In this document: piece after piece, positions 1 through 64,000 of the stretch | Layout of the letters: the number at the start of each line of letters is the position of its first letter | Numbering within the stretch: the first letter of the stretch is position 1 | Source of the DNA: a virus | Strand: one strand, 5' to 3' | IMG/VR virus record: IMGVR_UViG_3300010354_000069 | Coordinates: 8,244 to 72,243 of that record | DNA length: 64,000 bases | Position numbers and translations under genes: made by a program | Notes under the pieces: generated by a model | What the model was told of the DNA's origin: nothing | What the model saw: the letters and a program-made list of their open reading frames with translations, nothing else | Database searches by the model: none

Positions 1-209
1 AGGTTGCGTGCAGCATAGACGTCAACATTGCCGTCGGCGCGATACCGCACGTAAGTGCCAGTTTGTCTGTGCGTGACAGTAACCGTACCGTCGCTATCAA
101 CTTGGTAGAACATGTACTTCAAAGAGCGTACAAAATTGACGAAGTTCTGTACCAGCAGAAACCATTCCGGAACTGCGCTGCGGACTAAAGGTTTTGCGTT
201 ATCCAGCAT
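1..209 (-). CDS. Hypothetical protein (runs off window start); short beta-hairpin pattern like baseplate spike/gp5-type proteins
   Basis: Manual translation from ATG at 209: MLDNAKPLVRSAVPEWFLLVQNFVNFVRSLKYMFYQVDSDGTVTVTHRQTGTYVRYRADGNVDVYAARN, open to the window edge. Confidence 0.6.
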   Translation of the reverse strand, partial: MLDNAKPLVRSAVPEWFLLVQNFVNFVRSLKYMFYQVDSDGTVTVTHRQTGTYVRYRADGNVDVYAARN

Positions 210-215
210 AAAGCG

Positions 216-224
216 AGTATAGCA
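216..224 (-). promoter_or_regulatory. Extended -10 promoter (TGcTATACT), probable leaderless transcript
   Basis: Minus strand reads TGCTATACT-cgcttt-ATG; no SD before the ATG. Confidence 0.45.
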
Positions 225-292
225 CTCTGCACAGATTTTCAAATACTACATACGCACACTGATAAAAGCGCCGCGCCAAGAAAGGTTGGTTT

Positions 293-478
293 TTGTCCGT
301 GAGTGAGCAGCCTGAAAAGCAGCAGTTTGAAGATCGTGCCCTGAAGTGCCGTGACTGCAAAGTTGAGTTCAAGTTTGGAGTAAAGGATCAGGAGTTTTAC
401 CAGAAAATGGGGTTCAAGGAGCCAAAGCGTTGCCGCCCCTGCCGTGAAGCTCTGAAAGCTGTACGCGAAGGCAAGTAA
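293..478 (+). CDS. Zinc-ribbon protein (zf-trcl type)
   Basis: FEDRALKCRDC...FKF...QEFY..MGF.EPKRCRPCR matches the family pattern. Confidence 0.8.
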   Translation: MSVSEQPEKQQFEDRALKCRDCKVEFKFGVKDQEFYQKMGFKEPKRCRPCREALKAVREGK

Positions 479-496
479 CCAATCGAGTAGTCCCCC

Positions 497-525
497 GAGC
501 CGGTGCCCCACAAGGGTGCCGGCTC
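497..525 (+). other. GC-rich intergenic hairpin without a U-tract
   Basis: GAGCCGGTGCCC...GGGTGCCGGCTC. Confidence 0.5.
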
Positions 526-542
526 AAAGCGTTTGGTAGGAT

Positions 543-1805
543 ATGACTGTGAAAGCAGTAGAACTAAAAAACCAAGCTGTCCTTACACTGCTTCGCCGGC
601 AACCCTTCATGTTTCACCTGATCACTCAGCTACGCTATGAAGAGACTGACAGTGTACCTACGGCTGCCGTCGTGTTTGACGGCCTGAATAACGAGAGCTG
701 GTTGAAGGTAAACCCAGACTTTGTAGAAAAGTTGTCTGCTCTCGAGCTTGAGGGCTTGCTGGCCCATGAACTCTTGCACGTGATGCACGAGCACACCCAC
801 TCACCGCACGTCCGTGAATGGGCTTGGAACATTGCAACTGATCTTGCAGTAAACACGGTTTTGCTCAAGCAGGGTTACGTGTTGCCGAGCGGTGGGCTTA
901 CCCCGCAAGGTGTTGCAGACAAACTCGCAGAGGATTCGGGACACCCGGTGGAAACCCCGCCCGAGCTGATGTCGGCTTACTGGTACTATCGCTGGCTTCA
1001 AGAGAATGCCAAGACCAACGAAGATAGCAAGGATAGTTGCGGTGGCGGCAAGTCAGAAACAGACGATACGCGGGACAACCAAGAGCAGGGTAACAATCAG
1101 TCTGGATCTTCACTGCAAGACCAAGCTGACCCACACGGTCACTGGTCTGACAGTGAAGGACAGCAGTCGCCCGAAGCTCGGGAACTTACCAAGCGCATGG
1201 TTGCCCAGCATGTGCAAAAGGCTAGCGAGAGCACTGCAGGTCGTCTTCCCGGTTATCTGGATTCTTTGGTCAATGAACTTTTGCGGGTGTTGGAAGAACC
1301 GTCCATGCGGTGGAACCAAGCCCTCAAGAAGTTCGTGGGTTTTAGAGCTGGCGTAAGTCTGAAGGCTAGCTGTGCCCGTACAAACAAGTACGGACAGATT
1401 CCCAAGATCCTGTTCAAGCCGTCTACCAAGTTCATGGTGTTCATTGATGTATCGGGTTCAGTTGACGACCAGCTGGCAGCAAAGTTCTTCAGTGAACTGG
1501 AAGGCTTGGCAAAGCAAGGCAATGAATTTGACTTGGCACAGTTTTCGATAGATGTCGTACCAATGGGAAGGTTTACCAAAAAACCTTATTACTCTCGCTT
1601 CATGAAAGGCGGCACTGACTTCAGTGCGCCATTCAAATTCATGCTGAAGAACAGGTTGTATAACAAGTACGACGGTGTAATAGTACTTACGGACGGAGAA
1701 GCTCCATGGCCAATGCCGGACGAACTTCTGCTACCATCCCTGTGGGTACTGAGCGCAGAACAGACTACCCCTGCACACATCAACACTATCGTCATCAAGG
1801 ACTGA
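543..1805 (+). CDS. DUF2201-like metallopeptidase plus vWA domain protein
   Basis: LAHELLH (HExxH), WNIATDLAVN, acidic linker, MIDAS DVSGS, GGTDF, LTDGE. Confidence 0.85.
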   Translation: MTVKAVELKNQAVLTLLRRQPFMFHLITQLRYEETDSVPTAAVVFDGLNNESWLKVNPDFVEKLSALELEGLLAHELLHVMHEHTHSPHVREWAWNIATDLAVNTVLLKQGYVLPSGGLTPQGVADKLAEDSGHPVETPPELMSAYWYYRWLQENAKTNEDSKDSCGGGKSETDDTRDNQEQGNNQSGSSLQDQADPHGHWSDSEGQQSPEARELTKRMVAQHVQKASESTAGRLPGYLDSLVNELLRVLEEPSMRWNQALKKFVGFRAGVSLKASCARTNKYGQIPKILFKPSTKFMVFIDVSGSVDDQLAAKFFSELEGLAKQGNEFDLAQFSIDVVPMGRFTKKPYYSRFMKGGTDFSAPFKFMLKNRLYNKYDGVIVLTDGEAPWPMPDELLLPSLWVLSAEQTTPAHINTIVIKD

Positions 1806-1816
1806 CAAATAACACC

Positions 1817-2080
1817 ATGCGGCGCTACACATTTGAATACGAAGTAACCACCGGTATCGATGACAGTTTTTTGTCTGGCGGTACGGTAATTGTAGAAGCA
1901 ACAAACCAAAACAACGCCGAGGTTCTTGGTCGCCGCAGAGTCCAAGAAACGGACAGGTATTGCGACTCGAGCATGGACCCTGTAATCACACTTACTCTGG
2001 AATCGGTAGAGGAAACGATAGATGTCTCAGCAGAGCCCGGCTCGAGTCTGCAAGCAAGCCAAGGAGTTGTATCCTACTGA
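1817..2080 (+). CDS. Hypothetical protein
   Basis: ATG at 1817 in the frame of ORF 1706..2080, filling the gap between the vWA and ATPase genes. Confidence 0.6.
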   Translation: MRRYTFEYEVTTGIDDSFLSGGTVIVEATNQNNAEVLGRRRVQETDRYCDSSMDPVITLTLESVEETIDVSAEPGSSLQASQGVVSY

Positions 2081-3191
2081 TACGCTCCTAAGGACGCTGC
2101 TTTACAGCAGAGCCTGCACCATAAAGAACCTGGATAATCCGGCAATCAACCCGGCCAGTATTGTAGTCAATGTCCAAGGTCACGCCGGCGTCGGCAAGAC
2201 TGCCATGATTCAGCAGTTAGCGCGAGACCTCAGAATTGGTTACGAAATTCTAAATGTCGGCGGCGTCACTGACGTCGCCGAAATCTTTGGTATCAGCCAC
2301 GTGAACCAGCTCACCGGGCGAACCGAAGCTACTCCGCCAGCTTGGTGGCCTCTGGACGAGCACAGCGAAGGTATCATCAACATCGATGACCTGACTCGTG
2401 CGCTTCCCCACGTCATTCAAGCGCTGCAGCAGTTCATCAACACGAGAAAGTTTCACAATCTGGTGCTGCCCAAGGGTTGGACCATTGCGGTCACCACCAA
2501 CCCGGACGACGGCGACTACAACGTGACGTCGGTGGACAACGCCTACGAGACGCGACTGGTCACCCTCGTCTACAACAGACCAGAAGAAGTGTTTCTCGAG
2601 CAACTCGAGAAGCAGGGCGTAGACGACATGGTCGCCAACTTCTGGCAGGTGCACCGTGAGCAACTCCGCATGCCCAGGTTGGAGCAAAAAGCACCGAAGG
2701 CCAACGACCGTACGCGCATGATCTTCAACCACCTGTACCCGTATTTGGCTAACGACCAAGATGCGCTGATTGCTACGGGTTCTGCGCTATTTGGCTACGA
2801 GTGGACTCAGGTGTTTCTGAGCTTTCAGAAGAACGATGACCAGCCGTTGAACCCCGACGAGATTCTGGAAATCTATGTCAATGACAGCAGCCTGAAGCAA
2901 ACCACCGAAAGGTACTTTGCTCAGGGCCGAAACGATTTGCTCAAGGTAAGTACTGAAAGATTGGTCCACCGCATGCGACAGGTCGTTGCTCTTACCAGTA
3001 ACAACTGGAAGAATATCTCTGCATTTCTGACAGATTTGCCACAGGATCTAGGATTTCATATGTATATGTCTTTGGTTCAGACAGGACAGCCGTCAGCTGA
3101 TTTGTTCAGAGCCAAGCTTATGGAATTCCCCGAACTTGCCACAAACTTTGTCAAACTTGCTGAAAGTATTCCAAAGGTAAGAAAGGAATAG
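2022..3191 (+). CDS. MoxR-like AAA+ ATPase
   Basis: Walker A GHAGVGKT, Walker B-like IINIDDLTRA, TTNP; adjacent to the vWA gene. Confidence 0.85.
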   Translation: MSQQSPARVCKQAKELYPTDTLLRTLLYSRACTIKNLDNPAINPASIVVNVQGHAGVGKTAMIQQLARDLRIGYEILNVGGVTDVAEIFGISHVNQLTGRTEATPPAWWPLDEHSEGIINIDDLTRALPHVIQALQQFINTRKFHNLVLPKGWTIAVTTNPDDGDYNVTSVDNAYETRLVTLVYNRPEEVFLEQLEKQGVDDMVANFWQVHREQLRMPRLEQKAPKANDRTRMIFNHLYPYLANDQDALIATGSALFGYEWTQVFLSFQKNDDQPLNPDEILEIYVNDSSLKQTTERYFAQGRNDLLKVSTERLVHRMRQVVALTSNNWKNISAFLTDLPQDLGFHMYMSLVQTGQPSADLFRAKLMEFPELATNFVKLAESIPKVRKE

Positions 3192-3201
3192 GAGACCAGT
3201 C

Positions 3202-3423
3202 GTGTCTGAGTGGAACCGTAATCGTTATGAGATGCAGCCTCATAATTTCAACGAAAAGTTCGGACCAAAGACCGCCGGCCACCCTACAGTAGGGCATCCC
3301 TGTGCCAAGTGCCGAGTACCGCTGGAATCCGGTGACTACACTACGCTGAACCCGGTGGACAACTACTCTGTAGAAGTCCACTGGGACTGCATCAACCCGA
3401 AGATGAAAAAGAAGAAGCAATGA
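3202..3423 (+). CDS. Small Zn-finger-like hypothetical protein
   Basis: CAKC...HWDC; AGGAG SD before GTG. Confidence 0.6.
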   Translation: MSEWNRNRYEMQPHNFNEKFGPKTAGHPTVGHPCAKCRVPLESGDYTTLNPVDNYSVEVHWDCINPKMKKKKQ

Positions 3424-3596
3424 CTCTGTTCGAAGACCTTTGTGAGCAACCAGATCCAATAGGTGTTTTGGCACGGGCTTGCAGTACCCTTGAAGAGCTT
3501 TATGAGCACTTGGACATACTGCTTATCAACGAGCCCAATCATCCACACTACATCGAACTGCTTATGCTCAAGACTGACATCGAGCGGACCTTGTAG
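3420..3596 (+). CDS. Hypothetical protein (58 aa, not in ORF track)
   Basis: ATGA overlap with upstream gene; MTLFEDLCEQPDPIGVLARACSTLEELYEHLDILLINEPNHPHYIELLMLKTDIERTL. Confidence 0.6.
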   Translation: MTLFEDLCEQPDPIGVLARACSTLEELYEHLDILLINEPNHPHYIELLMLKTDIERTL

Positions 3597-3599
3597 CGT

Positions 3600-3861
3600 C
3601 CTCGCGCGCACGCGCGCGGTCCAGCTATTGGTGAACTTCCCCCTAACTACTGCGTCCCCTCTCCCTCCTCTCCCCCAAAGCGGCGTTTCATAGGCAAGTA
3701 GCCATGCAGCGGCCAACCTTGGCGCACTTTACGTGCACGGAACAAGGGTAGAGGGGACGCAGAGCCGGTGCGGCCGCACCGGGGAGGAGTTGGATTTCCA
3801 GCTATTGGAGCCACTTCCACTACTGCGTTCTCTGCGTCCCCACGCCTTAACGCAGCAGCAT
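3600..3861 (-). ncRNA. Putative structured RNA (RNA2) with two imperfect direct repeats and an internal anti-repeat
   Basis: Repeats at 3621-3662 and 3798-3843; inverted copy at 3749-3764; palindrome CCGGTGCGGCCGCACCGG at 3765-3782; downstream of a promoter; no credible ORF. Confidence 0.5.
3621..3843. repeat. Imperfect direct repeat pair CCAGCTATTGG..ACTTCC..ACTACTGCGT..CCCC
   Basis: Copies at 3621-3659 and 3798-3841. Confidence 0.8.
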
Positions 3862-3866
3862 GCATG

Positions 3867-3894
3867 ACAATAGCATGCTCATTGCTCCTGTCAA
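3867..3894 (-). promoter_or_regulatory. sigma70-type promoter for RNA2
   Basis: Minus strand TTGACA-16 nt-TATTGT with an extended -10 TG. Confidence 0.55.
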
Positions 3895-3897
3895 GTC

Positions 3898-4015
3898 AAA
3901 AAAAAAAGAAGCCGGAAGCTCAACCAATGTGGGGACACAGAGCTGGTAGTTATTAGACCACCAGAGCGGGGAGCTTCCGACTTCTCTTGTTGGAACCTTG
4001 TGAGGGCGTCCAACA
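3898..4015 (-). ncRNA. Putative ~115-nt small RNA (RNA1)
   Basis: Own promoter; 5' hairpin; long stem AGAAGUCGGAAGCUC/GAGCUUCCGGCUUCU followed by U10; no ORF. Confidence 0.7.
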
Positions 4016-4020
4016 ACTAA

Positions 4021-4049
4021 ATCCTACACAGTAGCCTAGAGTCTGTCAA
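4021..4049 (-). promoter_or_regulatory. sigma70 promoter for RNA1
   Basis: Minus strand TTGACA-17 nt-TAGGAT, preceded by TGTG. Confidence 0.75.
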
Positions 4050-4120
4050 CGCGTCTCGGTCGGTCATGGTTGCAGGTGGTTGGGAATGTTGCCGCCGTTG
4101 CTTGAAAAGGAGTCCAGCTA

Positions 4121-4438
4121 GTGGGTGGTGAAGAGTTGGGTGAGGCGGTTGGCAAAGTGCTGGACCAACTGGCTTCCGTTCTGGCAGACTATCTGCATGT
4201 TGAAAGCAAGCTTCAGGTGCACGCCCTCACGTGGACACCGGAAGCAACGTCAATTTACATTGACGATCCTCAGTTGGCCGGACACATCACACGTCGAGTC
4301 ACTACCGAACTTGGTGACATTCAGGTAGTTGTGGACCACGCAACCCGCGGCCCCGTATCAGTGGAACTTATCCAATGCCCAATATCGAATACACGCTCGT
4401 CAGCGATAACGACATTGAAGACGTTGTCCAGTACCTGA
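4121..4438 (+). CDS. Hypothetical protein
   Basis: AAGGAG SD before GTG; overlaps the polymerase start. Confidence 0.65.
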   Translation: MGGEELGEAVGKVLDQLASVLADYLHVESKLQVHALTWTPEATSIYIDDPQLAGHITRRVTTELGDIQVVVDHATRGPVSVELIQCPISNTRSSAITTLKTLSST

Positions 4439-6399
4439 GCGGGGAATCGCTGCTGGCGCTGGATACGGAAACGTACAGAACGACCAAACCCTATCCCAGA
4501 GCCTACGACCTGAAGACGGAAAACCGCTTGTGGATTTCCGATCCTTTCATCAACAACATTCGGCTGGTACAGATTCGGTCACGTGACAGCGAAAGCTTCA
4601 TCTTTGACCTGATGGAGCTTTCTGGCGCAAGCACTGAACGGCTTCAGTGGTTGCTGGGGCAAAAGCACATTACTTGGTTGGGGCACAACCTCAAATTCGA
4701 TTGGCGCATGATTGCCGTCAACCTGGAAGTCGAACTTGAGAAGGTTTGGGACACCATGCTGGCAGCGATCACCATCGGCTACGCAATTGGCGACGGTGCC
4801 ATGTGGTCAAGAGGTGTTGGCCTCAAAGATGTCTGTCGCGACTTTCTTGACGTCAAACTGGACAAGACGGAGCAGAACAGTAACTGGGGCGCCAAGGAAC
4901 TGACAGCAAATCAGTACCAGTACGCAGCAAACGACTTGCTTTACCTGTTCAAGCTCTATGACGTACTGATCAAGGCAATCGAAGAAGAGTATGACATGCT
5001 TGGTGGAGTGCAGTTGGAAATGGAGCTGCTTCCGGCAGTAGCAGCAATGGAAATTGCCGGAATCGATTTTGATCTTGATCTGTACTACCGAGTGCAGAAA
5101 GCTGCCAAAGCTTATATTCCCAAGCTGGAAGAAGAGCTTTGCAAGTTTATCGGATGGCCCATGATTGCAGTACCGCCTCTTGAGCGGATAAAGACTGGGC
5201 GTAACTGGAAACCAAACCCAAAAAGCTTTGACGGTGAAGCAAAGAGTCCTCTGGATTCAAACCCTTTCATGCTCAAAGCGTTTCGGGATAAAGGTGTGGA
5301 AGTCGAGAACTTGCAGGGAAAGCACTTGGAAGAGTTGTCGGACAAGTACCCAATCCTGAAAAAGTTCAGTGACTACAAGGATCTTACCAAGCAGCTTGGG
5401 ATAGCCTACGATGCTTGGGTACACCCACTTACGGGCCGTATTCATCCCGAATTCAACCAGTCAGGCGCCGCCACCGGTCGTTTCAGCTGCAATAACCCCA
5501 ACTTGCAGCAGGTTCCAAAAACGGAAATCACGGACCCTCAGACGGGTGACAAACTCTGCTACCGCTACTGCTTCATTGCTCCTGATGGCCAAGAACTGGC
5601 TTCAGCCGACTACTCGGGACAAGAGCTACGCGTCATGGCAGTACTGTCCGGCGATCCCAACCTGATTCACATCCACAAGAACGAACCCGACTACGTCGAG
5701 GATCCAACGGGCAAGCTGGATGAATATGGCAAACCGGCCATGGTGAAGAACATGGGTGCAGATGTCCACGCAATGAGTTGCGAGCTGGTGTATGGTTCAG
5801 CAGGTATTACCAGATGGAATGCAAAGACTACGCCCTACCCGGGACTATCGGGCAAGACGTACAGAGACGTCATCAAGACCGTTGTCTACGGGCTGGCCTA
5901 CGGCAAGACTGCACCTGGTCTGTCAAAAGACATGGGTATCAGCATCGATGAAGCGGAAAACATCATCGAGTCCTTTTTCAGACCCTACCGTGTCCTTCAC
6001 CAGTGGTTGGAAAAGGTCGGCAAAGCTGCCGACGATACGAGATTAAGCCGATACGGTATACCAGAAGCTGGTATTACTCGTTGGCGAATGGTAAACTCGG
6101 ACAGGCACGAAGACAAAGGTGCTTTGAATCGAGCCGGCAAGAACACCCCCATTCAAGGATGCAGCGCACTCATGATGAAGAAAGCTTTGTGCAGCCTGAG
6201 AACGGTTGTACGAGAAGCTGGTGGAACAGTATGCGCTACGATTCACGACGAAGTTCTCGTCAGATATCCTATCGAACTACGGGACCAAGTGATGGCAGCA
6301 ATCGACAAGGGCATGACCGAAGGATCCAACGTATTCCTCCGAAATGTTGTCAACGATAAGTACGGTGTCGGCTGCGCCAAACACTGGTCAAAGGATTAA
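4375..6399 (+). CDS. polA: Family A DNA polymerase with 3'-5' exonuclease domain
   Basis: Exo motifs ALDTET, GHNLKFD, YAAND; ATGRFSCNNPNLQQVP; motif A ADYSGQELR; motif B RDVIKTVVYGLAYG; NTPIQG; motif C IHDE. Confidence 0.95.
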   Translation: MPNIEYTLVSDNDIEDVVQYLSGESLLALDTETYRTTKPYPRAYDLKTENRLWISDPFINNIRLVQIRSRDSESFIFDLMELSGASTERLQWLLGQKHITWLGHNLKFDWRMIAVNLEVELEKVWDTMLAAITIGYAIGDGAMWSRGVGLKDVCRDFLDVKLDKTEQNSNWGAKELTANQYQYAANDLLYLFKLYDVLIKAIEEEYDMLGGVQLEMELLPAVAAMEIAGIDFDLDLYYRVQKAAKAYIPKLEEELCKFIGWPMIAVPPLERIKTGRNWKPNPKSFDGEAKSPLDSNPFMLKAFRDKGVEVENLQGKHLEELSDKYPILKKFSDYKDLTKQLGIAYDAWVHPLTGRIHPEFNQSGAATGRFSCNNPNLQQVPKTEITDPQTGDKLCYRYCFIAPDGQELASADYSGQELRVMAVLSGDPNLIHIHKNEPDYVEDPTGKLDEYGKPAMVKNMGADVHAMSCELVYGSAGITRWNAKTTPYPGLSGKTYRDVIKTVVYGLAYGKTAPGLSKDMGISIDEAENIIESFFRPYRVLHQWLEKVGKAADDTRLSRYGIPEAGITRWRMVNSDRHEDKGALNRAGKNTPIQGCSALMMKKALCSLRTVVREAGGTVCATIHDEVLVRYPIELRDQVMAAIDKGMTEGSNVFLRNVVNDKYGVGCAKHWSKD

Positions 6400-6411
6400 G
6401 GAACAAAACCG

Positions 6412-7524
6412 ATGTACATCAATGTAGCCAGCGCCAGTGCTTTCGGAAAGAAGCTGGCGCTGGCCAACGCTTCGCTGAACGCAAAAGGCGAAACCAATCC
6501 CATCTGCGGAAGCATGATGCTGTCTACCGGTGCTGATGGCTTGGCGGTTACAGTTGCAAACACCAGCTCGCATCAGCTGAAACTGCACGCTCCAGCCCAC
6601 GTCAACATTCCGGGTTCGGTGCTTATTCCTGGCGATCACTTCACCAAAATCATCAACCGGCTTGGGGATCGTAGCGCGTCTTTAAAGGTCGAGAACAACC
6701 AGCTGGTTGCCATCACGTCTGACAACGACGTCTACAAGTTCGACCTGTTCCAAGGCGAAGCTGAAGACTTTCCGGTGGACAGTGACATTCCGCCGGTAGG
6801 TGCCGTAGTGGACGCAGACGGTTTCTCGGAAGCCTTGAAATCCGTACTCACAGCGGCGCTGGACGCCGAGCAGGACATCATCTTCAAGGCCGAGAACAAC
6901 ACGCTGTCCATCTACACCTCGGATTATCTGACTACTAAAAGCCGCACTCAACTGGTAAGTCAGAACTTTCCTTTCAGCTTCAGCGTACCGCGCAGTACTG
7001 TGGCAGCCGGGCGCATTCCTGACTGGTCCGGACCGGTTCAGATTCACGTGCGGTCTGATAAGGTGGTGCTTTCCCAAGGCGAAGAACATCTGATGATTCG
7101 TCGCGTGGGTCAGGCGGGGGACATCCAAACGATTGAAGAAGTACTTGGAGTTCAAGCTATTGGCCGTCTTGTTGTCAGTAGGCAGCAGCTTCAGTCAAAA
7201 GTCCACATCGTGGCCATTGGCAAGCAAACGTGTACGCTACAAGTCAAAGGCAAGAGCGAGAAGAACCTTCTGATTGAAGCGGAAAACGCCGGTGTTGGTG
7301 GGCACAAACAGGTAATTGCCATTCAAGGCAGCATTACTGGTGTGACAAGCAGCGTCAAAGTCGATGTCTCGCTGCTTGAAAAGGCGCTTAAGACTGTAGA
7401 TGGCGATGACTTGCTAGTCGACTATGTAGACTACACGGGAGATGGCAGCAGCATCAGCTTGCGGTTGGCTAATGACGCCAATCCTGAAAAGAAGCAAACG
7501 TTGTTGTTGCCTCTTCAGAGCTAG
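6412..7524 (+). CDS. dnaN: DNA polymerase III beta-clamp-like protein
   Basis: 370 aa; NPICGSMML, PGSVLIPG..F.KII, EDFP; next to the polymerase. Confidence 0.7.
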   Translation: MYINVASASAFGKKLALANASLNAKGETNPICGSMMLSTGADGLAVTVANTSSHQLKLHAPAHVNIPGSVLIPGDHFTKIINRLGDRSASLKVENNQLVAITSDNDVYKFDLFQGEAEDFPVDSDIPPVGAVVDADGFSEALKSVLTAALDAEQDIIFKAENNTLSIYTSDYLTTKSRTQLVSQNFPFSFSVPRSTVAAGRIPDWSGPVQIHVRSDKVVLSQGEEHLMIRRVGQAGDIQTIEEVLGVQAIGRLVVSRQQLQSKVHIVAIGKQTCTLQVKGKSEKNLLIEAENAGVGGHKQVIAIQGSITGVTSSVKVDVSLLEKALKTVDGDDLLVDYVDYTGDGSSISLRLANDANPEKKQTLLLPLQS

Positions 7525-7537
7525 GAGGTAACCGGCT

Positions 7538-8923
7538 GTGTTGCCGGACAACTGGTTGGTAAACCCACGTGTCAGAAAGCTTCGACAGAAGTTTCTGACC
7601 GTACCAAGGACGAGATTCCTTGACCTTGCCGAGCACATGTTCGGTACGGTAGACTTGGATCGACAGCAGCTGGGCGCACTCGTCCAGCTGCTCACCGACT
7701 CGGAACATTGGCCCTCCATCCAGAGGGCCCAAATGACCACCAGCAGTATCGAACAAGCAGAACTTGGCGAAGCACTGCTTGATGCGCCAAAAGATGAGTG
7801 GCTTCCAGAAATATTGCCGCTACTGCTGGAGCTGCAGCCAGGTTCCAGCATGCTGGACTTAGGTTGTCATCAGGGACACGGTGCACAAGTACTGACCGGA
7901 GTCAGTTTCTACGAAGGTCACGACCTGAACGCCAAGCGGGTTCAAGTTGCCAAGCGCCTGTTTCCGGAGCAGCAGTTCCAAGTCACGGATGTAGCCCGGT
8001 GGCTGGCTTACGAACCAAGATCCAGCTATTCGCTGGTTTTGGTCCATCTGCCGGCAGATCACTACACAGTGCATGGACCTTGTCTGGAAACCCAGCGTGG
8101 TCCGGACATCACCTTGGACACCGCAATGCTCGAGTGGGGTGCAAAGTGTTGCACGCGTGGCGGCATTCTGGTGGGGCTGGTCAGCCGCGAAAGCAACTTG
8201 GAGCCTATCAGCCAGTGGTTACGGAACAACGGCACTCCGCTGATGGTTTCTGCTGTAGGAAACACCACGCTTGTTGTCTACAGGCACGGTATTCGCATGC
8301 GCGACTACCCGACTATAGATAATGCGTTTGCCAACTACGAAGAACTTACTGAATTTCTCATGGCCAAAGGATACCTAGCAAGAACACCTGTTTGCGCTGA
8401 TGATCCTCGACCTTTGGAAATCTCTGACTGGGGTATCGAACTCGTAGCACAAAGTACCGAAGAGTTTTCTGGTACAGCAGAGACATTGCTCTATAAGAGC
8501 AAGCATGCTGCCCGCATTCGTTGGCAGAATGACCGAGCTGCGCTCGGCTGGGCTATGCATCAAGCTTTCAAAGCTACGCGCGAAGAGAGCTGGAATAAAA
8601 CCGTTGAACGCTTTAACCAACGTTTGGGCATCAACGACTATCTGCAGTATCGGTCAAACAGTCTTCACGACTTGCTCAACCTATCCCAAGAGTTTGCAGT
8701 AGCGGAAACCCCGGAGTTGAAGGGCCATGCCAGCAAATTGACCAAGCGGTATCACAGGTTACGGACACCGTACCCGGAGCGGGCTACTGTAGAAAATCGC
8801 TACTATAGTTTGGGCCCTGGCGACAAACTACAGCGTAATCAAGAACTCTGGTCGGTGCAGTTTTCGGAACCAGACTTCTCGGGCAAGAACCCGCCAAAGC
8901 TTCATCTCAGTAAGGTCGAATAA
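7538..8923 (+). CDS. Class I SAM-dependent methyltransferase domain protein
   Basis: MLDLGCHQG, GHDLN, CTRGGILV. Confidence 0.65.
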   Translation: MLPDNWLVNPRVRKLRQKFLTVPRTRFLDLAEHMFGTVDLDRQQLGALVQLLTDSEHWPSIQRAQMTTSSIEQAELGEALLDAPKDEWLPEILPLLLELQPGSSMLDLGCHQGHGAQVLTGVSFYEGHDLNAKRVQVAKRLFPEQQFQVTDVARWLAYEPRSSYSLVLVHLPADHYTVHGPCLETQRGPDITLDTAMLEWGAKCCTRGGILVGLVSRESNLEPISQWLRNNGTPLMVSAVGNTTLVVYRHGIRMRDYPTIDNAFANYEELTEFLMAKGYLARTPVCADDPRPLEISDWGIELVAQSTEEFSGTAETLLYKSKHAARIRWQNDRAALGWAMHQAFKATREESWNKTVERFNQRLGINDYLQYRSNSLHDLLNLSQEFAVAETPELKGHASKLTKRYHRLRTPYPERATVENRYYSLGPGDKLQRNQELWSVQFSEPDFSGKNPPKLHLSKVE

Positions 8924-9546
8924 TGGACAGGAACTGCAAAGCCTGCAAGTTGGGGTGTGGAAGGGCTGTGCCTAGTCACGGTCCTTCTACCCCCAAGCTG
9001 TTGGTCATATCTGATTATCCCGGTGCAAAAGAGACCGAGCTGGGTCTGAACATGATGGGGCGCGCGGGGCAGCTACTTCGAGATGCTCTGCAAAACATTG
9101 TAGGGTTGGATCCAGAGCGGGATGTGTACTATGCAAACGTCATCAGATGTGAGCCCACCGACGGTGCCAAGAGCATCGGCAAGGCTGAGATCAATGCCTG
9201 CAAGAAGTTCACTCTTGAAGACATTCGCACGGTCAATCCCGCTGCAATTCTGATTGCCGGTAACTTGGCTTTTCAGACAGTACTGTCTCAGATCTACGCC
9301 ATGGAAAAAGACAGCGAGTCAGGCTTTAGCCTTAGTAAAGCCCACGGTTCGGTCTATGAGTACCTCGGCAAGAAGTACTTGGTTACTTGGAACCCGGCGC
9401 ACGTTGAGCAGTACAAGTTCAAGCAGAGAGTAGGCGGAACTGATCGCCGACCTCTTTACGAGGACTGGTATCCTACTGGGTCAGAGCCTTGGATGTTCAT
9501 ACGGGACATGCAAAAACTGAAGGCTCTACTGGATGCAGAAACGTGA
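8923..9546 (+). CDS. Uracil-DNA glycosylase family 4-like (Fe-S) protein with altered motifs
   Basis: CKACKL, G.AGQLL, NVIRCEP, EINACKKF; SDYPG and TWNPA replace GExPG and HP(A/S). Confidence 0.8.
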   Translation: MDRNCKACKLGCGRAVPSHGPSTPKLLVISDYPGAKETELGLNMMGRAGQLLRDALQNIVGLDPERDVYYANVIRCEPTDGAKSIGKAEINACKKFTLEDIRTVNPAAILIAGNLAFQTVLSQIYAMEKDSESGFSLSKAHGSVYEYLGKKYLVTWNPAHVEQYKFKQRVGGTDRRPLYEDWYPTGSEPWMFIRDMQKLKALLDAET

Positions 9547-9857
9547 AGGGGTATCAAGGGTGGAGTGGGCGGCCCAGAGAGTACAAGACAATCCGGGTCA
9601 GTCAGCTTCCCGAGCACATCTATAAAAAGTGCAAGCAGTACTTAAACGGTCGTAGGTGGACTACTGAAGAAGAAATCAACCGACTGCTTGCCCTAGAGAA
9701 GTTCGAAAGGAACGATCATGTCACAAAGTACCGATCTTCCTCTGGAACTGTTTCCAGAGAAGATTCACCAGCTCCGTACGGAGATGATGCAAGTAGAAAG
9801 GGAACTGAGTCAGCTGAAAGGGATTCGAGCGGAACGCAAGAATACACTGAAGAGTAG
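9543..9857 (+). CDS. Hypothetical protein
   Basis: GTGA overlap with the UDG stop; the 3' part overlaps the next gene by ~140 nt. Confidence 0.4.
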   Translation: MKGYQGWSGRPREYKTIRVSQLPEHIYKKCKQYLNGRRWTTEEEINRLLALEKFERNDHVTKYRSSSGTVSREDSPAPYGDDASRKGTESAERDSSGTQEYTEE

Positions 9858-10176
9858 TGAATGGCAAAGTCTTGGTAGCAACGACAAGATTCGTGACGCT
9901 AACTTCGAGCTGATACTTGTAAAAGACGAAGTCTACAAGACTACTAACCAGGATATAGAAAAGCTGGAGTGGGACTTGAACGAAGCCCAGTTCAACCTTG
10001 AAAAGTATGAAAACCTTTTCTCGGTAAAAAAGTTACGCCTTAGAGAACACATTGCTGGTATGGAGCTACAAGCTGCTACGGGTATCAAACAAGTAACTCC
10101 GGAACCAGCTGAAGTCGGTCTGCCTGCGGTACCCCCGGCGCCCCCACCACTCAAAGCAGGTAAGTTTCCATTCTGA
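9718..10176 (+). CDS. Coiled-coil hypothetical protein
   Basis: Heptad-rich helix with a Pro-rich tail; AAGGA SD. Confidence 0.7.
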   Translation: MSQSTDLPLELFPEKIHQLRTEMMQVERELSQLKGIRAERKNTLKSSEWQSLGSNDKIRDANFELILVKDEVYKTTNQDIEKLEWDLNEAQFNLEKYENLFSVKKLRLREHIAGMELQAATGIKQVTPEPAEVGLPAVPPAPPPLKAGKFPF

Positions 10177-10180
10177 AGGA

Positions 10181-12001
10181 ATGCACATGGAGAAGTTGAT
10201 TCTGACGTCACCTGCCGAGTTGCAGGAAGAAGGATTTGAGGTAGTTCCTGCAGAAACTCTGCTGGACACTCAGTTGTTCAAAGCCGCACGCAGTCGTATC
10301 GAACGAATTATTGACGGTACGCCTGAGCTAGCCCGGCGGGAAAAGCGTGAGTATCAGCTTCGCTATGCTGCCATGGGCTATTGTCGTGATCGTAATCTGT
10401 GGGCACACGAGCAGGGTTTGGGAAAGACCTATGAAACGATCCTGCTGATTCTGCTGAAGTACGGCGAGCAGCTCAAGGGCCGCGGTCACAAACCGCTGCG
10501 TCGGGGCACAATTCAAATTGTCGCCCCTAGGCACACTCTCAAGTTGGCTTGGTTGCAGGAGTTGAAAACCTGTGGCTTGGGTGACATGGTTGATGTCGTC
10601 CTTAACGAGCAAGACGCAGATCGCGCAACAAAGCCTATTTGGCTTCTGTACTTTGACCTGTTCAAACAGCAGAGCAAGCACGGTCAAAACCTCAAGAAAA
10701 AGGGCAAGATGCGCAAGCGCTGGCTCAAGAACAAGGAGACCGAGCTATATTTTCTTGGCCGGCCAATGTGGCGCAAGCTGCGGCAGAAGGCCAAACCGCA
10801 CATGCTGGTACTTGACGAAGTACACAACCTGAGGGAAGGTTCCGAGCGTACGGAAACCATGCTGCGTTACGCACGCGGTATTCGTAACATCTTGGCGCTG
10901 ACAGGCACACCGATTGACGGTTGGGTCAGCCACCTAGCCACGATTCTGGGGTTGGTGTACGGCGACAACTCGCAGGTCTTTCCTTGGTCAAGTACCGCTT
11001 TCACCAAGCGTTTTACCAGAGAACGCGTAGTTGACATGGACTATGCTACCGGTGAAGTCGGCGCCGACGCCAAGAAACGTGCCGCACCCGGCATCAATCC
11101 AGATCAAATTCCGGAATTCAGGCGGGCTACGATTCATCTAATGCACCGATTGATCATTAGAGATCCGGAAGTAACTGGCGTGAAGTTCCCTCCCGTAAAC
11201 TACCACTTGGTCAGCTGTCCCATGGACCCCGACCACATGGAGTATTACTACCGAGCGCAAACCAATGCACTGGTTGACATTCAGAACAACCTCAACGCTA
11301 TGGGCAACAACCGAAATTCGTTTCGCTTGCGGCAGAATGTGCTTGGTAGCATTCAAACCCTGAGACGGGCGGCTAGTTGCCCTTGGTCCATTGAAATGGC
11401 TCCCTACGGTTCTCGAGAAACTGCAAAGATTACTGAGACCGTAAACATATGCAGGCAGATGGCCGAGCAAGGCCGTAAGGTCATTGTCTTCACCAACTTC
11501 ATAGGAACGGGGAAACCCCTTGTAGATGCATTGCGCATCGCCGGACTGGAAGTAACCCGTATCTATGCCGAAGACAAAGCCGAACGACCTGCTCTGCTTA
11601 CGCAGGAAGCTCGGGAAGAGCGTATTGAGGACTTTCTTGAAGATCCTCGGATCAACGTATTGGTGGGGAACCTCACGCTGCTGTCCACTGGCTTGACCAT
11701 GGTGCAAGCATCAGTAATCATCAACCACGACCATGACTGGCGGGCAAATACCTACAGACAGGGTATCTCGCGTGTCGTTCGCCCTGGGCAGGTTCATAGT
11801 CATGTAGATGTGTACGACCTAGTTACCGAACGCTCGGTAGATGTCTACATTCATGCAGCACTCATGCGCAAGCTCGAAGCCACGGCGCAGGTGGTTGACG
11901 GCCAGTTTGTACTGGCAGATGATCCTGACAAGCTTGACGTTGATCCACTGTCCGTAGCCAAAGCCCTGATATCCGGAGATTTTGCAATTGAGTCACGATG
12001 A
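10181..12001 (+). CDS. SNF2-family helicase/translocase
   Basis: HEQGLGKT, LVLDEVH, LTGTP, KVIVFT, STGLTM, QGISRVVRPGQ. Confidence 0.9.
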   Translation: MHMEKLILTSPAELQEEGFEVVPAETLLDTQLFKAARSRIERIIDGTPELARREKREYQLRYAAMGYCRDRNLWAHEQGLGKTYETILLILLKYGEQLKGRGHKPLRRGTIQIVAPRHTLKLAWLQELKTCGLGDMVDVVLNEQDADRATKPIWLLYFDLFKQQSKHGQNLKKKGKMRKRWLKNKETELYFLGRPMWRKLRQKAKPHMLVLDEVHNLREGSERTETMLRYARGIRNILALTGTPIDGWVSHLATILGLVYGDNSQVFPWSSTAFTKRFTRERVVDMDYATGEVGADAKKRAAPGINPDQIPEFRRATIHLMHRLIIRDPEVTGVKFPPVNYHLVSCPMDPDHMEYYYRAQTNALVDIQNNLNAMGNNRNSFRLRQNVLGSIQTLRRAASCPWSIEMAPYGSRETAKITETVNICRQMAEQGRKVIVFTNFIGTGKPLVDALRIAGLEVTRIYAEDKAERPALLTQEAREERIEDFLEDPRINVLVGNLTLLSTGLTMVQASVIINHDHDWRANTYRQGISRVVRPGQVHSHVDVYDLVTERSVDVYIHAALMRKLEATAQVVDGQFVLADDPDKLDVDPLSVAKALISGDFAIESR

Positions 12002-12272
12002 ATACGATGAGCTAAGCTACAACACCGACTTTTCTCTGGATGAGCAAGAAGCCGAAGAGCGAAGCATTTCAGCAAAGCTACAGGACGAAGCAGATCTTGA
12101 TGAAGAGTTTGCAGACGCGCTAGCCAGAAGTATCCTCAAGGACATCCTGATCAAGTTCCGTCCGGACTTGTTCAGCACGTTCTCCGTCTGCCTAGTCTGC
12201 AACTGCTACTGGAACGGCACCCCTGATATCTGCGGCAACTGCGGCAAACGCCCGCAGCCCGCTATGCCCTGA
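11982..12272 (+). CDS. Acidic hypothetical protein with C-terminal zinc ribbon
   Basis: CLVC...CGNC. Confidence 0.55.
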   Translation: MQLSHDEYDELSYNTDFSLDEQEAEERSISAKLQDEADLDEEFADALARSILKDILIKFRPDLFSTFSVCLVCNCYWNGTPDICGNCGKRPQPAMP

Positions 12273-12276
12273 GACC

Positions 12277-13365
12277 ATGACATCAACACTAGCCCTTGAA
12301 AGCCGACCAGTCAGCTGGTCAACTCTGGTTGGACAAGACATTCCTCGCAAGGTCTTGTCCAACTCCATCATCAGCAATGACATTAAACCCGGCTACTTGT
12401 TTAAGGGGGCAAGCGGCTGCGGCAAAACGTCAGCAGCCTTGCTGTTTGCAAAACGGCTGAATTGCCTGCAGCCAGATGGCGCGGACCCCTGCAACGCGTG
12501 TACTTCGTGTGCGAGCATCGACAAAAACCTGAGTCATGACGTGAAGTACGTAGACGGAGCTGCCGACCGCTCAGTGATGTTTGTTAGAGATGTGCTTAGA
12601 CCATTCCTGACAACGACACCAATCGGCGGCAAGCACAGAATCGCTATAATCGATGAGGCGCACTTGTACAAGCAGGATTCCATCAGTGCATTTCTGACAC
12701 TGCTGGAACAACTGCCAAAAATGGCACCAAAATCATTGGTAATTCTCTGCACTACCGAAGGTGACCAGATTCCCGTTGCGATTCAAAACCGCTGTCTCTC
12801 ACTGAACTTTGCTCCCATCAGCACAGAGACCTTGGTTGATGCCATGCACAAGTTTACCGGTGAAGACAAAGCGGCACTAAAGGAACTGGCGGCTGCCTCT
12901 TGTGGCAGCTTTAGGACCATGTGGTCTTTCATGGAAGTCTGGGAACATACCGGTGAACCCTTGACCGAAGATCTTGTTATGCGAATGCTTGGTGGAATTA
13001 CCAAGTCAGAGCGTAACAACCTTTGGCGTTTGCTGAAAAACCGAAGGCTAGACCAAATACTCAGTCTGTGGCAAGCCTGGATGAAGCGAGGAGTAAATCC
13101 TACGGTTCTTGGTGCTTATATGTTGAAGGACCTTATTCACATGGCAGCAGCAGCGCCTGAAGCTGCAAACTGGTCTACAGCAATAGGAGCACTGAGTGCT
13201 GTACAAGTAAGTGGCACAGAATCCGCGTGGTTGCCCGCACTATACACATTATGCGGGCTGCCACTGGACTGCGAGAATGCCCAAAGGGTTGCACCAGAGG
13301 AACGGCAGCCCGTTTCACAAAGTACTGACAAGTTGCTGACCCGCTTGGCCTTCTTTGGTGCTTGA
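12277..13365 (+). CDS. dnaX: DNA polymerase III gamma/tau-like clamp-loader ATPase
   Basis: RP..W..LVGQ, YLFKGASGCGKT, LNC..PCNAC.SC, IIDEAH, LCTTE, IQNRC. Confidence 0.9.
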   Translation: MTSTLALESRPVSWSTLVGQDIPRKVLSNSIISNDIKPGYLFKGASGCGKTSAALLFAKRLNCLQPDGADPCNACTSCASIDKNLSHDVKYVDGAADRSVMFVRDVLRPFLTTTPIGGKHRIAIIDEAHLYKQDSISAFLTLLEQLPKMAPKSLVILCTTEGDQIPVAIQNRCLSLNFAPISTETLVDAMHKFTGEDKAALKELAAASCGSFRTMWSFMEVWEHTGEPLTEDLVMRMLGGITKSERNNLWRLLKNRRLDQILSLWQAWMKRGVNPTVLGAYMLKDLIHMAAAAPEAANWSTAIGALSAVQVSGTESAWLPALYTLCGLPLDCENAQRVAPEERQPVSQSTDKLLTRLAFFGA

Positions 13366-13406
13366 CACTCCCATCATTCAGAAGGATGATGGGAGTGCTT
13401 TTCTTT
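13366..13406 (+). terminator. Intrinsic terminator-like hairpin, overlapping a TTGACA at 13362
   Basis: CACTCCCATCATTC-AGAA-GGATGATGGGAGTG then CTTTTCTTT. Confidence 0.65.
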
Positions 13407-13416
13407 GGAGGCTACC

Positions 13417-13611
13417 GTGGCACAGCTACAGACAATTCTGACCAACTGGAAGAATGCCGCAACCCCGGTTTCGATTGTTCTTGCAGGTAATGTCGGCGTT
13501 TATGGAACTATCACGGATGACGGCGTTGGGCAGGATAGCATCGTGGTAAATCACGCTAATGCAGATACCGTCATTCCAAAGGCAGCAATTGCTTACCTAG
13601 CTAAGCGCTGA
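13417..13611 (+). CDS. Hfq/Sm-fold-like small protein
   Basis: LQTIL...PVSIVL....VYGTI...VIPKAAI aligns by eye with Hfq LQDPFL...PVSIYL..GIKLQGQI...MVYKHAI; GGAGG SD before GTG. Confidence 0.55.
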   Translation: MAQLQTILTNWKNAATPVSIVLAGNVGVYGTITDDGVGQDSIVVNHANADTVIPKAAIAYLAKR

Positions 13612-13838
13612 TGTCTCAGGGCTTCAACTTTCAGCGGCGCAAGCGTACCGCCGTCAGTTGTAGAAAGTGCGGTGAACACGTATGGATTTTTATCACAGAC
13701 TCGGAACTGTATAGAGACCGGTTCAGGCAGTGCGCCACCTGTGGAAAGATCTATCGAATGGACATGACGCCGTTAGACTTGAACTATGCTTGGCGGGACG
13801 GCATACCAATGCCGTTTGAAGTGAGGGAAGACCAGTGA
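13611..13838 (+). CDS. Zinc-ribbon protein
   Basis: CRKCG...CATCG. Confidence 0.65.
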   Translation: MSQGFNFQRRKRTAVSCRKCGEHVWIFITDSELYRDRFRQCATCGKIYRMDMTPLDLNYAWRDGIPMPFEVREDQ

Positions 13839-14167
13839 CTGTAGTAACCAATGAACTGATGGCTGCCTATGCAAATGAGCTGGTCATCGACCTTGAGCGT
13901 ATTTCGCGCTACAGGTTTGCTGCCTATTTGGTTTCGCCCCTGCGCACTACAGTTGCAGCTCACTTCGTTCGTCTTTATCAGCAAGAAAAGATCGAGTTCG
14001 AGCAAGCGCTCAACTACGTCGACATCCTTGAAGGCGAAACATCCTCTATTTCCATTCAACTGCGTCTGCCCAACCGCGCCGCAGTTACTAGCATCATTGC
14101 AAGCGCACTGATCAAGAGCGGATTCCGCCAAGCTGAAAGCGGCGACACGCTTGTGCTCGTTCTATGA
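13835..14167 (+). CDS. Hypothetical protein
   Basis: GTGA-coupled ORF within the operon. Confidence 0.65.
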   Translation: MTVVTNELMAAYANELVIDLERISRYRFAAYLVSPLRTTVAAHFVRLYQQEKIEFEQALNYVDILEGETSSISIQLRLPNRAAVTSIIASALIKSGFRQAESGDTLVLVL

Positions 14168-14280
14168 AGATTGACGAGGACCACGTTGAAGTAAGTATTA
14201 CTGAAGAAGTAGTACTCGTTCTATTTGGTCTTTTACTTGCAAGTACTCTTGTACTATACTTGACAGTATATGGGGCTTGA
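14164..14280 (+). CDS. Small membrane peptide (38 aa, not in ORF track)
   Basis: ATGA overlap; MKIDEDHVEVSITEEVVLVLFGLLLASTLVLYLTVYGA. Confidence 0.5.
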   Translation: MKIDEDHVEVSITEEVVLVLFGLLLASTLVLYLTVYGA

Positions 14281-14992
14281 CCTTAGTAACTGGCGGCAAT
14301 ACCTAGGTGTGCTGCACGTGGGCACATTGTGGAATATTCAGCGCCGTGGTGCTGGTGGCAGCTCTAAGTACCCTGGAAACTTCGTTCCTGAAATTCCGCG
14401 CAACCTCATGCTGCGCTTTACAGAGGAACAAGACACGGTAGTAGATCTGTTTGCCGGATCGGAAACCACGGCTGATGTCTGTGCCGAGTTGAACAGGCAC
14501 TACGAAGGATGCGACCTACGGCCGTATAGTCCTCGTACAGCGCAAGGCGATGCCAGATCTTGGCAGCCTCAGCAGAAAGCACAGCTTGTAATTCTGCATC
14601 CGCCATACGCCAATATCATCAACTACAACGATAAGCTGCAACCCAACAGCATGGATTTGTCATTGGAGCCGGAAGACTTTCTTGACGCGTTTAGCCATGT
14701 TGTCTACAACGCAGTCAGCATGACTAAACCCGGTGGTTACATTGCCCTTGTCATGGGAGACCTGTACAAAAGCGGCGAGTACTACCCACTTGGTTTCAAG
14801 TCCATGGAATTGCTACGACTACACCCAGAACTACTGTTGAAGGGTACGGTCGTAAAAAACTTTGGTGACGAAGTAAAGAACAAAGGTCGCTTCAAAAACC
14901 TTTGGTTCTACCGAGCGCTAAAAAACCGCTTGTTCGTTCTCGAGCACGAATACGTGTTCGTATTCAAGAAGAAAGACTACAAACGCAAGTGA
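14270..14992 (+). CDS. DNA amino-methyltransferase (N4C/N6A)
   Basis: YPGNFVPEI, VVDLFAGSET, LHPPY, KPGGY, HEYVFVFKK. Confidence 0.85.
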   Translation: MGLDLSNWRQYLGVLHVGTLWNIQRRGAGGSSKYPGNFVPEIPRNLMLRFTEEQDTVVDLFAGSETTADVCAELNRHYEGCDLRPYSPRTAQGDARSWQPQQKAQLVILHPPYANIINYNDKLQPNSMDLSLEPEDFLDAFSHVVYNAVSMTKPGGYIALVMGDLYKSGEYYPLGFKSMELLRLHPELLLKGTVVKNFGDEVKNKGRFKNLWFYRALKNRLFVLEHEYVFVFKKKDYKRK

Positions 14993-15801
14993 CCCAAATG
15001 CTTCACGGTAATCGTGAGCTGATGGTTGCAAGCACGGGCGGCGCAAAGCTGCTGGTTATGTCAGACGGTGAAATTCCGGAAACGGAGTTCATCGGCCTGT
15101 GGCATCGACGCAAGCTAAAACCCGAACCTATTGCAATCCTCAACCCACCCACCAAACCCTCCAAGGATTTCAAACCTGTTGCTGGTCATTTCCTGCTGTT
15201 TGATCAGGAACACAAACCGTACAAGGACGGCCTTACCAAGGAATGGTCAGCTTGGGCTCGCTCTAACAAAGTAGTTGTAACTACACTGCGAGAAGTACGC
15301 CCTGAACTGATCTATCAGTCTTTGATCGGCGGCGTTTTTGACATCACGTTCAGCGAAGAAGCAGCTGAATGGTACGTCCGCGTAGTAGGCACCAGCCTGA
15401 TGCGGCAGCAGTGCGAAATGGACAAGCTGCAAATGTGCGGTATTGACCAAGTTGACCTTGAAACTGCAGTGCGCGTTATCGGCGGTGCCGAAGACGTCAA
15501 AGCCGAGCGCATTCTCAAAGCACTGGGTACGGCAAAAGCCTGTGCGCTGGTGCTGGATGTGACGGCAAACAACGCCTACAGGTTGTTTACCTACTTAGAG
15601 ATTCCTCTGCGCAACCGCAAGAGTCCATGGCTGATCGCCTTGCTGGCCTTGCGGCGCGCAATGGAAATCAAGACTCTGGATTCGCAAAGTGCGCTGCAAC
15701 TGTTTGTACAGTACTGCTACCAAGCAAAGCGCAAAGGAGATGACTTAGGCCCTATGACAGACATACTGCGAATCGCCCGCTTGGATACTAGCCGTGGATA
15801 A
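14989..15801 (+). CDS. DNA polymerase III delta (HolA)-like clamp-loader subunit
   Basis: FSEEAAEWYVRVVGTSLMRQQCEMDKL...VDLETAVRVI resembles the delta lid domain; start uncertain (GTG 14989 or ATG 14998). Confidence 0.55.
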   Translation: MTQMLHGNRELMVASTGGAKLLVMSDGEIPETEFIGLWHRRKLKPEPIAILNPPTKPSKDFKPVAGHFLLFDQEHKPYKDGLTKEWSAWARSNKVVVTTLREVRPELIYQSLIGGVFDITFSEEAAEWYVRVVGTSLMRQQCEMDKLQMCGIDQVDLETAVRVIGGAEDVKAERILKALGTAKACALVLDVTANNAYRLFTYLEIPLRNRKSPWLIALLALRRAMEIKTLDSQSALQLFVQYCYQAKRKGDDLGPMTDILRIARLDTSRG

Positions 15802-16273
15802 TATTGAACTTGACCTTGAAGGTGGGATTATCACCTTTCACGGTACGTACAAGCCTACTGCAGGACCACTGCCAACCCTGACTTACACTTTGCGTGGGCT
15901 TTGGTTGCACGAAGAGATGCCAATCAGCATTGTCTTTGAAGCAACCAAAGTACCCACTCATGGGGGTGAGTTGATTTTCCACAAGTACGAGGGGGCATCC
16001 GTTGTACATCCCGGTCAAGCCAAGTACCGCTACTTTACGGTTGCTGGACTGGCGGGTATGATACTCTCACCGGAACACCTCAAACAAGCAGGTAACATCG
16101 ACATGTTCTGGTACTTGGCTCCCGGCGCCAACCAACGGTTGGTAGCGGAAAAGTATCCGAACCACCCCTGGGTAGACGTTTCCGACGTCTTGAACAACTA
16201 CCCACCCATGACGCTGGTACTCGCGTCTCCTGACCCCCTACCCGATGATTCACAAGGAGTCTCCACCCCGTGA
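15794..16273 (+). CDS. Hypothetical protein
   Basis: Coupled ORF. Confidence 0.7.
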   Translation: MDNIELDLEGGIITFHGTYKPTAGPLPTLTYTLRGLWLHEEMPISIVFEATKVPTHGGELIFHKYEGASVVHPGQAKYRYFTVAGLAGMILSPEHLKQAGNIDMFWYLAPGANQRLVAEKYPNHPWVDVSDVLNNYPPMTLVLASPDPLPDDSQGVSTP

Positions 16274-17232
16274 GCAATGAAAACGCTCTCACGACCAATG
16301 GCGGTAACGTACCGCTCGACGTTGTAACCAGCAAGAGGGTTGACCTCAGCCGCATTTACGCACAGATGCAGGCCATGGAAGCCGCCAGCCGCGGCGGTGG
16401 CGGCGGTGGCGGCGGTCAGTACAGCATGGTCGGCAAGACCAAAATCGAAGTCAACAAGAACGGCTCGTTCCTGTTTACCGACCCCTTCAGCGGCCGTAGC
16501 GTGGGGCACAAGAACATCACCATCGTCCCGGTCGAAGTAAAGTTCCAGCTGCAGCGCTGGCTTGCCGACGGTGAAGAGATTCCCGGCATTAACCCGGATA
16601 ATATCAAGGGACCACTTTGCCGCACTGCCAGCTTTACGGATCCAGTCGAAAAGACTACGAACACCGAAGGTTGGTTCCCGTTTCCGGCAATGTCACCTTT
16701 CCACGCGACGAAGATGCTACCGGACATCAGCGGCACCAACGGTCCCGACGGCCAGTCCGGCGAGACCAAGTGCTCCACCTGCCAGTACGCCCGCCAAGGC
16801 GTCAAAGGCGAGGAAGCTCGGTGCAAGCCCACCGGCATGCTGGAGTGCGTGGTGTTCAAGGTTGGTGACGACTGGCTGGTCGACGCCGAGGGCAACCCGC
16901 AGCCTATCTACGGTGTGGTCAAGCTGTCGCAGGTCAACATCATCTCCTTCAGTGAGTATCTTGATCAGCTGAAGAAGGTGCACAAGGTGAACCTGCCGCA
17001 GATTGCCATTTGCATGATGGAGTCCAACAAGGTCAGCCAGGGTGGTAGGACTTACGCTCGCGTGAACTTCCACCCCGTTGGCCGTGTCACGGAAGAGATT
17101 ACGGCTATGGTTGACAAGGCCATCGAGAAGACCGAGGCCATTCTCAACGAAGCTCGCAACAAGGAAGACGACAACGACGGCGCAATCGTCGAAGCCTCTG
17201 CCTCGTCGCGGAAGTCCGGCAACCCCTTCTAA
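16270..17232 (+). CDS. Putative ssDNA-binding/annealing protein
   Basis: Cys cluster (LCRT, CSTC, RCK), acidic tail ending NPF, high-expression codon bias, replication context; function inferred. Confidence 0.5.
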   Translation: MSNENALTTNGGNVPLDVVTSKRVDLSRIYAQMQAMEAASRGGGGGGGGQYSMVGKTKIEVNKNGSFLFTDPFSGRSVGHKNITIVPVEVKFQLQRWLADGEEIPGINPDNIKGPLCRTASFTDPVEKTTNTEGWFPFPAMSPFHATKMLPDISGTNGPDGQSGETKCSTCQYARQGVKGEEARCKPTGMLECVVFKVGDDWLVDAEGNPQPIYGVVKLSQVNIISFSEYLDQLKKVHKVNLPQIAICMMESNKVSQGGRTYARVNFHPVGRVTEEITAMVDKAIEKTEAILNEARNKEDDNDGAIVEASASSRKSGNPF

Positions 17233-17243
17233 GGAGATCAGGA

Positions 17244-17269
17244 CAGGGCAGGTAGCAATACCTGCCCTG
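17244..17269 (+). other. GCAA-tetraloop hairpin without a U-tract
   Basis: CAGGGCAGGTA-GCAA-TACCTGCCCTG. Confidence 0.6.
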
Positions 17270-17283
17270 CTTGCTACAACACC

Positions 17284-17913
17284 ATGAACATCGTCTACTT
17301 CGATCACGAAACGTCTGGTCTCAGCCCTCTTGAAGGAGCTGAGCCCATCGAAATCGCCGCTATCATGTTGGACCCGGATCTAACTGAGATCAGCCGATTT
17401 GGTCCCCGCCTCATGCGCTGCAACAAGCCCGAGCTAGCCAACCACAAGGCCATTGCTGTCAGTGGACACACGCTGGACGAGATTCAAGCGATTGGCGAAG
17501 ACCCCGCGCTAGTGTACGTCGAGTTCGTGACTTGGGTAATCGAGAACAGTAATGGTGCCAAAGTGTTGCCGGCGGGACACAATGTTCAGTTTGACATCCA
17601 GTTCCTTCGCTGGGCTTTCAAGGAGTACCTGCCTGATCTGGATTACGAAAAGGTCTTTGACTACCACAGCATCTGCACGTTCGTAGTCAGTTACTTCAAG
17701 AAGGTAATTTGCGAGCGCACCACCAAATCGGACGGTAGCAAGCTGAAGTGCAATCTTACAGCACTTGGCAAGTACTACCGTCTTGAGCATGACGCACACC
17801 AAGCCATGGGCGACGTTGAAGTCGGCGTGCAATTGATGCGTATCCTCAAAGATGAAATGCTCGGTTTGTCTGGCGTTCAGGTTGCTGGCAGCTTGCCTTC
17901 CAACTCAATGTAA
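17284..17913 (+). CDS. DEDDh 3'-5' exonuclease (DnaQ/epsilon-like)
   Basis: FDHETSGL, GHNVQFD, AHQAMGD. Confidence 0.9.
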   Translation: MNIVYFDHETSGLSPLEGAEPIEIAAIMLDPDLTEISRFGPRLMRCNKPELANHKAIAVSGHTLDEIQAIGEDPALVYVEFVTWVIENSNGAKVLPAGHNVQFDIQFLRWAFKEYLPDLDYEKVFDYHSICTFVVSYFKKVICERTTKSDGSKLKCNLTALGKYYRLEHDAHQAMGDVEVGVQLMRILKDEMLGLSGVQVAGSLPSNSM

Positions 17914-17925
17914 TGAGGTACCTAC

Positions 17926-19443
17926 ATGTATACGGTCCGTTACGACGGGCACGTAGCCGAGATTGTTCCTAAGCTTCCGGATATTATTGCGGAAGCTCTC
18001 AGCAACAAGCTTTGCTATGAACCCAAAGGGGCGGAGTTTTCGCCCAATCACAAGTCTCGTCGTTGGCGTATGGTCAACGGCAAACGGGTCTTCAACAATC
18101 GCGCCACCTGGGACGGCAAAATTCGCTTGTTCAAGAAGGGTCAGCGCAACAATAGCTTTCCCAGCGGTCTGCTGGTCGAAGCGTTGACTACACTTGGCCC
18201 TCTCAAGCTGAACATGAACGTCGTAATGCAGCAACTGACCGCACCCGCGGCACAGACTCTGGACGGTCGTCAAATCACGCTAAAGGGCAAAAGTTTTGCA
18301 ATTCAACTGCGCGACTACCAAAAGGAAGTAGTAGACGCTTTGATCAACGCCCCGTTCGGCCGCGCTATGGCTGAGTCACCTACGGGATCTGGCAAAAGTG
18401 TAATCATTGGGGAGCTCTGCACAAAGTTTCCGGCCATGCACACTCTGATCACTGTGCCTAGCAAAAGCCTGATGTACCAGACCTCAAGCGATCTGGAAGC
18501 CATGCTGGGTGAACCTGTTGGTCGTTATGGCGACGGCATTTTTGAGCTTCACCGTGTGACCGTAGCCATCATCGACAGTTTGCGCGAAGGGGCAGATACC
18601 CCCAAAGCCAAGAGCTGGCTTGAAAGCATCGGTTTGTGGATCATTGATGAAAGCCATATGTCCGCTGCTGACAGCTATTTGCACGTGTCAGGCTTTCTAC
18701 CCAACACTGAGCGTCGCTTCGGAGTTTCGGCAACAATCTACCGCGAAGACGGTGCCGAGATGGTGTTTCACGGATTGGTAGGCCCGCTTGCTATCAAGAT
18801 AGATCCAATGCGCTTGATTGATGCTGGTTATTTGGCACGACCAAATATTGAGATGCACATCATCGATCACGACACACAGTCGAGTAGCAGGACCAAGCCA
18901 AAGTACGACACCGTATACAAGAATCAGGTAGTCAACAACAGTGACCGTAACGACCTGATCTTTGCCCAAGCCCAGCGTTGTCTGGAAGAGAATCTGACTC
19001 CGTGTCTGATTCTTATCAAAGACTTGGAACACGGACAGACACTACAAGACATGATTTCCCACTTGGGTCCTACAGCTTATCTGCAGGGACAGGATTCGCA
19101 AACCACGCGGGAAACGGTTGTTCACCAGTTTCAGTCCGGGACCATTCCGTTCTTGGTTGCCAGCACCATCTTTGACGTTGGTGTGGACCTTCCGGAAGTT
19201 CGCTCCGTCATTCTTGCCGGTGCGGGCAAATCAGCTGCGCGTGCAATTCAGCGGGTAGGGCGTGGTCTTCGCAAGACCAGTCAGAAGAGTGAAGTACTCG
19301 TCGTTGACTTCGAAGATCGAGAAGCACATTTTCTGCTGATGCACAGCAATGAGCGTATGTGGTGGTATCGTGAGTATTACCCCGGCTGTGTCACTCGCGT
19401 ACGCAATGGCGTACCGCTAAGGGATCTTGGCCTAGGTTTCTGA
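17926..19443 (+). CDS. Superfamily II helicase (UvsW/RadD-like)
   Basis: LRDYQ, SPTGSGKS, IIDESH, SAT, GVDLP, QRVGRGLR. Confidence 0.9.
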   Translation: MYTVRYDGHVAEIVPKLPDIIAEALSNKLCYEPKGAEFSPNHKSRRWRMVNGKRVFNNRATWDGKIRLFKKGQRNNSFPSGLLVEALTTLGPLKLNMNVVMQQLTAPAAQTLDGRQITLKGKSFAIQLRDYQKEVVDALINAPFGRAMAESPTGSGKSVIIGELCTKFPAMHTLITVPSKSLMYQTSSDLEAMLGEPVGRYGDGIFELHRVTVAIIDSLREGADTPKAKSWLESIGLWIIDESHMSAADSYLHVSGFLPNTERRFGVSATIYREDGAEMVFHGLVGPLAIKIDPMRLIDAGYLARPNIEMHIIDHDTQSSSRTKPKYDTVYKNQVVNNSDRNDLIFAQAQRCLEENLTPCLILIKDLEHGQTLQDMISHLGPTAYLQGQDSQTTRETVVHQFQSGTIPFLVASTIFDVGVDLPEVRSVILAGAGKSAARAIQRVGRGLRKTSQKSEVLVVDFEDREAHFLLMHSNERMWWYREYYPGCVTRVRNGVPLRDLGLGF

Positions 19444-19452
19444 GGTAGAGAC

Positions 19453-20700
19453 ATGGAAAGCGTATGGAAAGACCTGCGCGATGAAATTGAGTCCAGCATC
19501 AGCATCGGTATGCTGGCCAAAACGAACCGTACGCGAATTCCTTGCCCTTTCCACAATAGCGTTGCACCAGACATGCAAATCCTGCACCACGAGAACAAGT
19601 GGCGGTGTTGGGGCAAGTGCTCGTCTACGCATCCTGGAAAGCGCAGTATCTTTGATTGGGTGATGCTGGAACAAGGAGTAGACTTTGGTGCTGCTTTCAA
19701 AATTCTTGCTGAAGAAGCTGGAATCTCAGTAGCACCGAACAAAGAGCGCACCAAGATTCTGTCAGAGGTGCAGGACTTTTACTACGAGGAGCTACAAACC
19801 AACGACAAGGCAAAGGCATACCTTACACGAAGGGGCTTTGGTGACCAGCTGATCTTTCAGCGACGTCTGGGGTTTGCCAGCTCTGACTCCATGCCCCCAG
19901 TAAGTATTCGTGATCTGGACCGAGTGGGTTTAATGGTCCCGGGAATGTATGGCCCATACCTGCATTTTCAGGACCGTCTGGTCTACCCGGTCTACGACAT
20001 GAAGTACAACCTGGTTCAGATGCAAGGTAGGCTTATTGCACCGGCGCGCAACGAGAGTACACCCAAGTACAAGGCTCTGCCTGAAGACAAGGTGGAGTTG
20101 CGCGGTCGCAGCATTTACCAGTGTCTTGCCGGGGAAGAGCTACTCAAGCGCACGGACATCAAAGACATCATTCTTTGTGAAGGGTGGCCTGACAGGGAAA
20201 CCTTATTTGCTTGGGGTTTCAACAGCGTATCCCTATTTGGCAACAAAGGTATTAGCAGGCACGCGCACAAATTCAAGAATGTGGAGCGTATTCACGTAAT
20301 TCTTGATCCTGATGAGGCCAGCCAAAGCCATGTCTTGAACGAGCTTTACACATTGCAGTGTCGCCTCCCTGAAGTTGATATTCGCAATGTGAAGTTGGAT
20401 ACCGATGGCATGGACCTGAATGACTGGGCCGTTTCCGGCAGAGTAGGCCAACCATTGGGACGCTTTGGCAATACGGACAAGATCGAACAGCTGCAGATAA
20501 TGCTGAACAACAGCAAACCGTTGCTGGAAGATCTTGTCGATACTTGGGCAAGTAACAGGAGTTACTGGCAGATGCTGCTGTCCGCCATCAGCTGTAGCCC
20601 TGACAGCGAACGATATGTTGCGCAGTTTGCCACAGCGGTAAATGAAAGCACGCATACTGTAAAGTTTGCCATGAACATGGTCGCGGGAGACAATCAATGA
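19453..20700 (+). CDS. dnaG: DnaG-like primase
   Basis: CPFH..WRCWGKC zinc finger, YL..RG, FQDRLVYP, PKY, TOPRIM CEG..D and DLND. Confidence 0.9.
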   Translation: MESVWKDLRDEIESSISIGMLAKTNRTRIPCPFHNSVAPDMQILHHENKWRCWGKCSSTHPGKRSIFDWVMLEQGVDFGAAFKILAEEAGISVAPNKERTKILSEVQDFYYEELQTNDKAKAYLTRRGFGDQLIFQRRLGFASSDSMPPVSIRDLDRVGLMVPGMYGPYLHFQDRLVYPVYDMKYNLVQMQGRLIAPARNESTPKYKALPEDKVELRGRSIYQCLAGEELLKRTDIKDIILCEGWPDRETLFAWGFNSVSLFGNKGISRHAHKFKNVERIHVILDPDEASQSHVLNELYTLQCRLPEVDIRNVKLDTDGMDLNDWAVSGRVGQPLGRFGNTDKIEQLQIMLNNSKPLLEDLVDTWASNRSYWQMLLSAISCSPDSERYVAQFATAVNESTHTVKFAMNMVAGDNQ

Positions 20701-20966
20701 TCATTCGCCCTGGACAAGGTCCTGCACCAGACCCCTTTCGGGCGACGGTGGACCCTCTCAACGGTACTACTCGAATTGAACATGACTCTGGAGTGGAAGT
20801 CATGATCACGTCAAAAGGTACTGTCCACCTGCGGGATGGTCAGGGTGTGGTAATACAGACCAAACCCGGAGCAATCTTGGAGATTGCAGCCAAGGAATTG
20901 CATTTCTATACTGAAGAACAGCCAAAGTTCTTCAAGGTAGAAACAGTGAAACAGAATGAGCAGTAA
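20697..20966 (+). CDS. Hypothetical protein
   Basis: ATGA-coupled ORF, beta-rich. Confidence 0.65.
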   Translation: MIIRPGQGPAPDPFRATVDPLNGTTRIEHDSGVEVMITSKGTVHLRDGQGVVIQTKPGAILEIAAKELHFYTEEQPKFFKVETVKQNEQ

Positions 20967-21612
20967 CTACAAGACCAATGCCAAGCTCTTGGGAGCGGGT
21001 GCACTGGTTAGTGCAGTAGTAGTAGCGGTCACGCTGTTGTATGCAAAAAGTTGCGGGCACGAACAAGCTTTTGTGCCTGTGGCAACACCGCAACCACGGG
21101 TAACCACTACTTCAACTGCTACTGCTAGTACGGCAGTTGCACAGACCGTCACCGTACGAATAAAAAGACCAAAGAAGGTTATCGCTAAAAGCAGTGCTGA
21201 TACCAAACCGGAGCCCGCGGAGGGGCTATCAGAAGAAGAGATAGTGGTAGAGGTGACGCAGCACGCCACTGCTTCGGCAATGGCTGCTGCCACCTCTTCT
21301 GTTACGCAAGAGCCCGAGGAGACCTCAGTAGCTTCAGGAAGACAAGACAGTGACCTGACCGATGCCAGTCGATGGGGCTTTGGAGCAGGTTTGGTACAGG
21401 GCACCGTGTTTGTTGACTATCAGCTGATCAGACAGCGCATATTGAACCAAGAACTTTCTCTGGATGTTCAAGCAAACCACGTACAGGCCGGCGCTGGTCT
21501 GGCAATTACAGTGACCGGCCCAGTGTTCGTGGAAACTGGTTTGAGTTTCCCATACACAAGTACGGCGCAACCTGTTCCCTATTTGGGAGCAGGTCTTCGG
21601 CTGAGGTTTTGA
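20956..21612 (+). CDS. Membrane protein: N-terminal TM, Ser/Thr/Ala linker, C-terminal amphipathic beta strands ending in Phe
   Basis: LLGAGALVSAVVVAVTLLY; C-terminus YLGAGLRLRF. Confidence 0.65.
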   Translation: MSSNYKTNAKLLGAGALVSAVVVAVTLLYAKSCGHEQAFVPVATPQPRVTTTSTATASTAVAQTVTVRIKRPKKVIAKSSADTKPEPAEGLSEEEIVVEVTQHATASAMAAATSSVTQEPEETSVASGRQDSDLTDASRWGFGAGLVQGTVFVDYQLIRQRILNQELSLDVQANHVQAGAGLAITVTGPVFVETGLSFPYTSTAQPVPYLGAGLRLRF

Positions 21613-21803
21613 TTGTGACAGAAAACGAGTACTGGCAACCTGCCAGACGCGGTGAGGTAGCGTGTACTCACGGTGTAGGACACCCACTACCAAGGCAACG
21701 CGATCCAGTACACGGCTGTGACGGTTGTTGCAGCCGTGAAGATTTTCCGGGACGAAGAGATGAGCAACCCACCAAAAACAAAGAAACTGATAGGTCTGGA
21801 TGA
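21609..21803 (+). CDS. Small Cys/His-rich protein
   Basis: CTHGVGHP...HGCDGCC; start codon uncertain. Confidence 0.5.
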   Translation: MIVTENEYWQPARRGEVACTHGVGHPLPRQRDPVHGCDGCCSREDFPGRRDEQPTKNKETDRSG

Positions 21804-22518
21804 AGTAGGTTGGGGTGCCGTAGCGGGTCCGATGGTAATCTGTGCTACCTACGTTCCTACTGAGCATTGGGACCTTCTTCGGTCTTGGGGCTTTCGAGAC
21901 ACAAAAAGACTTGGCAGCAAGCTGAAGTTTACAAACCACAAGCGTCTGCGCGTGTCCGATCACATAGGCGAAGCCTTGGCACACCGCCTGGACGACACGG
22001 AAGAAAGCCTGGCAAGCTGGTGCATTGTGCCGGTTGACCCAATTACCATTGATTTGCTAACACCAGCCGTTGCCAAGAACCGCGCGTACAGACGAGCAGT
22101 AATGATGATGCTGGCTGCAAATGGTTGGGGCATGGATGAAGTTGAAGTCTTGGTTGACGGCAAGTTTCCTGCAAAGTTACTGCCTAAAGAAATAGAGCAG
22201 GACACTATCCCTACGGCCGATGCGCTAGTACTGCCCGCAGCGGTAGCCAGCGTGCTAGCCAAAGCTTATCGAGACCCGTACATGCGCAAGCTCGGCACAC
22301 TGTACCCCGCGTTTGGTTTTGACAAGAACAAAGGCTACCCCACCAAGGAACACATGGATATCTTGCTCAGGCATGGTCCAATCAAGGGAATTCACCGAAC
22401 CCACTACCTCAAGAAATGGCTGATGAACTACTATGCTCGTACAGCCCCTAGCAAGAAACCCCCACTACCCCGTTGGCTGCACGAGTCCGGATTTCTGTCC
22501 GAAGGCTATGGCGCCTGA
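21760..22518 (+). CDS. rnhB: Ribonuclease HII
   Basis: GLDEVGWGAVAGPMV, RDTK.L, VDG, ASVLAK..RD, KGYPT.EH, IHR. Confidence 0.92.
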   Translation: MSNPPKTKKLIGLDEVGWGAVAGPMVICATYVPTEHWDLLRSWGFRDTKRLGSKLKFTNHKRLRVSDHIGEALAHRLDDTEESLASWCIVPVDPITIDLLTPAVAKNRAYRRAVMMMLAANGWGMDEVEVLVDGKFPAKLLPKEIEQDTIPTADALVLPAAVASVLAKAYRDPYMRKLGTLYPAFGFDKNKGYPTKEHMDILLRHGPIKGIHRTHYLKKWLMNYYARTAPSKKPPLPRWLHESGFLSEGYGA

Positions 22519-22527
22519 TCATAAGGA

Positions 22528-24528
22528 TTGATACGCATGACGCTACAGGAAGGCTTTGGTATTGGGGCTTTCAAGAACAAGCCGACCCAAGTAACGCTGG
22601 CTGACGGATTTGCCGGCATTGCAACCAACATCCCCTCATTTCTCAACGATCAGCAGCGTGCTGTTGTAGAGTCTTCGATTGATGGAGTGAAACTGGTAAT
22701 TGCCGGTGCCGGCACTGGCAAAACTACCGGCTGTATTCTTGCGCGAGCCGATTACCTGTATGCCAAGCGTCCGGGCAAGATCGCGATTCTGGCTTTCAAC
22801 AAAAGCGTGCAGCTTGAGCTTGAAGACAAGGTACAGACTGCGCTATCACCTATTGCCGCTGCCAACACAAGTGTCTTTACCAACCACAGCATTGCTTACC
22901 GGCTAGTCATGAAGAATCTTGGTGTTCTGAAACTTCCAGCCAAGACCGAAGTCGTGGACAAAGACTGGAAGATGATTGCTTGGCTAAAAGAGCAGCGCAC
23001 GGCAGAAATGGGCAAGAGTCCGAGTGAGCGACTGCCTGGATTCGAGCCAGCATTTCTCAAGTTCACCGACCCGCAGATGCGCGCCTTGCTCATGTGCGAA
23101 GAGTTGAGCAGTGCTAGAGGGTTGCCGTCGGGTTTGGCCAAGAACGAGTTTCGTGTACTGCGAGACACCACTACCGAATACGTGGATGGTTTTCTTCGCT
23201 GGGCAAGACTCAATCGCTGTCTCTACGGCAAACTGATGTTTCGCGACCTACTGCCATTGGCGGCAAGGTTGCCCATCGAGGCTTACGAAAGCTTTGGGTT
23301 CAAGCACGTACTGGTAGATGAAGCACAGGACTTGAACACCGACCAACACGAAGTAGTTGGTAAATTTGCCGAAGTGGTGGAAAGCCTGCTGCTCGTAGGT
23401 GACCCTTCCCAGTGCATCTACAAGTTCAACGGCTCACGACCGGACATGTTCACTGGTATTGCAACCAGGTACAAGAACGTTGAGACGTTTCATCTCAGCA
23501 TCAACTACCGCTCAAATGAACCAATCCTCAACATGGCAAACAGTCTTCTGGAAAACCAGCTGCGTAGTCCGATCAGACTGCAGCCAAGTACCAGCAAGCC
23601 TGGAACTCCAGTAGTCAATCTCTCAGATCCCAAGAGCCTGGTACCTTGGATTCGTTCAGCATTGAACAGCGGCACCAAGCCGTCAGAAATTGCTGTACTG
23701 TACCGAGTGAACGCCCACTCACTAAAAGTAGAAATAGCTCTGACGCAGGCAGGTATTCCCTACCAGTCTCGCTCAGGTTCATTTTTTGAGCACCAAGCCG
23801 TGCAGGACATCTTTGCCTATCTACGCTTCCTTCACCCAGCGTCTCAGCGGGAGCAGGAGGATTGGGAAACGATTGTCAGTCACGCCAAGTACTTGGGGCA
23901 GAAGACAGCCGATGCCGCTTGGGCAGAGTCCAAAGGCAAGCCTCTGTCGTTGCGGCTGCCCCCAAGCTCTATCAAGACACGTGGGCAGAAAGAGGCGTGG
24001 CACCAGCTGGTCCACAATTGCGAAGTCATCTGTGACTCCATGCTGGGCAGTAGAAACAACCCCAGCGTCGATATCGACAACCTCGTCACCCGTTACGTGA
24101 AACCTGCGTGGGAAGACCGTTGGGCAGACGACCCAGAAAGACTGGGCGAAGCGGAAATGATTGCTGGCGCGCTCATTGAGTGGGCAGCCGGTTACAAAGA
24201 CATTCCTGAACTACTCAAGTTTGCCAAGGAAATGTCCGTGCAGGACCCTCACGGTGTAGTGCTCAGTACAGTGCACAAAGCCAAAGGTCTTGAGTGGCCA
24301 GTGGTCGCACTGTGGAACCTTGGTGATGGCACCTTTCCCTTGTCGCACAGTCGTGTCGACTACGAGGAAGAAATGTGCATTCTCTACGTGGCAGTAACTC
24401 GAGCCAAAACCAACCTAGTCTTGGTCAAGTCCGAGAACACCAGCCACAACAGCAGCCTGCTGCACAGATTGTCCGAAGAGCAAAGCAAGCAGTTCCAAGA
24501 ATTGCTTGACTTGTTTGATGGATTCTGA
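22528..24528 (+). CDS. UvrD/Rep-family helicase
   Basis: AGAGTGKT, VDEAQD, VGDPSQCIY, NYRS, TVHKAKGLEW, YVAVTRA. Confidence 0.93.
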   Translation: MIRMTLQEGFGIGAFKNKPTQVTLADGFAGIATNIPSFLNDQQRAVVESSIDGVKLVIAGAGTGKTTGCILARADYLYAKRPGKIAILAFNKSVQLELEDKVQTALSPIAAANTSVFTNHSIAYRLVMKNLGVLKLPAKTEVVDKDWKMIAWLKEQRTAEMGKSPSERLPGFEPAFLKFTDPQMRALLMCEELSSARGLPSGLAKNEFRVLRDTTTEYVDGFLRWARLNRCLYGKLMFRDLLPLAARLPIEAYESFGFKHVLVDEAQDLNTDQHEVVGKFAEVVESLLLVGDPSQCIYKFNGSRPDMFTGIATRYKNVETFHLSINYRSNEPILNMANSLLENQLRSPIRLQPSTSKPGTPVVNLSDPKSLVPWIRSALNSGTKPSEIAVLYRVNAHSLKVEIALTQAGIPYQSRSGSFFEHQAVQDIFAYLRFLHPASQREQEDWETIVSHAKYLGQKTADAAWAESKGKPLSLRLPPSSIKTRGQKEAWHQLVHNCEVICDSMLGSRNNPSVDIDNLVTRYVKPAWEDRWADDPERLGEAEMIAGALIEWAAGYKDIPELLKFAKEMSVQDPHGVVLSTVHKAKGLEWPVVALWNLGDGTFPLSHSRVDYEEEMCILYVAVTRAKTNLVLVKSENTSHNSSLLHRLSEEQSKQFQELLDLFDGF

Positions 24529-24550
24529 CGAGCAGGGGTAAACAATCAGA

Positions 24551-24573
24551 GGGCGGGTCGCAGAGACCCGCCC
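24551..24573 (+). other. GC-rich hairpin without a U-tract
   Basis: GGGCGGGTC-GCAGA-GACCCGCCC. Confidence 0.5.
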
Positions 24574-24586
24574 CAAGGAGTTTGTC

Positions 24587-24970
24587 ATGCAAATCAATCC
24601 GGATGCACGCGTGCATGCTATTATGCTCTCCTACATGAAAAGCTCCGACGGGCTAAACAGTGTAGAGGCTCTGAAGCAAATTGATGCTCAGACCGTGCCA
24701 GTGTTGATGGATACTCTGGGAATCCTACCAGTGACCAGACAGACAATGGACAGGTTCATAGAGTTCATGGAAGCACTTGACAGAGAGTTGGCAAACCAAG
24801 GACTTGCTGAATTCAAGGACCACCCTAGACTTAAAGCTGCGGTTGCATACTTCAAGGAAACCAACCCAGCGGAAGTCACTTGGCGGGGCGAGGCAAATCA
24901 AGAGTCACCCTTGGATTTGTACGCAACAGTGCGCAGAGATATTTGGAACTCCCTTTCAGGAAAGGAATAA
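24587..24970 (+). CDS. Hypothetical protein
   Basis: AAGGAG SD before ATG. Confidence 0.7.
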   Translation: MQINPDARVHAIMLSYMKSSDGLNSVEALKQIDAQTVPVLMDTLGILPVTRQTMDRFIEFMEALDRELANQGLAEFKDHPRLKAAVAYFKETNPAEVTWRGEANQESPLDLYATVRRDIWNSLSGKE

Positions 24971-24972
24971 TC

Positions 24973-27495
24973 ATGCAGACCTTACCGGGTCACATTGCTG
25001 AACTTGCAGCCACTTTGCCGGCTCTGTCCGCAAACGCTACCACAGTGCTTCAGAAGCGCTACCTTGACCGTGACGAGCGGGGCAACCCGCACGAGACCGT
25101 GGACGGCTTGTTCTGGCGCGTAGCCAGCACTCTTGCTGCCGTCGATGCTAAGTACGGCAACGAAGACGAGCAGCACGTCAGTGCTGAAGAGTTCTTCAGT
25201 ATGATGCGGGGCAGCGAGTTTCTCCCGAACAGCCCGACCTTGGCAAATGCGGGTACTCGAACCGGACAGCTCTCTGCTTGCTTCGTTCTGCCAGTTGCTG
25301 ACGCACTTAGCAACGGTGTAAACGGTATCTACGATACCCTGCGTGAAGCGCAGTTGATCTTTCAGACCGGCGGCGGCGTTGGCTACAGCTTCAGCCGCTT
25401 GCGCGGTAAGGGCAAGATTGTAGAAACCACACGCGGGTTCAGCTCCGGACCTGTTAGCTTCATGGACGTCTACAACACGTCTTGCGGCTCGATTGCGCAA
25501 GGCGGAATTCGTCGCGGTGCGCAGATGGGCATCCTTCGCGTCGATCATCCGGATATCATGGAGTTCATTCGGTACAAGGAAGACTTGACCAAGCTGACCA
25601 ACTTCAACGTGTCAGTTGCTGTAACCGAAGAGTTTCTCAAAGCGCTGAAGAACAGTGAGCAGTATCAACTGGTTGATCCCAACAGCGGACCTACCGGTGA
25701 GTTTCTTGAAGCCCGTGAAGTCTGGAATGAAATTATTCAGCGTGCTTGGTCTACTGGTGAGCCTGGCCTGTTCTTCATTGATCGGGCTAATGCTGAGCAC
25801 CCTACTCCAAAGCTCGGCGCCTATGAAGCTACAAACCCATGCGGTGAACAGCCTCTGGCACCCTACGAGTCTTGCAACTTGGGATCTCTCACTCTGGATA
25901 CCTTCGTAGAAAACGGCAAGCTTGACTGGAAGCGGCTCGAAAGAGCCACCCACCGGGCTATTCACCTGATGGACAACGTGGTTGATGCCAACGCCTACGT
26001 TCCCGCTCGTGGTGAAAACCCCGGTGTTCCCAAGATTCGGGAAATCACGCTTCAGACGCGTAAGCTCGGTCTTGGTGTCATGGGTTTGGCTCGTATGCTG
26101 TTCAAGCTGGGCCTTGGCTACGACACGGAAGAAGGCCGTGACGTAGCTGCGCGTGTCTACGCGTTTATCGATGCTCACAGCAAGATTGCTTCCTGCAACC
26201 TGGCTGCCAAGCGCGGTGCTTTCCCGTACTTCCAGGCAAACAAAGCAGAGGCAGAAACGTTCTTCAAGCGTTACTGGACCAAGCGAGCAGAAACCGCGAG
26301 ATACGAGGGCTGGGAAGACATTGCCAGTCTTTACGAGAAGGCTGTGCAGCTGATGCAAACGCACGGTGTTCGCAACAGCACGACAACCACCGTAGCGCCT
26401 ACCGGCACGCTATCTATTCTGCACGATACCTCTGGCGGCTGTGAGCCGGAGTTTGCGCTCGTAATCAGTCGTTGGCAAGCCGATACCGAAATGTTCGAGG
26501 CAAACCCCGTGTTTGCTGCAGAGCTGAAAAGCGCGGGCCTCACCTCAGAAGAAGTGGAAGCTGTCTACAAGGCACTCGGTGGAAGTCGTGGATCCCTTCA
26601 GGAGGCTCTTGCCAAGGGCAAGCTAGACAGTCTCATGGAACCCGCACTAAGCGTTCTCAAGCGGCTCAGTAATACGTACGCCGTTGCCGGTGACATTGCT
26701 CCACGGGATCACGTGCTTATGCAGGCAGCCCTGCAGAAGCACTGTGACAGCGCAATCAGCAAGACCATCAACTTCCCCAACGAAGCTACCGTTGAGGAAG
26801 TCGAGGCCGCTTACTGGCTGGCAATCGAAGCCGGCTGCAAGGGCATCACGGTGTATCGTGACGGCTCGCGTATGTTCCAGCCACTGACTGCAGGGGACAA
26901 GAAAACCGAGAAGAAAGATAAGCAGGCTACAAAAGAGGTAGAAACTCTAGTTAGCCAGCCCAGACCTCGTCCGGACACCCTTATCGGTTTGACAAAGATG
27001 CAGCACACCGGCGACGGCAAACTGTACGTCACCATGAACTATGACGAGGAAGGCTTGCGTGAAGTATTTCCTGTGGTAGGACGTTCCGGTGGCACGATCT
27101 TCTCGCTGACCGAGGCCATTGGCAGGTTGATTAGCTTGGCTCTGCAGTACCACGTACCCGTTAGGGAAATCGTACACAAGCTGATCGGCATCCGCTCGGC
27201 TAATGTCTTTGGTATTGGACCCAAGCAGGTACTTAGCATTCCTGATGCGATTGGCAAGGTCATGAACCAGAGTCAGAACGGGAGTCTCAAATCCGAGATT
27301 ACCAGTATCGAGCAGTACATTCCGGAAGCAGTGACAGCGCTGACGGAGACTTCGCAAGAAGTATCCTCTAGGTTGCAGGCTTTGGAGCACGGCGAAAGTC
27401 CTGAGTGCCCTAACTGCGGGGCACCCATGAAGTTCGGCGAAGGTTGCCGCGGCGGTAGCTGTACTAATCTTGAGTGCGGCTACGCAAAGTGCTGA
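24973..27495 (+). CDS. nrdJ: Class II (B12-dependent) ribonucleotide reductase with C-terminal TSCPD/zinc-ribbon region
   Basis: PNSPTL, LSACFV, RRGAQM, TNPCGEQ, APTGT, SKTINFP, YRDGSR, SIPDAI, CPNC...CGYAKC; no beta-subunit gene adjacent. Confidence 0.92.
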   Translation: MQTLPGHIAELAATLPALSANATTVLQKRYLDRDERGNPHETVDGLFWRVASTLAAVDAKYGNEDEQHVSAEEFFSMMRGSEFLPNSPTLANAGTRTGQLSACFVLPVADALSNGVNGIYDTLREAQLIFQTGGGVGYSFSRLRGKGKIVETTRGFSSGPVSFMDVYNTSCGSIAQGGIRRGAQMGILRVDHPDIMEFIRYKEDLTKLTNFNVSVAVTEEFLKALKNSEQYQLVDPNSGPTGEFLEAREVWNEIIQRAWSTGEPGLFFIDRANAEHPTPKLGAYEATNPCGEQPLAPYESCNLGSLTLDTFVENGKLDWKRLERATHRAIHLMDNVVDANAYVPARGENPGVPKIREITLQTRKLGLGVMGLARMLFKLGLGYDTEEGRDVAARVYAFIDAHSKIASCNLAAKRGAFPYFQANKAEAETFFKRYWTKRAETARYEGWEDIASLYEKAVQLMQTHGVRNSTTTTVAPTGTLSILHDTSGGCEPEFALVISRWQADTEMFEANPVFAAELKSAGLTSEEVEAVYKALGGSRGSLQEALAKGKLDSLMEPALSVLKRLSNTYAVAGDIAPRDHVLMQAALQKHCDSAISKTINFPNEATVEEVEAAYWLAIEAGCKGITVYRDGSRMFQPLTAGDKKTEKKDKQATKEVETLVSQPRPRPDTLIGLTKMQHTGDGKLYVTMNYDEEGLREVFPVVGRSGGTIFSLTEAIGRLISLALQYHVPVREIVHKLIGIRSANVFGIGPKQVLSIPDAIGKVMNQSQNGSLKSEITSIEQYIPEAVTALTETSQEVSSRLQALEHGESPECPNCGAPMKFGEGCRGGSCTNLECGYAKC

Positions 27496-27504
27496 GGTAG
27501 AAAC

Positions 27505-27540
27505 GGGGGAGTCCGGCAAATGCCGGACTCCCCTTTTTTA
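27505..27540 (+). terminator. Intrinsic terminator
   Basis: GGGGAGTCCGGC-AAAT-GCCGGACTCCCC followed by a T run. Confidence 0.9.
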
Positions 27541-27610
27541 TTGCGTCACGCCGTAGTACGTACAGCCAACTTGGGGTACACTCAAAGCACCGAAAGGATG
27601 AGTGTAGCCC

Positions 27611-28063
27611 GTGGAACCCGTTTACATCTTTACCGTCGAACAATTCAAGGAAGAGCTTGAGGAAAAACTCAAGAACGTAACACACGTAGCGGTCATGCCC
27701 GCGCGTAGTGAAATCTATGGTGTGGGTGAAGGGCTGTCTTTTGACGGTTTTACCATGCCTATCGTCGGTCTTACACTTAACACTGTTGCAGGGCTGAATG
27801 GCATGATTTCCCACATGCTCAGGCAAAGTGACAATCAGTTTGAACCGTACTGCGCAGATGAAAAGTTCATTGAAGCAGCACAGAAGCGTCTTGACGCAGA
27901 GCGGGCAGCGCTAGAAAATCGTCAAGCAGCTGAGCAAGCTAGAAATGCTGAGCTTGCTTCAATTGCCAGCAAGCTAGCTTCCCCATACATTGATGCGGGA
28001 CACCAGCTTGAGAGCGCGCTCCCCCTGATTCTGGAGGCCATCGAACAACATGAAAATCGCTGA
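27611..28063 (+). CDS. Hypothetical protein
   Basis: ORF with operon-like codon usage. Confidence 0.65.
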   Translation: MEPVYIFTVEQFKEELEEKLKNVTHVAVMPARSEIYGVGEGLSFDGFTMPIVGLTLNTVAGLNGMISHMLRQSDNQFEPYCADEKFIEAAQKRLDAERAALENRQAAEQARNAELASIASKLASPYIDAGHQLESALPLILEAIEQHENR

Positions 28064-28448
28064 TTCCGAAATGAAAATTGACGGACCGGATGAGATTATG
28101 GTCATGAGCATGGAACGCTTTTTGCAGACCGTGAAGCTTCAGTTCGGAAACATGCCGTTTGTTGCACTGAACGTAACTCGTAGCTGTACTAGCGACGACG
28201 AAGTTCGCGATCATGGCCCGCGTGGTCTTGTAGCAATGGTTGCTGTGGGGTTTGAACCTGAGTACACCGACATGTTTCCCGCTGTCATGACAGCCGTCAC
28301 AAATGAAGGCAACATGCGTGTAGTCACTGACGAAGAAGCTGTAGCTGCCTTGCTGAGGGATAACCTCACAGTGGAAGAAGAAGAAGAAGAACCCACAAGC
28401 AAAACCGTTACGGTAGCCAAAAACGAAGAGAGTGCACTGGAGTTCTAA
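28050..28448 (+). CDS. Acidic hypothetical protein
   Basis: Coupled ORF. Confidence 0.65.
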   Translation: MKIADSEMKIDGPDEIMVMSMERFLQTVKLQFGNMPFVALNVTRSCTSDDEVRDHGPRGLVAMVAVGFEPEYTDMFPAVMTAVTNEGNMRVVTDEEAVAALLRDNLTVEEEEEEPTSKTVTVAKNEESALEF

Positions 28449-28456
28449 GACAAAAT

Positions 28457-28492
28457 AAAGAGCGGGTACCCTCGGGTGCCCGCTTTTGCTTT
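28457..28492 (+). terminator. Intrinsic terminator
   Basis: AGAGCGGGTACC-CTCG-GGTGCCCGCTTTTGCTTT. Confidence 0.7.
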
Positions 28493-28530
28493 TATTGACG
28501 CTATCGGCTTTATATGGCAATTATGGAGCA

Positions 28531-29226
28531 ATGGCACACAAGACTCCCTCCGGTAAGACCAGCGGTGCATGGCGCGACCTAGAACGTCGTGTTGAAGCGC
28601 TCTTTCGTGCTGCCGGATTCACGAGTGCCAAACGAATCACCCGTGCTAGCGACTTTGGTGAAGAACGCCCTGACGTAGACGTTCCGGAAATCAAAGGTCT
28701 AGCCGTTGATACAAAGTACAGAAACGGTGGATTTTCCCACCACAGCTTGTTCCTTACCGAAGTAGACAAGTACGTTGGCGTAAAACGAATGGGCGAAGAC
28801 CAAGCGTATGACTGGTCCATAATGCCCACCCGCGCCGGGGGTTCCAAAGACATTCTTGTCACGCTGCGCTTGGACAAGTTCCTTGAAGTTCTGGCACAGG
28901 CCTTCCTTCGCAAAGGACATCAATCAAACGGAGGTTGGTCGTGTCCGCGTTGTCCAGGAAGTCTGTCAAAGGTGGGTGAGCTACTTGGATTGCATCAGTA
29001 CACTTGCCAGACCTGTAGTCTGGTACTACTATCACAGGAGGAAGCGATCGAAGTAGAACAACCAGAGCCGGTAAGGAAGAAACGCACTCGAGAGCAAGTG
29101 GTCAAAGACCAGAGTTCCGATTCGTTCCAACCACTCCCAGGACAGATGAAACTTCGCGACTTGATCGCTCAAAAGACAGCCCCATCCTCAGGGCGAAAGA
29201 AACGCTTACCAAAGGGTACCAAATGA
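28531..29226 (+). CDS. Holliday junction resolvase-like PD-(D/E)xK nuclease with zinc ribbon
   Basis: ERRV..LF..AGF, PDV, AVDTKYR, CPRC..CQTC; GGAG SD before ATG 28531. Confidence 0.65.
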   Translation: MAHKTPSGKTSGAWRDLERRVEALFRAAGFTSAKRITRASDFGEERPDVDVPEIKGLAVDTKYRNGGFSHHSLFLTEVDKYVGVKRMGEDQAYDWSIMPTRAGGSKDILVTLRLDKFLEVLAQAFLRKGHQSNGGWSCPRCPGSLSKVGELLGLHQYTCQTCSLVLLSQEEAIEVEQPEPVRKKRTREQVVKDQSSDSFQPLPGQMKLRDLIAQKTAPSSGRKKRLPKGTK

Positions 29227-30296
29227 ATCTGAACGAAATCGAAACCACGTCGCACTCGCGGCTGGGCGTTTTCGAGAAGTGCGGAAAGATGTACGAGTTT
29301 CAGTACATCAAAAAGGAAGCGGTCTTCGAAAACGCGGATCACTTCATTATCGGTGAAATCTGCCACGGTACTCTTGAAGACTACTATAACGATGTCTACA
29401 AGACGGTAGATGAAGCCTTGGCTAATCGTTGGCAGGCGTGGCTAGCGGAGCGCAATTTGATTCCTCTACTTGGTGAGTTGCAGGATTATGCAAGGGATGT
29501 ACAGCATCTGTACCGACGGGCCAGCGCAAGTTATACCGGCAAGGACAAAATCCGCAAGCGGGACGGTAGCGTGGCGGACAATCCGCAACTTACCACTGAC
29601 TGGAAGCGCTCGGTAGAGGAGCTGCAGCTGGGTGATCGTGCACACAATATTGACCTAGCCGGAGTCACCACACTCGGCCCTTCGCACGCTTCTGTGTCGT
29701 TGAGCAACTGCTACAGCGAGACATTGGAAATCATGCGAGACTACCGTGAACCCTCTGCTCTGCAGTCTGTTGATTGGTTGGAGTTTCCTATTAGCCACCG
29801 CGTGAGGGAAAACAACGAGGTCAAAGACCTCTGGAACCCTGTGAAGCTGCCTCGCACCGGCGTCTACCTCAACGGCTACATAGACTTGGTAGGTCGTATG
29901 CGCGAAGAGCACGGCGGTGGTGTTGTTCTGCTGGATCACAAAACCACTCAAGGTGGACCACCCAGCGACCTTGAGGTCAGTCATCATGAGCAGCTACTCA
30001 AGTATGCTTGGGCTTGGCATCAACTTACGGGTGAGTGGCCCACGCATATTGGTGTAAACCATCTTCGTAGTAAGTCAGCGGTAATTGTTTCACTTGACCC
30101 AGAAGAAGCACTTGCAGCAATCGATCGCACGGAACAGCTGATCGAAGCTCAGCGGTTGGGTAACTACATCAAGAAAGATCCGTTTGCCTACGGATCTCCG
30201 TGCATCCGTATGCGAGACCACCAAGTAGAGCGACATTGTCCGTATCTGGCGAAGTGCCACCCCAGTGTGGCAAAGAAACTGGGCTTGGAAGTCTAA
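29223..30296 (+). CDS. PD-(D/E)xK exonuclease (Cas4/RecB-like)
   Basis: SHSRL..FEKC, G..CH..LE, LEF, GYIDLV, LDHKT, QLLKY, C-terminal Cys cluster. Confidence 0.85.
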   Translation: MNLNEIETTSHSRLGVFEKCGKMYEFQYIKKEAVFENADHFIIGEICHGTLEDYYNDVYKTVDEALANRWQAWLAERNLIPLLGELQDYARDVQHLYRRASASYTGKDKIRKRDGSVADNPQLTTDWKRSVEELQLGDRAHNIDLAGVTTLGPSHASVSLSNCYSETLEIMRDYREPSALQSVDWLEFPISHRVRENNEVKDLWNPVKLPRTGVYLNGYIDLVGRMREEHGGGVVLLDHKTTQGGPPSDLEVSHHEQLLKYAWAWHQLTGEWPTHIGVNHLRSKSAVIVSLDPEEALAAIDRTEQLIEAQRLGNYIKKDPFAYGSPCIRMRDHQVERHCPYLAKCHPSVAKKLGLEV

Positions 30297-30303
30297 CAGC
30301 CCA

Positions 30304-30332
30304 TTGACCACCCACCACGCTGCTTATAGAAT
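30304..30332 (+). promoter_or_regulatory. sigma70 promoter upstream of HU
   Basis: TTGACC-17 nt-TAGAAT. Confidence 0.75.
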
Positions 30333-30367
30333 AAGAGCGTGTACTAAACACAGGAGAAACTCGAAAC

Positions 30368-30658
30368 ATGAACGGTTCCGATCTTGTACTTGAAGTCCGT
30401 AAGAACATGCCTTCACTTACAGCGGCTGAGGCTGCTGGTGCGGTTGATGCCGTATTTGATGCTATCCGCAAGGAACTGCTATCCGGCGGTAACGTGGTAA
30501 TTCGCGGCTTCGGTCGTTTTGGTTCCAAGGTTGTTGATGCTCGTGAATATCGCAACCCGCTTAACGGTGCCAAGATTCTCAAGCCGGCCCGGCGTCGCCC
30601 TGACTTTGACTTTGCAAAGTCTCTGCAGGACGAAGTCTCTGCAACGCCTCTGAATTAA
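30368..30658 (+). CDS. hup: HU/IHF-family DNA-binding protein
   Basis: V.IRGFG.F, ARE.RNP..G. Confidence 0.92.
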   Translation: MNGSDLVLEVRKNMPSLTAAEAAGAVDAVFDAIRKELLSGGNVVIRGFGRFGSKVVDAREYRNPLNGAKILKPARRRPDFDFAKSLQDEVSATPLN

Positions 30659-30666
30659 GCTGCTAA

Positions 30667-30981
30667 ATGCCAAAGCCACACCCAATTCGGGACAAGTTCC
30701 TGAAGTACTTGCGCTCAGACATGGCTCACGACAAGCCATGGGTAGACGCTTCGGGTGTGTACACTTCCAATGAAGTGCGAGATGCGGTGAAGCGAATTTC
30801 CAAAACGGATCCTCTGCTTCACCGCATCATCGACTACTACATTCGCACCCGCATGCCTCGCATGAGAATTGCTGAGGCGGTTCACTACGATAGCAGCACT
30901 GTAAAGCGCAAACTCGACGACGCGGTCGATATCGTACTGCAACAACTCAAGCTGGGTGTCACCGGTGAACAAGAAGCCTAG
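30667..30981 (+). CDS. HTH (sigma region 4/LuxR-like) protein
   Basis: RIAEAVHYDSSTVKRKL. Confidence 0.6.
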   Translation: MPKPHPIRDKFLKYLRSDMAHDKPWVDASGVYTSNEVRDAVKRISKTDPLLHRIIDYYIRTRMPRMRIAEAVHYDSSTVKRKLDDAVDIVLQQLKLGVTGEQEA

Positions 30982-31564
30982 AAGACTGCGGGTAAAAGGA
31001 TTCTTCAAGAATCGCCGCAACCGGCTGCCAAAATCTGACGGCCACACCATCGCTGCAGCGCTGAACGAGCTGGAAATGCCGGATCGCGTACCAACAGGCT
31101 TGGTGGAAAAACTTGGGCTGGGTCCCGAAATCGTGCGCATGCGCAAGTCAGGCCTTACCTACCAAGAAATTGCTACACAGCTGTCGCTGGACGTAAACCA
31201 CGTGAGCAACTTTGCCGCCCGCTACAGAAACATGACTGAAGCTCAGCGGGTAGACGTGCATAAACGCTCGGTCTTCGATGTAGCGCAACGACTGCAAGAA
31301 GTTTTTGAAGACGTCACCGAGGTGCTGTCTCGTGTACGCAGCAACAACGCCGACCTTGAAATCAAAGCAGCAGACAAACTGCTGAAGTGTCTGGCCATGG
31401 CAGGGGATCTCATGGAAAAGGTGCAGATCTACGAAGAGAACAAGCGTTTTCGAGAGATCGTGCTGGACCTCTTGGATCAAGAAGCACCGGGTATCAAAGC
31501 AAAAGCATTGCGCAGGTTAGCGGAGTACAAGTCGGAGCATCTCTCGCTGCTGAGGCCCCTGTAG
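30956..31564 (+). CDS. HTH-domain protein
   Basis: MRKSGLTYQEIATQLSLDVNHVS followed by a helical region. Confidence 0.6.
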   Translation: MSPVNKKPRRLRVKGFFKNRRNRLPKSDGHTIAAALNELEMPDRVPTGLVEKLGLGPEIVRMRKSGLTYQEIATQLSLDVNHVSNFAARYRNMTEAQRVDVHKRSVFDVAQRLQEVFEDVTEVLSRVRSNNADLEIKAADKLLKCLAMAGDLMEKVQIYEENKRFREIVLDLLDQEAPGIKAKALRRLAEYKSEHLSLLRPL

Positions 31565-31821
31565 TGCGGGGTAGAGTAGACCGGCTGATTGCACTGTCTA
31601 GGTTTGTAGCAGCAGCACTTCTAGACTACCGCACTCGAATGGCTTGGACAAAAACCGCATTGAGTGTGCCTGGTATACCCGAATCGTATCGCAAAAACAT
31701 TGTAAAAGTACTGGACATGCAGCTACTTAAACTTCAAGAAGTACTGCAAGAAATGGCCAAACACGTAGACGCCGAATCCGAAGAGCTTGAAGAGCAACTG
31801 GGTTTGACAAAGAAGGATTGA
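31564..31821 (+). CDS. Hypothetical protein
   Basis: 3' part of ORF 31387..31821; GTG at 31564 is the likely start. Confidence 0.5.
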   Translation: MRGRVDRLIALSRFVAAALLDYRTRMAWTKTALSVPGIPESYRKNIVKVLDMQLLKLQEVLQEMAKHVDAESEELEEQLGLTKKD

Positions 31822-32313
31822 ATGCAGTTTTACGTCAGCGCTTTAGGACCTATAGACACAGGCCGCCCGCTTCACGCCGACGCCGGCAAAACCTTCAACC
31901 ACGTAGGCATTCCTATCTGGTTTACTAGGGGTAGTTTGCACCGTGCTGTACACGTTCTAAATGGACCCTACCACGAACCTACTGGACTTTTCGTGGTGCA
32001 ACCTAACGAAGTGCTGGTGTACTTTGAGGTAAAGCAGCCCCCAGCAGGTTCTTTGCAAGAGCAGACCATGGGACTGCGCCCGGTTACCTACGCAATTCTT
32101 AGTGTCGACCGCAACTTCGTGCATAGCAACAGTTTGCTGTATCAATCAGTAGATCCTGATGCAGACTTTGAAAAAGACGACGATATCGCCGTCTGGTTTG
32201 GAATGACCTTTCCGGCAACTATAGTAGGTAGATTCAGAAAGCCAACGGATACTTTTCAGCCTCCTAAAGAAACTCGTGGCCACATGTTGAAGGACTCCAA
32301 CCTCTACAACTAG
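31822..32313 (+). CDS. Hypothetical protein, last gene of the + arm
   Basis: AAGGA SD; stop overlaps the giant gene stop. Confidence 0.7.
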   Translation: MQFYVSALGPIDTGRPLHADAGKTFNHVGIPIWFTRGSLHRAVHVLNGPYHEPTGLFVVQPNEVLVYFEVKQPPAGSLQEQTMGLRPVTYAILSVDRNFVHSNSLLYQSVDPDADFEKDDDIAVWFGMTFPATIVGRFRKPTDTFQPPKETRGHMLKDSNLYN

Positions 32314-35300
32314 TTGGCTCGCTTTCGAGCAGCACTAGGAATATCTCTACTACCGCTGCGACCCTGTCTGTGATAGTCACGGTCCAGCGTGTCATCCTTG
32401 CCCTTCTTGCCAGCATGCTCTTGATGGATGACCACCTTCTTGCCCTGTGGGTCAACCTCTACCTTAGAAGTACGGCGCTGAGAGTGGTCTTTAGTGCTAC
32501 CCGTCGGCACATCCTTTGCCCCGCTCTTGACACCACCGTGATTAGCCTTGGTATCGACAACAACAGTTGCATTCTTTGACTTGGCGGGGGCTTCTTTACC
32601 ATAGAACACGTTTTGAATGAACTCATCAACGTTTTCAATAACGTCATCGAGCACGTTACGTTCATACTTGTCGGATACCACCGCTTCGACTTCGATTGAA
32701 CCGCTTGAAGAAACGGTACCAGGTAGCGCTTGTTTGCTTGTGCTTGAAACACGTGCAAGCTCTTTAGTGCTACGAACGCTTAGTTCAGCAGCGGATTTTC
32801 CAACACGATACTTGGCGTCAATATGAGCATCAACAGATTTTACAAGGTGCTCGTTAATTTTTCCGTAAGCCCAAATATTTGCAAGAACAATACCAATACC
32901 TGCAAAGGTTCCTGCGATAGCTCCAGGAAGAGCACCAACACCCCCAGCTAGTGTACCGGCGGCAGCGCCTGTCAAAGCCGTCTTTACAACGAAACCAGCA
33001 GCGGCACTAGCCAAGCCAAGAATGCCTATAGTGCTAAGACCGGCCACACCGTGCCCCAAAGCACGCTCTCTAGCAACTCTGTCAGTACCCGCCTCCCTGT
33101 ATTCAACAAAGGTCTTGGATGACTCTACGACCACCATCAAAGGCAACGCAGCTTTGCTAGCTACTGCGGCAAGTTTCGGTGCCCACGTTGTAGCACCAAA
33201 TCGCTTTGTAACAAGAGGAACCATGCGTCCGTAGCCTTCAAGTGCTGCTTGTACAGCAAACAATCCAGTGCTTGCCTTAAAGAAGACTTCCTGCTCAAAA
33301 GGCATTTCGTACCCTTGTTTATGCAGCTTTGCCTTTTGGTCTTCAAAATCCATCCAACTTTTTACAGACATGGCAAGCATGAATAGAGGATTGCCAAGCT
33401 GTTGGCTGAACTCATAACTCTTCATGATCGATGTGTTGGCTAGCCGTTGTTGGTAGATATCTCTGCGGATTCGAGCCTCTGCCTGTTCTTGGCGCGCCAT
33501 AGGACGCTCTCTGGAAGTCTTGTCCAACCTTGAACGAATCTCTTCCTTGCGCTCCACTGTACGTTGAATTCGCTCTTCAGCCTCCTGCAACCGCTCAAGA
33601 GGTTTGCCGGCAGTACCCAAGCGTGCCCAAATATCTTGCTTCAATTGTTTTTGACGGTTTATTTCTTCCTCACGCTCAATCAGGGTTTGCAAAGGACGCT
33701 CACCCCGTGTTGCCTCCGTACGGCTACGAACTTCTTCGCGTCTAGCTTCTGCTACCGACTCGACTGCTCTGCGCTGCTTACGGGCGGCAATGAGCTCGCG
33801 CTGCCTATTTGCCAGAGTTTCTTGGTCAAGGCTATTCAAGCTGCGAGGCGTGGGGTTCTTGCGGAAGTCCCTGACAGCCCTACCCAGAACTAAGCGGCTT
33901 TCTTCATCCGCGGGTACGAAAGTACGCTTGGTGTAGCTAAAAGCTTGTGGAGTCTTTACTGGCTCGTCCGTCACGCTACGCTGAGCGCTCACAACGGGAT
34001 TGATGCTTGAAGCAGCAATGTCTTTTGATAGACGTGCTACTACTGCAACAAGCGATCTACCAGCTTTCAAGTATCTGTGTACGGCTTTTTCAACCAACTC
34101 GTCTGGATTTACAACGATTAGCTGGTCTACGTTACGCTCAACAGCACGCCAGCCTCTACCCAGTAACATAGAATAGCCGGCATAACCAAGACTGGCAATT
34201 GTGCGTGCAAACAATCTGTCAGTAAAGAGGTAAATGTCCCTAGCACCTGTAGATGCAGCCCTGTAAGCAGCTTCTCTAGCTACGATGTATGTCCTACCGT
34301 CACGTTCAATAGTGGTATTGCCAAGGTGCTTAAGAGCGTCACCGTTATCAAACATGCTAGGCTTGTTATACTTGTCGACAAGCAATTCAGCCGCTATGCC
34401 CGCAAATAGCTCTCTAATACCTGTGGACATGAGCTCATGAATAGTAAAAGAAGTAATACCTGGTTTTTCTGATCTACGTCGTACTTCCTCAAGAGTACGC
34501 TCTGCGTTAGAGCGCAGTTCTAGGTAGGTCTGCTCTGCAAGTTTTCCGTTAGGGTCTTGAACACCCATTTCCCTGTACATGGACTTGATGATTTCTCGCC
34601 ACTCCTGCTCATAAACTTCAGGAGCTGCCCTGAAATCCATGATTCTTGCGCCTGGCTTAAAACCGAAAGTCTGAACGTAGTGTGCGCTGCTGTAGTGCCC
34701 CCAACCGCTAGGTTTAATTCCTCGAACACCAGAGTAATCTGTGGCATCGTTTCTGGAAGGTGTCACGTAGAACCCGGCCCCTTCGGCCCAAGTGCCAGAT
34801 ACGTCCAACTCTGGAATTCCGTAAGGACGATAGTCCTGACCGTGGTAGTAAGCCCTGCTTGTAAGCCTGTCGGATATAGCTTGCTTTTCCGCAGTAAAAT
34901 CAACTACACCAGAGCGGGTTGTGTGTGCATCGCGCGCAAGTGTTGAAGTTTCTGGCGCCGCTGTACGAAGCTCCATGTCAAGTAGTTCGTGCGGTAGCAG
35001 ATTTGAAGCACTTTCAGTCTTTGGCAAAGACCTCCACTCGTATTTGGCCCTCTGTTCAGCCGCTCGAGTATCTGCCCGCATTTTCAGCATCAGCCTTAGC
35101 ATGCGAGCTTCTTTTTGAGCAAACCTGATGAGACTGCTGATAGCTCCAGGTTGACTGCTTGCTCTTTGCAACCGGTCTCTGTACGTCTGGTAAGCAAGAC
35201 GGCCAAGAACCGGTGCGGTTGCAAGTAGACTAGTGGCCAGAGTAGCAAAGTGCTCGGGCGTAATCAGAGTGCCAAAACCACTGGAAGCTTCTGCGGGCAT

Positions 35301-38300
35301 TGTAGCGGCTGCAACCAAACCCAAGCCAGTAAAAGCAATGGACATTAGTCGTCCGGAGCGCCCGCCAAGAATGCCTTTACGCTCTGCCGCTCGTTTAGCC
35401 AAACGGCTTACACGGTCTGCGGTACTAGCAGCAACGTGTGAGTAAGGCTCTATATTCCTTGAATACTCGGCGGGTATTACTTCTGGTAGGCTGGTCTCAG
35501 AAATATTGAGAACCTTCGCTATCTTAGTTTTATAGATGTTTATAAGCTCTACAGCTTTGTCCATCTCAACAGAATCTTGTTTAGGAGCAAATTCTTGAAC
35601 TAACCGCTTGGTATAAAAGTCAAGTCGTAAATCCATATCTCTGGTAATGTTACCAGCTGCATGCTTGCGTAGAATAGCATTTTTAATAAGGTCAACGCGC
35701 CTGTCTGTAAAGTATATCTGTTCGTCAGTAAGTCCAGCTGCATCCCTGAGGAAGTTGTACATAGTACGCTGTTCTGGATAAGCAGAGAAAACACTAGTAG
35801 TAGAGTTTACGTTAATACGCAACCTGCGGATAAGCTCTGGCATTACATTTATTGCTCTAGTTTCTACAGCAGCTTCTTCAAGGGCTAGTTCAGGCGCCGT
35901 AGCGTAATGCCCTTTTATATCGTAATCAAAGCCGAATCTAGCTAGAGCGCGCCTACGCGGGCTGTACTCGTGATGCACTTCGTGAGAAAGGATATGAAGA
36001 GTCGTTAACAAGCGTTCCAAAGACTTTTCTCTATATTCAAATGAAGCTACGCCAAGTTTATTTCTACTCTGACGTGCGATATCTAGTAGATACGGAGTAT
36101 ACTTATTTCTAACATTGATGTAAGCCATCATACCGCGCGGAGTGTGCATACCATCCCAGCTAAAAGGCATATTGGTCACTCCAATATCATTCAGCAGAAT
36201 AACAGGAAGGGGTAGGATTCCTCTTCTTTGTTCTCTAGGTAAAGTACTTCTAACAGCCTTTGCAGTTTCGTACAAAGCAAATTGCATAGCAGTAAGTTGT
36301 TTTGCAGTATCAACAAAGTGTCTTAGGCTTGCAACCGATCTTGCACTTATAGTTTTCAAAAAATCTATTGTTTGTCTAGGTTTCAACACAAGGCTCGCAG
36401 TAAGCGCAGTAGCGGTAGCCCCAAAAACACCAGCTGCAGCAAATTTCAGGTAAGGTACTAAAGTGTTAATCAGACTAGGGTAATGCGTAGTAATTTTACT
36501 AAGGTCGGGCTCCACCACAGTTTCAATCCTGAAGTGGGTTGCCGCTTCTGCAGGCATTCCAGCGGCTAGTGCAAGGCCTACACCAAGTAACCCTAGTGCC
36601 AAAGGCTTGGCACCACGCTTGAGGCTTTGACGAGCCTTCTCAAGAAGCTTTGGTTGTAGAGCTTTGAGTGTGCTGCGAACGTAAGTGAAACCTCTTGCTA
36701 CACTGACAGAAGATTTGTCTATGGTAGTAGTAAACAAATGGTGCGGTTTACGAGCAGAAGCAATAATGTCAGAAGAAGCTCTGTACCTGAGTAGCTGTAC
36801 TGTGTATTCACTTAAATTTGCTAAGTTCAAAGCCCCCAACCGCTTTATACGTTTACCTGGAACAACAGCATAAACAGTTGTTTCTCTCGCTTCTTTGGAG
36901 TCCATTAATACAAGCTGACCATTTTCGTTGAAAATGGTATTACGTACTCCCGCGTATCCTTGGCTTACAATACTGTCTCTAAGAGCTGTATGAACTGCAA
37001 CCTCAGAGTTGAAGTTTGGTGGTAGACCTTCAGCAGCAGTAAAACGAGATGTCATAAACTCTACTGCGCTCTTATAAAAGTATTCTACATTGTGTTTGTT
37101 GTCGGGAGTATCAAGAGCGTTAAGCAGACGCAGGAGCTCCGCATTGAACTTACTGCTAGTTTTTTCACTATCATTTACGTGAAGCAGCATAGTCTCAAAA
37201 GTGTGCTGCAACATTGTGCGTACTTCAGTCTTGTACACTTCAGCAGGCTGAGCAAAGTCTATAAACTGTGCAGTAGGGTTTAGCCTTACTTTTTGAACGA
37301 TACCAAACTGCTTTTTGGCCTTTGTTACAAGGGCTCGTACAGTCTTGCCTGCTGAGTTTACAGTAAGACCCGCGTAGTCAAGGGCTTGGCCAACCGTTTC
37401 AGCCATGTAGTAACCACGGCCGCCCCACCAAGAGCCGTGTAAAGAGGCTTCAGGAATACCAGAAGGTGCATGAGTTTGACCGTGGTAGTACGTACGGTTG
37501 GTAATCTGCCTTGAGATATCTTTCTTCAAAGTGGTGAAATCCAAAGCGGTGCGCGTAGGCTCGGCCTCGGAAGCGGGAACAACACTGGACAGAGGTTGAT
37601 TCTTATTGTTACCCCCAAAAAGCTTCTTGACTCCTTCCCAGCCAAGAATTCCGGCTGCAGAGAAACCAAGCTGACTCATCAGCAAAGCGTTGTCTGCGAG
37701 CGATGTGACGTGATGCCCAAACGGTAGCGTAGCTGCTTCAGCGGGCATTCCAGCGGCTAGAGCCAGACCTGTTCCTACCAGCAGGCCGAAGATACCGGAA
37801 GTGCGCTGCCCCCGCTCCCGCCTAGCTTTCTCTAGCTCAGCATCAATAACCGTCACCATAGAACTATCGTTTAAAATTTCGAAAGAAGGTAAGTCACGTC
37901 GTGCAATAGAGCTCAAAGACCTGTGTAGCCTATCAAGAGCTTTTAAACTTTGTTTATAGCTGCCTACAGGACGTCTAATGCTAAATCTGCTGCTATAGGA
38001 AGAAGGTACAAACACGTTTACAGCGTAGTTATTGATAACCTTTCTTATTCTTGTAGCTTGGCTCCGGTTAAGGCGAAACTTCTCTGCAATTTTTTCACTT
38101 AGTAGTTTTACACGATCCTCTTCGACATACAAAGTATCGCTTGTAATATCTGTAAGTGAAAGCAAGGCCCTTGTAAACATTCTTTGAAACTTATAGGTAG
38201 CGACTAAAGGAGCGGTACTTACAGTATGTCCAGTTAGCCTTCCTACAAATTCCCTAAGATGCTCTACGCTACCAATCTCAACAGTAGCTTCTTCTAAGGC

Positions 38301-41300
38301 ATATAGCATAAGCTTGTTTTGTTTACTACCGTAATAGTAAGCTTTTACTATACTTGGTGCGTGCACTAGAGCACCTAGTAAACCAGCACGCTTAATGGCA
38401 GACCTTACCTTTTTCATGTAATAGTCTTTAGCAACAGACGGATTATACTGAGTAGCTATAGTATTGCTAGCGCTATGTCTCAACTCGTGCAGTAGAGTTG
38501 AATAGCTATCACTTTCAGAAGCGGATAAAACTTTAGGTTGCTTATTAAAAGATCTTTCTAAGTCTTTTATGGCTTTATGCGATAAAACTATAAATCCACG
38601 ATCCCTGCGTGGGTATCTGGTGTAATAAGCACCAGAAGCGCTACCAAGCCTTGTATAATGTAGCCTTTGCGCTTCTTCGGGCGTTAAAAGATATTGAGCA
38701 CCGGATGTAGCAGCACCAGGAAACATTTGAGCAAGTGTAGTCTTAGCTTTTCTTAGTAAGTTCTGTCTGTCTATAAAGTTTGGATCACTAGAAAGCGCTA
38801 TTAGTTCTTTGTTATACGCATTTTCTAGAGCTTGCGGGCCAGAAAGCTTTCTGTTAGCAACAACCCTTAGTCTACGGTCTACTAAAAACAGTAAACCTGC
38901 ACCTAGCGTTCCAGCCACCATCGTAGCAAAAACGGACAAACCACCCCCAGAAGCTGCGTGGTGTGCAATCCGCGTAGCGGCTTCTGCAGGTGCGCCCAGC
39001 AGTGCGATGCTACCCAGCGTAATTGCGGGAAGAATACTGCGCTTTGCAAGCTTTAAAGCAGTGCTCTTGACCTTGTAGTACAGATGACTGAGCTTTGGCA
39101 GAATACCTGGCGGGAGCGGTAGCTTTCCGGTTTTCTTGCCATAAACATTGGGATTGAGTCCACCGGTAAAAGAGGGCGGCGTCAAGTTTCCGGTGCTTGG
39201 GTTTAGCGGACTTGTACGTGAAGAAGTAAGCTCGCCCGTACCTCGAGAACCCGCTTGGCTACCACCCAATTCGCCAGAGTCACCAGTACCGCCGCTCAGT
39301 CCATCAGAGCCGGTACCTCCCTGCCCAAAAGGCAGAGACTGCTGACCGTTGCGCCCGGAGGGTGCGGTACCTCTAGGGCTTGGAGTATTGACCAAGAAAA
39401 AGATATTTTCCAAAGTACGGTTTACTAGGTCTTGTGTAGTTTTCTCAACGTCGATGTTGACTTCTTGGCTGGAACCCTTACGGCCAATTGTGACTCGGTC
39501 TCCAATCTTGTTAGTTTTTGCCAAGAGGCCACGACCGCGTCTACGGCCAGGTTTAACGTTACGCGGAGCTTGTACAGGACCCCCTGAACCAAACTTCACG
39601 ATATCCGTAAACATCTGTACGAGCTCTTCAGTCACCTGATTGACAATGGCCGTGCGGTCAACACCTTCCTTCAGGCCCGTACCTTCAATGAGGGCTTCTG
39701 CCAGGAACTGCAGTTGGTCGGTAGCACTGCCTTGGTGAGAAGCCAAACGAGCGAGTAAATTTGCCCTACGCTCTCCGTAATTGATACGCTTCCTGCCTGT
39801 GTCAGGGTCTTGGTCAAAACGACGATTGATGTGTTCAGCAACCTTTGCCAAGTGTTGCATTGCAGCAACACCTTGCTGCAGCCTACCTTCAGCCAAACCT
39901 GTGCGATCTTCACCAAAACCAAACGGCAGGCGTAAGAAATTCAACTGGGAAGCGCCACGCATGACCCTTGCGCGCATGTTAAGTGCAGCACTGCGAAGTA
40001 TAGATGCCTTTACAAGAGTTTCTACAGATGGAGCTGCGGATGTAAAAGTTTTACCGTCTTTTGTATGCCTATGCTTGGCAAAATCAAGAATTCCGCCGCT
40101 TTCCTTATCAAGTAGAAAAGTACTAGAAAGTAGATGCTCCAGCGCCTGTATAACGGAGTTGTTGATCTTGTTTAGGTCAGTGCCAATGTCTTTTGTACGC
40201 TCCTCCTCAATAAGACTGATCTGTTCAGTAACTTCGTGTAGACGAGCAGTATCCTCTGGGGTAAAGTTCTCAGTGTCTTTTTCAAGCTTACGCTCAAGCT
40301 TTTTCCTGATAAGCTCAAGTGTGCGTAGTATTTCTTTTCTTCCCGTAGTTTCGTCATAGGTACGAATATTATCGTAGGCTTCTATGAATTCAGGAGAAAC
40401 AAGAACGGCAGTAGTGGGATTTTTAGCTCCTGTCGCAACTACACCAACAACAGATAGCGGTGAAATAGTTCTATCCGCCGTTTCCGCAGCAAGAGTATGC
40501 CCGGCCAAATGTAATGAAACAGACCCTGCTGAATCTTCAAGAAGTATCCTTGAAGCTACTGAATCAGGCCCAGCTGCAAGCTTTTCAAGAGTGCTGTTAA
40601 AACTTTTGACAAGACTATCAACACCTTTAACTGCATCGTGATCTTCAGGCTTGGGTACATCAAGCACTGAAGAGGGCTTTCTCACTTTTTTCCAGATACG
40701 CCAAACCATAAAGGCTGTAAATGCACCGCTAATCAATCCAGAAATTGTACCGTAGGTAGTATCGTTATCATCATCTTCATCGTACCTATGCTTGCCGTCC
40801 TCATTGGCGTTCTTGTTTATATCTTGATAGTTACGCTTTTCATTACGCTCACCGGTGTCAGTGTACGCGTTTGGATTCAAAGTAATCCTTAATGGTTCAG
40901 TAGAGCCAGGTAGAAGCGCACCACGCCTTGTAAACTCTTGGTTGTACAGGGTCTCGGCAGACTTTGCTATGTTTTCTGCAAAACCAAAGGATTTCCACAT
41001 TTTGGTGTAGGCGCCGGGCAAGCTATGCGCAGCATCCTTGTTCTTGCTGAGATACTCTTCAATTTGAGCCGCAGTAGGAACTTGAGTACTGCCCGTAGGC
41101 GTGGCAGTAGGCGTGTGCATAGGGTCAAGTACAGTACCTCCAGCACGTACTTCATAGTGTACGTGCGGGCCAGTCGAATGTCCGGTGCTACCTTGAATAC
41201 CGATGCGCTGCCCGCGCACCAGAATGTCTCCTACGCTTACGCCGACTTCGTTGGCCGCATCATCTGCCAAGTGCCCGTACAGGATATCAACTGGCTTACC

Positions 41301-44300
41301 CTTGACTTTTAGTTCGGTCCGGACGATTACTACGTTGCCGTAACCACCCTTGACGCCCTTTTCAATAACTCGACCACCCACGAAAGCTACTACAGGAACA
41401 TTAGTAGAGCCAGTCTTGGTGTCGTAGAACTGTATGTCTACACCTTGGTGCAGGTGTGTTCCACGGTCTCTTAGATAAGGGCTGGTGACGTTGTAGCTAA
41501 TGCCGCGCTCCGTTGCCACAGGAAAACCGGTAAGGCTAGGAGTAGAGCGCAGAATAGCGGTGTGCAGCAGCTCAGCGCGCTGTTTTCTAGTAGGTGCGTA
41601 CCCCAGAAAGTGACTAACTTGGTTGTAGGTTTCAGGATCGTCATAGGGCAGGTATTGCCCTCCTCTTGCCATTTGAGTTCTAACGCGCTGTGCAACATCC
41701 CTTGCTTCTGCCTTTGGCATCTTCAAGTTCTTGCTGATGTAAGCAGCAAGATCCGTTGTATTCTCGATGCCCTTGAGAGAGCCAAAGTGCTCGTTGATGT
41801 ACTTGTAGTACTCTACCTGTTTGATGTAGCGCTGTGTTTCCAGCGGGAGTTTGCCACCAGGCCTCAAAGAACGCATGAAGCCAGTAACACCAGCGTTGTA
41901 CGCAGCGGCTACCTCAAGATCCGTAGGAGCGCGACCTAGCTTTTTGACTAGCTCACGACGGAACTGAGCGAGAATATTGGCACCGGTGACAATACTGGTG
42001 CGGGGGTCAAAGAGGTTGAGCTTGCCCGTTGGGTCATGAGCTTCCGGAACAATTTGCATCAAGCCCCTGGCATTCTTGGGGGAAACCATGCGCTCGTTGT
42101 AGTCACCGCCGGTTTCAGCCTGCATGATAGACCTGATAAAGCTCTCGGCCTCACCAGAGCGTTTGCTGGCTTCCGTGATAAAAGCCGAGTACTTCTCAGG
42201 AACCGGGCCAGCACTGCCTGTGCGTACTGGTCCACCGGTTACTTCTGCAAGAGTAGACAGAATAGTACGTCTGCCAGGAACCGCACCTTCAGCTCTTTCG
42301 GCAGCACTTGTTCTGCTGCGAACTTCAAATCCACTCCAACCACCGGTGAACATGTAGTTGTACATGGCGTTAGCACCACCCAGTACAGCCGTTTCATACA
42401 TCAGAGCGCGGCGGTGCAGTTCACCCATGATAATCTGATCTACTGACGGTACGGGCGCAAACTTGAAAGCCCTCTTGGCAGACACATTCCCGCCACCGGT
42501 TCTGGGCCTAGCCATGTACATGGAGGCAAAAGACATGTTCAAGAGATTGTCGTTGGAACTAGACATCAGTCCGGTGTTTGAAAAAGACTGAAGTACTTCA
42601 GGCGCAACTACGGTAAGTAGTGACGCGCCAATACCACGCTTTGTAAAACGGACCTGTTCGGCAATTTCTAGCTTGGCCGCGGTAGACATCCAAGCGCGCT
42701 CGGAAGCAACACCGTAGAAGATGGGAGAGTACGAACGCCACAGTGCGTGCCTGGCAGAAAAGCTTGTCTCTCCGGCATCGCCTGACTCCAGAAGTCCAGC
42801 TTTAATTTGGGTGTTTACAAAGGTATCTGCCCAGTAGTTAAGCAAACCAGCAGCAAATTTTAGTGGCTTGTCAGAAACCTTCTTGTATTCCTTGTTCAGG
42901 GTCATGGACAGCAGGTAATCTGCCGACTGATTCAAGTAACCGGCTGCACCGACGTTAAACGTTCTAAATATCGCGGATACGCCGGTATTCAACTGTTTCA
43001 GGGCATCTACCTTATCAGCGTGTTCCTGCACCCAGCCAATACTGTCGATAAGACCGCCAATAAAGAACTTGTTTACACGGTCACCCCAGTTAAGTTCTTT
43101 ACCCTCTTTCTCTTTTGTTAGTGCTTCTTCGTACTGAGACTTACCTACTGCACTGCTTAGTGAGAATGATGCCCAGCCTACAAGGCCACCAACAAGTAGA
43201 CCCGCAAAGCCTGCAACCCGACCACCTTTTGCTGCCCCAAGCGCTATTGCTCCTGCAGCAGCTAACTCTGAGGTTTTCTTGGTTGCGAGCAGTGTACCGC
43301 CAAGAACAAAGGTTTTCCAAAGTTCAGAAGCACCTTCCTCACGAAACGTTTGTCTGGCCTCTCTAGAAATTGTTGGATCCGCAGCAATTGCAATGTTTGA
43401 TACTGCACCGTAGGCACCGGAGAGGAGCATCGGCCTTACAATAGCTTTGTCAGCAATCTTCATGATTCCAGAAATACCGCCTAATGCAAACGCACCAAGT
43501 CCAATACCATACAAGCCAAATGTCACGGAATTTTCATAAGATTCAGTTGTATCAAGTAGACTCTTGCTAAGAAGCGCCAAAGACGCTAGAAGAGCTGTTG
43601 CTCTAAATCCGTAACCCAGACCAGTCATAAAGCTGGAGAATCTTGTAATCCTAGTTGCGCTTTGAATGTTCTTCGACGCAATCCGCTCTTCCTGGGCGGT
43701 GCTAGCGGTGTGGTGGCTTGGATCTGCTGTGCCTATGGAGCCAGCACGAACCTCGTGTATACCGACGGCTGGAGGAGGTGGGGGAGGTGTACCACCAAGT
43801 TGCGGTTCGGGGACGTGAGCACCAACCGAACGAAGTTTCCAGAACGTGAAAGTCTTTCTGATGCTGCCAACAAACGTAGAAGCTCTCAAACCCGCGCGGT
43901 TCAAGAAGCCAGGCATATCTACAGGTTTAAGGCCCATGACGTCGTCAAAGTCACGGAACACGCCAAAAACAGTACGCTCAAATAGGTTTATTTCCTTAGC
44001 AAAGTCACCACCCGCAGTTAGTCTTGTACGAATGCCCTGCAGTTCGTTCATGGCGGTGAGGTAGCGCTTACCTGGAGACCACCCAGGCGGTGGTGCTGGT
44101 GAACCAGGGCCGTGCCCGGCAAAAGATTCCAGAATAATTTCAAGGCGCCTGATAGTTCCCAGCGTTCTGGTTACATCCTTGGTTTCTGCAAGCGCTTTGA
44201 TATCGCCATAAGTTTCAATGACAGCTCTAGCAATTTGTTGGTAGCCCAGAGCACGGGCTCGACCCGAAATGACACTACCTCTTGGCAATATTCCCTCGCC

Positions 44301-47300
44301 AAATGGCTCGCCGTTTGCCGCGCCAAGCATCGAGAAGCCCCCACCCGGTCTGGGCATCCTCAGTACCGAAGCGTCGGAAGGGTTATACTCAAGAGTAAGG
44401 GGATCCAACACCTTGCCCGCTGACGTCACCTCTACAGCGCGCATCAAGCGACGGATGTCAAAACCCTTAAGGGGATCGTCTGCCTTAAGATTCTTCGTTA
44501 CGTTGTAAGCCGCGCGCAAGGCAGGATCCCTACTAATAGTCAGCAAGGTCCTAGCGGCTGCAATCCCGTGGCCGGCAAACATTGCAGCTGTACCCAAAGC
44601 AAAACCAAGCCAGATGGCACCAATTCGAGTCTGCTGGTTACTGTTGACTTCGCTGTTGGAAAAGTTTAGCAAGAACTCTTCAGGACTACTGTTTCTACTT
44701 AACGGACGAAGAATTTTCTTGTTCATGCCAAAAGGCAATGTATCAAAAGTATCAGAATCATCTTCCATCTCTGTGATAGGCATTCCAGCTGCCTGCTGTG
44801 CAGCCTTGTGCCCCTCTATGTAAGCCATGATGCCCCTGTAAGTAGGAGACTGCTCCAAGGTGGCTAAGAATTCTTGATCAATGCCATCAGGCAATTTAAA
44901 CAGTTCCACCTCTTTGGCTTTTTCATAAAACCTGTTTGCGTACCCAGCGTATTCCTTGGCTAAAGCAGCAACATCGTAGGAATCGTACGGTTTCATTCCA
45001 GGTGCTGTACGAAGCGGGTTGACGATCAGTGGTCTAACGCCCTGAACCAAGTTGTTCTGAGTATCGTAGCGACCCATAGCATAGTGCGTGTAGTAAGCCT
45101 GTTTTGATAGGCGAGAGTATCCGCCTACATATGCTTTTTCACCACCCAAGTAGTCGTTCATCTCTGCTGGCCAAGCTACAAGTGCCGTTCGCGCAAGAGC
45201 CTGACGGTTGCGGAGTGCCAGTTTAAGACCCGGCGACAGGTTGTATACCGGCGACTCCGACGAGAACATGCGCCCCATGAACGCCGGCTTACGAGCAGGA
45301 GCAAATCCTGTCAGCATAGTGTAATCGCCGTAGGTTGCCATCGCCAGCGAGGTCCCGCCGAGTACTTTGTTCTGGGGATTCTGCGGGCGCACGGCTGCAA
45401 TCTTGTTTGACGCAACAGTAAACAGATTACCGAAGCCCATCGAGAAGCGACCTTTGATTCGTGTAAAGCCGGTGGTATCCTCATCGCGCTCGGTTTGCTG
45501 GGCTGCGGCATAACCATGCTGCATGGCCACGATTTCAGGCCCTTGAATAACACTCTCGCTGCTGAAAGCCGAAAGTACCTTTCGTATGCTCCAGTTGATT
45601 CGCTGTGCCAAGCCCTTCGGTGTGACAGGGAATTTGCCAACAATAGGGTTCATTTCTATGGCAAATGAATCGGTTGGTCTTGAGATAATGATTGGCTGTA
45701 CATCACTTATCTTGCGCTCGCCGCTATTGGCATTTACAAGAACACGAAACCCACTTTCCATAAACTTGTTGAAAGTGCTGGTAACAGCGCCTAACGGAGT
45801 ATTCGGATCGTTGTAATCAATCTTGTACCGGTTTATCTGAGATTGTATGTAAGAACCCGGCGTACCCTCATAGTTACGCTGGTGCAGATTGTAAACAATA
45901 CGTCCAGCCTCAAACACCATCAATGACAAACCAATAGTAGCCAAAGATTGACCTGCGCGTACTGGAGCCATGAAACCACTAGAGAACGACCCACCTAAAA
46001 CCTTTGACGCGGTACCGGTAAGAACACCCACGGGTGCAGTCACGGGTAGAGTAACCACCCGCATGAGCGCTCGCATGGCTACACCGGGTCCCCTGAGCAG
46101 AGTACCAACAACGCGGCGAGCGCTAATTCCGCTAGCACCGCTAGTAGTCTCTGAAGTAAGTATGTTGCCAATATTTGTTAGCGGATCAAGAGAAACTCTT
46201 GTATCCTGACCATACTTCAGGTACCCGGTTACGCGCTCGAACAGCGAGGAAGCGGGAGGCTTAACTCCAGTCAATAAAAGCTCTCGAGCCTGGTAGTGTT
46301 TCTTGGCAGCTAGGTTAGCCAGTGCAAACGTCGTTCCTACTGCAAGTGCAGTAAGGGTTGGCCCAGCAATAGCGGCAGCACCTACATTGAGCTGTGCCAC
46401 TGCTTCCACAAGTGTCGATGGCTTGTAGCCTAAGGACATGATGTTCAGAGCAATTTTGGAAGCAAAGCTTGAAGCGCTATTTTCTTTATTACTTACTGCG
46501 TCGTACAGCAAACGATCAAAGTAGTTGTTGGATTCCTTTACGCCCCTTAGCCAGTACTCTAGCTGCTTGTAGCCGCGCTTTTCCATTCGATAGAAAGGCA
46601 TCGACATAGTGCCAGATCCTTGAAGGGGCAGCGGTGTGATGAAGGATATAGCGTAACTGGTGCGACCGCCCTGTGTAGCTGCGCTAAGGAAAAGTGCCGG
46701 ACCACCCATCCAGCCTATACGCAGGCCGTCAATAGACATCTGATTGATTTCAGACTTGTAGGCAGTAACCGAGAAGTTACGGAAAATGTCTAATGTCTTT
46801 TGAATTGTGCCTTGTACAGCCCCAGGATCACCGGTTATTTGCCCTCTAAAACCTTCGTTGTCCAATTGGCGCATGCGGTCACTAGCCGTCATTGCTGCTG
46901 CTTGCTGTTGCGTGACTACCTTCCAGCTGAAATTGTCTCTGTCAGCCTGAATCATCTTGACGGTGTTGCGGTACAAGGCAGTCGGCGTATTGGCAATGAA
47001 CTCGGTTACAGACTTCAGCGCCCCGCGAACGCTATTGAATTGCCTGAAACCCTGCGAGTACATGAAGGTAAGAGCACCAACTTCCTCCTGGGTGCCATCA
47101 GCTTTGGTAACAACAACGTTTCTAGGAACATTGAACATCTTGTTGGCTTGTCTGAAGCTGGTAAAACCTCGTCCAGACAACAGCTCTGTCAGACCTCCCG
47201 CAACGCTGCCACCGACAATACCGGCAAGGAAGGTACCAAAACCTCTACCACGGGTTACTGCCATACCAGCGCCAAAACCCAGCAGCGACGCAATCTTCGC

Positions 47301-49910
47301 GGAAGTGCCCTGATGCTGGAAGACTTGCATTGGGTAGCCAATACCCAAAGAGAAGTATCCTAGAGCTGAGCTTGTGACTTCACCCAGGCTCTGAGGCAAG
47401 AGATAGCTAGGAGTGAGATAGGAGACCTCTCTTTTGTAAGTCTTTCCTTCATTGATTACACGCTCTGCTGCAATCTGGTCACTAAGAAGAAGAGGCTTAC
47501 TAGCTAGCATGTCGCCAATAAAACCACTTATGACCGTAGTAGCCGCAAAAGCTCGTACAGCATTGCGGATGCCAACACGCTCGGGACTTACAGTACTGTA
47601 GCCGTAAGCACTTGCCCTAGCATTTGCAAAATACTGGTTGGCCTTTCTGAAGGAGTTAGCAGCCTGACGAAACCTGCCAGAAACCAAATGTTTTACAGCA
47701 AGAGTATTCTCGACTTGTCCTGCTCTGACGTACACATCATCGTGTACTGTAATGTCTTCCACAAACAGATTCATTAGCGGGATCTTGGAGCTTAGCTTCG
47801 AGTACGCTTGTGTTACTTTACTCAAGCTCATTCGGGCTGTAAGTTCTACGGCATCCGGTTTAGCCATTCGCGCCGCTCTGAGGGAAGGCTCGTCAAGAGC
47901 TTCCATTACAGCGTTGTAGTATGGTCTAGCCTCCTTGAGCCCGGTAAGGCTTTCGACCATAGGATAAACCGTGTGCTGGAAAGTAAACCTGGCGACGGAC
48001 ATGGAAAGCTGTTTGAGCTTGCCAAAAGCCGACATTGTCCCGCTTACACCGCTCGCATACAGCTTGTATCCCACACTGTTTGAAGTAGCGGCATTTGCCA
48101 TTACCTTTGCCTGATACTGACGCGCGCTTGAGACAATGTAGTCTTCAGCACTTGCACTAATCGAGTGCAGAAAGTGCGTCGAGTAGTACAGCATAAGAAA
48201 CGAGCCCAAATTGCTGCCGGCATCAACCAAGTAACGGGCCATCTCTGCGTAGGGCTCGGTTTTCATGCTGGGAGCTTGAGGGCTGTAACCACCTGAATAG
48301 AGGAATGATTCCAACCCGGTCATGTAGCGGTGGTGGTCTAAGTAACGACCGGCATTCACGATGGCGCTACCAAGAAGCCCGCGATTACCGCGCTGCTCGA
48401 CCATATAGCTGGCCTCGGCGCCGTAAACTTTACCCACGTAAGCTTTGAGCATGTAGCCCGCTGTAGGAGCTTGCATCAGGTAGTCAAGAGCCCGCACCTC
48501 AAGAGGCATGGTGCTGTAGTCCATGCGTTCACCTGTAGAACGCTCATAGTTGCTTGCGTACAAGTGCGACAGAATGCCACCGCGGTCGCGCTTAGGTGAG
48601 TAAGTAACTCGCCCGCCATACCCAATGACGTCGTAATCAGTGTTACGCCGAGTCTTGACCATGTCCCCGTAAAACTGACTGGTCGCCATGTACATGGCAA
48701 AGTGCATGAAATTTGCGTCGTACAGAACACGTGGGTCAATCGTGTATTGCCAGCGCTGACCGGCGCCCGGTTTGGGCATATCCGCTGCTCTGGGCATCAG
48801 CGCGTCAACCATGAAGTCGTAACGCCTAGAACTGGGTGGCCTGACGCCGCGCACCGCTTTGGACCGATCAGGTCTTGCTGCGAACTTCTTGAACTCGCCG
48901 TCTTTAGCAATTAGCTCGTGCACGTACTCGGCGTAGCCAGCATCCTCAAGCTTGGTTGAAATCATCGTGGAGTAGCCCCTAGGGTTACCCATACTCATGC
49001 TTTTGGAAGCTCGGGCATCGCCAAGAAAACTGACGGCGTTCTTGCCGTGACCGACAGCCATCTGATTACGGTGAGAAGGGTTTCTGGTAATTGCCACTTC
49101 CAACGAGGGATACTTTTTGGAAGCTTCTGTAAGCTGTTCTATGACGCGGGCTTGGGTATTGATGTCGCTGTCGGCTGTACCACCTATGAGTACGTGCGTG
49201 CGAGCACCCAAACGGCTTCTGTTGATGATCCTGTTGACGACACCCTCGTCGCTCAGTGTCGTGTAGGTAAGCGAGATGTCCTCAGTAGTTTCCAGTTGAC
49301 GGTAGATCTCGTTGAAGTAAGTTGAGCGGTCACCCGCAGAGATGACCTTGAAGTGCTTGGTAGAAACCAGCGGCAGAGCCCTTTGCTCGCTTAGAGCTCT
49401 CTCATTCGCATAACCCGGAATTCCTGCACGAGTAGCAAGAAATTTCCACTCGCGGATCATTTCTTTGTTGTCCGTCAAGTAGTACTCGTTCTGCTGCAGT
49501 TGTCTGCCCGTTCCAAATAACTTGGATCCTTTTAGGCGGCTGCTGGCTTTTTCACCCATGCCGCTGGCTGTCATGTTAGCCGTGCCGCCGTAAACCCACT
49601 CGTGCCCCTGCTGGTCTACAAGGATACCTTGCTTGTAGTGGGTAAAGTCCTCGTTGGCTTTCATGTCCAACTCGATAACTTGCCCAGGGTACCTGCGTAC
49701 GGCCTCTGCAGTATTTGCAGAGTTGCTGGAACGACCCCTAGGAGCTACGTATAGTTTGCGCTCACCAGGTCCGCTGAGAAAGCTCTGCAACGTCTTGGAA
49801 TCAGGATCTACGTCAAACGAAGTTCGTACGAACGAACGAGCAGTAGCAGCAAGCCTGCTGTGGCTTTGCTGGTTTTCCTGCCCGTAGTGCAGTAACGAGC
49901 TGCGATCCAA
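32310..49910 (-). CDS. Giant (5866 aa) multidomain virion/polyvalent protein: PLD, TM-rich region, lytic transglycosylase, M23 peptidase, 2x zincin, 2x ART-like
   Basis: HYK....VD...GTAN; IMQAET..GLMQ..AAYNAG..ETQRY; HQGVD..YGHL..STGPHVHYEV; HELRH and HEVHH; two YYHGQ..G.G(Y/F)Y motifs; TTG start with AAGGA SD. Confidence 0.9.
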   Translation of the reverse strand: MDRSSLLHYGQENQQSHSRLAATARSFVRTSFDVDPDSKTLQSFLSGPGERKLYVAPRGRSSNSANTAEAVRRYPGQVIELDMKANEDFTHYKQGILVDQQGHEWVYGGTANMTASGMGEKASSRLKGSKLFGTGRQLQQNEYYLTDNKEMIREWKFLATRAGIPGYANERALSEQRALPLVSTKHFKVISAGDRSTYFNEIYRQLETTEDISLTYTTLSDEGVVNRIINRSRLGARTHVLIGGTADSDINTQARVIEQLTEASKKYPSLEVAITRNPSHRNQMAVGHGKNAVSFLGDARASKSMSMGNPRGYSTMISTKLEDAGYAEYVHELIAKDGEFKKFAARPDRSKAVRGVRPPSSRRYDFMVDALMPRAADMPKPGAGQRWQYTIDPRVLYDANFMHFAMYMATSQFYGDMVKTRRNTDYDVIGYGGRVTYSPKRDRGGILSHLYASNYERSTGERMDYSTMPLEVRALDYLMQAPTAGYMLKAYVGKVYGAEASYMVEQRGNRGLLGSAIVNAGRYLDHHRYMTGLESFLYSGGYSPQAPSMKTEPYAEMARYLVDAGSNLGSFLMLYYSTHFLHSISASAEDYIVSSARQYQAKVMANAATSNSVGYKLYASGVSGTMSAFGKLKQLSMSVARFTFQHTVYPMVESLTGLKEARPYYNAVMEALDEPSLRAARMAKPDAVELTARMSLSKVTQAYSKLSSKIPLMNLFVEDITVHDDVYVRAGQVENTLAVKHLVSGRFRQAANSFRKANQYFANARASAYGYSTVSPERVGIRNAVRAFAATTVISGFIGDMLASKPLLLSDQIAAERVINEGKTYKREVSYLTPSYLLPQSLGEVTSSALGYFSLGIGYPMQVFQHQGTSAKIASLLGFGAGMAVTRGRGFGTFLAGIVGGSVAGGLTELLSGRGFTSFRQANKMFNVPRNVVVTKADGTQEEVGALTFMYSQGFRQFNSVRGALKSVTEFIANTPTALYRNTVKMIQADRDNFSWKVVTQQQAAAMTASDRMRQLDNEGFRGQITGDPGAVQGTIQKTLDIFRNFSVTAYKSEINQMSIDGLRIGWMGGPALFLSAATQGGRTSYAISFITPLPLQGSGTMSMPFYRMEKRGYKQLEYWLRGVKESNNYFDRLLYDAVSNKENSASSFASKIALNIMSLGYKPSTLVEAVAQLNVGAAAIAGPTLTALAVGTTFALANLAAKKHYQARELLLTGVKPPASSLFERVTGYLKYGQDTRVSLDPLTNIGNILTSETTSGASGISARRVVGTLLRGPGVAMRALMRVVTLPVTAPVGVLTGTASKVLGGSFSSGFMAPVRAGQSLATIGLSLMVFEAGRIVYNLHQRNYEGTPGSYIQSQINRYKIDYNDPNTPLGAVTSTFNKFMESGFRVLVNANSGERKISDVQPIIISRPTDSFAIEMNPIVGKFPVTPKGLAQRINWSIRKVLSAFSSESVIQGPEIVAMQHGYAAAQQTERDEDTTGFTRIKGRFSMGFGNLFTVASNKIAAVRPQNPQNKVLGGTSLAMATYGDYTMLTGFAPARKPAFMGRMFSSESPVYNLSPGLKLALRNRQALARTALVAWPAEMNDYLGGEKAYVGGYSRLSKQAYYTHYAMGRYDTQNNLVQGVRPLIVNPLRTAPGMKPYDSYDVAALAKEYAGYANRFYEKAKEVELFKLPDGIDQEFLATLEQSPTYRGIMAYIEGHKAAQQAAGMPITEMEDDSDTFDTLPFGMNKKILRPLSRNSSPEEFLLNFSNSEVNSNQQTRIGAIWLGFALGTAAMFAGHGIAAARTLLTISRDPALRAAYNVTKNLKADDPLKGFDIRRLMRAVEVTSAGKVLDPLTLEYNPSDASVLRMPRPGGGFSMLGAANGEPFGEGILPRGSVISGRARALGYQQIARAVIETYGDIKALAETKDVTRTLGTIRRLEIILESFAGHGPGSPAPPPGWSPGKRYLTAMNELQGIRTRLTAGGDFAKEINLFERTVFGVFRDFDDVMGLKPVDMPGFLNRAGLRASTFVGSIRKTFTFWKLRSVGAHVPEPQLGGTPPPPPPAVGIHEVRAGSIGTADPSHHTASTAQEERIASKNIQSATRITRFSSFMTGLGYGFRATALLASLALLSKSLLDTTESYENSVTFGLYGIGLGAFALGGISGIMKIADKAIVRPMLLSGAYGAVSNIAIAADPTISREARQTFREEGASELWKTFVLGGTLLATKKTSELAAAGAIALGAAKGGRVAGFAGLLVGGLVGWASFSLSSAVGKSQYEEALTKEKEGKELNWGDRVNKFFIGGLIDSIGWVQEHADKVDALKQLNTGVSAIFRTFNVGAAGYLNQSADYLLSMTLNKEYKKVSDKPLKFAAGLLNYWADTFVNTQIKAGLLESGDAGETSFSARHALWRSYSPIFYGVASERAWMSTAAKLEIAEQVRFTKRGIGASLLTVVAPEVLQSFSNTGLMSSSNDNLLNMSFASMYMARPRTGGGNVSAKRAFKFAPVPSVDQIIMGELHRRALMYETAVLGGANAMYNYMFTGGWSGFEVRSRTSAAERAEGAVPGRRTILSTLAEVTGGPVRTGSAGPVPEKYSAFITEASKRSGEAESFIRSIMQAETGGDYNERMVSPKNARGLMQIVPEAHDPTGKLNLFDPRTSIVTGANILAQFRRELVKKLGRAPTDLEVAAAYNAGVTGFMRSLRPGGKLPLETQRYIKQVEYYKYINEHFGSLKGIENTTDLAAYISKNLKMPKAEARDVAQRVRTQMARGGQYLPYDDPETYNQVSHFLGYAPTRKQRAELLHTAILRSTPSLTGFPVATERGISYNVTSPYLRDRGTHLHQGVDIQFYDTKTGSTNVPVVAFVGGRVIEKGVKGGYGNVVIVRTELKVKGKPVDILYGHLADDAANEVGVSVGDILVRGQRIGIQGSTGHSTGPHVHYEVRAGGTVLDPMHTPTATPTGSTQVPTAAQIEEYLSKNKDAAHSLPGAYTKMWKSFGFAENIAKSAETLYNQEFTRRGALLPGSTEPLRITLNPNAYTDTGERNEKRNYQDINKNANEDGKHRYDEDDDNDTTYGTISGLISGAFTAFMVWRIWKKVRKPSSVLDVPKPEDHDAVKGVDSLVKSFNSTLEKLAAGPDSVASRILLEDSAGSVSLHLAGHTLAAETADRTISPLSVVGVVATGAKNPTTAVLVSPEFIEAYDNIRTYDETTGRKEILRTLELIRKKLERKLEKDTENFTPEDTARLHEVTEQISLIEEERTKDIGTDLNKINNSVIQALEHLLSSTFLLDKESGGILDFAKHRHTKDGKTFTSAAPSVETLVKASILRSAALNMRARVMRGASQLNFLRLPFGFGEDRTGLAEGRLQQGVAAMQHLAKVAEHINRRFDQDPDTGRKRINYGERRANLLARLASHQGSATDQLQFLAEALIEGTGLKEGVDRTAIVNQVTEELVQMFTDIVKFGSGGPVQAPRNVKPGRRRGRGLLAKTNKIGDRVTIGRKGSSQEVNIDVEKTTQDLVNRTLENIFFLVNTPSPRGTAPSGRNGQQSLPFGQGGTGSDGLSGGTGDSGELGGSQAGSRGTGELTSSRTSPLNPSTGNLTPPSFTGGLNPNVYGKKTGKLPLPPGILPKLSHLYYKVKSTALKLAKRSILPAITLGSIALLGAPAEAATRIAHHAASGGGLSVFATMVAGTLGAGLLFLVDRRLRVVANRKLSGPQALENAYNKELIALSSDPNFIDRQNLLRKAKTTLAQMFPGAATSGAQYLLTPEEAQRLHYTRLGSASGAYYTRYPRRDRGFIVLSHKAIKDLERSFNKQPKVLSASESDSYSTLLHELRHSASNTIATQYNPSVAKDYYMKKVRSAIKRAGLLGALVHAPSIVKAYYYGSKQNKLMLYALEEATVEIGSVEHLREFVGRLTGHTVSTAPLVATYKFQRMFTRALLSLTDITSDTLYVEEDRVKLLSEKIAEKFRLNRSQATRIRKVINNYAVNVFVPSSYSSRFSIRRPVGSYKQSLKALDRLHRSLSSIARRDLPSFEILNDSSMVTVIDAELEKARRERGQRTSGIFGLLVGTGLALAAGMPAEAATLPFGHHVTSLADNALLMSQLGFSAAGILGWEGVKKLFGGNNKNQPLSSVVPASEAEPTRTALDFTTLKKDISRQITNRTYYHGQTHAPSGIPEASLHGSWWGGRGYYMAETVGQALDYAGLTVNSAGKTVRALVTKAKKQFGIVQKVRLNPTAQFIDFAQPAEVYKTEVRTMLQHTFETMLLHVNDSEKTSSKFNAELLRLLNALDTPDNKHNVEYFYKSAVEFMTSRFTAAEGLPPNFNSEVAVHTALRDSIVSQGYAGVRNTIFNENGQLVLMDSKEARETTVYAVVPGKRIKRLGALNLANLSEYTVQLLRYRASSDIIASARKPHHLFTTTIDKSSVSVARGFTYVRSTLKALQPKLLEKARQSLKRGAKPLALGLLGVGLALAAGMPAEAATHFRIETVVEPDLSKITTHYPSLINTLVPYLKFAAAGVFGATATALTASLVLKPRQTIDFLKTISARSVASLRHFVDTAKQLTAMQFALYETAKAVRSTLPREQRRGILPLPVILLNDIGVTNMPFSWDGMHTPRGMMAYINVRNKYTPYLLDIARQSRNKLGVASFEYREKSLERLLTTLHILSHEVHHEYSPRRRALARFGFDYDIKGHYATAPELALEEAAVETRAINVMPELIRRLRINVNSTTSVFSAYPEQRTMYNFLRDAAGLTDEQIYFTDRRVDLIKNAILRKHAAGNITRDMDLRLDFYTKRLVQEFAPKQDSVEMDKAVELINIYKTKIAKVLNISETSLPEVIPAEYSRNIEPYSHVAASTADRVSRLAKRAAERKGILGGRSGRLMSIAFTGLGLVAAATMPAEASSGFGTLITPEHFATLATSLLATAPVLGRLAYQTYRDRLQRASSQPGAISSLIRFAQKEARMLRLMLKMRADTRAAEQRAKYEWRSLPKTESASNLLPHELLDMELRTAAPETSTLARDAHTTRSGVVDFTAEKQAISDRLTSRAYYHGQDYRPYGIPELDVSGTWAEGAGFYVTPSRNDATDYSGVRGIKPSGWGHYSSAHYVQTFGFKPGARIMDFRAAPEVYEQEWREIIKSMYREMGVQDPNGKLAEQTYLELRSNAERTLEEVRRRSEKPGITSFTIHELMSTGIRELFAGIAAELLVDKYNKPSMFDNGDALKHLGNTTIERDGRTYIVAREAAYRAASTGARDIYLFTDRLFARTIASLGYAGYSMLLGRGWRAVERNVDQLIVVNPDELVEKAVHRYLKAGRSLVAVVARLSKDIAASSINPVVSAQRSVTDEPVKTPQAFSYTKRTFVPADEESRLVLGRAVRDFRKNPTPRSLNSLDQETLANRQRELIAARKQRRAVESVAEARREEVRSRTEATRGERPLQTLIEREEEINRQKQLKQDIWARLGTAGKPLERLQEAEERIQRTVERKEEIRSRLDKTSRERPMARQEQAEARIRRDIYQQRLANTSIMKSYEFSQQLGNPLFMLAMSVKSWMDFEDQKAKLHKQGYEMPFEQEVFFKASTGLFAVQAALEGYGRMVPLVTKRFGATTWAPKLAAVASKAALPLMVVVESSKTFVEYREAGTDRVARERALGHGVAGLSTIGILGLASAAAGFVVKTALTGAAAGTLAGGVGALPGAIAGTFAGIGIVLANIWAYGKINEHLVKSVDAHIDAKYRVGKSAAELSVRSTKELARVSSTSKQALPGTVSSSGSIEVEAVVSDKYERNVLDDVIENVDEFIQNVFYGKEAPAKSKNATVVVDTKANHGGVKSGAKDVPTGSTKDHSQRRTSKVEVDPQGKKVVIHQEHAGKKGKDDTLDRDYHRQGRSGSRDIPSAARKRAN
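35283..39050 (-). repeat. Four dispersed signal-peptide-like cassettes (PAEA|A/S) within the giant gene
   Basis: Pro codons start at 38990, 37745, 36554 and 35297; GGCATTCCAGCGGCTAG identical at 37744-37760 and 36553-36569. Confidence 0.85.
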
Positions 49911-51890
49911 CTACCAGTCCTTCTGCGTAATCCTTGTATTACGCATTGAACCAGTGTCGGTGTTGCTACTTCTGCGCGGATCAACCAGTTTTGCACGATC
50001 TGCTAGCTGACGCTCCTCAGCAAAGAGATCGTTGATAGCGCGTGCGGTGTGAATCTGTCCGGAAGTCCTGATATTGTTGGAGCCGGTTTCAAAATAGCGG
50101 AACCTACGCTCATCCTGAGAAATTCTGTAGACAACGCAAGCCAAGCAGTCTGACAGATCTTTCGAGCCCTTTGGTTTGGGGTGGTCGATACGACGCCCAT
50201 TCATCAATTTGATTTCAGACAGTTCCTTGTGGAGCTTGGCTGCAGCAGGACTTTGGTCAGGTGGTGGAATGCGTACGCGGTCCTGATCAATCCACTCGCG
50301 CAGTACTTGGTATATCTTGCGCTGCTCGGTCTGGCTAAAGCTGGACTTCCACAGCTCGGTCGAAATGCCGGCAGAGTAGATACGCTGAATCATCATTGCA
50401 CTATTCCAATGGTCGAAAGTCAGCTTCTTCAGGTGGATGGACTTGGATAACTTGATAATCTCGTCGCAGACGTTTTCGTAGTCTACCAGGTAGATGTCGC
50501 CTCGACCCTTATCCACCGGACGCCACTCCAGCACAGCATTTACCTGTACGATCACGTTGCCCGTCAGCGGGTCTACGACAGGATGTGCCGAGAGAAAACC
50601 AAAGCTGTCGTGCTTGAGACCAGGATCGCAGTGACCAAAGCTGAACATCGCACCTTTAACGACTTCCTGTGGAGCAATGACTTCAATAGACGAAAACTTT
50701 CGCGGGCCGTCTGGTCCTTGCTGTACCGAGATCTTTGGAATGTAGTCGACCTGCAACGGGTACTTCGAAGCGCGAGCCAGTGCGTGCTTGTGGAAGAAAT
50801 TCTCTTCCGACCCAGGTCGTACGCCCGCGTAGTCTCGCATTGCCTCAACACCGCGAGTCAGGTATTCGGCCTTGATGCTGGGATGTTCCTCCTTGAGCAG
50901 AGCAAACTCCGGGTTCATATCCCAAGTTGCCAACCTGAATGCCAGAATGTGACTAGCTTCACCCTCAGCGTTGATGAACAGTCTATCCGTCAGGTCGCCC
51001 TCGCACCAAGCAGAGCTGATGACAATCTTTTTTGAGCCGAAGCGGGACAGCGTCAGGGTACCCTTGCCGACGTTGGCATAGAGATCGACGCCAGATTGAC
51101 CAGAGCCGCCTTCAATACCAAAGCGGTTAGCCTCGTCCATCGCAAAGATCATCAACGTACGACCGACCAATCCCGAGCTGTTGCTATGACCGGCCCAGAT
51201 CGTGATGTTCTTGGAAGGGTACTGAATATCCAGCGTGTTGATGATCAGCTTGCCTTGCTGCCGCAAGCCCTGAAAGTAAGGTGCCTGCTCAAGTCGGCCC
51301 TTGATGTTGGCAAACAGAGTATCCTTGGACTGCACTTCAGTTGTAGCAAGAACCAGCAAGTGAATGGGTGATCCGGCCATCAGACCAAATTCCTTGGCGG
51401 GATCCGGGTGCTGAATCAACTTGAAGTACTCGTAAGCACAGACAACGGAGATGATTGCGGTCTTCGAGCTTCTCATCCCCGCCTCAAGGCTGAGTTCTTG
51501 GTAGTGCTGGCCCTCAACCCAAGTGGTCTTGCCCTCGATGGCCCAGTTTTGCAGAATCTCGCGCTCGTCCCAGTAGTCAGTAGCCTTCTTGCCGTACTTG
51601 GCGAGCTTGCCCTGAACCTCTTCCGGCCGTCCTTTGAACAGCGAACCCCACGTACCACGCTCCAGCGGTAGTTGGTAGAGTGCTTTAAGAATGGCTCGCT
51701 GGCTAGGCCACAGTTCAATCTCAAGGATATCCGTCGCAAACTCGACAATATCCATCTCGAGCTTGGCCCGCTGCATCCCTTCGGAGATCAGCTCCGAGAG
51801 CAGCAGGTCGCTGGCGTTTACTGGTTTGCGGTTGCCTGGTGGCACTTGATTAATCCGTAAGAACGCCTCTGTACTGGAACTTGGCAGCAC
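49911..51890 (-). CDS. terL: Terminase large subunit
   Basis: AGMRSSKT, FAMDEA, ISS, HCDPG...DS, TFDHWNS, RIDHP..GSKDLSD; exact start uncertain. Confidence 0.88.
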   Translation of the reverse strand: MLPSSSTEAFLRINQVPPGNRKPVNASDLLLSELISEGMQRAKLEMDIVEFATDILEIELWPSQRAILKALYQLPLERGTWGSLFKGRPEEVQGKLAKYGKKATDYWDEREILQNWAIEGKTTWVEGQHYQELSLEAGMRSSKTAIISVVCAYEYFKLIQHPDPAKEFGLMAGSPIHLLVLATTEVQSKDTLFANIKGRLEQAPYFQGLRQQGKLIINTLDIQYPSKNITIWAGHSNSSGLVGRTLMIFAMDEANRFGIEGGSGQSGVDLYANVGKGTLTLSRFGSKKIVISSAWCEGDLTDRLFINAEGEASHILAFRLATWDMNPEFALLKEEHPSIKAEYLTRGVEAMRDYAGVRPGSEENFFHKHALARASKYPLQVDYIPKISVQQGPDGPRKFSSIEVIAPQEVVKGAMFSFGHCDPGLKHDSFGFLSAHPVVDPLTGNVIVQVNAVLEWRPVDKGRGDIYLVDYENVCDEIIKLSKSIHLKKLTFDHWNSAMMIQRIYSAGISTELWKSSFSQTEQRKIYQVLREWIDQDRVRIPPPDQSPAAAKLHKELSEIKLMNGRRIDHPKPKGSKDLSDCLACVVYRISQDERRFRYFETGSNNIRTSGQIHTARAINDLFAEERQLADRAKLVDPRRSSNTDTGSMRNTRITQKDW

Positions 51891-52422
51891 CAGACTTCAG
51901 GGCGTTGTACTTGACTTCAAGGAGCGCCTTGAATTCCTTCCAGTAGATCTTGATGTCCTGCTTTTCACTGCGGCCAACCTCAATGTCTACGTGGTAGTGG
52001 TCGGTAACCGCTTCAAGCGGCAGCTTGTGCCAAGCAACAAACTCGGCAACAAACTGGGCAGCAACTTCCAACTGGGCCTTTGTAATAGGTGCCTCGCCAA
52101 GATTGCTGGGCACGGCATTACGCATGCCGCAGAGACTTATCCCTACAGTGCCCGTGTTGGCTTTGAACGCATGACGGCCCTTCTCGGTAAGCTTCAGCAG
52201 TTTGACTACGTGCGCTTTGTCCTTGAGTTTATCGTAGGGAACGCAGTAGTGATAAACGTCGTGTACCATACGGTAGGAACCACCGGTCCAGTGCATGATG
52301 ATACGCTTTATCTTGCCTAGCTTCATGCTGCGCTGATCATTTTCTACCTCAAGCACAACGTTCAGGCCATCTACATCGTGGTTGCCGTCACTGTGCTCGT
52401 CGGAAAGGTCAATGTAACCCAT
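51850..52422 (-). CDS. N-acetylmuramoyl-L-alanine amidase (endolysin)
   Basis: IIMHWTGG, YHY, HAFKANTGTVGISLCG, T.AQLE, DH; start placed at MGYID. Confidence 0.85.
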   Translation of the reverse strand: MGYIDLSDEHSDGNHDVDGLNVVLEVENDQRSMKLGKIKRIIMHWTGGSYRMVHDVYHYCVPYDKLKDKAHVVKLLKLTEKGRHAFKANTGTVGISLCGMRNAVPSNLGEAPITKAQLEVAAQFVAEFVAWHKLPLEAVTDHYHVDIEVGRSEKQDIKIYWKEFKALLEVKYNALKSGAAKFQYRGVLTD

Positions 52423-52423
52423 T

Positions 52424-52885
52424 TCAGATGTCTCCCGTAACTGCAGGATGCAGTACAACTACCAAGTAGAGTGTTGGAAGTAGTGTATCAGAGCTGTACC
52501 CGATATAAAAGAAGTCGCCGTGCTTGAGCTGCTGTAGCCACAAATTATCGTAGATGTGCGCGCCAAAGGTCATAGGGCGCAGATGCGGTACTGTGAGGTC
52601 GTCGTCAGGGTTGTCCACAAAATCTACCGAGACCGTGTAAACGGGCGTGAAGGTCTTGTCGTAGACCGTGTAGCCTTCAATATCAACGTTGTTCAGTCTT
52701 ACGTAAAAATTAGCGGGTTCTACTATAACCACACTGTGCGGGTGCGTGATCATCTTTTCAATCAGTTCAGGCTCAAGTGCAGCAAGACTCCTGATGCCCT
52801 GTGGAGCTTTGCGTATGATTGGATTCAGGACGTCTAGAAGCTCAGGATCGTGTAGGTATACTTGAGTAATACCATTAATTTTCAT
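52424..52885 (-). CDS. Hypothetical protein
   Basis: Coupled ORF. Confidence 0.7.
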   Translation of the reverse strand: MKINGITQVYLHDPELLDVLNPIIRKAPQGIRSLAALEPELIEKMITHPHSVVIVEPANFYVRLNNVDIEGYTVYDKTFTPVYTVSVDFVDNPDDDLTVPHLRPMTFGAHIYDNLWLQQLKHGDFFYIGYSSDTLLPTLYLVVVLHPAVTGDI

Positions 52886-55002
52886 GGTAATCCGTTTATT
52901 TTATTCTGTATAGCGGTAACTTTGTCGTGCAAACTCCCTACCATGGGCATAGCGCTAGGTATGCGTTTCTGATCTATGATAGCTTTAGAGCTCTCTACTT
53001 GGGTCTTTTTTTGGTAGAATAAATCAGAAATCCGTTCTGCTTCTTTTACCGAGTCCCTGTACATATTCAGAGCTGTGCCGAGGTCTATTATTGTTTGAGT
53101 TTTTTTGCGTGAATCCTCTACAGAGAGAGGTGCAGTGTTAGCTTTCCAAGTTGCTTCTAGACTATTCACTCTCTTTTCTAACACATTAAGATTTCTCATT
53201 ATAGTAACGTACTTTCCTTTGAACGTATCACCTAACCTATAAAGGTCTTCTAGGGATTGATCTAGTAGAGGTGCAAAAGGCTCATTGTTGGTTCCTGGCT
53301 CAACGCCTTCTATTCTTGCTGCTAGGTTCCTAAGCATACGATCAAGATTATTAACATCATTCACTTGCTTAATTACATTTATACCTCGCTGATCTACTAC
53401 ACCGCTAAATACATCTTTGTCGTTAGTATTAGCTTCAGGAAGTCTACCAGGATTTCTGTATATTGCATCGACTTCGTCAAGGCTACGATCAAAAGATCTT
53501 TCAGCCACCTTTTTACGCTCAGCAAGCGCATTATATACTTCGGTAGTCGGTTTGGACTTACTAAACCGGGCAGTTCTAATATCTTTTTCCAAGGGTTCAA
53601 CCAGTCTCTTAAATTCGTCGTACACCCTAGCGTAAGCATCCCGACCCGCTTTAATTTTTTGAGCTAAAGCATTAGCAGCAGTAGACTCAACTTCCCCGCC
53701 GCCTTGCTTTTTATTGTCGTCAGCAGGAGCGATAGCAGGAGCGGTAGAAGCAGCCGCTGCTGCAGAAGAATCGAGGCGAGGTCCACTTTGGGCAGCCGCT
53801 TCTGCTCTATTGATATTATCTTGAGCTTTAGCTTTAGCTTTAATGTTACGCCTAGAATTAGGCCCGGTGCTACCCTTTCTTTTTCTCTTGACTTCAGTGG
53901 AGCCTACAATCATGCCCTGAATCTTGTACCAAGTACGATCATCTCTCTGGTAGAGACGTTCAAACCCGACAACAATCAGGTCGTACTTGATCGTGACAAT
54001 TCCGGTGTTCAGAACAAATCGCAGGGGAACGCCGCGGCGAATCTGCATTTCAAACGCACGTGAGATTGCCCAAGCTCCAAGATTGCCCATTCCGTAGGTT
54101 GGCGAGCCGCCCCTGTCTTTTGGATCCGTGCTCAAACCGTATTGATAGCCTAAGTAACCGCGAGCATTTACCTGGTTTGCCTGAGGGCTGTTAGGAAGGT
54201 AGAAAGGGTCTGGTGAAAGCTCTGAGTAAACCTGACTTTCGCCAGGTTTCAACCCTGTCCTAGAAAGTAACTGCTGTTCCTCGTCTGTAAGCTTCCGGCT
54301 ATTCCCGCTTTGTATCTGGTCGGTCGTAGGGCCAACAAAGTGTTTGTGCGCGTCAAACTGGACCTTATGGTCAAACCCAAGAAACGCCCCTACAAACTCA
54401 AGCATTTGTCCCTGAATGCCTAGAGACTGGTAGAGGGGAACGCTACCTGGAATCAGCATGGTAGAAAAGTTCTGAATGTGTCTGACAGTAATGCCCGGGC
54501 CTGCTCCCGGGGCAATCGTACCGGTTGCGCCGTGTACTGAAGCCACGGTAGACATGGCTGGTGGAACCTCAAACTCAAGCGGGCCTAGTAGTACTCGCGT
54601 GAATCCGGGGTACCCTTGGTTGGTTACTGCCTCAGCCGTCCTTCTGGAGTTAATACCAGTACCGTTATCATATTCTTCTGCCGCTTCATTAGCGGTGTCT
54701 GCCCCTTTGGGTTTTGACAAAAGACTCATTACACCGCCCAAACCCCAAACAGCGCCGGCTGTTGCAGTCTGCTGTAAAACGTCCTGCCACTTGCTAGGAT
54801 CGTTTGCTATTTGGGTTATCCACGAGCTCGTCATGGTGCCCGGCAAAGAGTCAAAAATAGCGGCAGTAGTGGGATTAGAGTGGGCCAAAGCTCCTATTCC
54901 CGCATTTGCAGCACCAGCTTTGCTTTCAAAGTCGGCGAGGTTGAGTTTTGCCCCGCCGACCTCAAGCTTTCCGCTTGTGATGTCCTGCCACCACTCAGCC
55001 AT
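52882..55002 (-). CDS. Putative tail/baseplate protein with GpU-like domain and helical C-terminal extension
   Basis: LLGPLEF...IPGSVPLYQSLG....LEFVGAF resembles P2 GpU-type proteins by eye. Confidence 0.5.
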   Translation of the reverse strand: MAEWWQDITSGKLEVGGAKLNLADFESKAGAANAGIGALAHSNPTTAAIFDSLPGTMTSSWITQIANDPSKWQDVLQQTATAGAVWGLGGVMSLLSKPKGADTANEAAEEYDNGTGINSRRTAEAVTNQGYPGFTRVLLGPLEFEVPPAMSTVASVHGATGTIAPGAGPGITVRHIQNFSTMLIPGSVPLYQSLGIQGQMLEFVGAFLGFDHKVQFDAHKHFVGPTTDQIQSGNSRKLTDEEQQLLSRTGLKPGESQVYSELSPDPFYLPNSPQANQVNARGYLGYQYGLSTDPKDRGGSPTYGMGNLGAWAISRAFEMQIRRGVPLRFVLNTGIVTIKYDLIVVGFERLYQRDDRTWYKIQGMIVGSTEVKRKRKGSTGPNSRRNIKAKAKAQDNINRAEAAAQSGPRLDSSAAAAASTAPAIAPADDNKKQGGGEVESTAANALAQKIKAGRDAYARVYDEFKRLVEPLEKDIRTARFSKSKPTTEVYNALAERKKVAERSFDRSLDEVDAIYRNPGRLPEANTNDKDVFSGVVDQRGINVIKQVNDVNNLDRMLRNLAARIEGVEPGTNNEPFAPLLDQSLEDLYRLGDTFKGKYVTIMRNLNVLEKRVNSLEATWKANTAPLSVEDSRKKTQTIIDLGTALNMYRDSVKEAERISDLFYQKKTQVESSKAIIDQKRIPSAMPMVGSLHDKVTAIQNKINGLP

Positions 55003-55005
55003 GGT

Positions 55006-55410
55006 TTACTTACCGCTATACAACTGGGCAACTGCCGCCAGCAGGCCAAGTAATACAGACAATAGCGTGCCATAGGTAACCAGCGTGTTGTGCTGTAGCT
55101 CCTTTGCGGTAGCCAACTGGCGCTCCACCGCGGTGTCCTCAATTTTCTTGACGCTGGCTTCAATCAGCTCAAGGCGACGGTTCTGTACTTCCAGAATATG
55201 CTGGACTTCGCCACGTGAGATGTTGCCCTCGTTCAGCCTCTTGAGGTCACGCAAGTCGTTATGAATAGCGTCAATCTTGGCCAGTAGAGTGGCAATCTCA
55301 CGCGAGTTGATGCCCGTCTGCACGGCCATGTCATCCAGCCTGCGGGATAGTTCGCCTATACGCCTCTCAAGTTCGTCAGCGCGCAACTCAAAACCTTCAT
55401 TCATCCCCAA
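55006..55410 (-). CDS. Coiled-coil protein with C-terminal TM (XhlA/holin-associated-like)
   Basis: Heptads followed by TLLSVLLGLLAAVAQL. Confidence 0.65.
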   Translation of the reverse strand: MGMNEGFELRADELERRIGELSRRLDDMAVQTGINSREIATLLAKIDAIHNDLRDLKRLNEGNISRGEVQHILEVQNRRLELIEASVKKIEDTAVERQLATAKELQHNTLVTYGTLLSVLLGLLAAVAQLYSGK

Positions 55411-55413
55411 CTC

Positions 55414-55752
55414 CTACGCTTGGTGCAAGCTATCGATCACGCGAATCTTGAACTGCCCGGCAGTCTGGGGTTTGTTAGCTACGCCAAAGTAGACGACAAT
55501 CTCTGCTTCGTACTCACCGGGTGTATCGGTATCACCGGGCTGCCACTCATAAACAGCTTTGCCCGTAGCAGCATCAGTTACGGTAAGTTCAGCTCCGCTG
55601 ATCTTGTTCTGGGTAGGATCACCTGCGTCAAGCCCCATATAAAGCTTTACGGAAGCAACACCAGTAAGATCCAACGGAATGTTCTGTCGATCGGCCAGCT
55701 CTACTTCTAGGTTAGGAAGCAAGTCGCCTTGGTACATGGTAATGGTTTGCAT
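55414..55752 (-). CDS. BppU-like baseplate upper protein domain
   Basis: MYQGD, PLDLTG, DAATGKAVYEW...DTDTPG.YEAE. Confidence 0.75.
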   Translation of the reverse strand: MQTITMYQGDLLPNLEVELADRQNIPLDLTGVASVKLYMGLDAGDPTQNKISGAELTVTDAATGKAVYEWQPGDTDTPGEYEAEIVVYFGVANKPQTAGQFKIRVIDSLHQA

Positions 55753-55904
55753 CAGAGTCCACCAAAGGATCCGGGCCGTACACTAACCCTAAGCTTTAGA
55801 CAGCGGCCCAAAGACACTACCAGCTTAAGGGGAGCAACGGGCACGATTTCGCTGGTAACTACGCCATTGGAAGCCAAGGCTTCCCAATCAAAACCGAACG
55901 GCAT
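55752..55904 (-). CDS. Hypothetical protein (50 aa, not in ORF track)
   Basis: MPFGFDWEALASNGVV...GSFGGL, stop/start-coupled at both ends. Confidence 0.55.
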   Translation of the reverse strand: MPFGFDWEALASNGVVTSEIVPVAPLKLVVSLGRCLKLRVSVRPGSFGGL

Positions 55905-56437
55905 TACTCAAGCGGGCCTCCATAGCGGAACTGGCCGGGTCTCCTGATTACTGGAATCGTTGTATCCGAGTATGGTGCAGACCAGTCTGCATCCTCTGGG
56001 CGTTTGCGAATAATGCGTAGACTATTCGGCGTTGTCTGGTCTGCCAACTTGATGGTGTTCTCTTCGTACATGGCTTTGATGGCATCCATCAAATCGAGCA
56101 GGACCGTGGTAATGCCGCCCATACCGCCATCAATAGCAGGCAGAATTGCCATTTCTTCCACTGCTGTACGTAATCTGTCTGAGCCGCTGGCCTCAGGATC
56201 CTGCCCGGTGTCCCACAGCACGTAGCCAACAAACTCTTCCGTGAGCTTGATCTTCACACTGTATATGCCAGTGGCCGTATCTGCTGCCACAACTTCCGTT
56301 ACACCCGCAACGGATCTGGCTCGAAAGACCGTATGGTTGTTGTTGAAAAGCGTGTAACCGACAGTAGTCAAGCCAGCACGCGAAGCCAAGAAATTAACCG
56401 TACAGGCTACTTCTTGGTTCACGAATCCTTGAATCAT
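55904..56437 (-). CDS. Hypothetical structural protein
   Basis: Ig-like beta pattern (TGIYSV, GYVLWDTG). Confidence 0.65.
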   Translation of the reverse strand: MIQGFVNQEVACTVNFLASRAGLTTVGYTLFNNNHTVFRARSVAGVTEVVAADTATGIYSVKIKLTEEFVGYVLWDTGQDPEASGSDRLRTAVEEMAILPAIDGGMGGITTVLLDLMDAIKAMYEENTIKLADQTTPNSLRIIRKRPEDADWSAPYSDTTIPVIRRPGQFRYGGPLE

Positions 56438-56457
56438 CTATGCGACACCAGTCGGTG

Positions 56458-56778
56458 CTAGACCTGTCTTGCCCCGTCTACTACGTGAATCGCCTGCGCT
56501 ACTAACTTGTTCGCGTAGTCATCAAGCATTCGTGCCATACCGTCAATGAGAGCCTTGTTCTTGAGCAGCATTTTTACAATAACAGGAATACCCGGTAGTT
56601 CGTCAATTGTTTGCTCAATAAGCCCACTAATTGCAGCAATGGTATTTTGCTCCGCAACTTCAGCTTCCTGCTGGCACTTGGCGCAGTCTTCCAGTCTACG
56701 AAGCACTACTTCCGAGGCAGCGCTAACAGCTGCTTGCAAAAACAACAGAAGGATCTTGTTCACGGGCTGCTCCTTCAT
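56458..56778 (-). CDS. Hypothetical protein
   Basis: ORF in the late operon. Confidence 0.6.
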   Translation of the reverse strand: MKEQPVNKILLLFLQAAVSAASEVVLRRLEDCAKCQQEAEVAEQNTIAAISGLIEQTIDELPGIPVIVKMLLKNKALIDGMARMLDDYANKLVAQAIHVVDGARQV

Positions 56779-56784
56779 GAAGGT

Positions 56785-56810
56785 GCGGGGTAGGGTTGCC
56801 CCTACCCCGC
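56785..56810 (-). other. GCAA-tetraloop hairpin after the fibre gene
   Basis: GCGGGGTAGGG-GCAA-CCCTACCCCGC; no U-tract. Confidence 0.6.
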
Positions 56811-56829
56811 GTTTCTACCGGTTCGGGAT

Positions 56830-58923
56830 TTACGCCTGGTACTTCAGTTCAACGGTCTGACCCGCACGGAGTGCGAAGTTCAGATCGACACCGGCGCCAG
56901 CAGCCTGGAGGGTCCAGACGCCACCAGCAGCCGCAGGCCACTGGGACATGCCGTCGATGGTGACGAACAGCGCGTCGGCCGAGGGGATGGCGGGGTGACC
57001 GGCATCCTTAGCCACTGCCTCTTCGCTGCCGGTGGCAACGAAGCGACGTACACGCCACTGAACTGCTTCGATGGTGTCGAGACGGGCATCGAGAGCGTTG
57101 TCGGCTGCGATGCGGGCAGTCTCTTCAGCATCGATGTTGCCCTGTAGAACGGTGTCAGCAGCAGCGCGGGCTAGCTCTTCTGCATCGATTTCAGCCTGAA
57201 GGCCAGCTTCGGCTGTCTCAGCGCGGAGCTGCTCGGCGTCGACATCAGCCGCGCGGTCAATGATCTCCTGAGCAAGATCATCAACTACGGACTTGATCTG
57301 AACATCGAGCTCTACCAGAGCTGCCTTGACGTCAGTCTTGGCGTTCAGGTAGTTGGTGCCGGTGAAGGTGAGACCAGCGGTTGCTACAACACCTAGGTTG
57401 TCGGCAATCTGCTTGACGCGAGCGTCAAGTACCTTGTCGGCATCCATCAGGCTGACAGCGGAACCGAGGTAGTTGGTGGTTGCATCAGCAACGTATGCAC
57501 CACCGCTGCCCAGACCAGCACCGGCCTGAGTAGCATCCAGCTCGTTGGAAAGAGCAGTGTCCGAAGCGCTGCGCGCATCGTACTCGCTCTTGAGCTGGGT
57601 ATCGAGGGCTACGATTGCTGCACGGAGCGTGCCCGAAGCGGCAACGTAGTTTGCGCCGGTGAACGCGGCGAGGGTTCCGTCGGCCTGGAAACCAGCAGCG
57701 GCTTCAACTGCATCCAGTTCAGCCTGGATTGCAGCGTCAGCAGCAGCGCGGGCGACCTCTTCAGCGTCGATTTCGCCCTGTAGAGCAGTATCCGCAGCAG
57801 CGCGGGCGAGCTCTTCAGCGTCGATTTCGCCCTGTAGAGCGGTGTCCGCGGCAGCGCGGGCGAGCTCTTCAGCGTCGATTTCAGCCTGAAGGCCAGCTTC
57901 GGCTGTCTCGGCGCGGAGCTGCTCAGCGTTAACATCGGCCGCACGGTCGATGATCTCCTGAGCTAGGTCATCCGCAACCTGCTTGAGAGCTGCATCCAGC
58001 TTGGAGTCAGCGTCAGCAAGGCTTACAGCCGAGTTGATGTAGTTGGCAGCGCCCTCTACGATGTAAGCGCCGCTGGCGTTCAGACCAGCGCCGGTCTGGG
58101 TGGCATCAAGCTCAGCCTGAATGTTGCCGGAACCAGACTGAAGTGCGGCGTCGAGGGCAACCAAAGCTGCCTTGACGTCGGTGATCATGTTCAGGTGATT
58201 GGTGCCGGTGAAGGACAGGGGATTGCTGCCCGAACCATCCAGCGAAACGCCGAGGGCCTTACGGACGGCGTCGATGTTGTTCGACTCGGTGATATCGACA
58301 GCCTTGGGGTTGGCGATGATCACACGACCGGGATCGCGAAGGAGGTCGGAACCACCAGCAACCCACTGCTTGATGTACAGGAATGCCATGGAGCCTACGG
58401 GGATGGTGGCATCCGCCTCATCTACCGTGCCGGGCTTGATTACGAAGTGTACGCGGTAGCTGGTCATGGGCATGGGCATGGTCTGGACAGTCTTTTCCAG
58501 ACGGCCGAAGATCTCGTTGCCGTTAGCATCGACTACGGGATCATTGTTGGCCTTGCGGACAACAACCAGGTTCTCGGTGTCAGCCATGTAGCCAACGCTA
58601 CGTACGACTGCACCCAGATTCGACCACACGCGGGTAGCGCTGTCGTAGGAAGGAGCTTCCTCGGACTTCGCTGCGGGCATGTAGGGCTCGACGTTCATGT
58701 TCTGCGAAAGAGCCATTGCGGCCGACCCGAGCTGGGGGTAGATCGCGCGGAGCTGAGTGTCGAGCAGGTTGCTGATGAAGGCGTCGCTTACACGGTCAAG
58801 AGCTACGCTCTTGCTCGCCAGCTTTCCCCCCTGAACTTCGTTGTCCTTGATCAGTACGTTAGTGATCGAAGCATCGTGAACTGATAGATCTGCAAAAATC
58901 TTCTGCAGTGCCATAGTATTCAC
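56830..58923 (-). CDS. Fibre-like structural protein with coiled-coil repeats
   Basis: LQ(G/A)EIDAEELARAAADT repeats; strong SD AAGGAGG; high-expression codon bias. Confidence 0.8.
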   Translation of the reverse strand: MNTMALQKIFADLSVHDASITNVLIKDNEVQGGKLASKSVALDRVSDAFISNLLDTQLRAIYPQLGSAAMALSQNMNVEPYMPAAKSEEAPSYDSATRVWSNLGAVVRSVGYMADTENLVVVRKANNDPVVDANGNEIFGRLEKTVQTMPMPMTSYRVHFVIKPGTVDEADATIPVGSMAFLYIKQWVAGGSDLLRDPGRVIIANPKAVDITESNNIDAVRKALGVSLDGSGSNPLSFTGTNHLNMITDVKAALVALDAALQSGSGNIQAELDATQTGAGLNASGAYIVEGAANYINSAVSLADADSKLDAALKQVADDLAQEIIDRAADVNAEQLRAETAEAGLQAEIDAEELARAAADTALQGEIDAEELARAAADTALQGEIDAEEVARAAADAAIQAELDAVEAAAGFQADGTLAAFTGANYVAASGTLRAAIVALDTQLKSEYDARSASDTALSNELDATQAGAGLGSGGAYVADATTNYLGSAVSLMDADKVLDARVKQIADNLGVVATAGLTFTGTNYLNAKTDVKAALVELDVQIKSVVDDLAQEIIDRAADVDAEQLRAETAEAGLQAEIDAEELARAAADTVLQGNIDAEETARIAADNALDARLDTIEAVQWRVRRFVATGSEEAVAKDAGHPAIPSADALFVTIDGMSQWPAAAGGVWTLQAAGAGVDLNFALRAGQTVELKYQA
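57720..57890. repeat. 54-bp (18-aa) tandem repeats
   Basis: GCAGCGCGGGCGA.CTCTTCAGCGTCGATTTC three times. Confidence 0.85.
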
Positions 58924-59017
58924 CCTCCTTAGGATGATTAGTTACCCACAGAAACGCGTTGCAGTTTCAGGTCCGGAACCAAAGCGTAGACTAGGTTTCA
59001 GCCGACAAACTGCGCGG

Positions 59018-59440
59018 TTATTTGTACCACTCTAGGTTCAGTTCCATCAGGCCTGAACGATAGCGGTTCCATAATTCGGGATTCTCGGGAAGTACAACAA
59101 TAATGGAAGTCCCTGAAGAAGTGAGAAGCACGGCTTCCCCTAATCTCTGCTGTATTCCAGTTATGTATACATTTAGATGCTCATAGAGCCGATAATCTAG
59201 GACAATACCGCTAGGTCCATTTCCCAGAGGAACAGAAAAGCCATATAGGTTCTCAGAAATTTCCGTTGCTGTGTCAACCATGTCTGAAGTTATGCGCGCA
59301 GTAAAGCTGTACCAGCGCTTGGCTTCAAGAACCTCGACTCTAGTTTTTAGAGAAGCAATTTCTTGCTCTAACTCAGCGTGAGTCTTTGTGCCGATTCCCT
59401 CAAGTTCATCATGATGTTCAATGGTAAAGATCGCGGACAA
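59018..59440 (-). CDS. Hypothetical structural protein
   Basis: H..L.GIG..TH..LE motif seen in fibre-associated proteins. Confidence 0.6.
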   Translation of the reverse strand: MSAIFTIEHHDELEGIGTKTHAELEQEIASLKTRVEVLEAKRWYSFTARITSDMVDTATEISENLYGFSVPLGNGPSGIVLDYRLYEHLNVYITGIQQRLGEAVLLTSSGTSIIVVLPENPELWNRYRSGLMELNLEWYK

Positions 59441-59452
59441 AGTTTAGAGCTC

Positions 59453-62400
59453 CTAGTTTACCGCGATAGGCCTGCCGTTGGGTTGGTACAACCCTACGAT
59501 TAGCGGAGGATCGGCGGGGTTGTCACTGTCCGAAGAAACCCTAGTGCGGCTGTCCAAACGATTCCGCTGTGCTACTAGCAGCATGCGCGTACCCTGGTAG
59601 GACACGTAGGCCATGAGCACACTGCGGTGCATCAAGGCAGCAGACAGAGGCGGTCCCTCCACTTCAAAGCCAGCCTCAAGCAGATCACCCAACACGAACT
59701 TGCGGCCTGCAAACAAGGGCAAGTCACCCAGCTTGTTGATTACAATCGGTACATTTCCCAAGAAAGGACGCACCGCTGTATTGCCGGACAAGGCAATGTT
59801 GCTGCTAGTCAGGTTGGGATCGCGAACAAAGGGCAACTCAGTAAAAGTGCCGTTATCGTCAGCACCGCCAGTGCCCTTGGTGTGAACTAACAATTTGGGC
59901 TCGGCCAACAACTCCAGTTCTGCCTCTATGGGTACAGTCGAAATCAAGGCGGGGATTGAGGCGAGGTAGTAAGTCGCGATGTCCAGCGACTGATCCAGCT
60001 CATACTCTAGCTGCAGCGCCACTTCCACCAGTCCGGTCTTCTGCGAGGTAAACGTCAGATTCACGCCACCGGATACCTGCGCAACCGTTACCCCGCCGGT
60101 GGCTTCTGCTACGCCGTCCACAAACACGCTGGAGCAGGCGGTGCTGGCAATACGCCCTAGCGAAGTGCCGCCTAACGGAATGAACACGGTAGCTGCGGCC
60201 GCTGCTGGCTTTGCAGCAACCACGGTACGAAATAGCTTGGTGATACCGTTGGCCTTTGGGTCGGTGATGCAAGCTGGCGCTTCCAGCGCTACATCGACGT
60301 AGACGTTCTCGCCTGAAGCCACAGGCGACCCAGAAAGAGTAAAACTGTAACGACCGTCGCCCTGTACTGTTGCACCGATGTCGTGCACCACAGTCACAGC
60401 GTTGTTCAGAGTCACCACGGCCCCGGCAATACCGGCAATAGTCTTGAGCTCAGCACCAATATAGATACTGGCGCCAACGCGCATGCCCGTAGTGCTCGAG
60501 ACGGTAATACTGGATTGGCCCACGGTTGCAGGAACCGTCAACGTAGTGCTGAAGCTGTTGCGGTACACATTGCTCAAGGTAAGGTTGGTTTCACTGCCGC
60601 CTACCAGACTGTAGACGGCAAGCGGTACAGCAATCCGTACGCCCTGGACAAGCGTAGGCAGGGTAAAGCTGGTCGTACCGTCAGATACCAAACGAATTCG
60701 CCCCTTGACCCCGTAGGCGCCCACAGAGGGATTTACAACCGTCAGGGTAGTGTTGGCTTCAAGGGCACTACCAACCTCGCTTGCAGCGAGCGTGTGCGTG
60801 GCCTCAGCAGAGCTGACGAAACCCATGAACGGGTAGCCTGTGTGCTCGAACTTGAGCGGTGTCTCATAGATTTCCGAAAAACCGCAACCAGCAGGAAAGT
60901 CCACGTTGAACTCGACTTTGACGTCGCCGTTGGATGGGACCTGTGAAAGAGCAATCTGCAAATCGTACAATCCGGAACGAGTCACTTGCCCACCAGCAGA
61001 AGTACCCAACAAACTTCCGGTCACTCCATCCAGAATAACAACATTAGTCAAGGGCAAAGTAGCGTCAATATTGGCAAGCTCCGCCGTGCGTGCGATGACG
61101 AAGTCATCACCATCGGTCACCTCAATTACCGGCAGCAAACGCTTGTCAGCCTTGATGTCAATATAGTTGAGGGTCAGCTGAGCAGAGGTCCCTAGCGTGT
61201 AAACGTATACGTCTAGGTTCTGCCAGAAAAACGGGCTATCAAAATGCCCGGTGATTTCTTGTGGAGTTTCTGTCTGCTGCGTAAGGTAGGGACTGGTGAT
61301 AGCAAACAGCGGTTCAGCGCCGGCTACCTCAACGTCTGCGTTCTGCGGCCAGAACTCGAATACGAGAACAGCATCTTCACGAGAAAGTTCGGGACGGGGC
61401 GTGTAACCAACGCGCACCGTGAAGTTGCGGCTATTGAAACCGGAAATGCTGGTCTTGATACCGAACTTATCCTCCGGTGTGCTGGCAGGGCGGGCAAGAT
61501 TCTGGCCCTTGGGGACGGCCGCCGAAAGTGCACCTTGAGTAGCCAAATTGCTGCTGATAGGGCTGTAAAACTTTTGCCAACCTGTTGCAACGCCTGTGCC
61601 GGCAATCGAGGCAAAGTGCGAGTTGCGGAGCATGTTGATCGACGTGTTTACACGTTTGGTAACAGGAATGTCGCCAAAGTAACCGCGCATGCCACCGTTA
61701 CCCAAGTGACCATTTACCTTGCGCAAAGTGCCGTTGCTGGTAAGGCGGTTGGTCAGCTGATCGTAGATGGTGCGCTCAAACTCTTGCGGCACAGCATTGG
61801 CAAACTGCACAGTGTGGCGTAAGTCAATGATCTGCGTACTATCAACAACGTTGTGCCAAAGACCATCCGGGCGGCTGGAAACGCCCCCGGCAGACCAACC
61901 CGGCACGTCAGCACCGTTAGGGTTAGTGTCCTTGTCGTAAGCTGCCTTATTGATACGTTTTACCCGTGCCACAGGCAGCGCATAGACTAGGTAGTACGGG
62001 TTACCGTCCAATCCGGTGTCGGACGAAGAATCAAATGTAGGTGCTGGCACAGCCGCTGTGTAGAGTCCTGGATCTTTCAATGCAACATCAGTAATCGGGT
62101 TGAGCTTGACAAACGGCACATTGGCTAGCAGGCCAAGGTCTGCCAGTGGCTTTACCTTAGGATCATCAATTCCCCCCGGGTAGGCGGCAAAGTCTACATC
62201 CTCAACAATTCGCCAACGGTGGCTTATGGTGCGTCCGCCGCTGGTCAAGCCGGGAAACCATAGCTCCAGAAAAATCAGATCGTCGCGGTAACCACCGGCA
62301 GGACCATCGGTAAGAACAAACGGCACGCGCTCGTTCGTAGCCAGCTTGACGCGGTAGCCGCGCGCGAGCACTTCGACTTCACCACCGAGCGCGTCAAGAA

Positions 62401-62626
62401 ACACCTTGTTGAACTCGCCCTGAGCGGGGTTGCCACCTATCAGATTGCCCATGCGAAGGAAGCCGGTCGGGTACATTTCCCGCACAAGCTTTGCGGTTTC
62501 GTCCGCCAGAATGCTGTTGTAAATGACGGGGACGCCAGCGATGTTACCCTTGCTGTCCCGAACGGGAATCTCCCCGGGGTTGTTTCCGGTGGCAATGTAA
62601 CTAGCTGGAATTCGCAGTGAAGACAT
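59453..62626 (-). CDS. Large tail/baseplate structural protein with a CBM-like domain
   Basis: R.DLIFLELW, VYALPVARV.R.N, RPDGL..IIDLRH, NMLRNSHF..GW. Confidence 0.7.
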   Translation of the reverse strand: MSSLRIPASYIATGNNPGEIPVRDSKGNIAGVPVIYNSILADETAKLVREMYPTGFLRMGNLIGGNPAQGEFNKVFLDALGGEVEVLARGYRVKLATNERVPFVLTDGPAGGYRDDLIFLELWFPGLTSGGRTISHRWRIVEDVDFAAYPGGIDDPKVKPLADLGLLANVPFVKLNPITDVALKDPGLYTAAVPAPTFDSSSDTGLDGNPYYLVYALPVARVKRINKAAYDKDTNPNGADVPGWSAGGVSSRPDGLWHNVVDSTQIIDLRHTVQFANAVPQEFERTIYDQLTNRLTSNGTLRKVNGHLGNGGMRGYFGDIPVTKRVNTSINMLRNSHFASIAGTGVATGWQKFYSPISSNLATQGALSAAVPKGQNLARPASTPEDKFGIKTSISGFNSRNFTVRVGYTPRPELSREDAVLVFEFWPQNADVEVAGAEPLFAITSPYLTQQTETPQEITGHFDSPFFWQNLDVYVYTLGTSAQLTLNYIDIKADKRLLPVIEVTDGDDFVIARTAELANIDATLPLTNVVILDGVTGSLLGTSAGGQVTRSGLYDLQIALSQVPSNGDVKVEFNVDFPAGCGFSEIYETPLKFEHTGYPFMGFVSSAEATHTLAASEVGSALEANTTLTVVNPSVGAYGVKGRIRLVSDGTTSFTLPTLVQGVRIAVPLAVYSLVGGSETNLTLSNVYRNSFSTTLTVPATVGQSSITVSSTTGMRVGASIYIGAELKTIAGIAGAVVTLNNAVTVVHDIGATVQGDGRYSFTLSGSPVASGENVYVDVALEAPACITDPKANGITKLFRTVVAAKPAAAAATVFIPLGGTSLGRIASTACSSVFVDGVAEATGGVTVAQVSGGVNLTFTSQKTGLVEVALQLEYELDQSLDIATYYLASIPALISTVPIEAELELLAEPKLLVHTKGTGGADDNGTFTELPFVRDPNLTSSNIALSGNTAVRPFLGNVPIVINKLGDLPLFAGRKFVLGDLLEAGFEVEGPPLSAALMHRSVLMAYVSYQGTRMLLVAQRNRLDSRTRVSSDSDNPADPPLIVGLYQPNGRPIAVN

Positions 62627-62627
62627 C

Positions 62628-63041
62628 TTATTCCGTTTCGACGTAGGAATTCTTGGGCTGCACCGTATCCAGATTAGCTTGCCACGTGCGCAAACGCAAG
62701 AACTCTATGGCTTCATCCAAGAGTTTATTGTTCTTTCCTTCAATGATTCCAATTGCCTTGACGTTTTGAAGAAAGCTGATGACCTCTTTTATACCGACGG
62801 CAAGCATGATCATCTCTTCAAGCATTTGAGCGCTATCAAAAGAAATAGCTAGCCCGTGAAGAGCAACAAAAACAAGCGTGTAGTTGATCAGCTTTAGAAA
62901 AGCTATGGGAAACAGACTCCAAGAGAACGTTCCGCGCTTTACTTCTCTAATGACACCAGTCAGCCAATCACCAAGCACGATTAGTACAACAAAGATGTAA
63001 GACTTGACTGCAAAAAAGGCTACAAGGTCTTCAAGAAGCAT
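62628..63041 (-). CDS. Phage holin family protein
   Basis: Three TMs, DWLTG, E.IS.L.N...IG. Confidence 0.75.
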   Translation of the reverse strand: MLLEDLVAFFAVKSYIFVVLIVLGDWLTGVIREVKRGTFSWSLFPIAFLKLINYTLVFVALHGLAISFDSAQMLEEMIMLAVGIKEVISFLQNVKAIGIIEGKNNKLLDEAIEFLRLRTWQANLDTVQPKNSYVETE

Positions 63042-63107
63042 AGCAATGCACCCGTAAGCAGTATACCCAGTACGCGAGCAGCGACCTGTAGTTTGTTGAA
63101 CTCTAGG

Positions 63108-63656
63108 TCAGATCGATACATGGTCTAGGTCACCAAGGTTCACTAGACCGATTGCAGACGTAAAGTCTTCAGGGATGATTTCAGATGCAAACATCAGCGG
63201 GAATGCGTGTACGCCGGCGTGCTCAAGGAACTTGGCAACAAAGCTCGAGCAGATGAACGAGTCTTCTGGCCACTCAAGAACACGACGAACACCCAGCTTG
63301 CGCAGGATGTAGATCCACAGGTAGCTCATCCACCCGTAGGTGGTCTTGCCGATGCGCCCGCGAGCCCAAGCAAGACCTTTCTTTAGTTCCCACTCGGGTG
63401 TCATCGGGCGGAGTACGGCGCACTTGAATGGGTACTTGCCCCCAAGGGCTACACCAGTGTTGGTATAGGCCGTAAGCTCACCTGACCCCTCCCAGACAGC
63501 TACGTGGACGTAGGTTGAGCGGCGGCCTATTACAAGTGCCTGAGCCAACTCGATACCTAGAAACGCCAGAAAGTCTTCATCGACGTAATAAGCAAGTACG
63601 TCGCCTGGCTCCAAGTCTTCTAGAGTAAGCACAGTGCTTAGACCCCATCTAACCAA
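63108..63656 (-). CDS. Permuted papain-like NlpC/P60 (YiiX-like) enzyme
   Basis: LEPGDVL, YVHVAV (His) before FICSSFVA (Cys), IG..Y, PEDF. Confidence 0.8.
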   Translation of the reverse strand: MVRWGLSTVLTLEDLEPGDVLAYYVDEDFLAFLGIELAQALVIGRRSTYVHVAVWEGSGELTAYTNTGVALGGKYPFKCAVLRPMTPEWELKKGLAWARGRIGKTTYGWMSYLWIYILRKLGVRRVLEWPEDSFICSSFVAKFLEHAGVHAFPLMFASEIIPEDFTSAIGLVNLGDLDHVSI

Positions 63657-64000
63657 GCAGCGCGCTTTTCTATTGGAGCGTGCTGACGTTTAAGCATGTT
63701 GTGGCTTCTGTAGGGGCTCATCGCCGAGTGTGTTGTTACATCTGTAGAGGGGCTAGTGCCGGTCCAGTTAAGTTGGTACCCTTTATACGTGATTATGCGA
63801 TTTCTCCTAAGCCCCGTAAAAGAATCACTAAAATCATATACTGTTGAAGCGCTATCCGGAACTTCAAGATACACCATGCCTTGTCCTGTAATAAGGAATT
63901 CCCATCTACTCGCATCACACGTTGCGTCTGTTCTTGTAAGTTCTACGGCACCTATATAGGGTGCGCTAACGGTAGGACCTGTTGAAGGAATAGGGTCTAC
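63638..64000 (-). CDS. Hypothetical protein, 5' end outside the window
   Basis: Frame of ORF 63638..63877 is open to position 64000. Confidence 0.55.
   Translation of the reverse strand, partial: VDPIPSTGPTVSAPYIGAVELTRTDATCDASRWEFLITGQGMVYLEVPDSASTVYDFSDSFTGLRRNRIITYKGYQLNWTGTSPSTDVTTHSAMSPYRSHNMLKRQHAPIEKRAAWLDGV

Follow-up and report, generated by a model that had tools for sequence, protein, structure and literature searches.

In an uncultured freshwater phage, a giant late protein carries alternating zincin-like and ADP-ribosyltransferase-like modules, each preceded by a conserved junction cassette

The giant late gene and its cargo section

The window, a stretch of 64,000 nucleotides from IMG/VR virus record IMGVR_UViG_3300010354_000069, comes from an uncultured freshwater phage and contains a giant ORF that runs for 17.6 kb without a stop (Table 1). 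Its length is counted from the first TTG, while the gene caller placed the start at the ATG at 49662-49664, which gives a protein of 5,784 aa. The genes for an amidase and for the large terminase, whose nearest relatives are those of myophages, lie immediately upstream, and searches of the phage contig, which is about 35% complete, recognised no gene for a head protease, a portal or a capsid. The giant product is a late protein with at least 15 hydrophobic peaks along the chain. Like two neighbouring late ORFs, it has no Cys, here among 5,866 residues.

The cargo section consists of four modules of about 400 aa each, which fill aa ~3610-5300, the last third of the protein, in the order zincin-like (M1), ADP-ribosyltransferase (ART)-like (M2), zincin-like (M3) and ART-like (M4), each with its own junction cassette (J1 to J4) in front. 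Every motif that an earlier sequence-only reading had quoted for the four modules was found in the minus-strand frame of this one ORF; LLHELRH of M1 begins at aa 3806, GSWWGGRGYY of M2 runs from 37436 downwards, and TYYHGQ of M2, LSHEVHH of M3 and AYYHGQ and GTWAEGAGFY of M4 are likewise there. With a lytic transglycosylase (SLT) and a peptidase M23 domain, both cell-wall-cutting and recognised by Pfam upstream of the cargo, four further modules of two kinds and an adjoining terminase gene, the protein combines several unrelated enzymatic domains in a late gene context, and its placement among phage polyvalent proteins in general is upheld.

Table 1. Features of the giant ORF (window positions; aa counted from the first TTG)
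Feature	Position	Strand	Remarks
Giant ORF	32310-49910	minus	5,866 codons counted from first TTG
Lytic transglycosylase (SLT) domain, aa 2578-2676	41883..42179	minus	Pfam PF01464, E 4.3e-12
Peptidase M23 domain, aa 2820-2930	41121..41453	minus	Pfam PF01551, E 1e-16; PHROG peptidase/endolysin families
J1 junction cassette, aa 3611-3691	38838..39080	minus	basic stretch at each end; between them a hydrophobic helix with PAEA, a loop and another hydrophobic helix
M1 zincin-like, aa 3692-4025	37836..38837	minus	HELRH 38475-38489; ALEEATVE 38277-38300
J2 junction cassette, aa 4026-4106	37593..37835	minus	carries GLALAAGMPAEAAT
M2 ART-like, aa 4107-4423	36642..37592	minus	YYHGQ 37476-37490; GRGYY 37407-37421; DYAG 37368-37379; GYAG 36948-36959
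J3 junction cassette, aa 4424-4524	36339..36641	minus	carries identical GLALAAGMPAEAAT
M3 zincin-like, aa 4525-4840	35391..36338	minus	HEVHH 35970-35984; ALEEAAVE 35862-35885
J4 junction cassette, aa 4841-4918	35157..35390	minus	carries ...ATMPAEASS
M4 ART-like, aa 4919-5300	34011..35156	minus	YYHGQ 34836-34850; GAGFY 34767-34781; DYSG 34728-34739; GYAG 34176-34187
C-terminal hydrophobic-helix cluster, aa 5577-5690	32841..33182	minus	borderline Pfam DUF6861

Duplication, composition and identity of the modules

BLASTP aligned M2 with M4 at 28% identity over 270 aa (E 1.6e-20), with a core block of 44% identity over 71 aa, and their Smith-Waterman score of 199, compared with 35.1±5.2 for shuffled sequences (z 31.6), was reached by 0 of 300 shuffles. 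M1 and M3 also resembled each other above chance (BLASTP E 6.2e-4; Smith-Waterman score 90 against 39.2±6.2, z 8.1, 0 of 300 shuffles), and the four cross pairs of a zincin-like with an ART-like module gave z values of 0.7-2.3. The same codon was kept at just 35 of the 76 identical M2/M4 residues. These comparisons indicate that M2 and M4 are clear paralogs and that M1 and M3 are older ones, and this paralogy supports the proposal of the sequence-only reading that a unit, here of two mutually unrelated modules, was duplicated long ago. The 14-mer TGACCGTGGTAGTA, said there to be identical at 34837 and 37477, is indeed present at both positions and corresponds to the YYHGQ codons. Within 32310-40000 there is just one other exact repeat of at least 14 nt; of the five identical 14-mer pairs in this interval, four are overlapping windows on a single junction repeat, and fifty mononucleotide shuffles gave 0.2 pairs on average and 3 at most.

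The cargo modules are compositionally foreign to the phage. GC3 was 0.325 (0.28-0.33) in M1, 0.344 (0.28-0.38) in M3, 0.411 in M2 and 0.423 in M4, while aa 1-2560 of the giant protein had 0.511 and the 17 other ORFs a mean of 0.594 and a minimum of 0.423. Three of the four junctions were nearer to the phage's own composition. The AT-richness ascribed to the cargo stretch relative to the N-terminal half of the gene is real (0.325-0.423 vs 0.511) but patchy.

None of the four modules was recognised in Pfam, NCBIfam, PHROG, PADLOC or PDB-sequence searches, no relative of them was found among 1.84 billion representative proteins, and sequence searches yielded no relative of the giant protein or of the phage. 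Three further samples, which belong to two other studies, yielded contigs with the same sequence at ≥99% identity; they fall within all four modules, one of them, an X3 contig, spans J3, and none contained a credible joint skipping a module. The idea of exchangeable cargo thus gained no support, as no relative was found and the three other samples had the same arrangement.

The giant protein contains two HExxH motifs (HELRH and HEVHH) where 0.11 are expected, both in the paralogous M1 and M3; two or more arose in 19 of 2000 shuffles of the protein. ALEEA[TA]VE, located 63 and 33 aa downstream of HExxH, respectively, is the best-conserved M1/M3 block, and its Glu residues are invariant (E3873, E3874 and E3878). 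In a low-confidence AlphaFold2 model of M1 from a two-sequence alignment (mean pLDDT 46.4), HExxH was helical, as in zincins, and ALEEAxVE, a candidate source of the third-ligand Glu that zincins have on the following helix, lay on a separate helix; the model was all-helical, with no strands and with the zincin core sheet absent. Pfam MPTase-PolyVal (PF18818) had no match at E≤10 on the modules or the contig, and hhalign of the zincin-like pair against five N4-type MPTases gave a null result, aligning only 10-12 columns (P 0.16-0.18). The zincin identity assigned to M1 and M3 was not borne out by these searches or by the model.

ART-PolyVal domains are described in PMC5512222 as having a His in strand 1, an aromatic residue or Tyr in strand 2 and an Asp in strand 5. 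Six motifs were collinear between M2/M4 and the family prototype, from Roseovarius Plymouth podovirus 1. hhalign weakly aligned YYHGQ and G-x-G-[YF]-Y of both modules with YHGT and G-x-F-x-T (P 0.025) and set GYAG of both, again weakly, on G-[YH]-D-[GA] (P 0.0084 and 0.018), while cross-controls gave P 0.16 and 0.66. By this last placement, both M2 and M4 have Ala at the position of the strand-5 Asp, which is invariant in 5/5 roseophage members. Pfam ART-PolyVal (PF18760, threshold 31.2 bits), with which the prototype as control scored 36.5 bits, had no match at E≤10 on M2, M4 or the six-frame contig. When 200-aa tiles were scored with HMMs of five true ART-PolyVal and of five N4-type MPTase domains, the modules did not stand out, and no score was above about 3 bits. 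The AlphaFold2 model of M2, from the two-sequence M2/M4 alignment, was too uncertain for calling a split beta-sheet ART fold with an NAD+ pocket (mean pLDDT 37.8, pTM 0.29), and it is in this model alone that the motifs have visible strand positions. As a lead only, ART-PolyVal is found on 22% of the members of the named atlas cluster closest to M2 (score 0.75). The claimed ART identity therefore failed to find confirmation in the Pfam search, the hhalign P values, the Asp position or the M2 model.

These results leave a substantial, if minority, chance that the YHG...GYAG modules do not work as ADP-ribosyltransferases, being instead another fold with chance or convergent motifs or degenerate ART-like binding domains. 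HMM and profile searches gave M2 and M4 no significance, Ala replaces the family's Asp, and a regex derived from the ART-PolyVal family matched only 1/5 true members, so that a motif match is no membership test. On the other hand, the six motifs are collinear with the prototype, their combination arises in 2 of 3000 shuffles, and M2 and M4 both keep H4143, Y4168 and D4178 at 31% overall identity. Acid-less ARTs can moreover be active, since PARPs without the catalytic Glu are described in PMC10789625 as able to stay so.

Junction cassettes and proposed processing

The conserved cassettes that had been postulated between cargo modules are present, one of about 80 aa before every module, although their make-up had not been described. 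Each opens with a basic stretch and a hydrophobic helix that is rich in Gly/Ala and ends in P-A-E-A; after a short loop come a second hydrophobic helix and a further basic stretch. In all four junctions, the 15 aa ahead of helix 1 contain 5-6 Lys/Arg, helix 1 has 16-19 uncharged residues with 47-58% Gly/Ala/Ser/Thr, positions -3 and -1 are Ala, the inter-helix loop of 15-40 aa has a net charge of zero or below, and helix 2 (KD17 1.25-1.99, weakly hydrophobic in J2 and J4) is followed by 3-5 Lys/Arg. P-A-E-A is invariant in 4/4 junctions, Glu included, and J2 and J3 share 14 identical residues, GLALAAGMPAEAAT, in which 8 of the 14 codons differ, all synonymously; the cassettes are under strong purifying selection.

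A signal-like regex run over the giant protein returned the four junctions plus one partial match at aa 5614, and nothing else. The basic n-region, hydrophobic h-region and small -3/-1 residues of Sec signal peptides were present in 4/4 junctions. Sec signal peptides are N-terminal, but all four segments are internal, and no usable internal start codon was found at the junctions: J1 has no candidate, and those at the other junctions lack a Shine-Dalgarno-like motif. Judged by its sequence, the cassette resembles a membrane hairpin of in-out-in topology that bears a site of the signal-peptidase type, and its first helix resembles a signal peptide ending in A-x-A.

We tentatively favour, at somewhat below even confidence, a delivered polyprotein that is anchored and perhaps cut at the junction hairpins and that carries zincin-like peptidases and acid-less ART-like enzymes. 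The giant protein would travel in the virion and be ejected into the cell envelope like muralytic tape-measure or inner-capsid proteins, of which virion lysins are often domains according to a review (PMC6116005). The weakly hydrophobic junction helices would insert into the inner membrane, so that the SLT/M23 part would come to lie in the periplasm while the four modules would line the cytoplasmic face. Cutting at PAEA, within the short periplasmic loops, could follow and would free membrane-tethered effectors; host signal peptidase I is the simplest candidate for the cutter, with a phage head protease or the built-in zincins as alternatives. Interspersed zincins have been predicted to process polyvalent proteins, which were proposed to be delivered with DNA (Iyer et al. 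2017, PMC5512222). M1 and M3 would be gluzincin-type peptidases, and M2 and M4 NAD-using members of an H-Y-[acid] lineage whose acid may have given way to Ala (H-Y-Ala); the latter two would serve as mono-transferases, NADases or binders. The fully specified scheme, in which signal-anchor hairpins partition the chain flavivirus-style, host signal peptidase I cuts at PAEA|A and the products are tethered zinc peptidases and H-Y-Ala ARTs, is improbable as a whole. The strict conservation of M-P-A-E-A-A-T exceeds what signal peptidase I needs, a point against the favoured delivered polyprotein, as is the weak hydrophobicity of the second helices of J2 and J4.

An ordinary, uncut polyvalent protein, whose junctions are flexible, channel-forming or packaging segments comparable to hydrophobic stretches in tape-measure or ejectosome proteins, whose modules act in cis and whose PAEA is structural, is unlikely, but it has precedents. 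Muralytic domains occur in known tape-measure and inner-core proteins (PMC6116005), the zincin-bearing virion polymerase of phage N4 enters the particle unprocessed according to PMC5512222, and cleavage of the giant protein is a prediction only. Invariance of P-A-E-A in 4/4 junctions and the identity of 14 J2/J3 residues despite 8 synonymous codon changes are nevertheless tighter than is usual for a linker, and the order basic, hydrophobic, A-x-A fits a cleavable signal. The same invariant Glu could mark cutting by a head-maturation protease in the capsid (PAE|A), in the manner of T4 or phiKZ, with the modules injected separately. This reading is doubtful: the SPN3US and phiKZ proteases cut ejection proteins after Glu (A-x-E or S/A/G-x-E; PMC5694885) and the nearest terminase relatives are myophages, but the third residue before the cut would be Pro, where the motifs published in PMC5694885 have Ala, Ser, Gly, Leu or Ile, no head protease was recognised on the incomplete contig, and the two flanking hydrophobic helices and the charge pattern would be left unexplained. 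A late integral membrane protein of the infected cell that is not carried in the virion, inserts co-translationally by its many hydrophobic helices, is trimmed by signal peptidase in the producing cell and has a role such as lysis control or superinfection exclusion is very unlikely: signal-peptide-like segments are normally read co-translationally, an amidase endolysin gene adjoins and hydrophobic peaks recur along the chain, but the pairing of SLT with M23 in a giant late product encoded by packaging genes' side is the usual signature of virion-borne lysins, the lack of Cys fits particle proteins, and the helices, weakly hydrophobic and rich in Gly/Ala, resemble SAR domains, which can leave the membrane.

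Comparison with known systems

The motifs that M2 and M4 have in common with the ART-PolyVal (PF18760) prototype, aa ~1023-1150 of the podovirus virion RNA polymerase, are YHG, G-x-aromatic, A-x-D-Y-A, V-x-L-x-P, G-Y-x-G and a hydrophobic strand; both differ from it in the absence of an HMM match, in Ala for the invariant Asp and in a helical insert of ~95-140 aa between their halves. M1 and M3 resemble MPTase-PolyVal (PF18818) and gluzincins in HExxH followed 33-63 aa downstream by a Glu-bearing segment, here in two interspersed copies, but lack an HMM or profile match, and the core sheet is absent from the low-confidence model.

The junction segments recall the Sec signal peptides and SAR domains of phage endolysins described in PMC9239132 in their basic residues, their 16-19-residue stretch of about half Gly/Ala/Ser/Thr and their A-x-A end, but they are internal, number four per chain and are each paired with a second helix. 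If our reading is right, one chain with internal signal-like helices used by host signal peptidase would parallel the pestivirus and flavivirus polyproteins (PMC8002126, PMC8310223); those belong to eukaryotic RNA viruses using the ER, whereas the cut in the phage protein is predicted. Among literature titles and abstract openings, we found no phage precedent for a polyprotein cut by host signal peptidase. The ejected head proteins of T4 (Alt), phiKZ and SPN3US, as treated in PMC5694885, are likewise particle-borne enzymes, cut by the prohead protease at a short motif ending in Glu, and SPN3US gp47 has a predicted membrane helix too; P-A-E, however, misfits A/S/G-x-E, and no protease gene was seen on the partial contig.

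With the phage-type polyvalent proteins of PMC5512222 the protein shares a giant late chain, interspersed zincin-like and ART-like modules and muralytic domains in the same chain. It differs in that its four cargo modules match none of the Pfam families given there and are separated by membrane-hairpin-like cassettes; the main text of PMC5512222 contains 'transmembrane' and 'signal peptide' 0 times each. The giant protein is an unusual variant among known "polyvalent" phage proteins.

The giant gene and its surroundings

The giant gene of this uncultured freshwater phage is the last in a minus-strand order of amidase, large terminase and, directly after it, the giant gene, and replication is encoded on the plus strand (DNA polymerase, clamp and loader, helicases, primase and ribonucleotide reductase). 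In the public gene call the protein has 5,784 aa and begins with an ATG (49662-49664); residue numbers used here follow the 5,866-codon frame. The IMG/VR virus record containing the window has 72,243 bases and is estimated to be about 35% complete. The best matches of the large terminase were Microcystis and Microcoleus myophages, at about 33% identity, and no close relative was found in IMG/VR viral contigs; the phage is therefore an isolated lineage, present in freshwater and aquatic metagenomes.

The entire giant gene was covered, with 0 differences, by contigs of the probable source run, and three further runs (X2-X4), from two other studies of aquatic and freshwater metagenomes dated 2017-2024, contained short contigs of at least 99% identity. 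These contigs fell within all four of the C-terminal modules M1-M4, one from X3 (36287-36656) spanned the cassette in front of M3, and in the parts covered none skipped a module, indicating that the architecture is not an assembly artefact; it was invariant in these samples. The one join listed among the contigs, 47925 to 49907 in one X3 contig, lay far upstream of the modules and was set aside, as its shorter side had 28 letters, below the reliability guide.

Coordinates of features in the window and in the giant protein
Feature	Window	Strand	Residues	Remark
Giant ORF	32310-49910	-		5,866 codons from first TTG
Large terminase	49911-51890	-
Late ORF	52882-55002	-		706 aa
Late ORF	56830-58923	-		697 aa
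Late ORF	59453-62626	-		1,057 aa
SLT domain			2578-2676	Pfam E 4.3e-12
Peptidase M23 domain			2820-2930	Pfam E 1e-16
Third AT-rich island	~40010-40730	-	~3060-3300	GC3 0.28-0.39; after hydrophobic helix 3054-3072
J1, P-A-E-A			3641
M1, zincin-like			3692-4025
J2, P-A-E-A			4056
M2, ART-like			4107-4423
J3, P-A-E-A			4453
M3, zincin-like			4525-4840
J4, P-A-E-A			4872
M4, ART-like			4919-5300
C-terminal Gly/Ala-rich hydrophobic helix cluster	32841-33182	-	5577-5690	Borderline DUF6861, 28.2 bits (cut-off 28)

SLT and M23 were the only Pfam domains in the giant protein besides the borderline DUF6861, a family reportedly mentioned in one preprint. A charged, coiled-coil-like stretch (aa ~5300-5570) precedes the C-terminal hydrophobic cluster. 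No cysteine occurs among the 5,866 residues, and the six other ORFs checked have 3-14 each and the replication proteins 5-14 each; two late ORFs nearby (706 and 697 aa) lack cysteine as well. The three late ORFs gave no informative family match, the 706-aa product having a single weak match to a PHROG of unknown function; searches of the 706- and 1,057-aa products against PDB sequences yielded nothing credible, and tblastn of the former against phage records yielded no match. No tRNA gene, and no Rfam family at gathering score, was found in window 1-64000.

Duplicated modules and their putative enzyme identities

The sequence-only reading had placed alternating zincin-like (M1, M3) and ADP-ribosyltransferase-like (ART-like; M2, M4) modules in the giant protein, derived from an old duplication of a two-module unit. 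All the motifs it quoted were present, as was the identical 14-mer at 34837 and 37477, which corresponds to the codons of YYHGQ. This 14-mer and one repeat within the junctions were the only exact repeat families of at least 14 nt in 32310-40000, where identical pairs averaged 0.2 per shuffle (50 shuffles). On the plus strand of the 64-kb window there were 106 identical 14-mer pairs versus 5 within 32310-40000, so further repeats lie elsewhere in the window.

M2 and M4 aligned by BLASTP with an E value of 1.6e-20 (28% identity across 270 aa, with a core block of 71 aa at 44%) and by Smith-Waterman with a z of 31.6, a score reached by none of 300 shuffles, and are clear paralogs. M1 and M3, with an E value of 6.2e-4 and a z of 8.1 (0/300 shuffles), are paralogs too, more distant than M2 and M4 but real. 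The four cross pairs remained at noise level (z 0.7-2.3), and a tile-by-tile self-search of the whole giant protein detected no internal repeats beyond modules and junctions. As the same codon was kept at only 35 of the 76 residues identical between M2 and M4, the duplication is old, and the paralogy of both pairs supports the proposed copying of a two-module unit.

The AT-richness noted earlier is real, and sharper than described, in a map of third-position GC content (GC3) in 120-codon windows. Minima of 0.28-0.33 and 0.28-0.38 fell within M1 and M3, respectively, and the junctions reached 0.42-0.53 at J1, J2 and J4 and 0.36 at J3; the N-terminal part of the gene has 0.51, and 17 other ORFs have a mean of 0.59 and a minimum of 0.42. 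The cargo domains are thus compositionally foreign. The third AT-rich island, which matched no family or PDB sequence, may be a further foreign cargo module.

Protein homology searches with aa 3620-5300 and aa 1-3600 returned only the giant protein itself, and an M2+M4 profile had no match at E<=0.001 among 1.84 billion representative proteins. In 50,697 phage records tblastn matched neither M2 nor the N-terminal (2,478 aa) or C-terminal (2,906 aa) part; in 72,556 plasmids it matched none of the four modules, and megablast of the giant gene against phages was negative too. Alignments of the ART-like and zincin-like pairs led to no confirmed relative in viral, metagenome or genome contigs, and single modules or pair profiles found nothing credible in Pfam, NCBIfam, PHROGs, PADLOC or PDB sequences; weak kinase-like rows (E 0.25-0.79 and 0.21) were judged noise. 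The comparison with polyvalent-protein families to which the sequence-only reading had pointed was negative, the Pfam models ART-PolyVal (PF18760) and MPTase-PolyVal (PF18818) having no match on the contig at a cut-off as loose as E<=10. M1-M4 are thus orphans at the sequence level. A language-model atlas offered leads only: the nearest named cluster to M2 scored 0.75, with ART-PolyVal on 22% of its members, and the clusters nearest to M1 were unnamed (0.93), with Peptidase_M78 on 18% of a 0.89 cluster.

HExxH, expected 0.11 times in the giant protein, was found twice, once in each of M1 and M3; at least two copies arose in 19 of 2000 shuffles. ALEEA[TA]VE, the block most strongly conserved between M1 and M3, lies 63 and 33 residues downstream, and together the two elements match the HExxH-plus-Glu pattern that Iyer et al. 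describe for MPTases (PMC5512222). With no G-x-x-H following the HExxH, the pair does not look like a metzincin. When the pair was aligned by hhalign to N4-type MPTases, the HExxH helix alone aligned (P 0.16-0.18). The AlphaFold model of M1 from a two-sequence alignment was too uncertain to use (mean pLDDT 46.4, pTM 0.40) and placed HELRH and ALEEATV in two separate helices, with no sheet.

For the ART-like pair, the virion RNA polymerase of Roseovarius Plymouth podovirus 1, named as prototype by Iyer et al. (PMC5512222), carries by Pfam an ART-PolyVal domain (aa 1023-1096, E 9.8e-9) and an M90/SprT-like zincin (aa 1252-1387); with four roseophage homologs per domain it formed our ART-PolyVal and MPTase reference sets. 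A search for short relatives of its ART domain found none. By eye, M2 and M4 are collinear with the prototype over YHG, G-x-aromatic, A-x-D-Y-A, V-x-L-x-P, G-Y-x-G and a hydrophobic strand, and hhalign aligned the pair weakly on the same motifs (P 0.025 in the N-terminal half and 0.0084 and 0.018 in the half with GYAG; cross-controls 0.16 and 0.66). HMMs built from the five ART-PolyVal and five MPTase members did not single out the modules among 200-aa tiles. A family-derived motif regex was dropped as a membership test because it matches only 1/5 true members; its motif combination arose in 2/3000 shuffles and occurs nowhere else in the six-frame contig. ART-PolyVal is described as defined by a His in strand 1, a Tyr in strand 2 and an Asp in strand 5 (PMC5512222). 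The Asp is invariant in the five members, within G-x-[YH]-D-[GA], whereas M2 and M4 lack it and have G-Y-A-G there; the earlier pairing of the two GYAG motifs was recovered by an E-INS-i alignment, and missed by default MAFFT and BLAST. ARTs without the catalytic acid are reported to remain mono-transferases in some cases (PMC10789625), so the missing Asp does not decide activity. The AlphaFold model of M2, likewise from two sequences, was too uncertain to use (mean pLDDT 37.8, pTM 0.29); it places short strands at R-G-Y-Y and at T-Y-Y, just ahead of H4143; Q-A-L-D-Y is helical in it, and GYAG is followed by two strands.

Joints between the modules

P-A-E-A occurs four times in the giant protein, 397-419 residues apart and each time directly before a module. 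At the DNA level the joints form a repeat family of 42 nt, with copies 83% and 64% identical to the reference copy and a 17-nt copy at J1, at spacings of 1257, 1191 and 1245 nt. In each joint the 15 residues ahead of the first helix contain 5-6 Lys/Arg (chain average 12.6% Lys+Arg), followed by 16-19 uncharged residues (Gly/Ala/Ser/Thr 47-58%), P-A-E-A (Ala at -3 and -1), a loop 15-40 residues long and of zero or negative net charge, a second hydrophobic stretch (17-residue Kyte-Doolittle mean 1.25-1.99) and 3-5 Lys/Arg in the next 15 residues. All four thus share the basic n-region, h-region and A-x-A layout of a Sec signal, and a regex for a basic residue, 12-24 small or hydrophobic residues and A-x-A matched only them, with a partial match at aa 5614. 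By the positive-inside rule, this pattern is expected of a helical hairpin of in-out-in topology with a signal-peptidase-type A-x-A site in its outer loop. The joint reads as a two-helix cassette of about 80 residues with the look of a signal peptide, rather than a short peptide. The peptide GLALAAGMPAEAAT is exactly common to J2 and J3 despite 8 of 14 codons differing, all synonymously; the peptide is therefore under strong selection and no recent copy. In composition the first helices also resemble the SAR domains found in phage endolysins, for which a run of about 20 weakly hydrophobic residues (half Ala/Gly/Thr) behind basic residues has been described (PMC9239132). Of the sequence-only reading as a whole, the duplication and the conserved cassettes between cargo modules were real, zincin and ART are plausible candidate identities, and the exchange of cargo is a conjecture; the reading is thus supported in part.

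Internal translation starts were rejected as the cause of the joint pattern, since no usable starts were found: J1 has no in-frame ATG, GTG or TTG among the 37 codons scanned ahead of the helix, and none of six candidate starts at J2-J4 has an upstream Shine-Dalgarno-like motif. The junction DNA pattern had two matches in viral contigs, both judged chance, one on another gene's non-coding strand and one without a preceding hydrophobic stretch. The second helix of J3 and the start of M3 (aa 4494-4555; ~36246-36431, minus strand) weakly matched PADLOC RTasSLATT (E 6.7e-4 and 1.5e-4), and J1, J2 and J4 gave nothing with the PADLOC model of the two-helix SLATT domain.

Proposed deployment and comparison with known systems

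In a single chain, muralytic domains precede a two-module unit that has been duplicated; the joints are hairpin-like and strictly conserved, and the cargo domains are compositionally foreign. We propose that the giant protein would travel in the particle and then be ejected; virion lysins are described as typically being domains of tape-measure or ejected inner-capsid proteins (PMC6116005), and ARTs as often encoded beside packaging genes and packaged (PMC9503650). Hydrophobic segments at about aa 2232-2250 and 3054-3072 would flank SLT and M23, the weakly hydrophobic helices of the joints would insert into the inner membrane, leaving the four modules on the cytoplasmic side, and the joint loops would be cut at PAEA.

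Among candidate cutters we ranked host signal peptidase I first, as it would fit the n/h/A-x-A layout of the joints, although M-P-A-E-A-A-T is conserved beyond what this enzyme requires. A head protease of the kind seen in SPN3US and phiKZ, cutting behind the invariant Glu, is a further candidate; the motif described for those phages has A/S/G three residues ahead of the cut, whereas the joints have Pro there (PMC5694885). No head protease was found on the contig, an absence that is not evidence against one in an incomplete record. The built-in zincins are also a candidate, zincin processing having been proposed for polyvalent proteins generally by Iyer et al. (PMC5512222).

Domain separation and cellular placement in giant polyvalent phage proteins are still mostly predicted. 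The joints are long, strictly conserved and readable: a helix resembling a signal peptide leads to an A-x-A site and then to a return helix. They offer exact residues to mutate and, in signal peptidase I, a named host enzyme. If they work as read, the phage would be placing injected effectors at the membrane by means of the host's machinery for secretion and processing. Since both module types are orphans and the ART-like pair lacks the catalytic acid, each type may represent a new lineage of enzymes or be a pseudo-enzyme; should the modules prove ordinary, this would be one more polyvalent protein.

Polyvalent phage proteins with zincin and ART cargo are a published class. Among the literature titles and abstract openings listed there was no precedent for phage polyproteins with internal signals, ejection proteins with transmembrane segments and an ART, polyvalent proteins with transmembrane segments, or signal peptidase acting on tape-measure proteins, and the main text of the polyvalent-protein paper (PMC5512222) contains neither 'transmembrane' nor 'signal peptide'. 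Judged from its sequence, the giant protein differs from the known class in its predicted two-helix joint cassette, in that both of its cargo types are sequence orphans, and in an ART-like type without the Asp.
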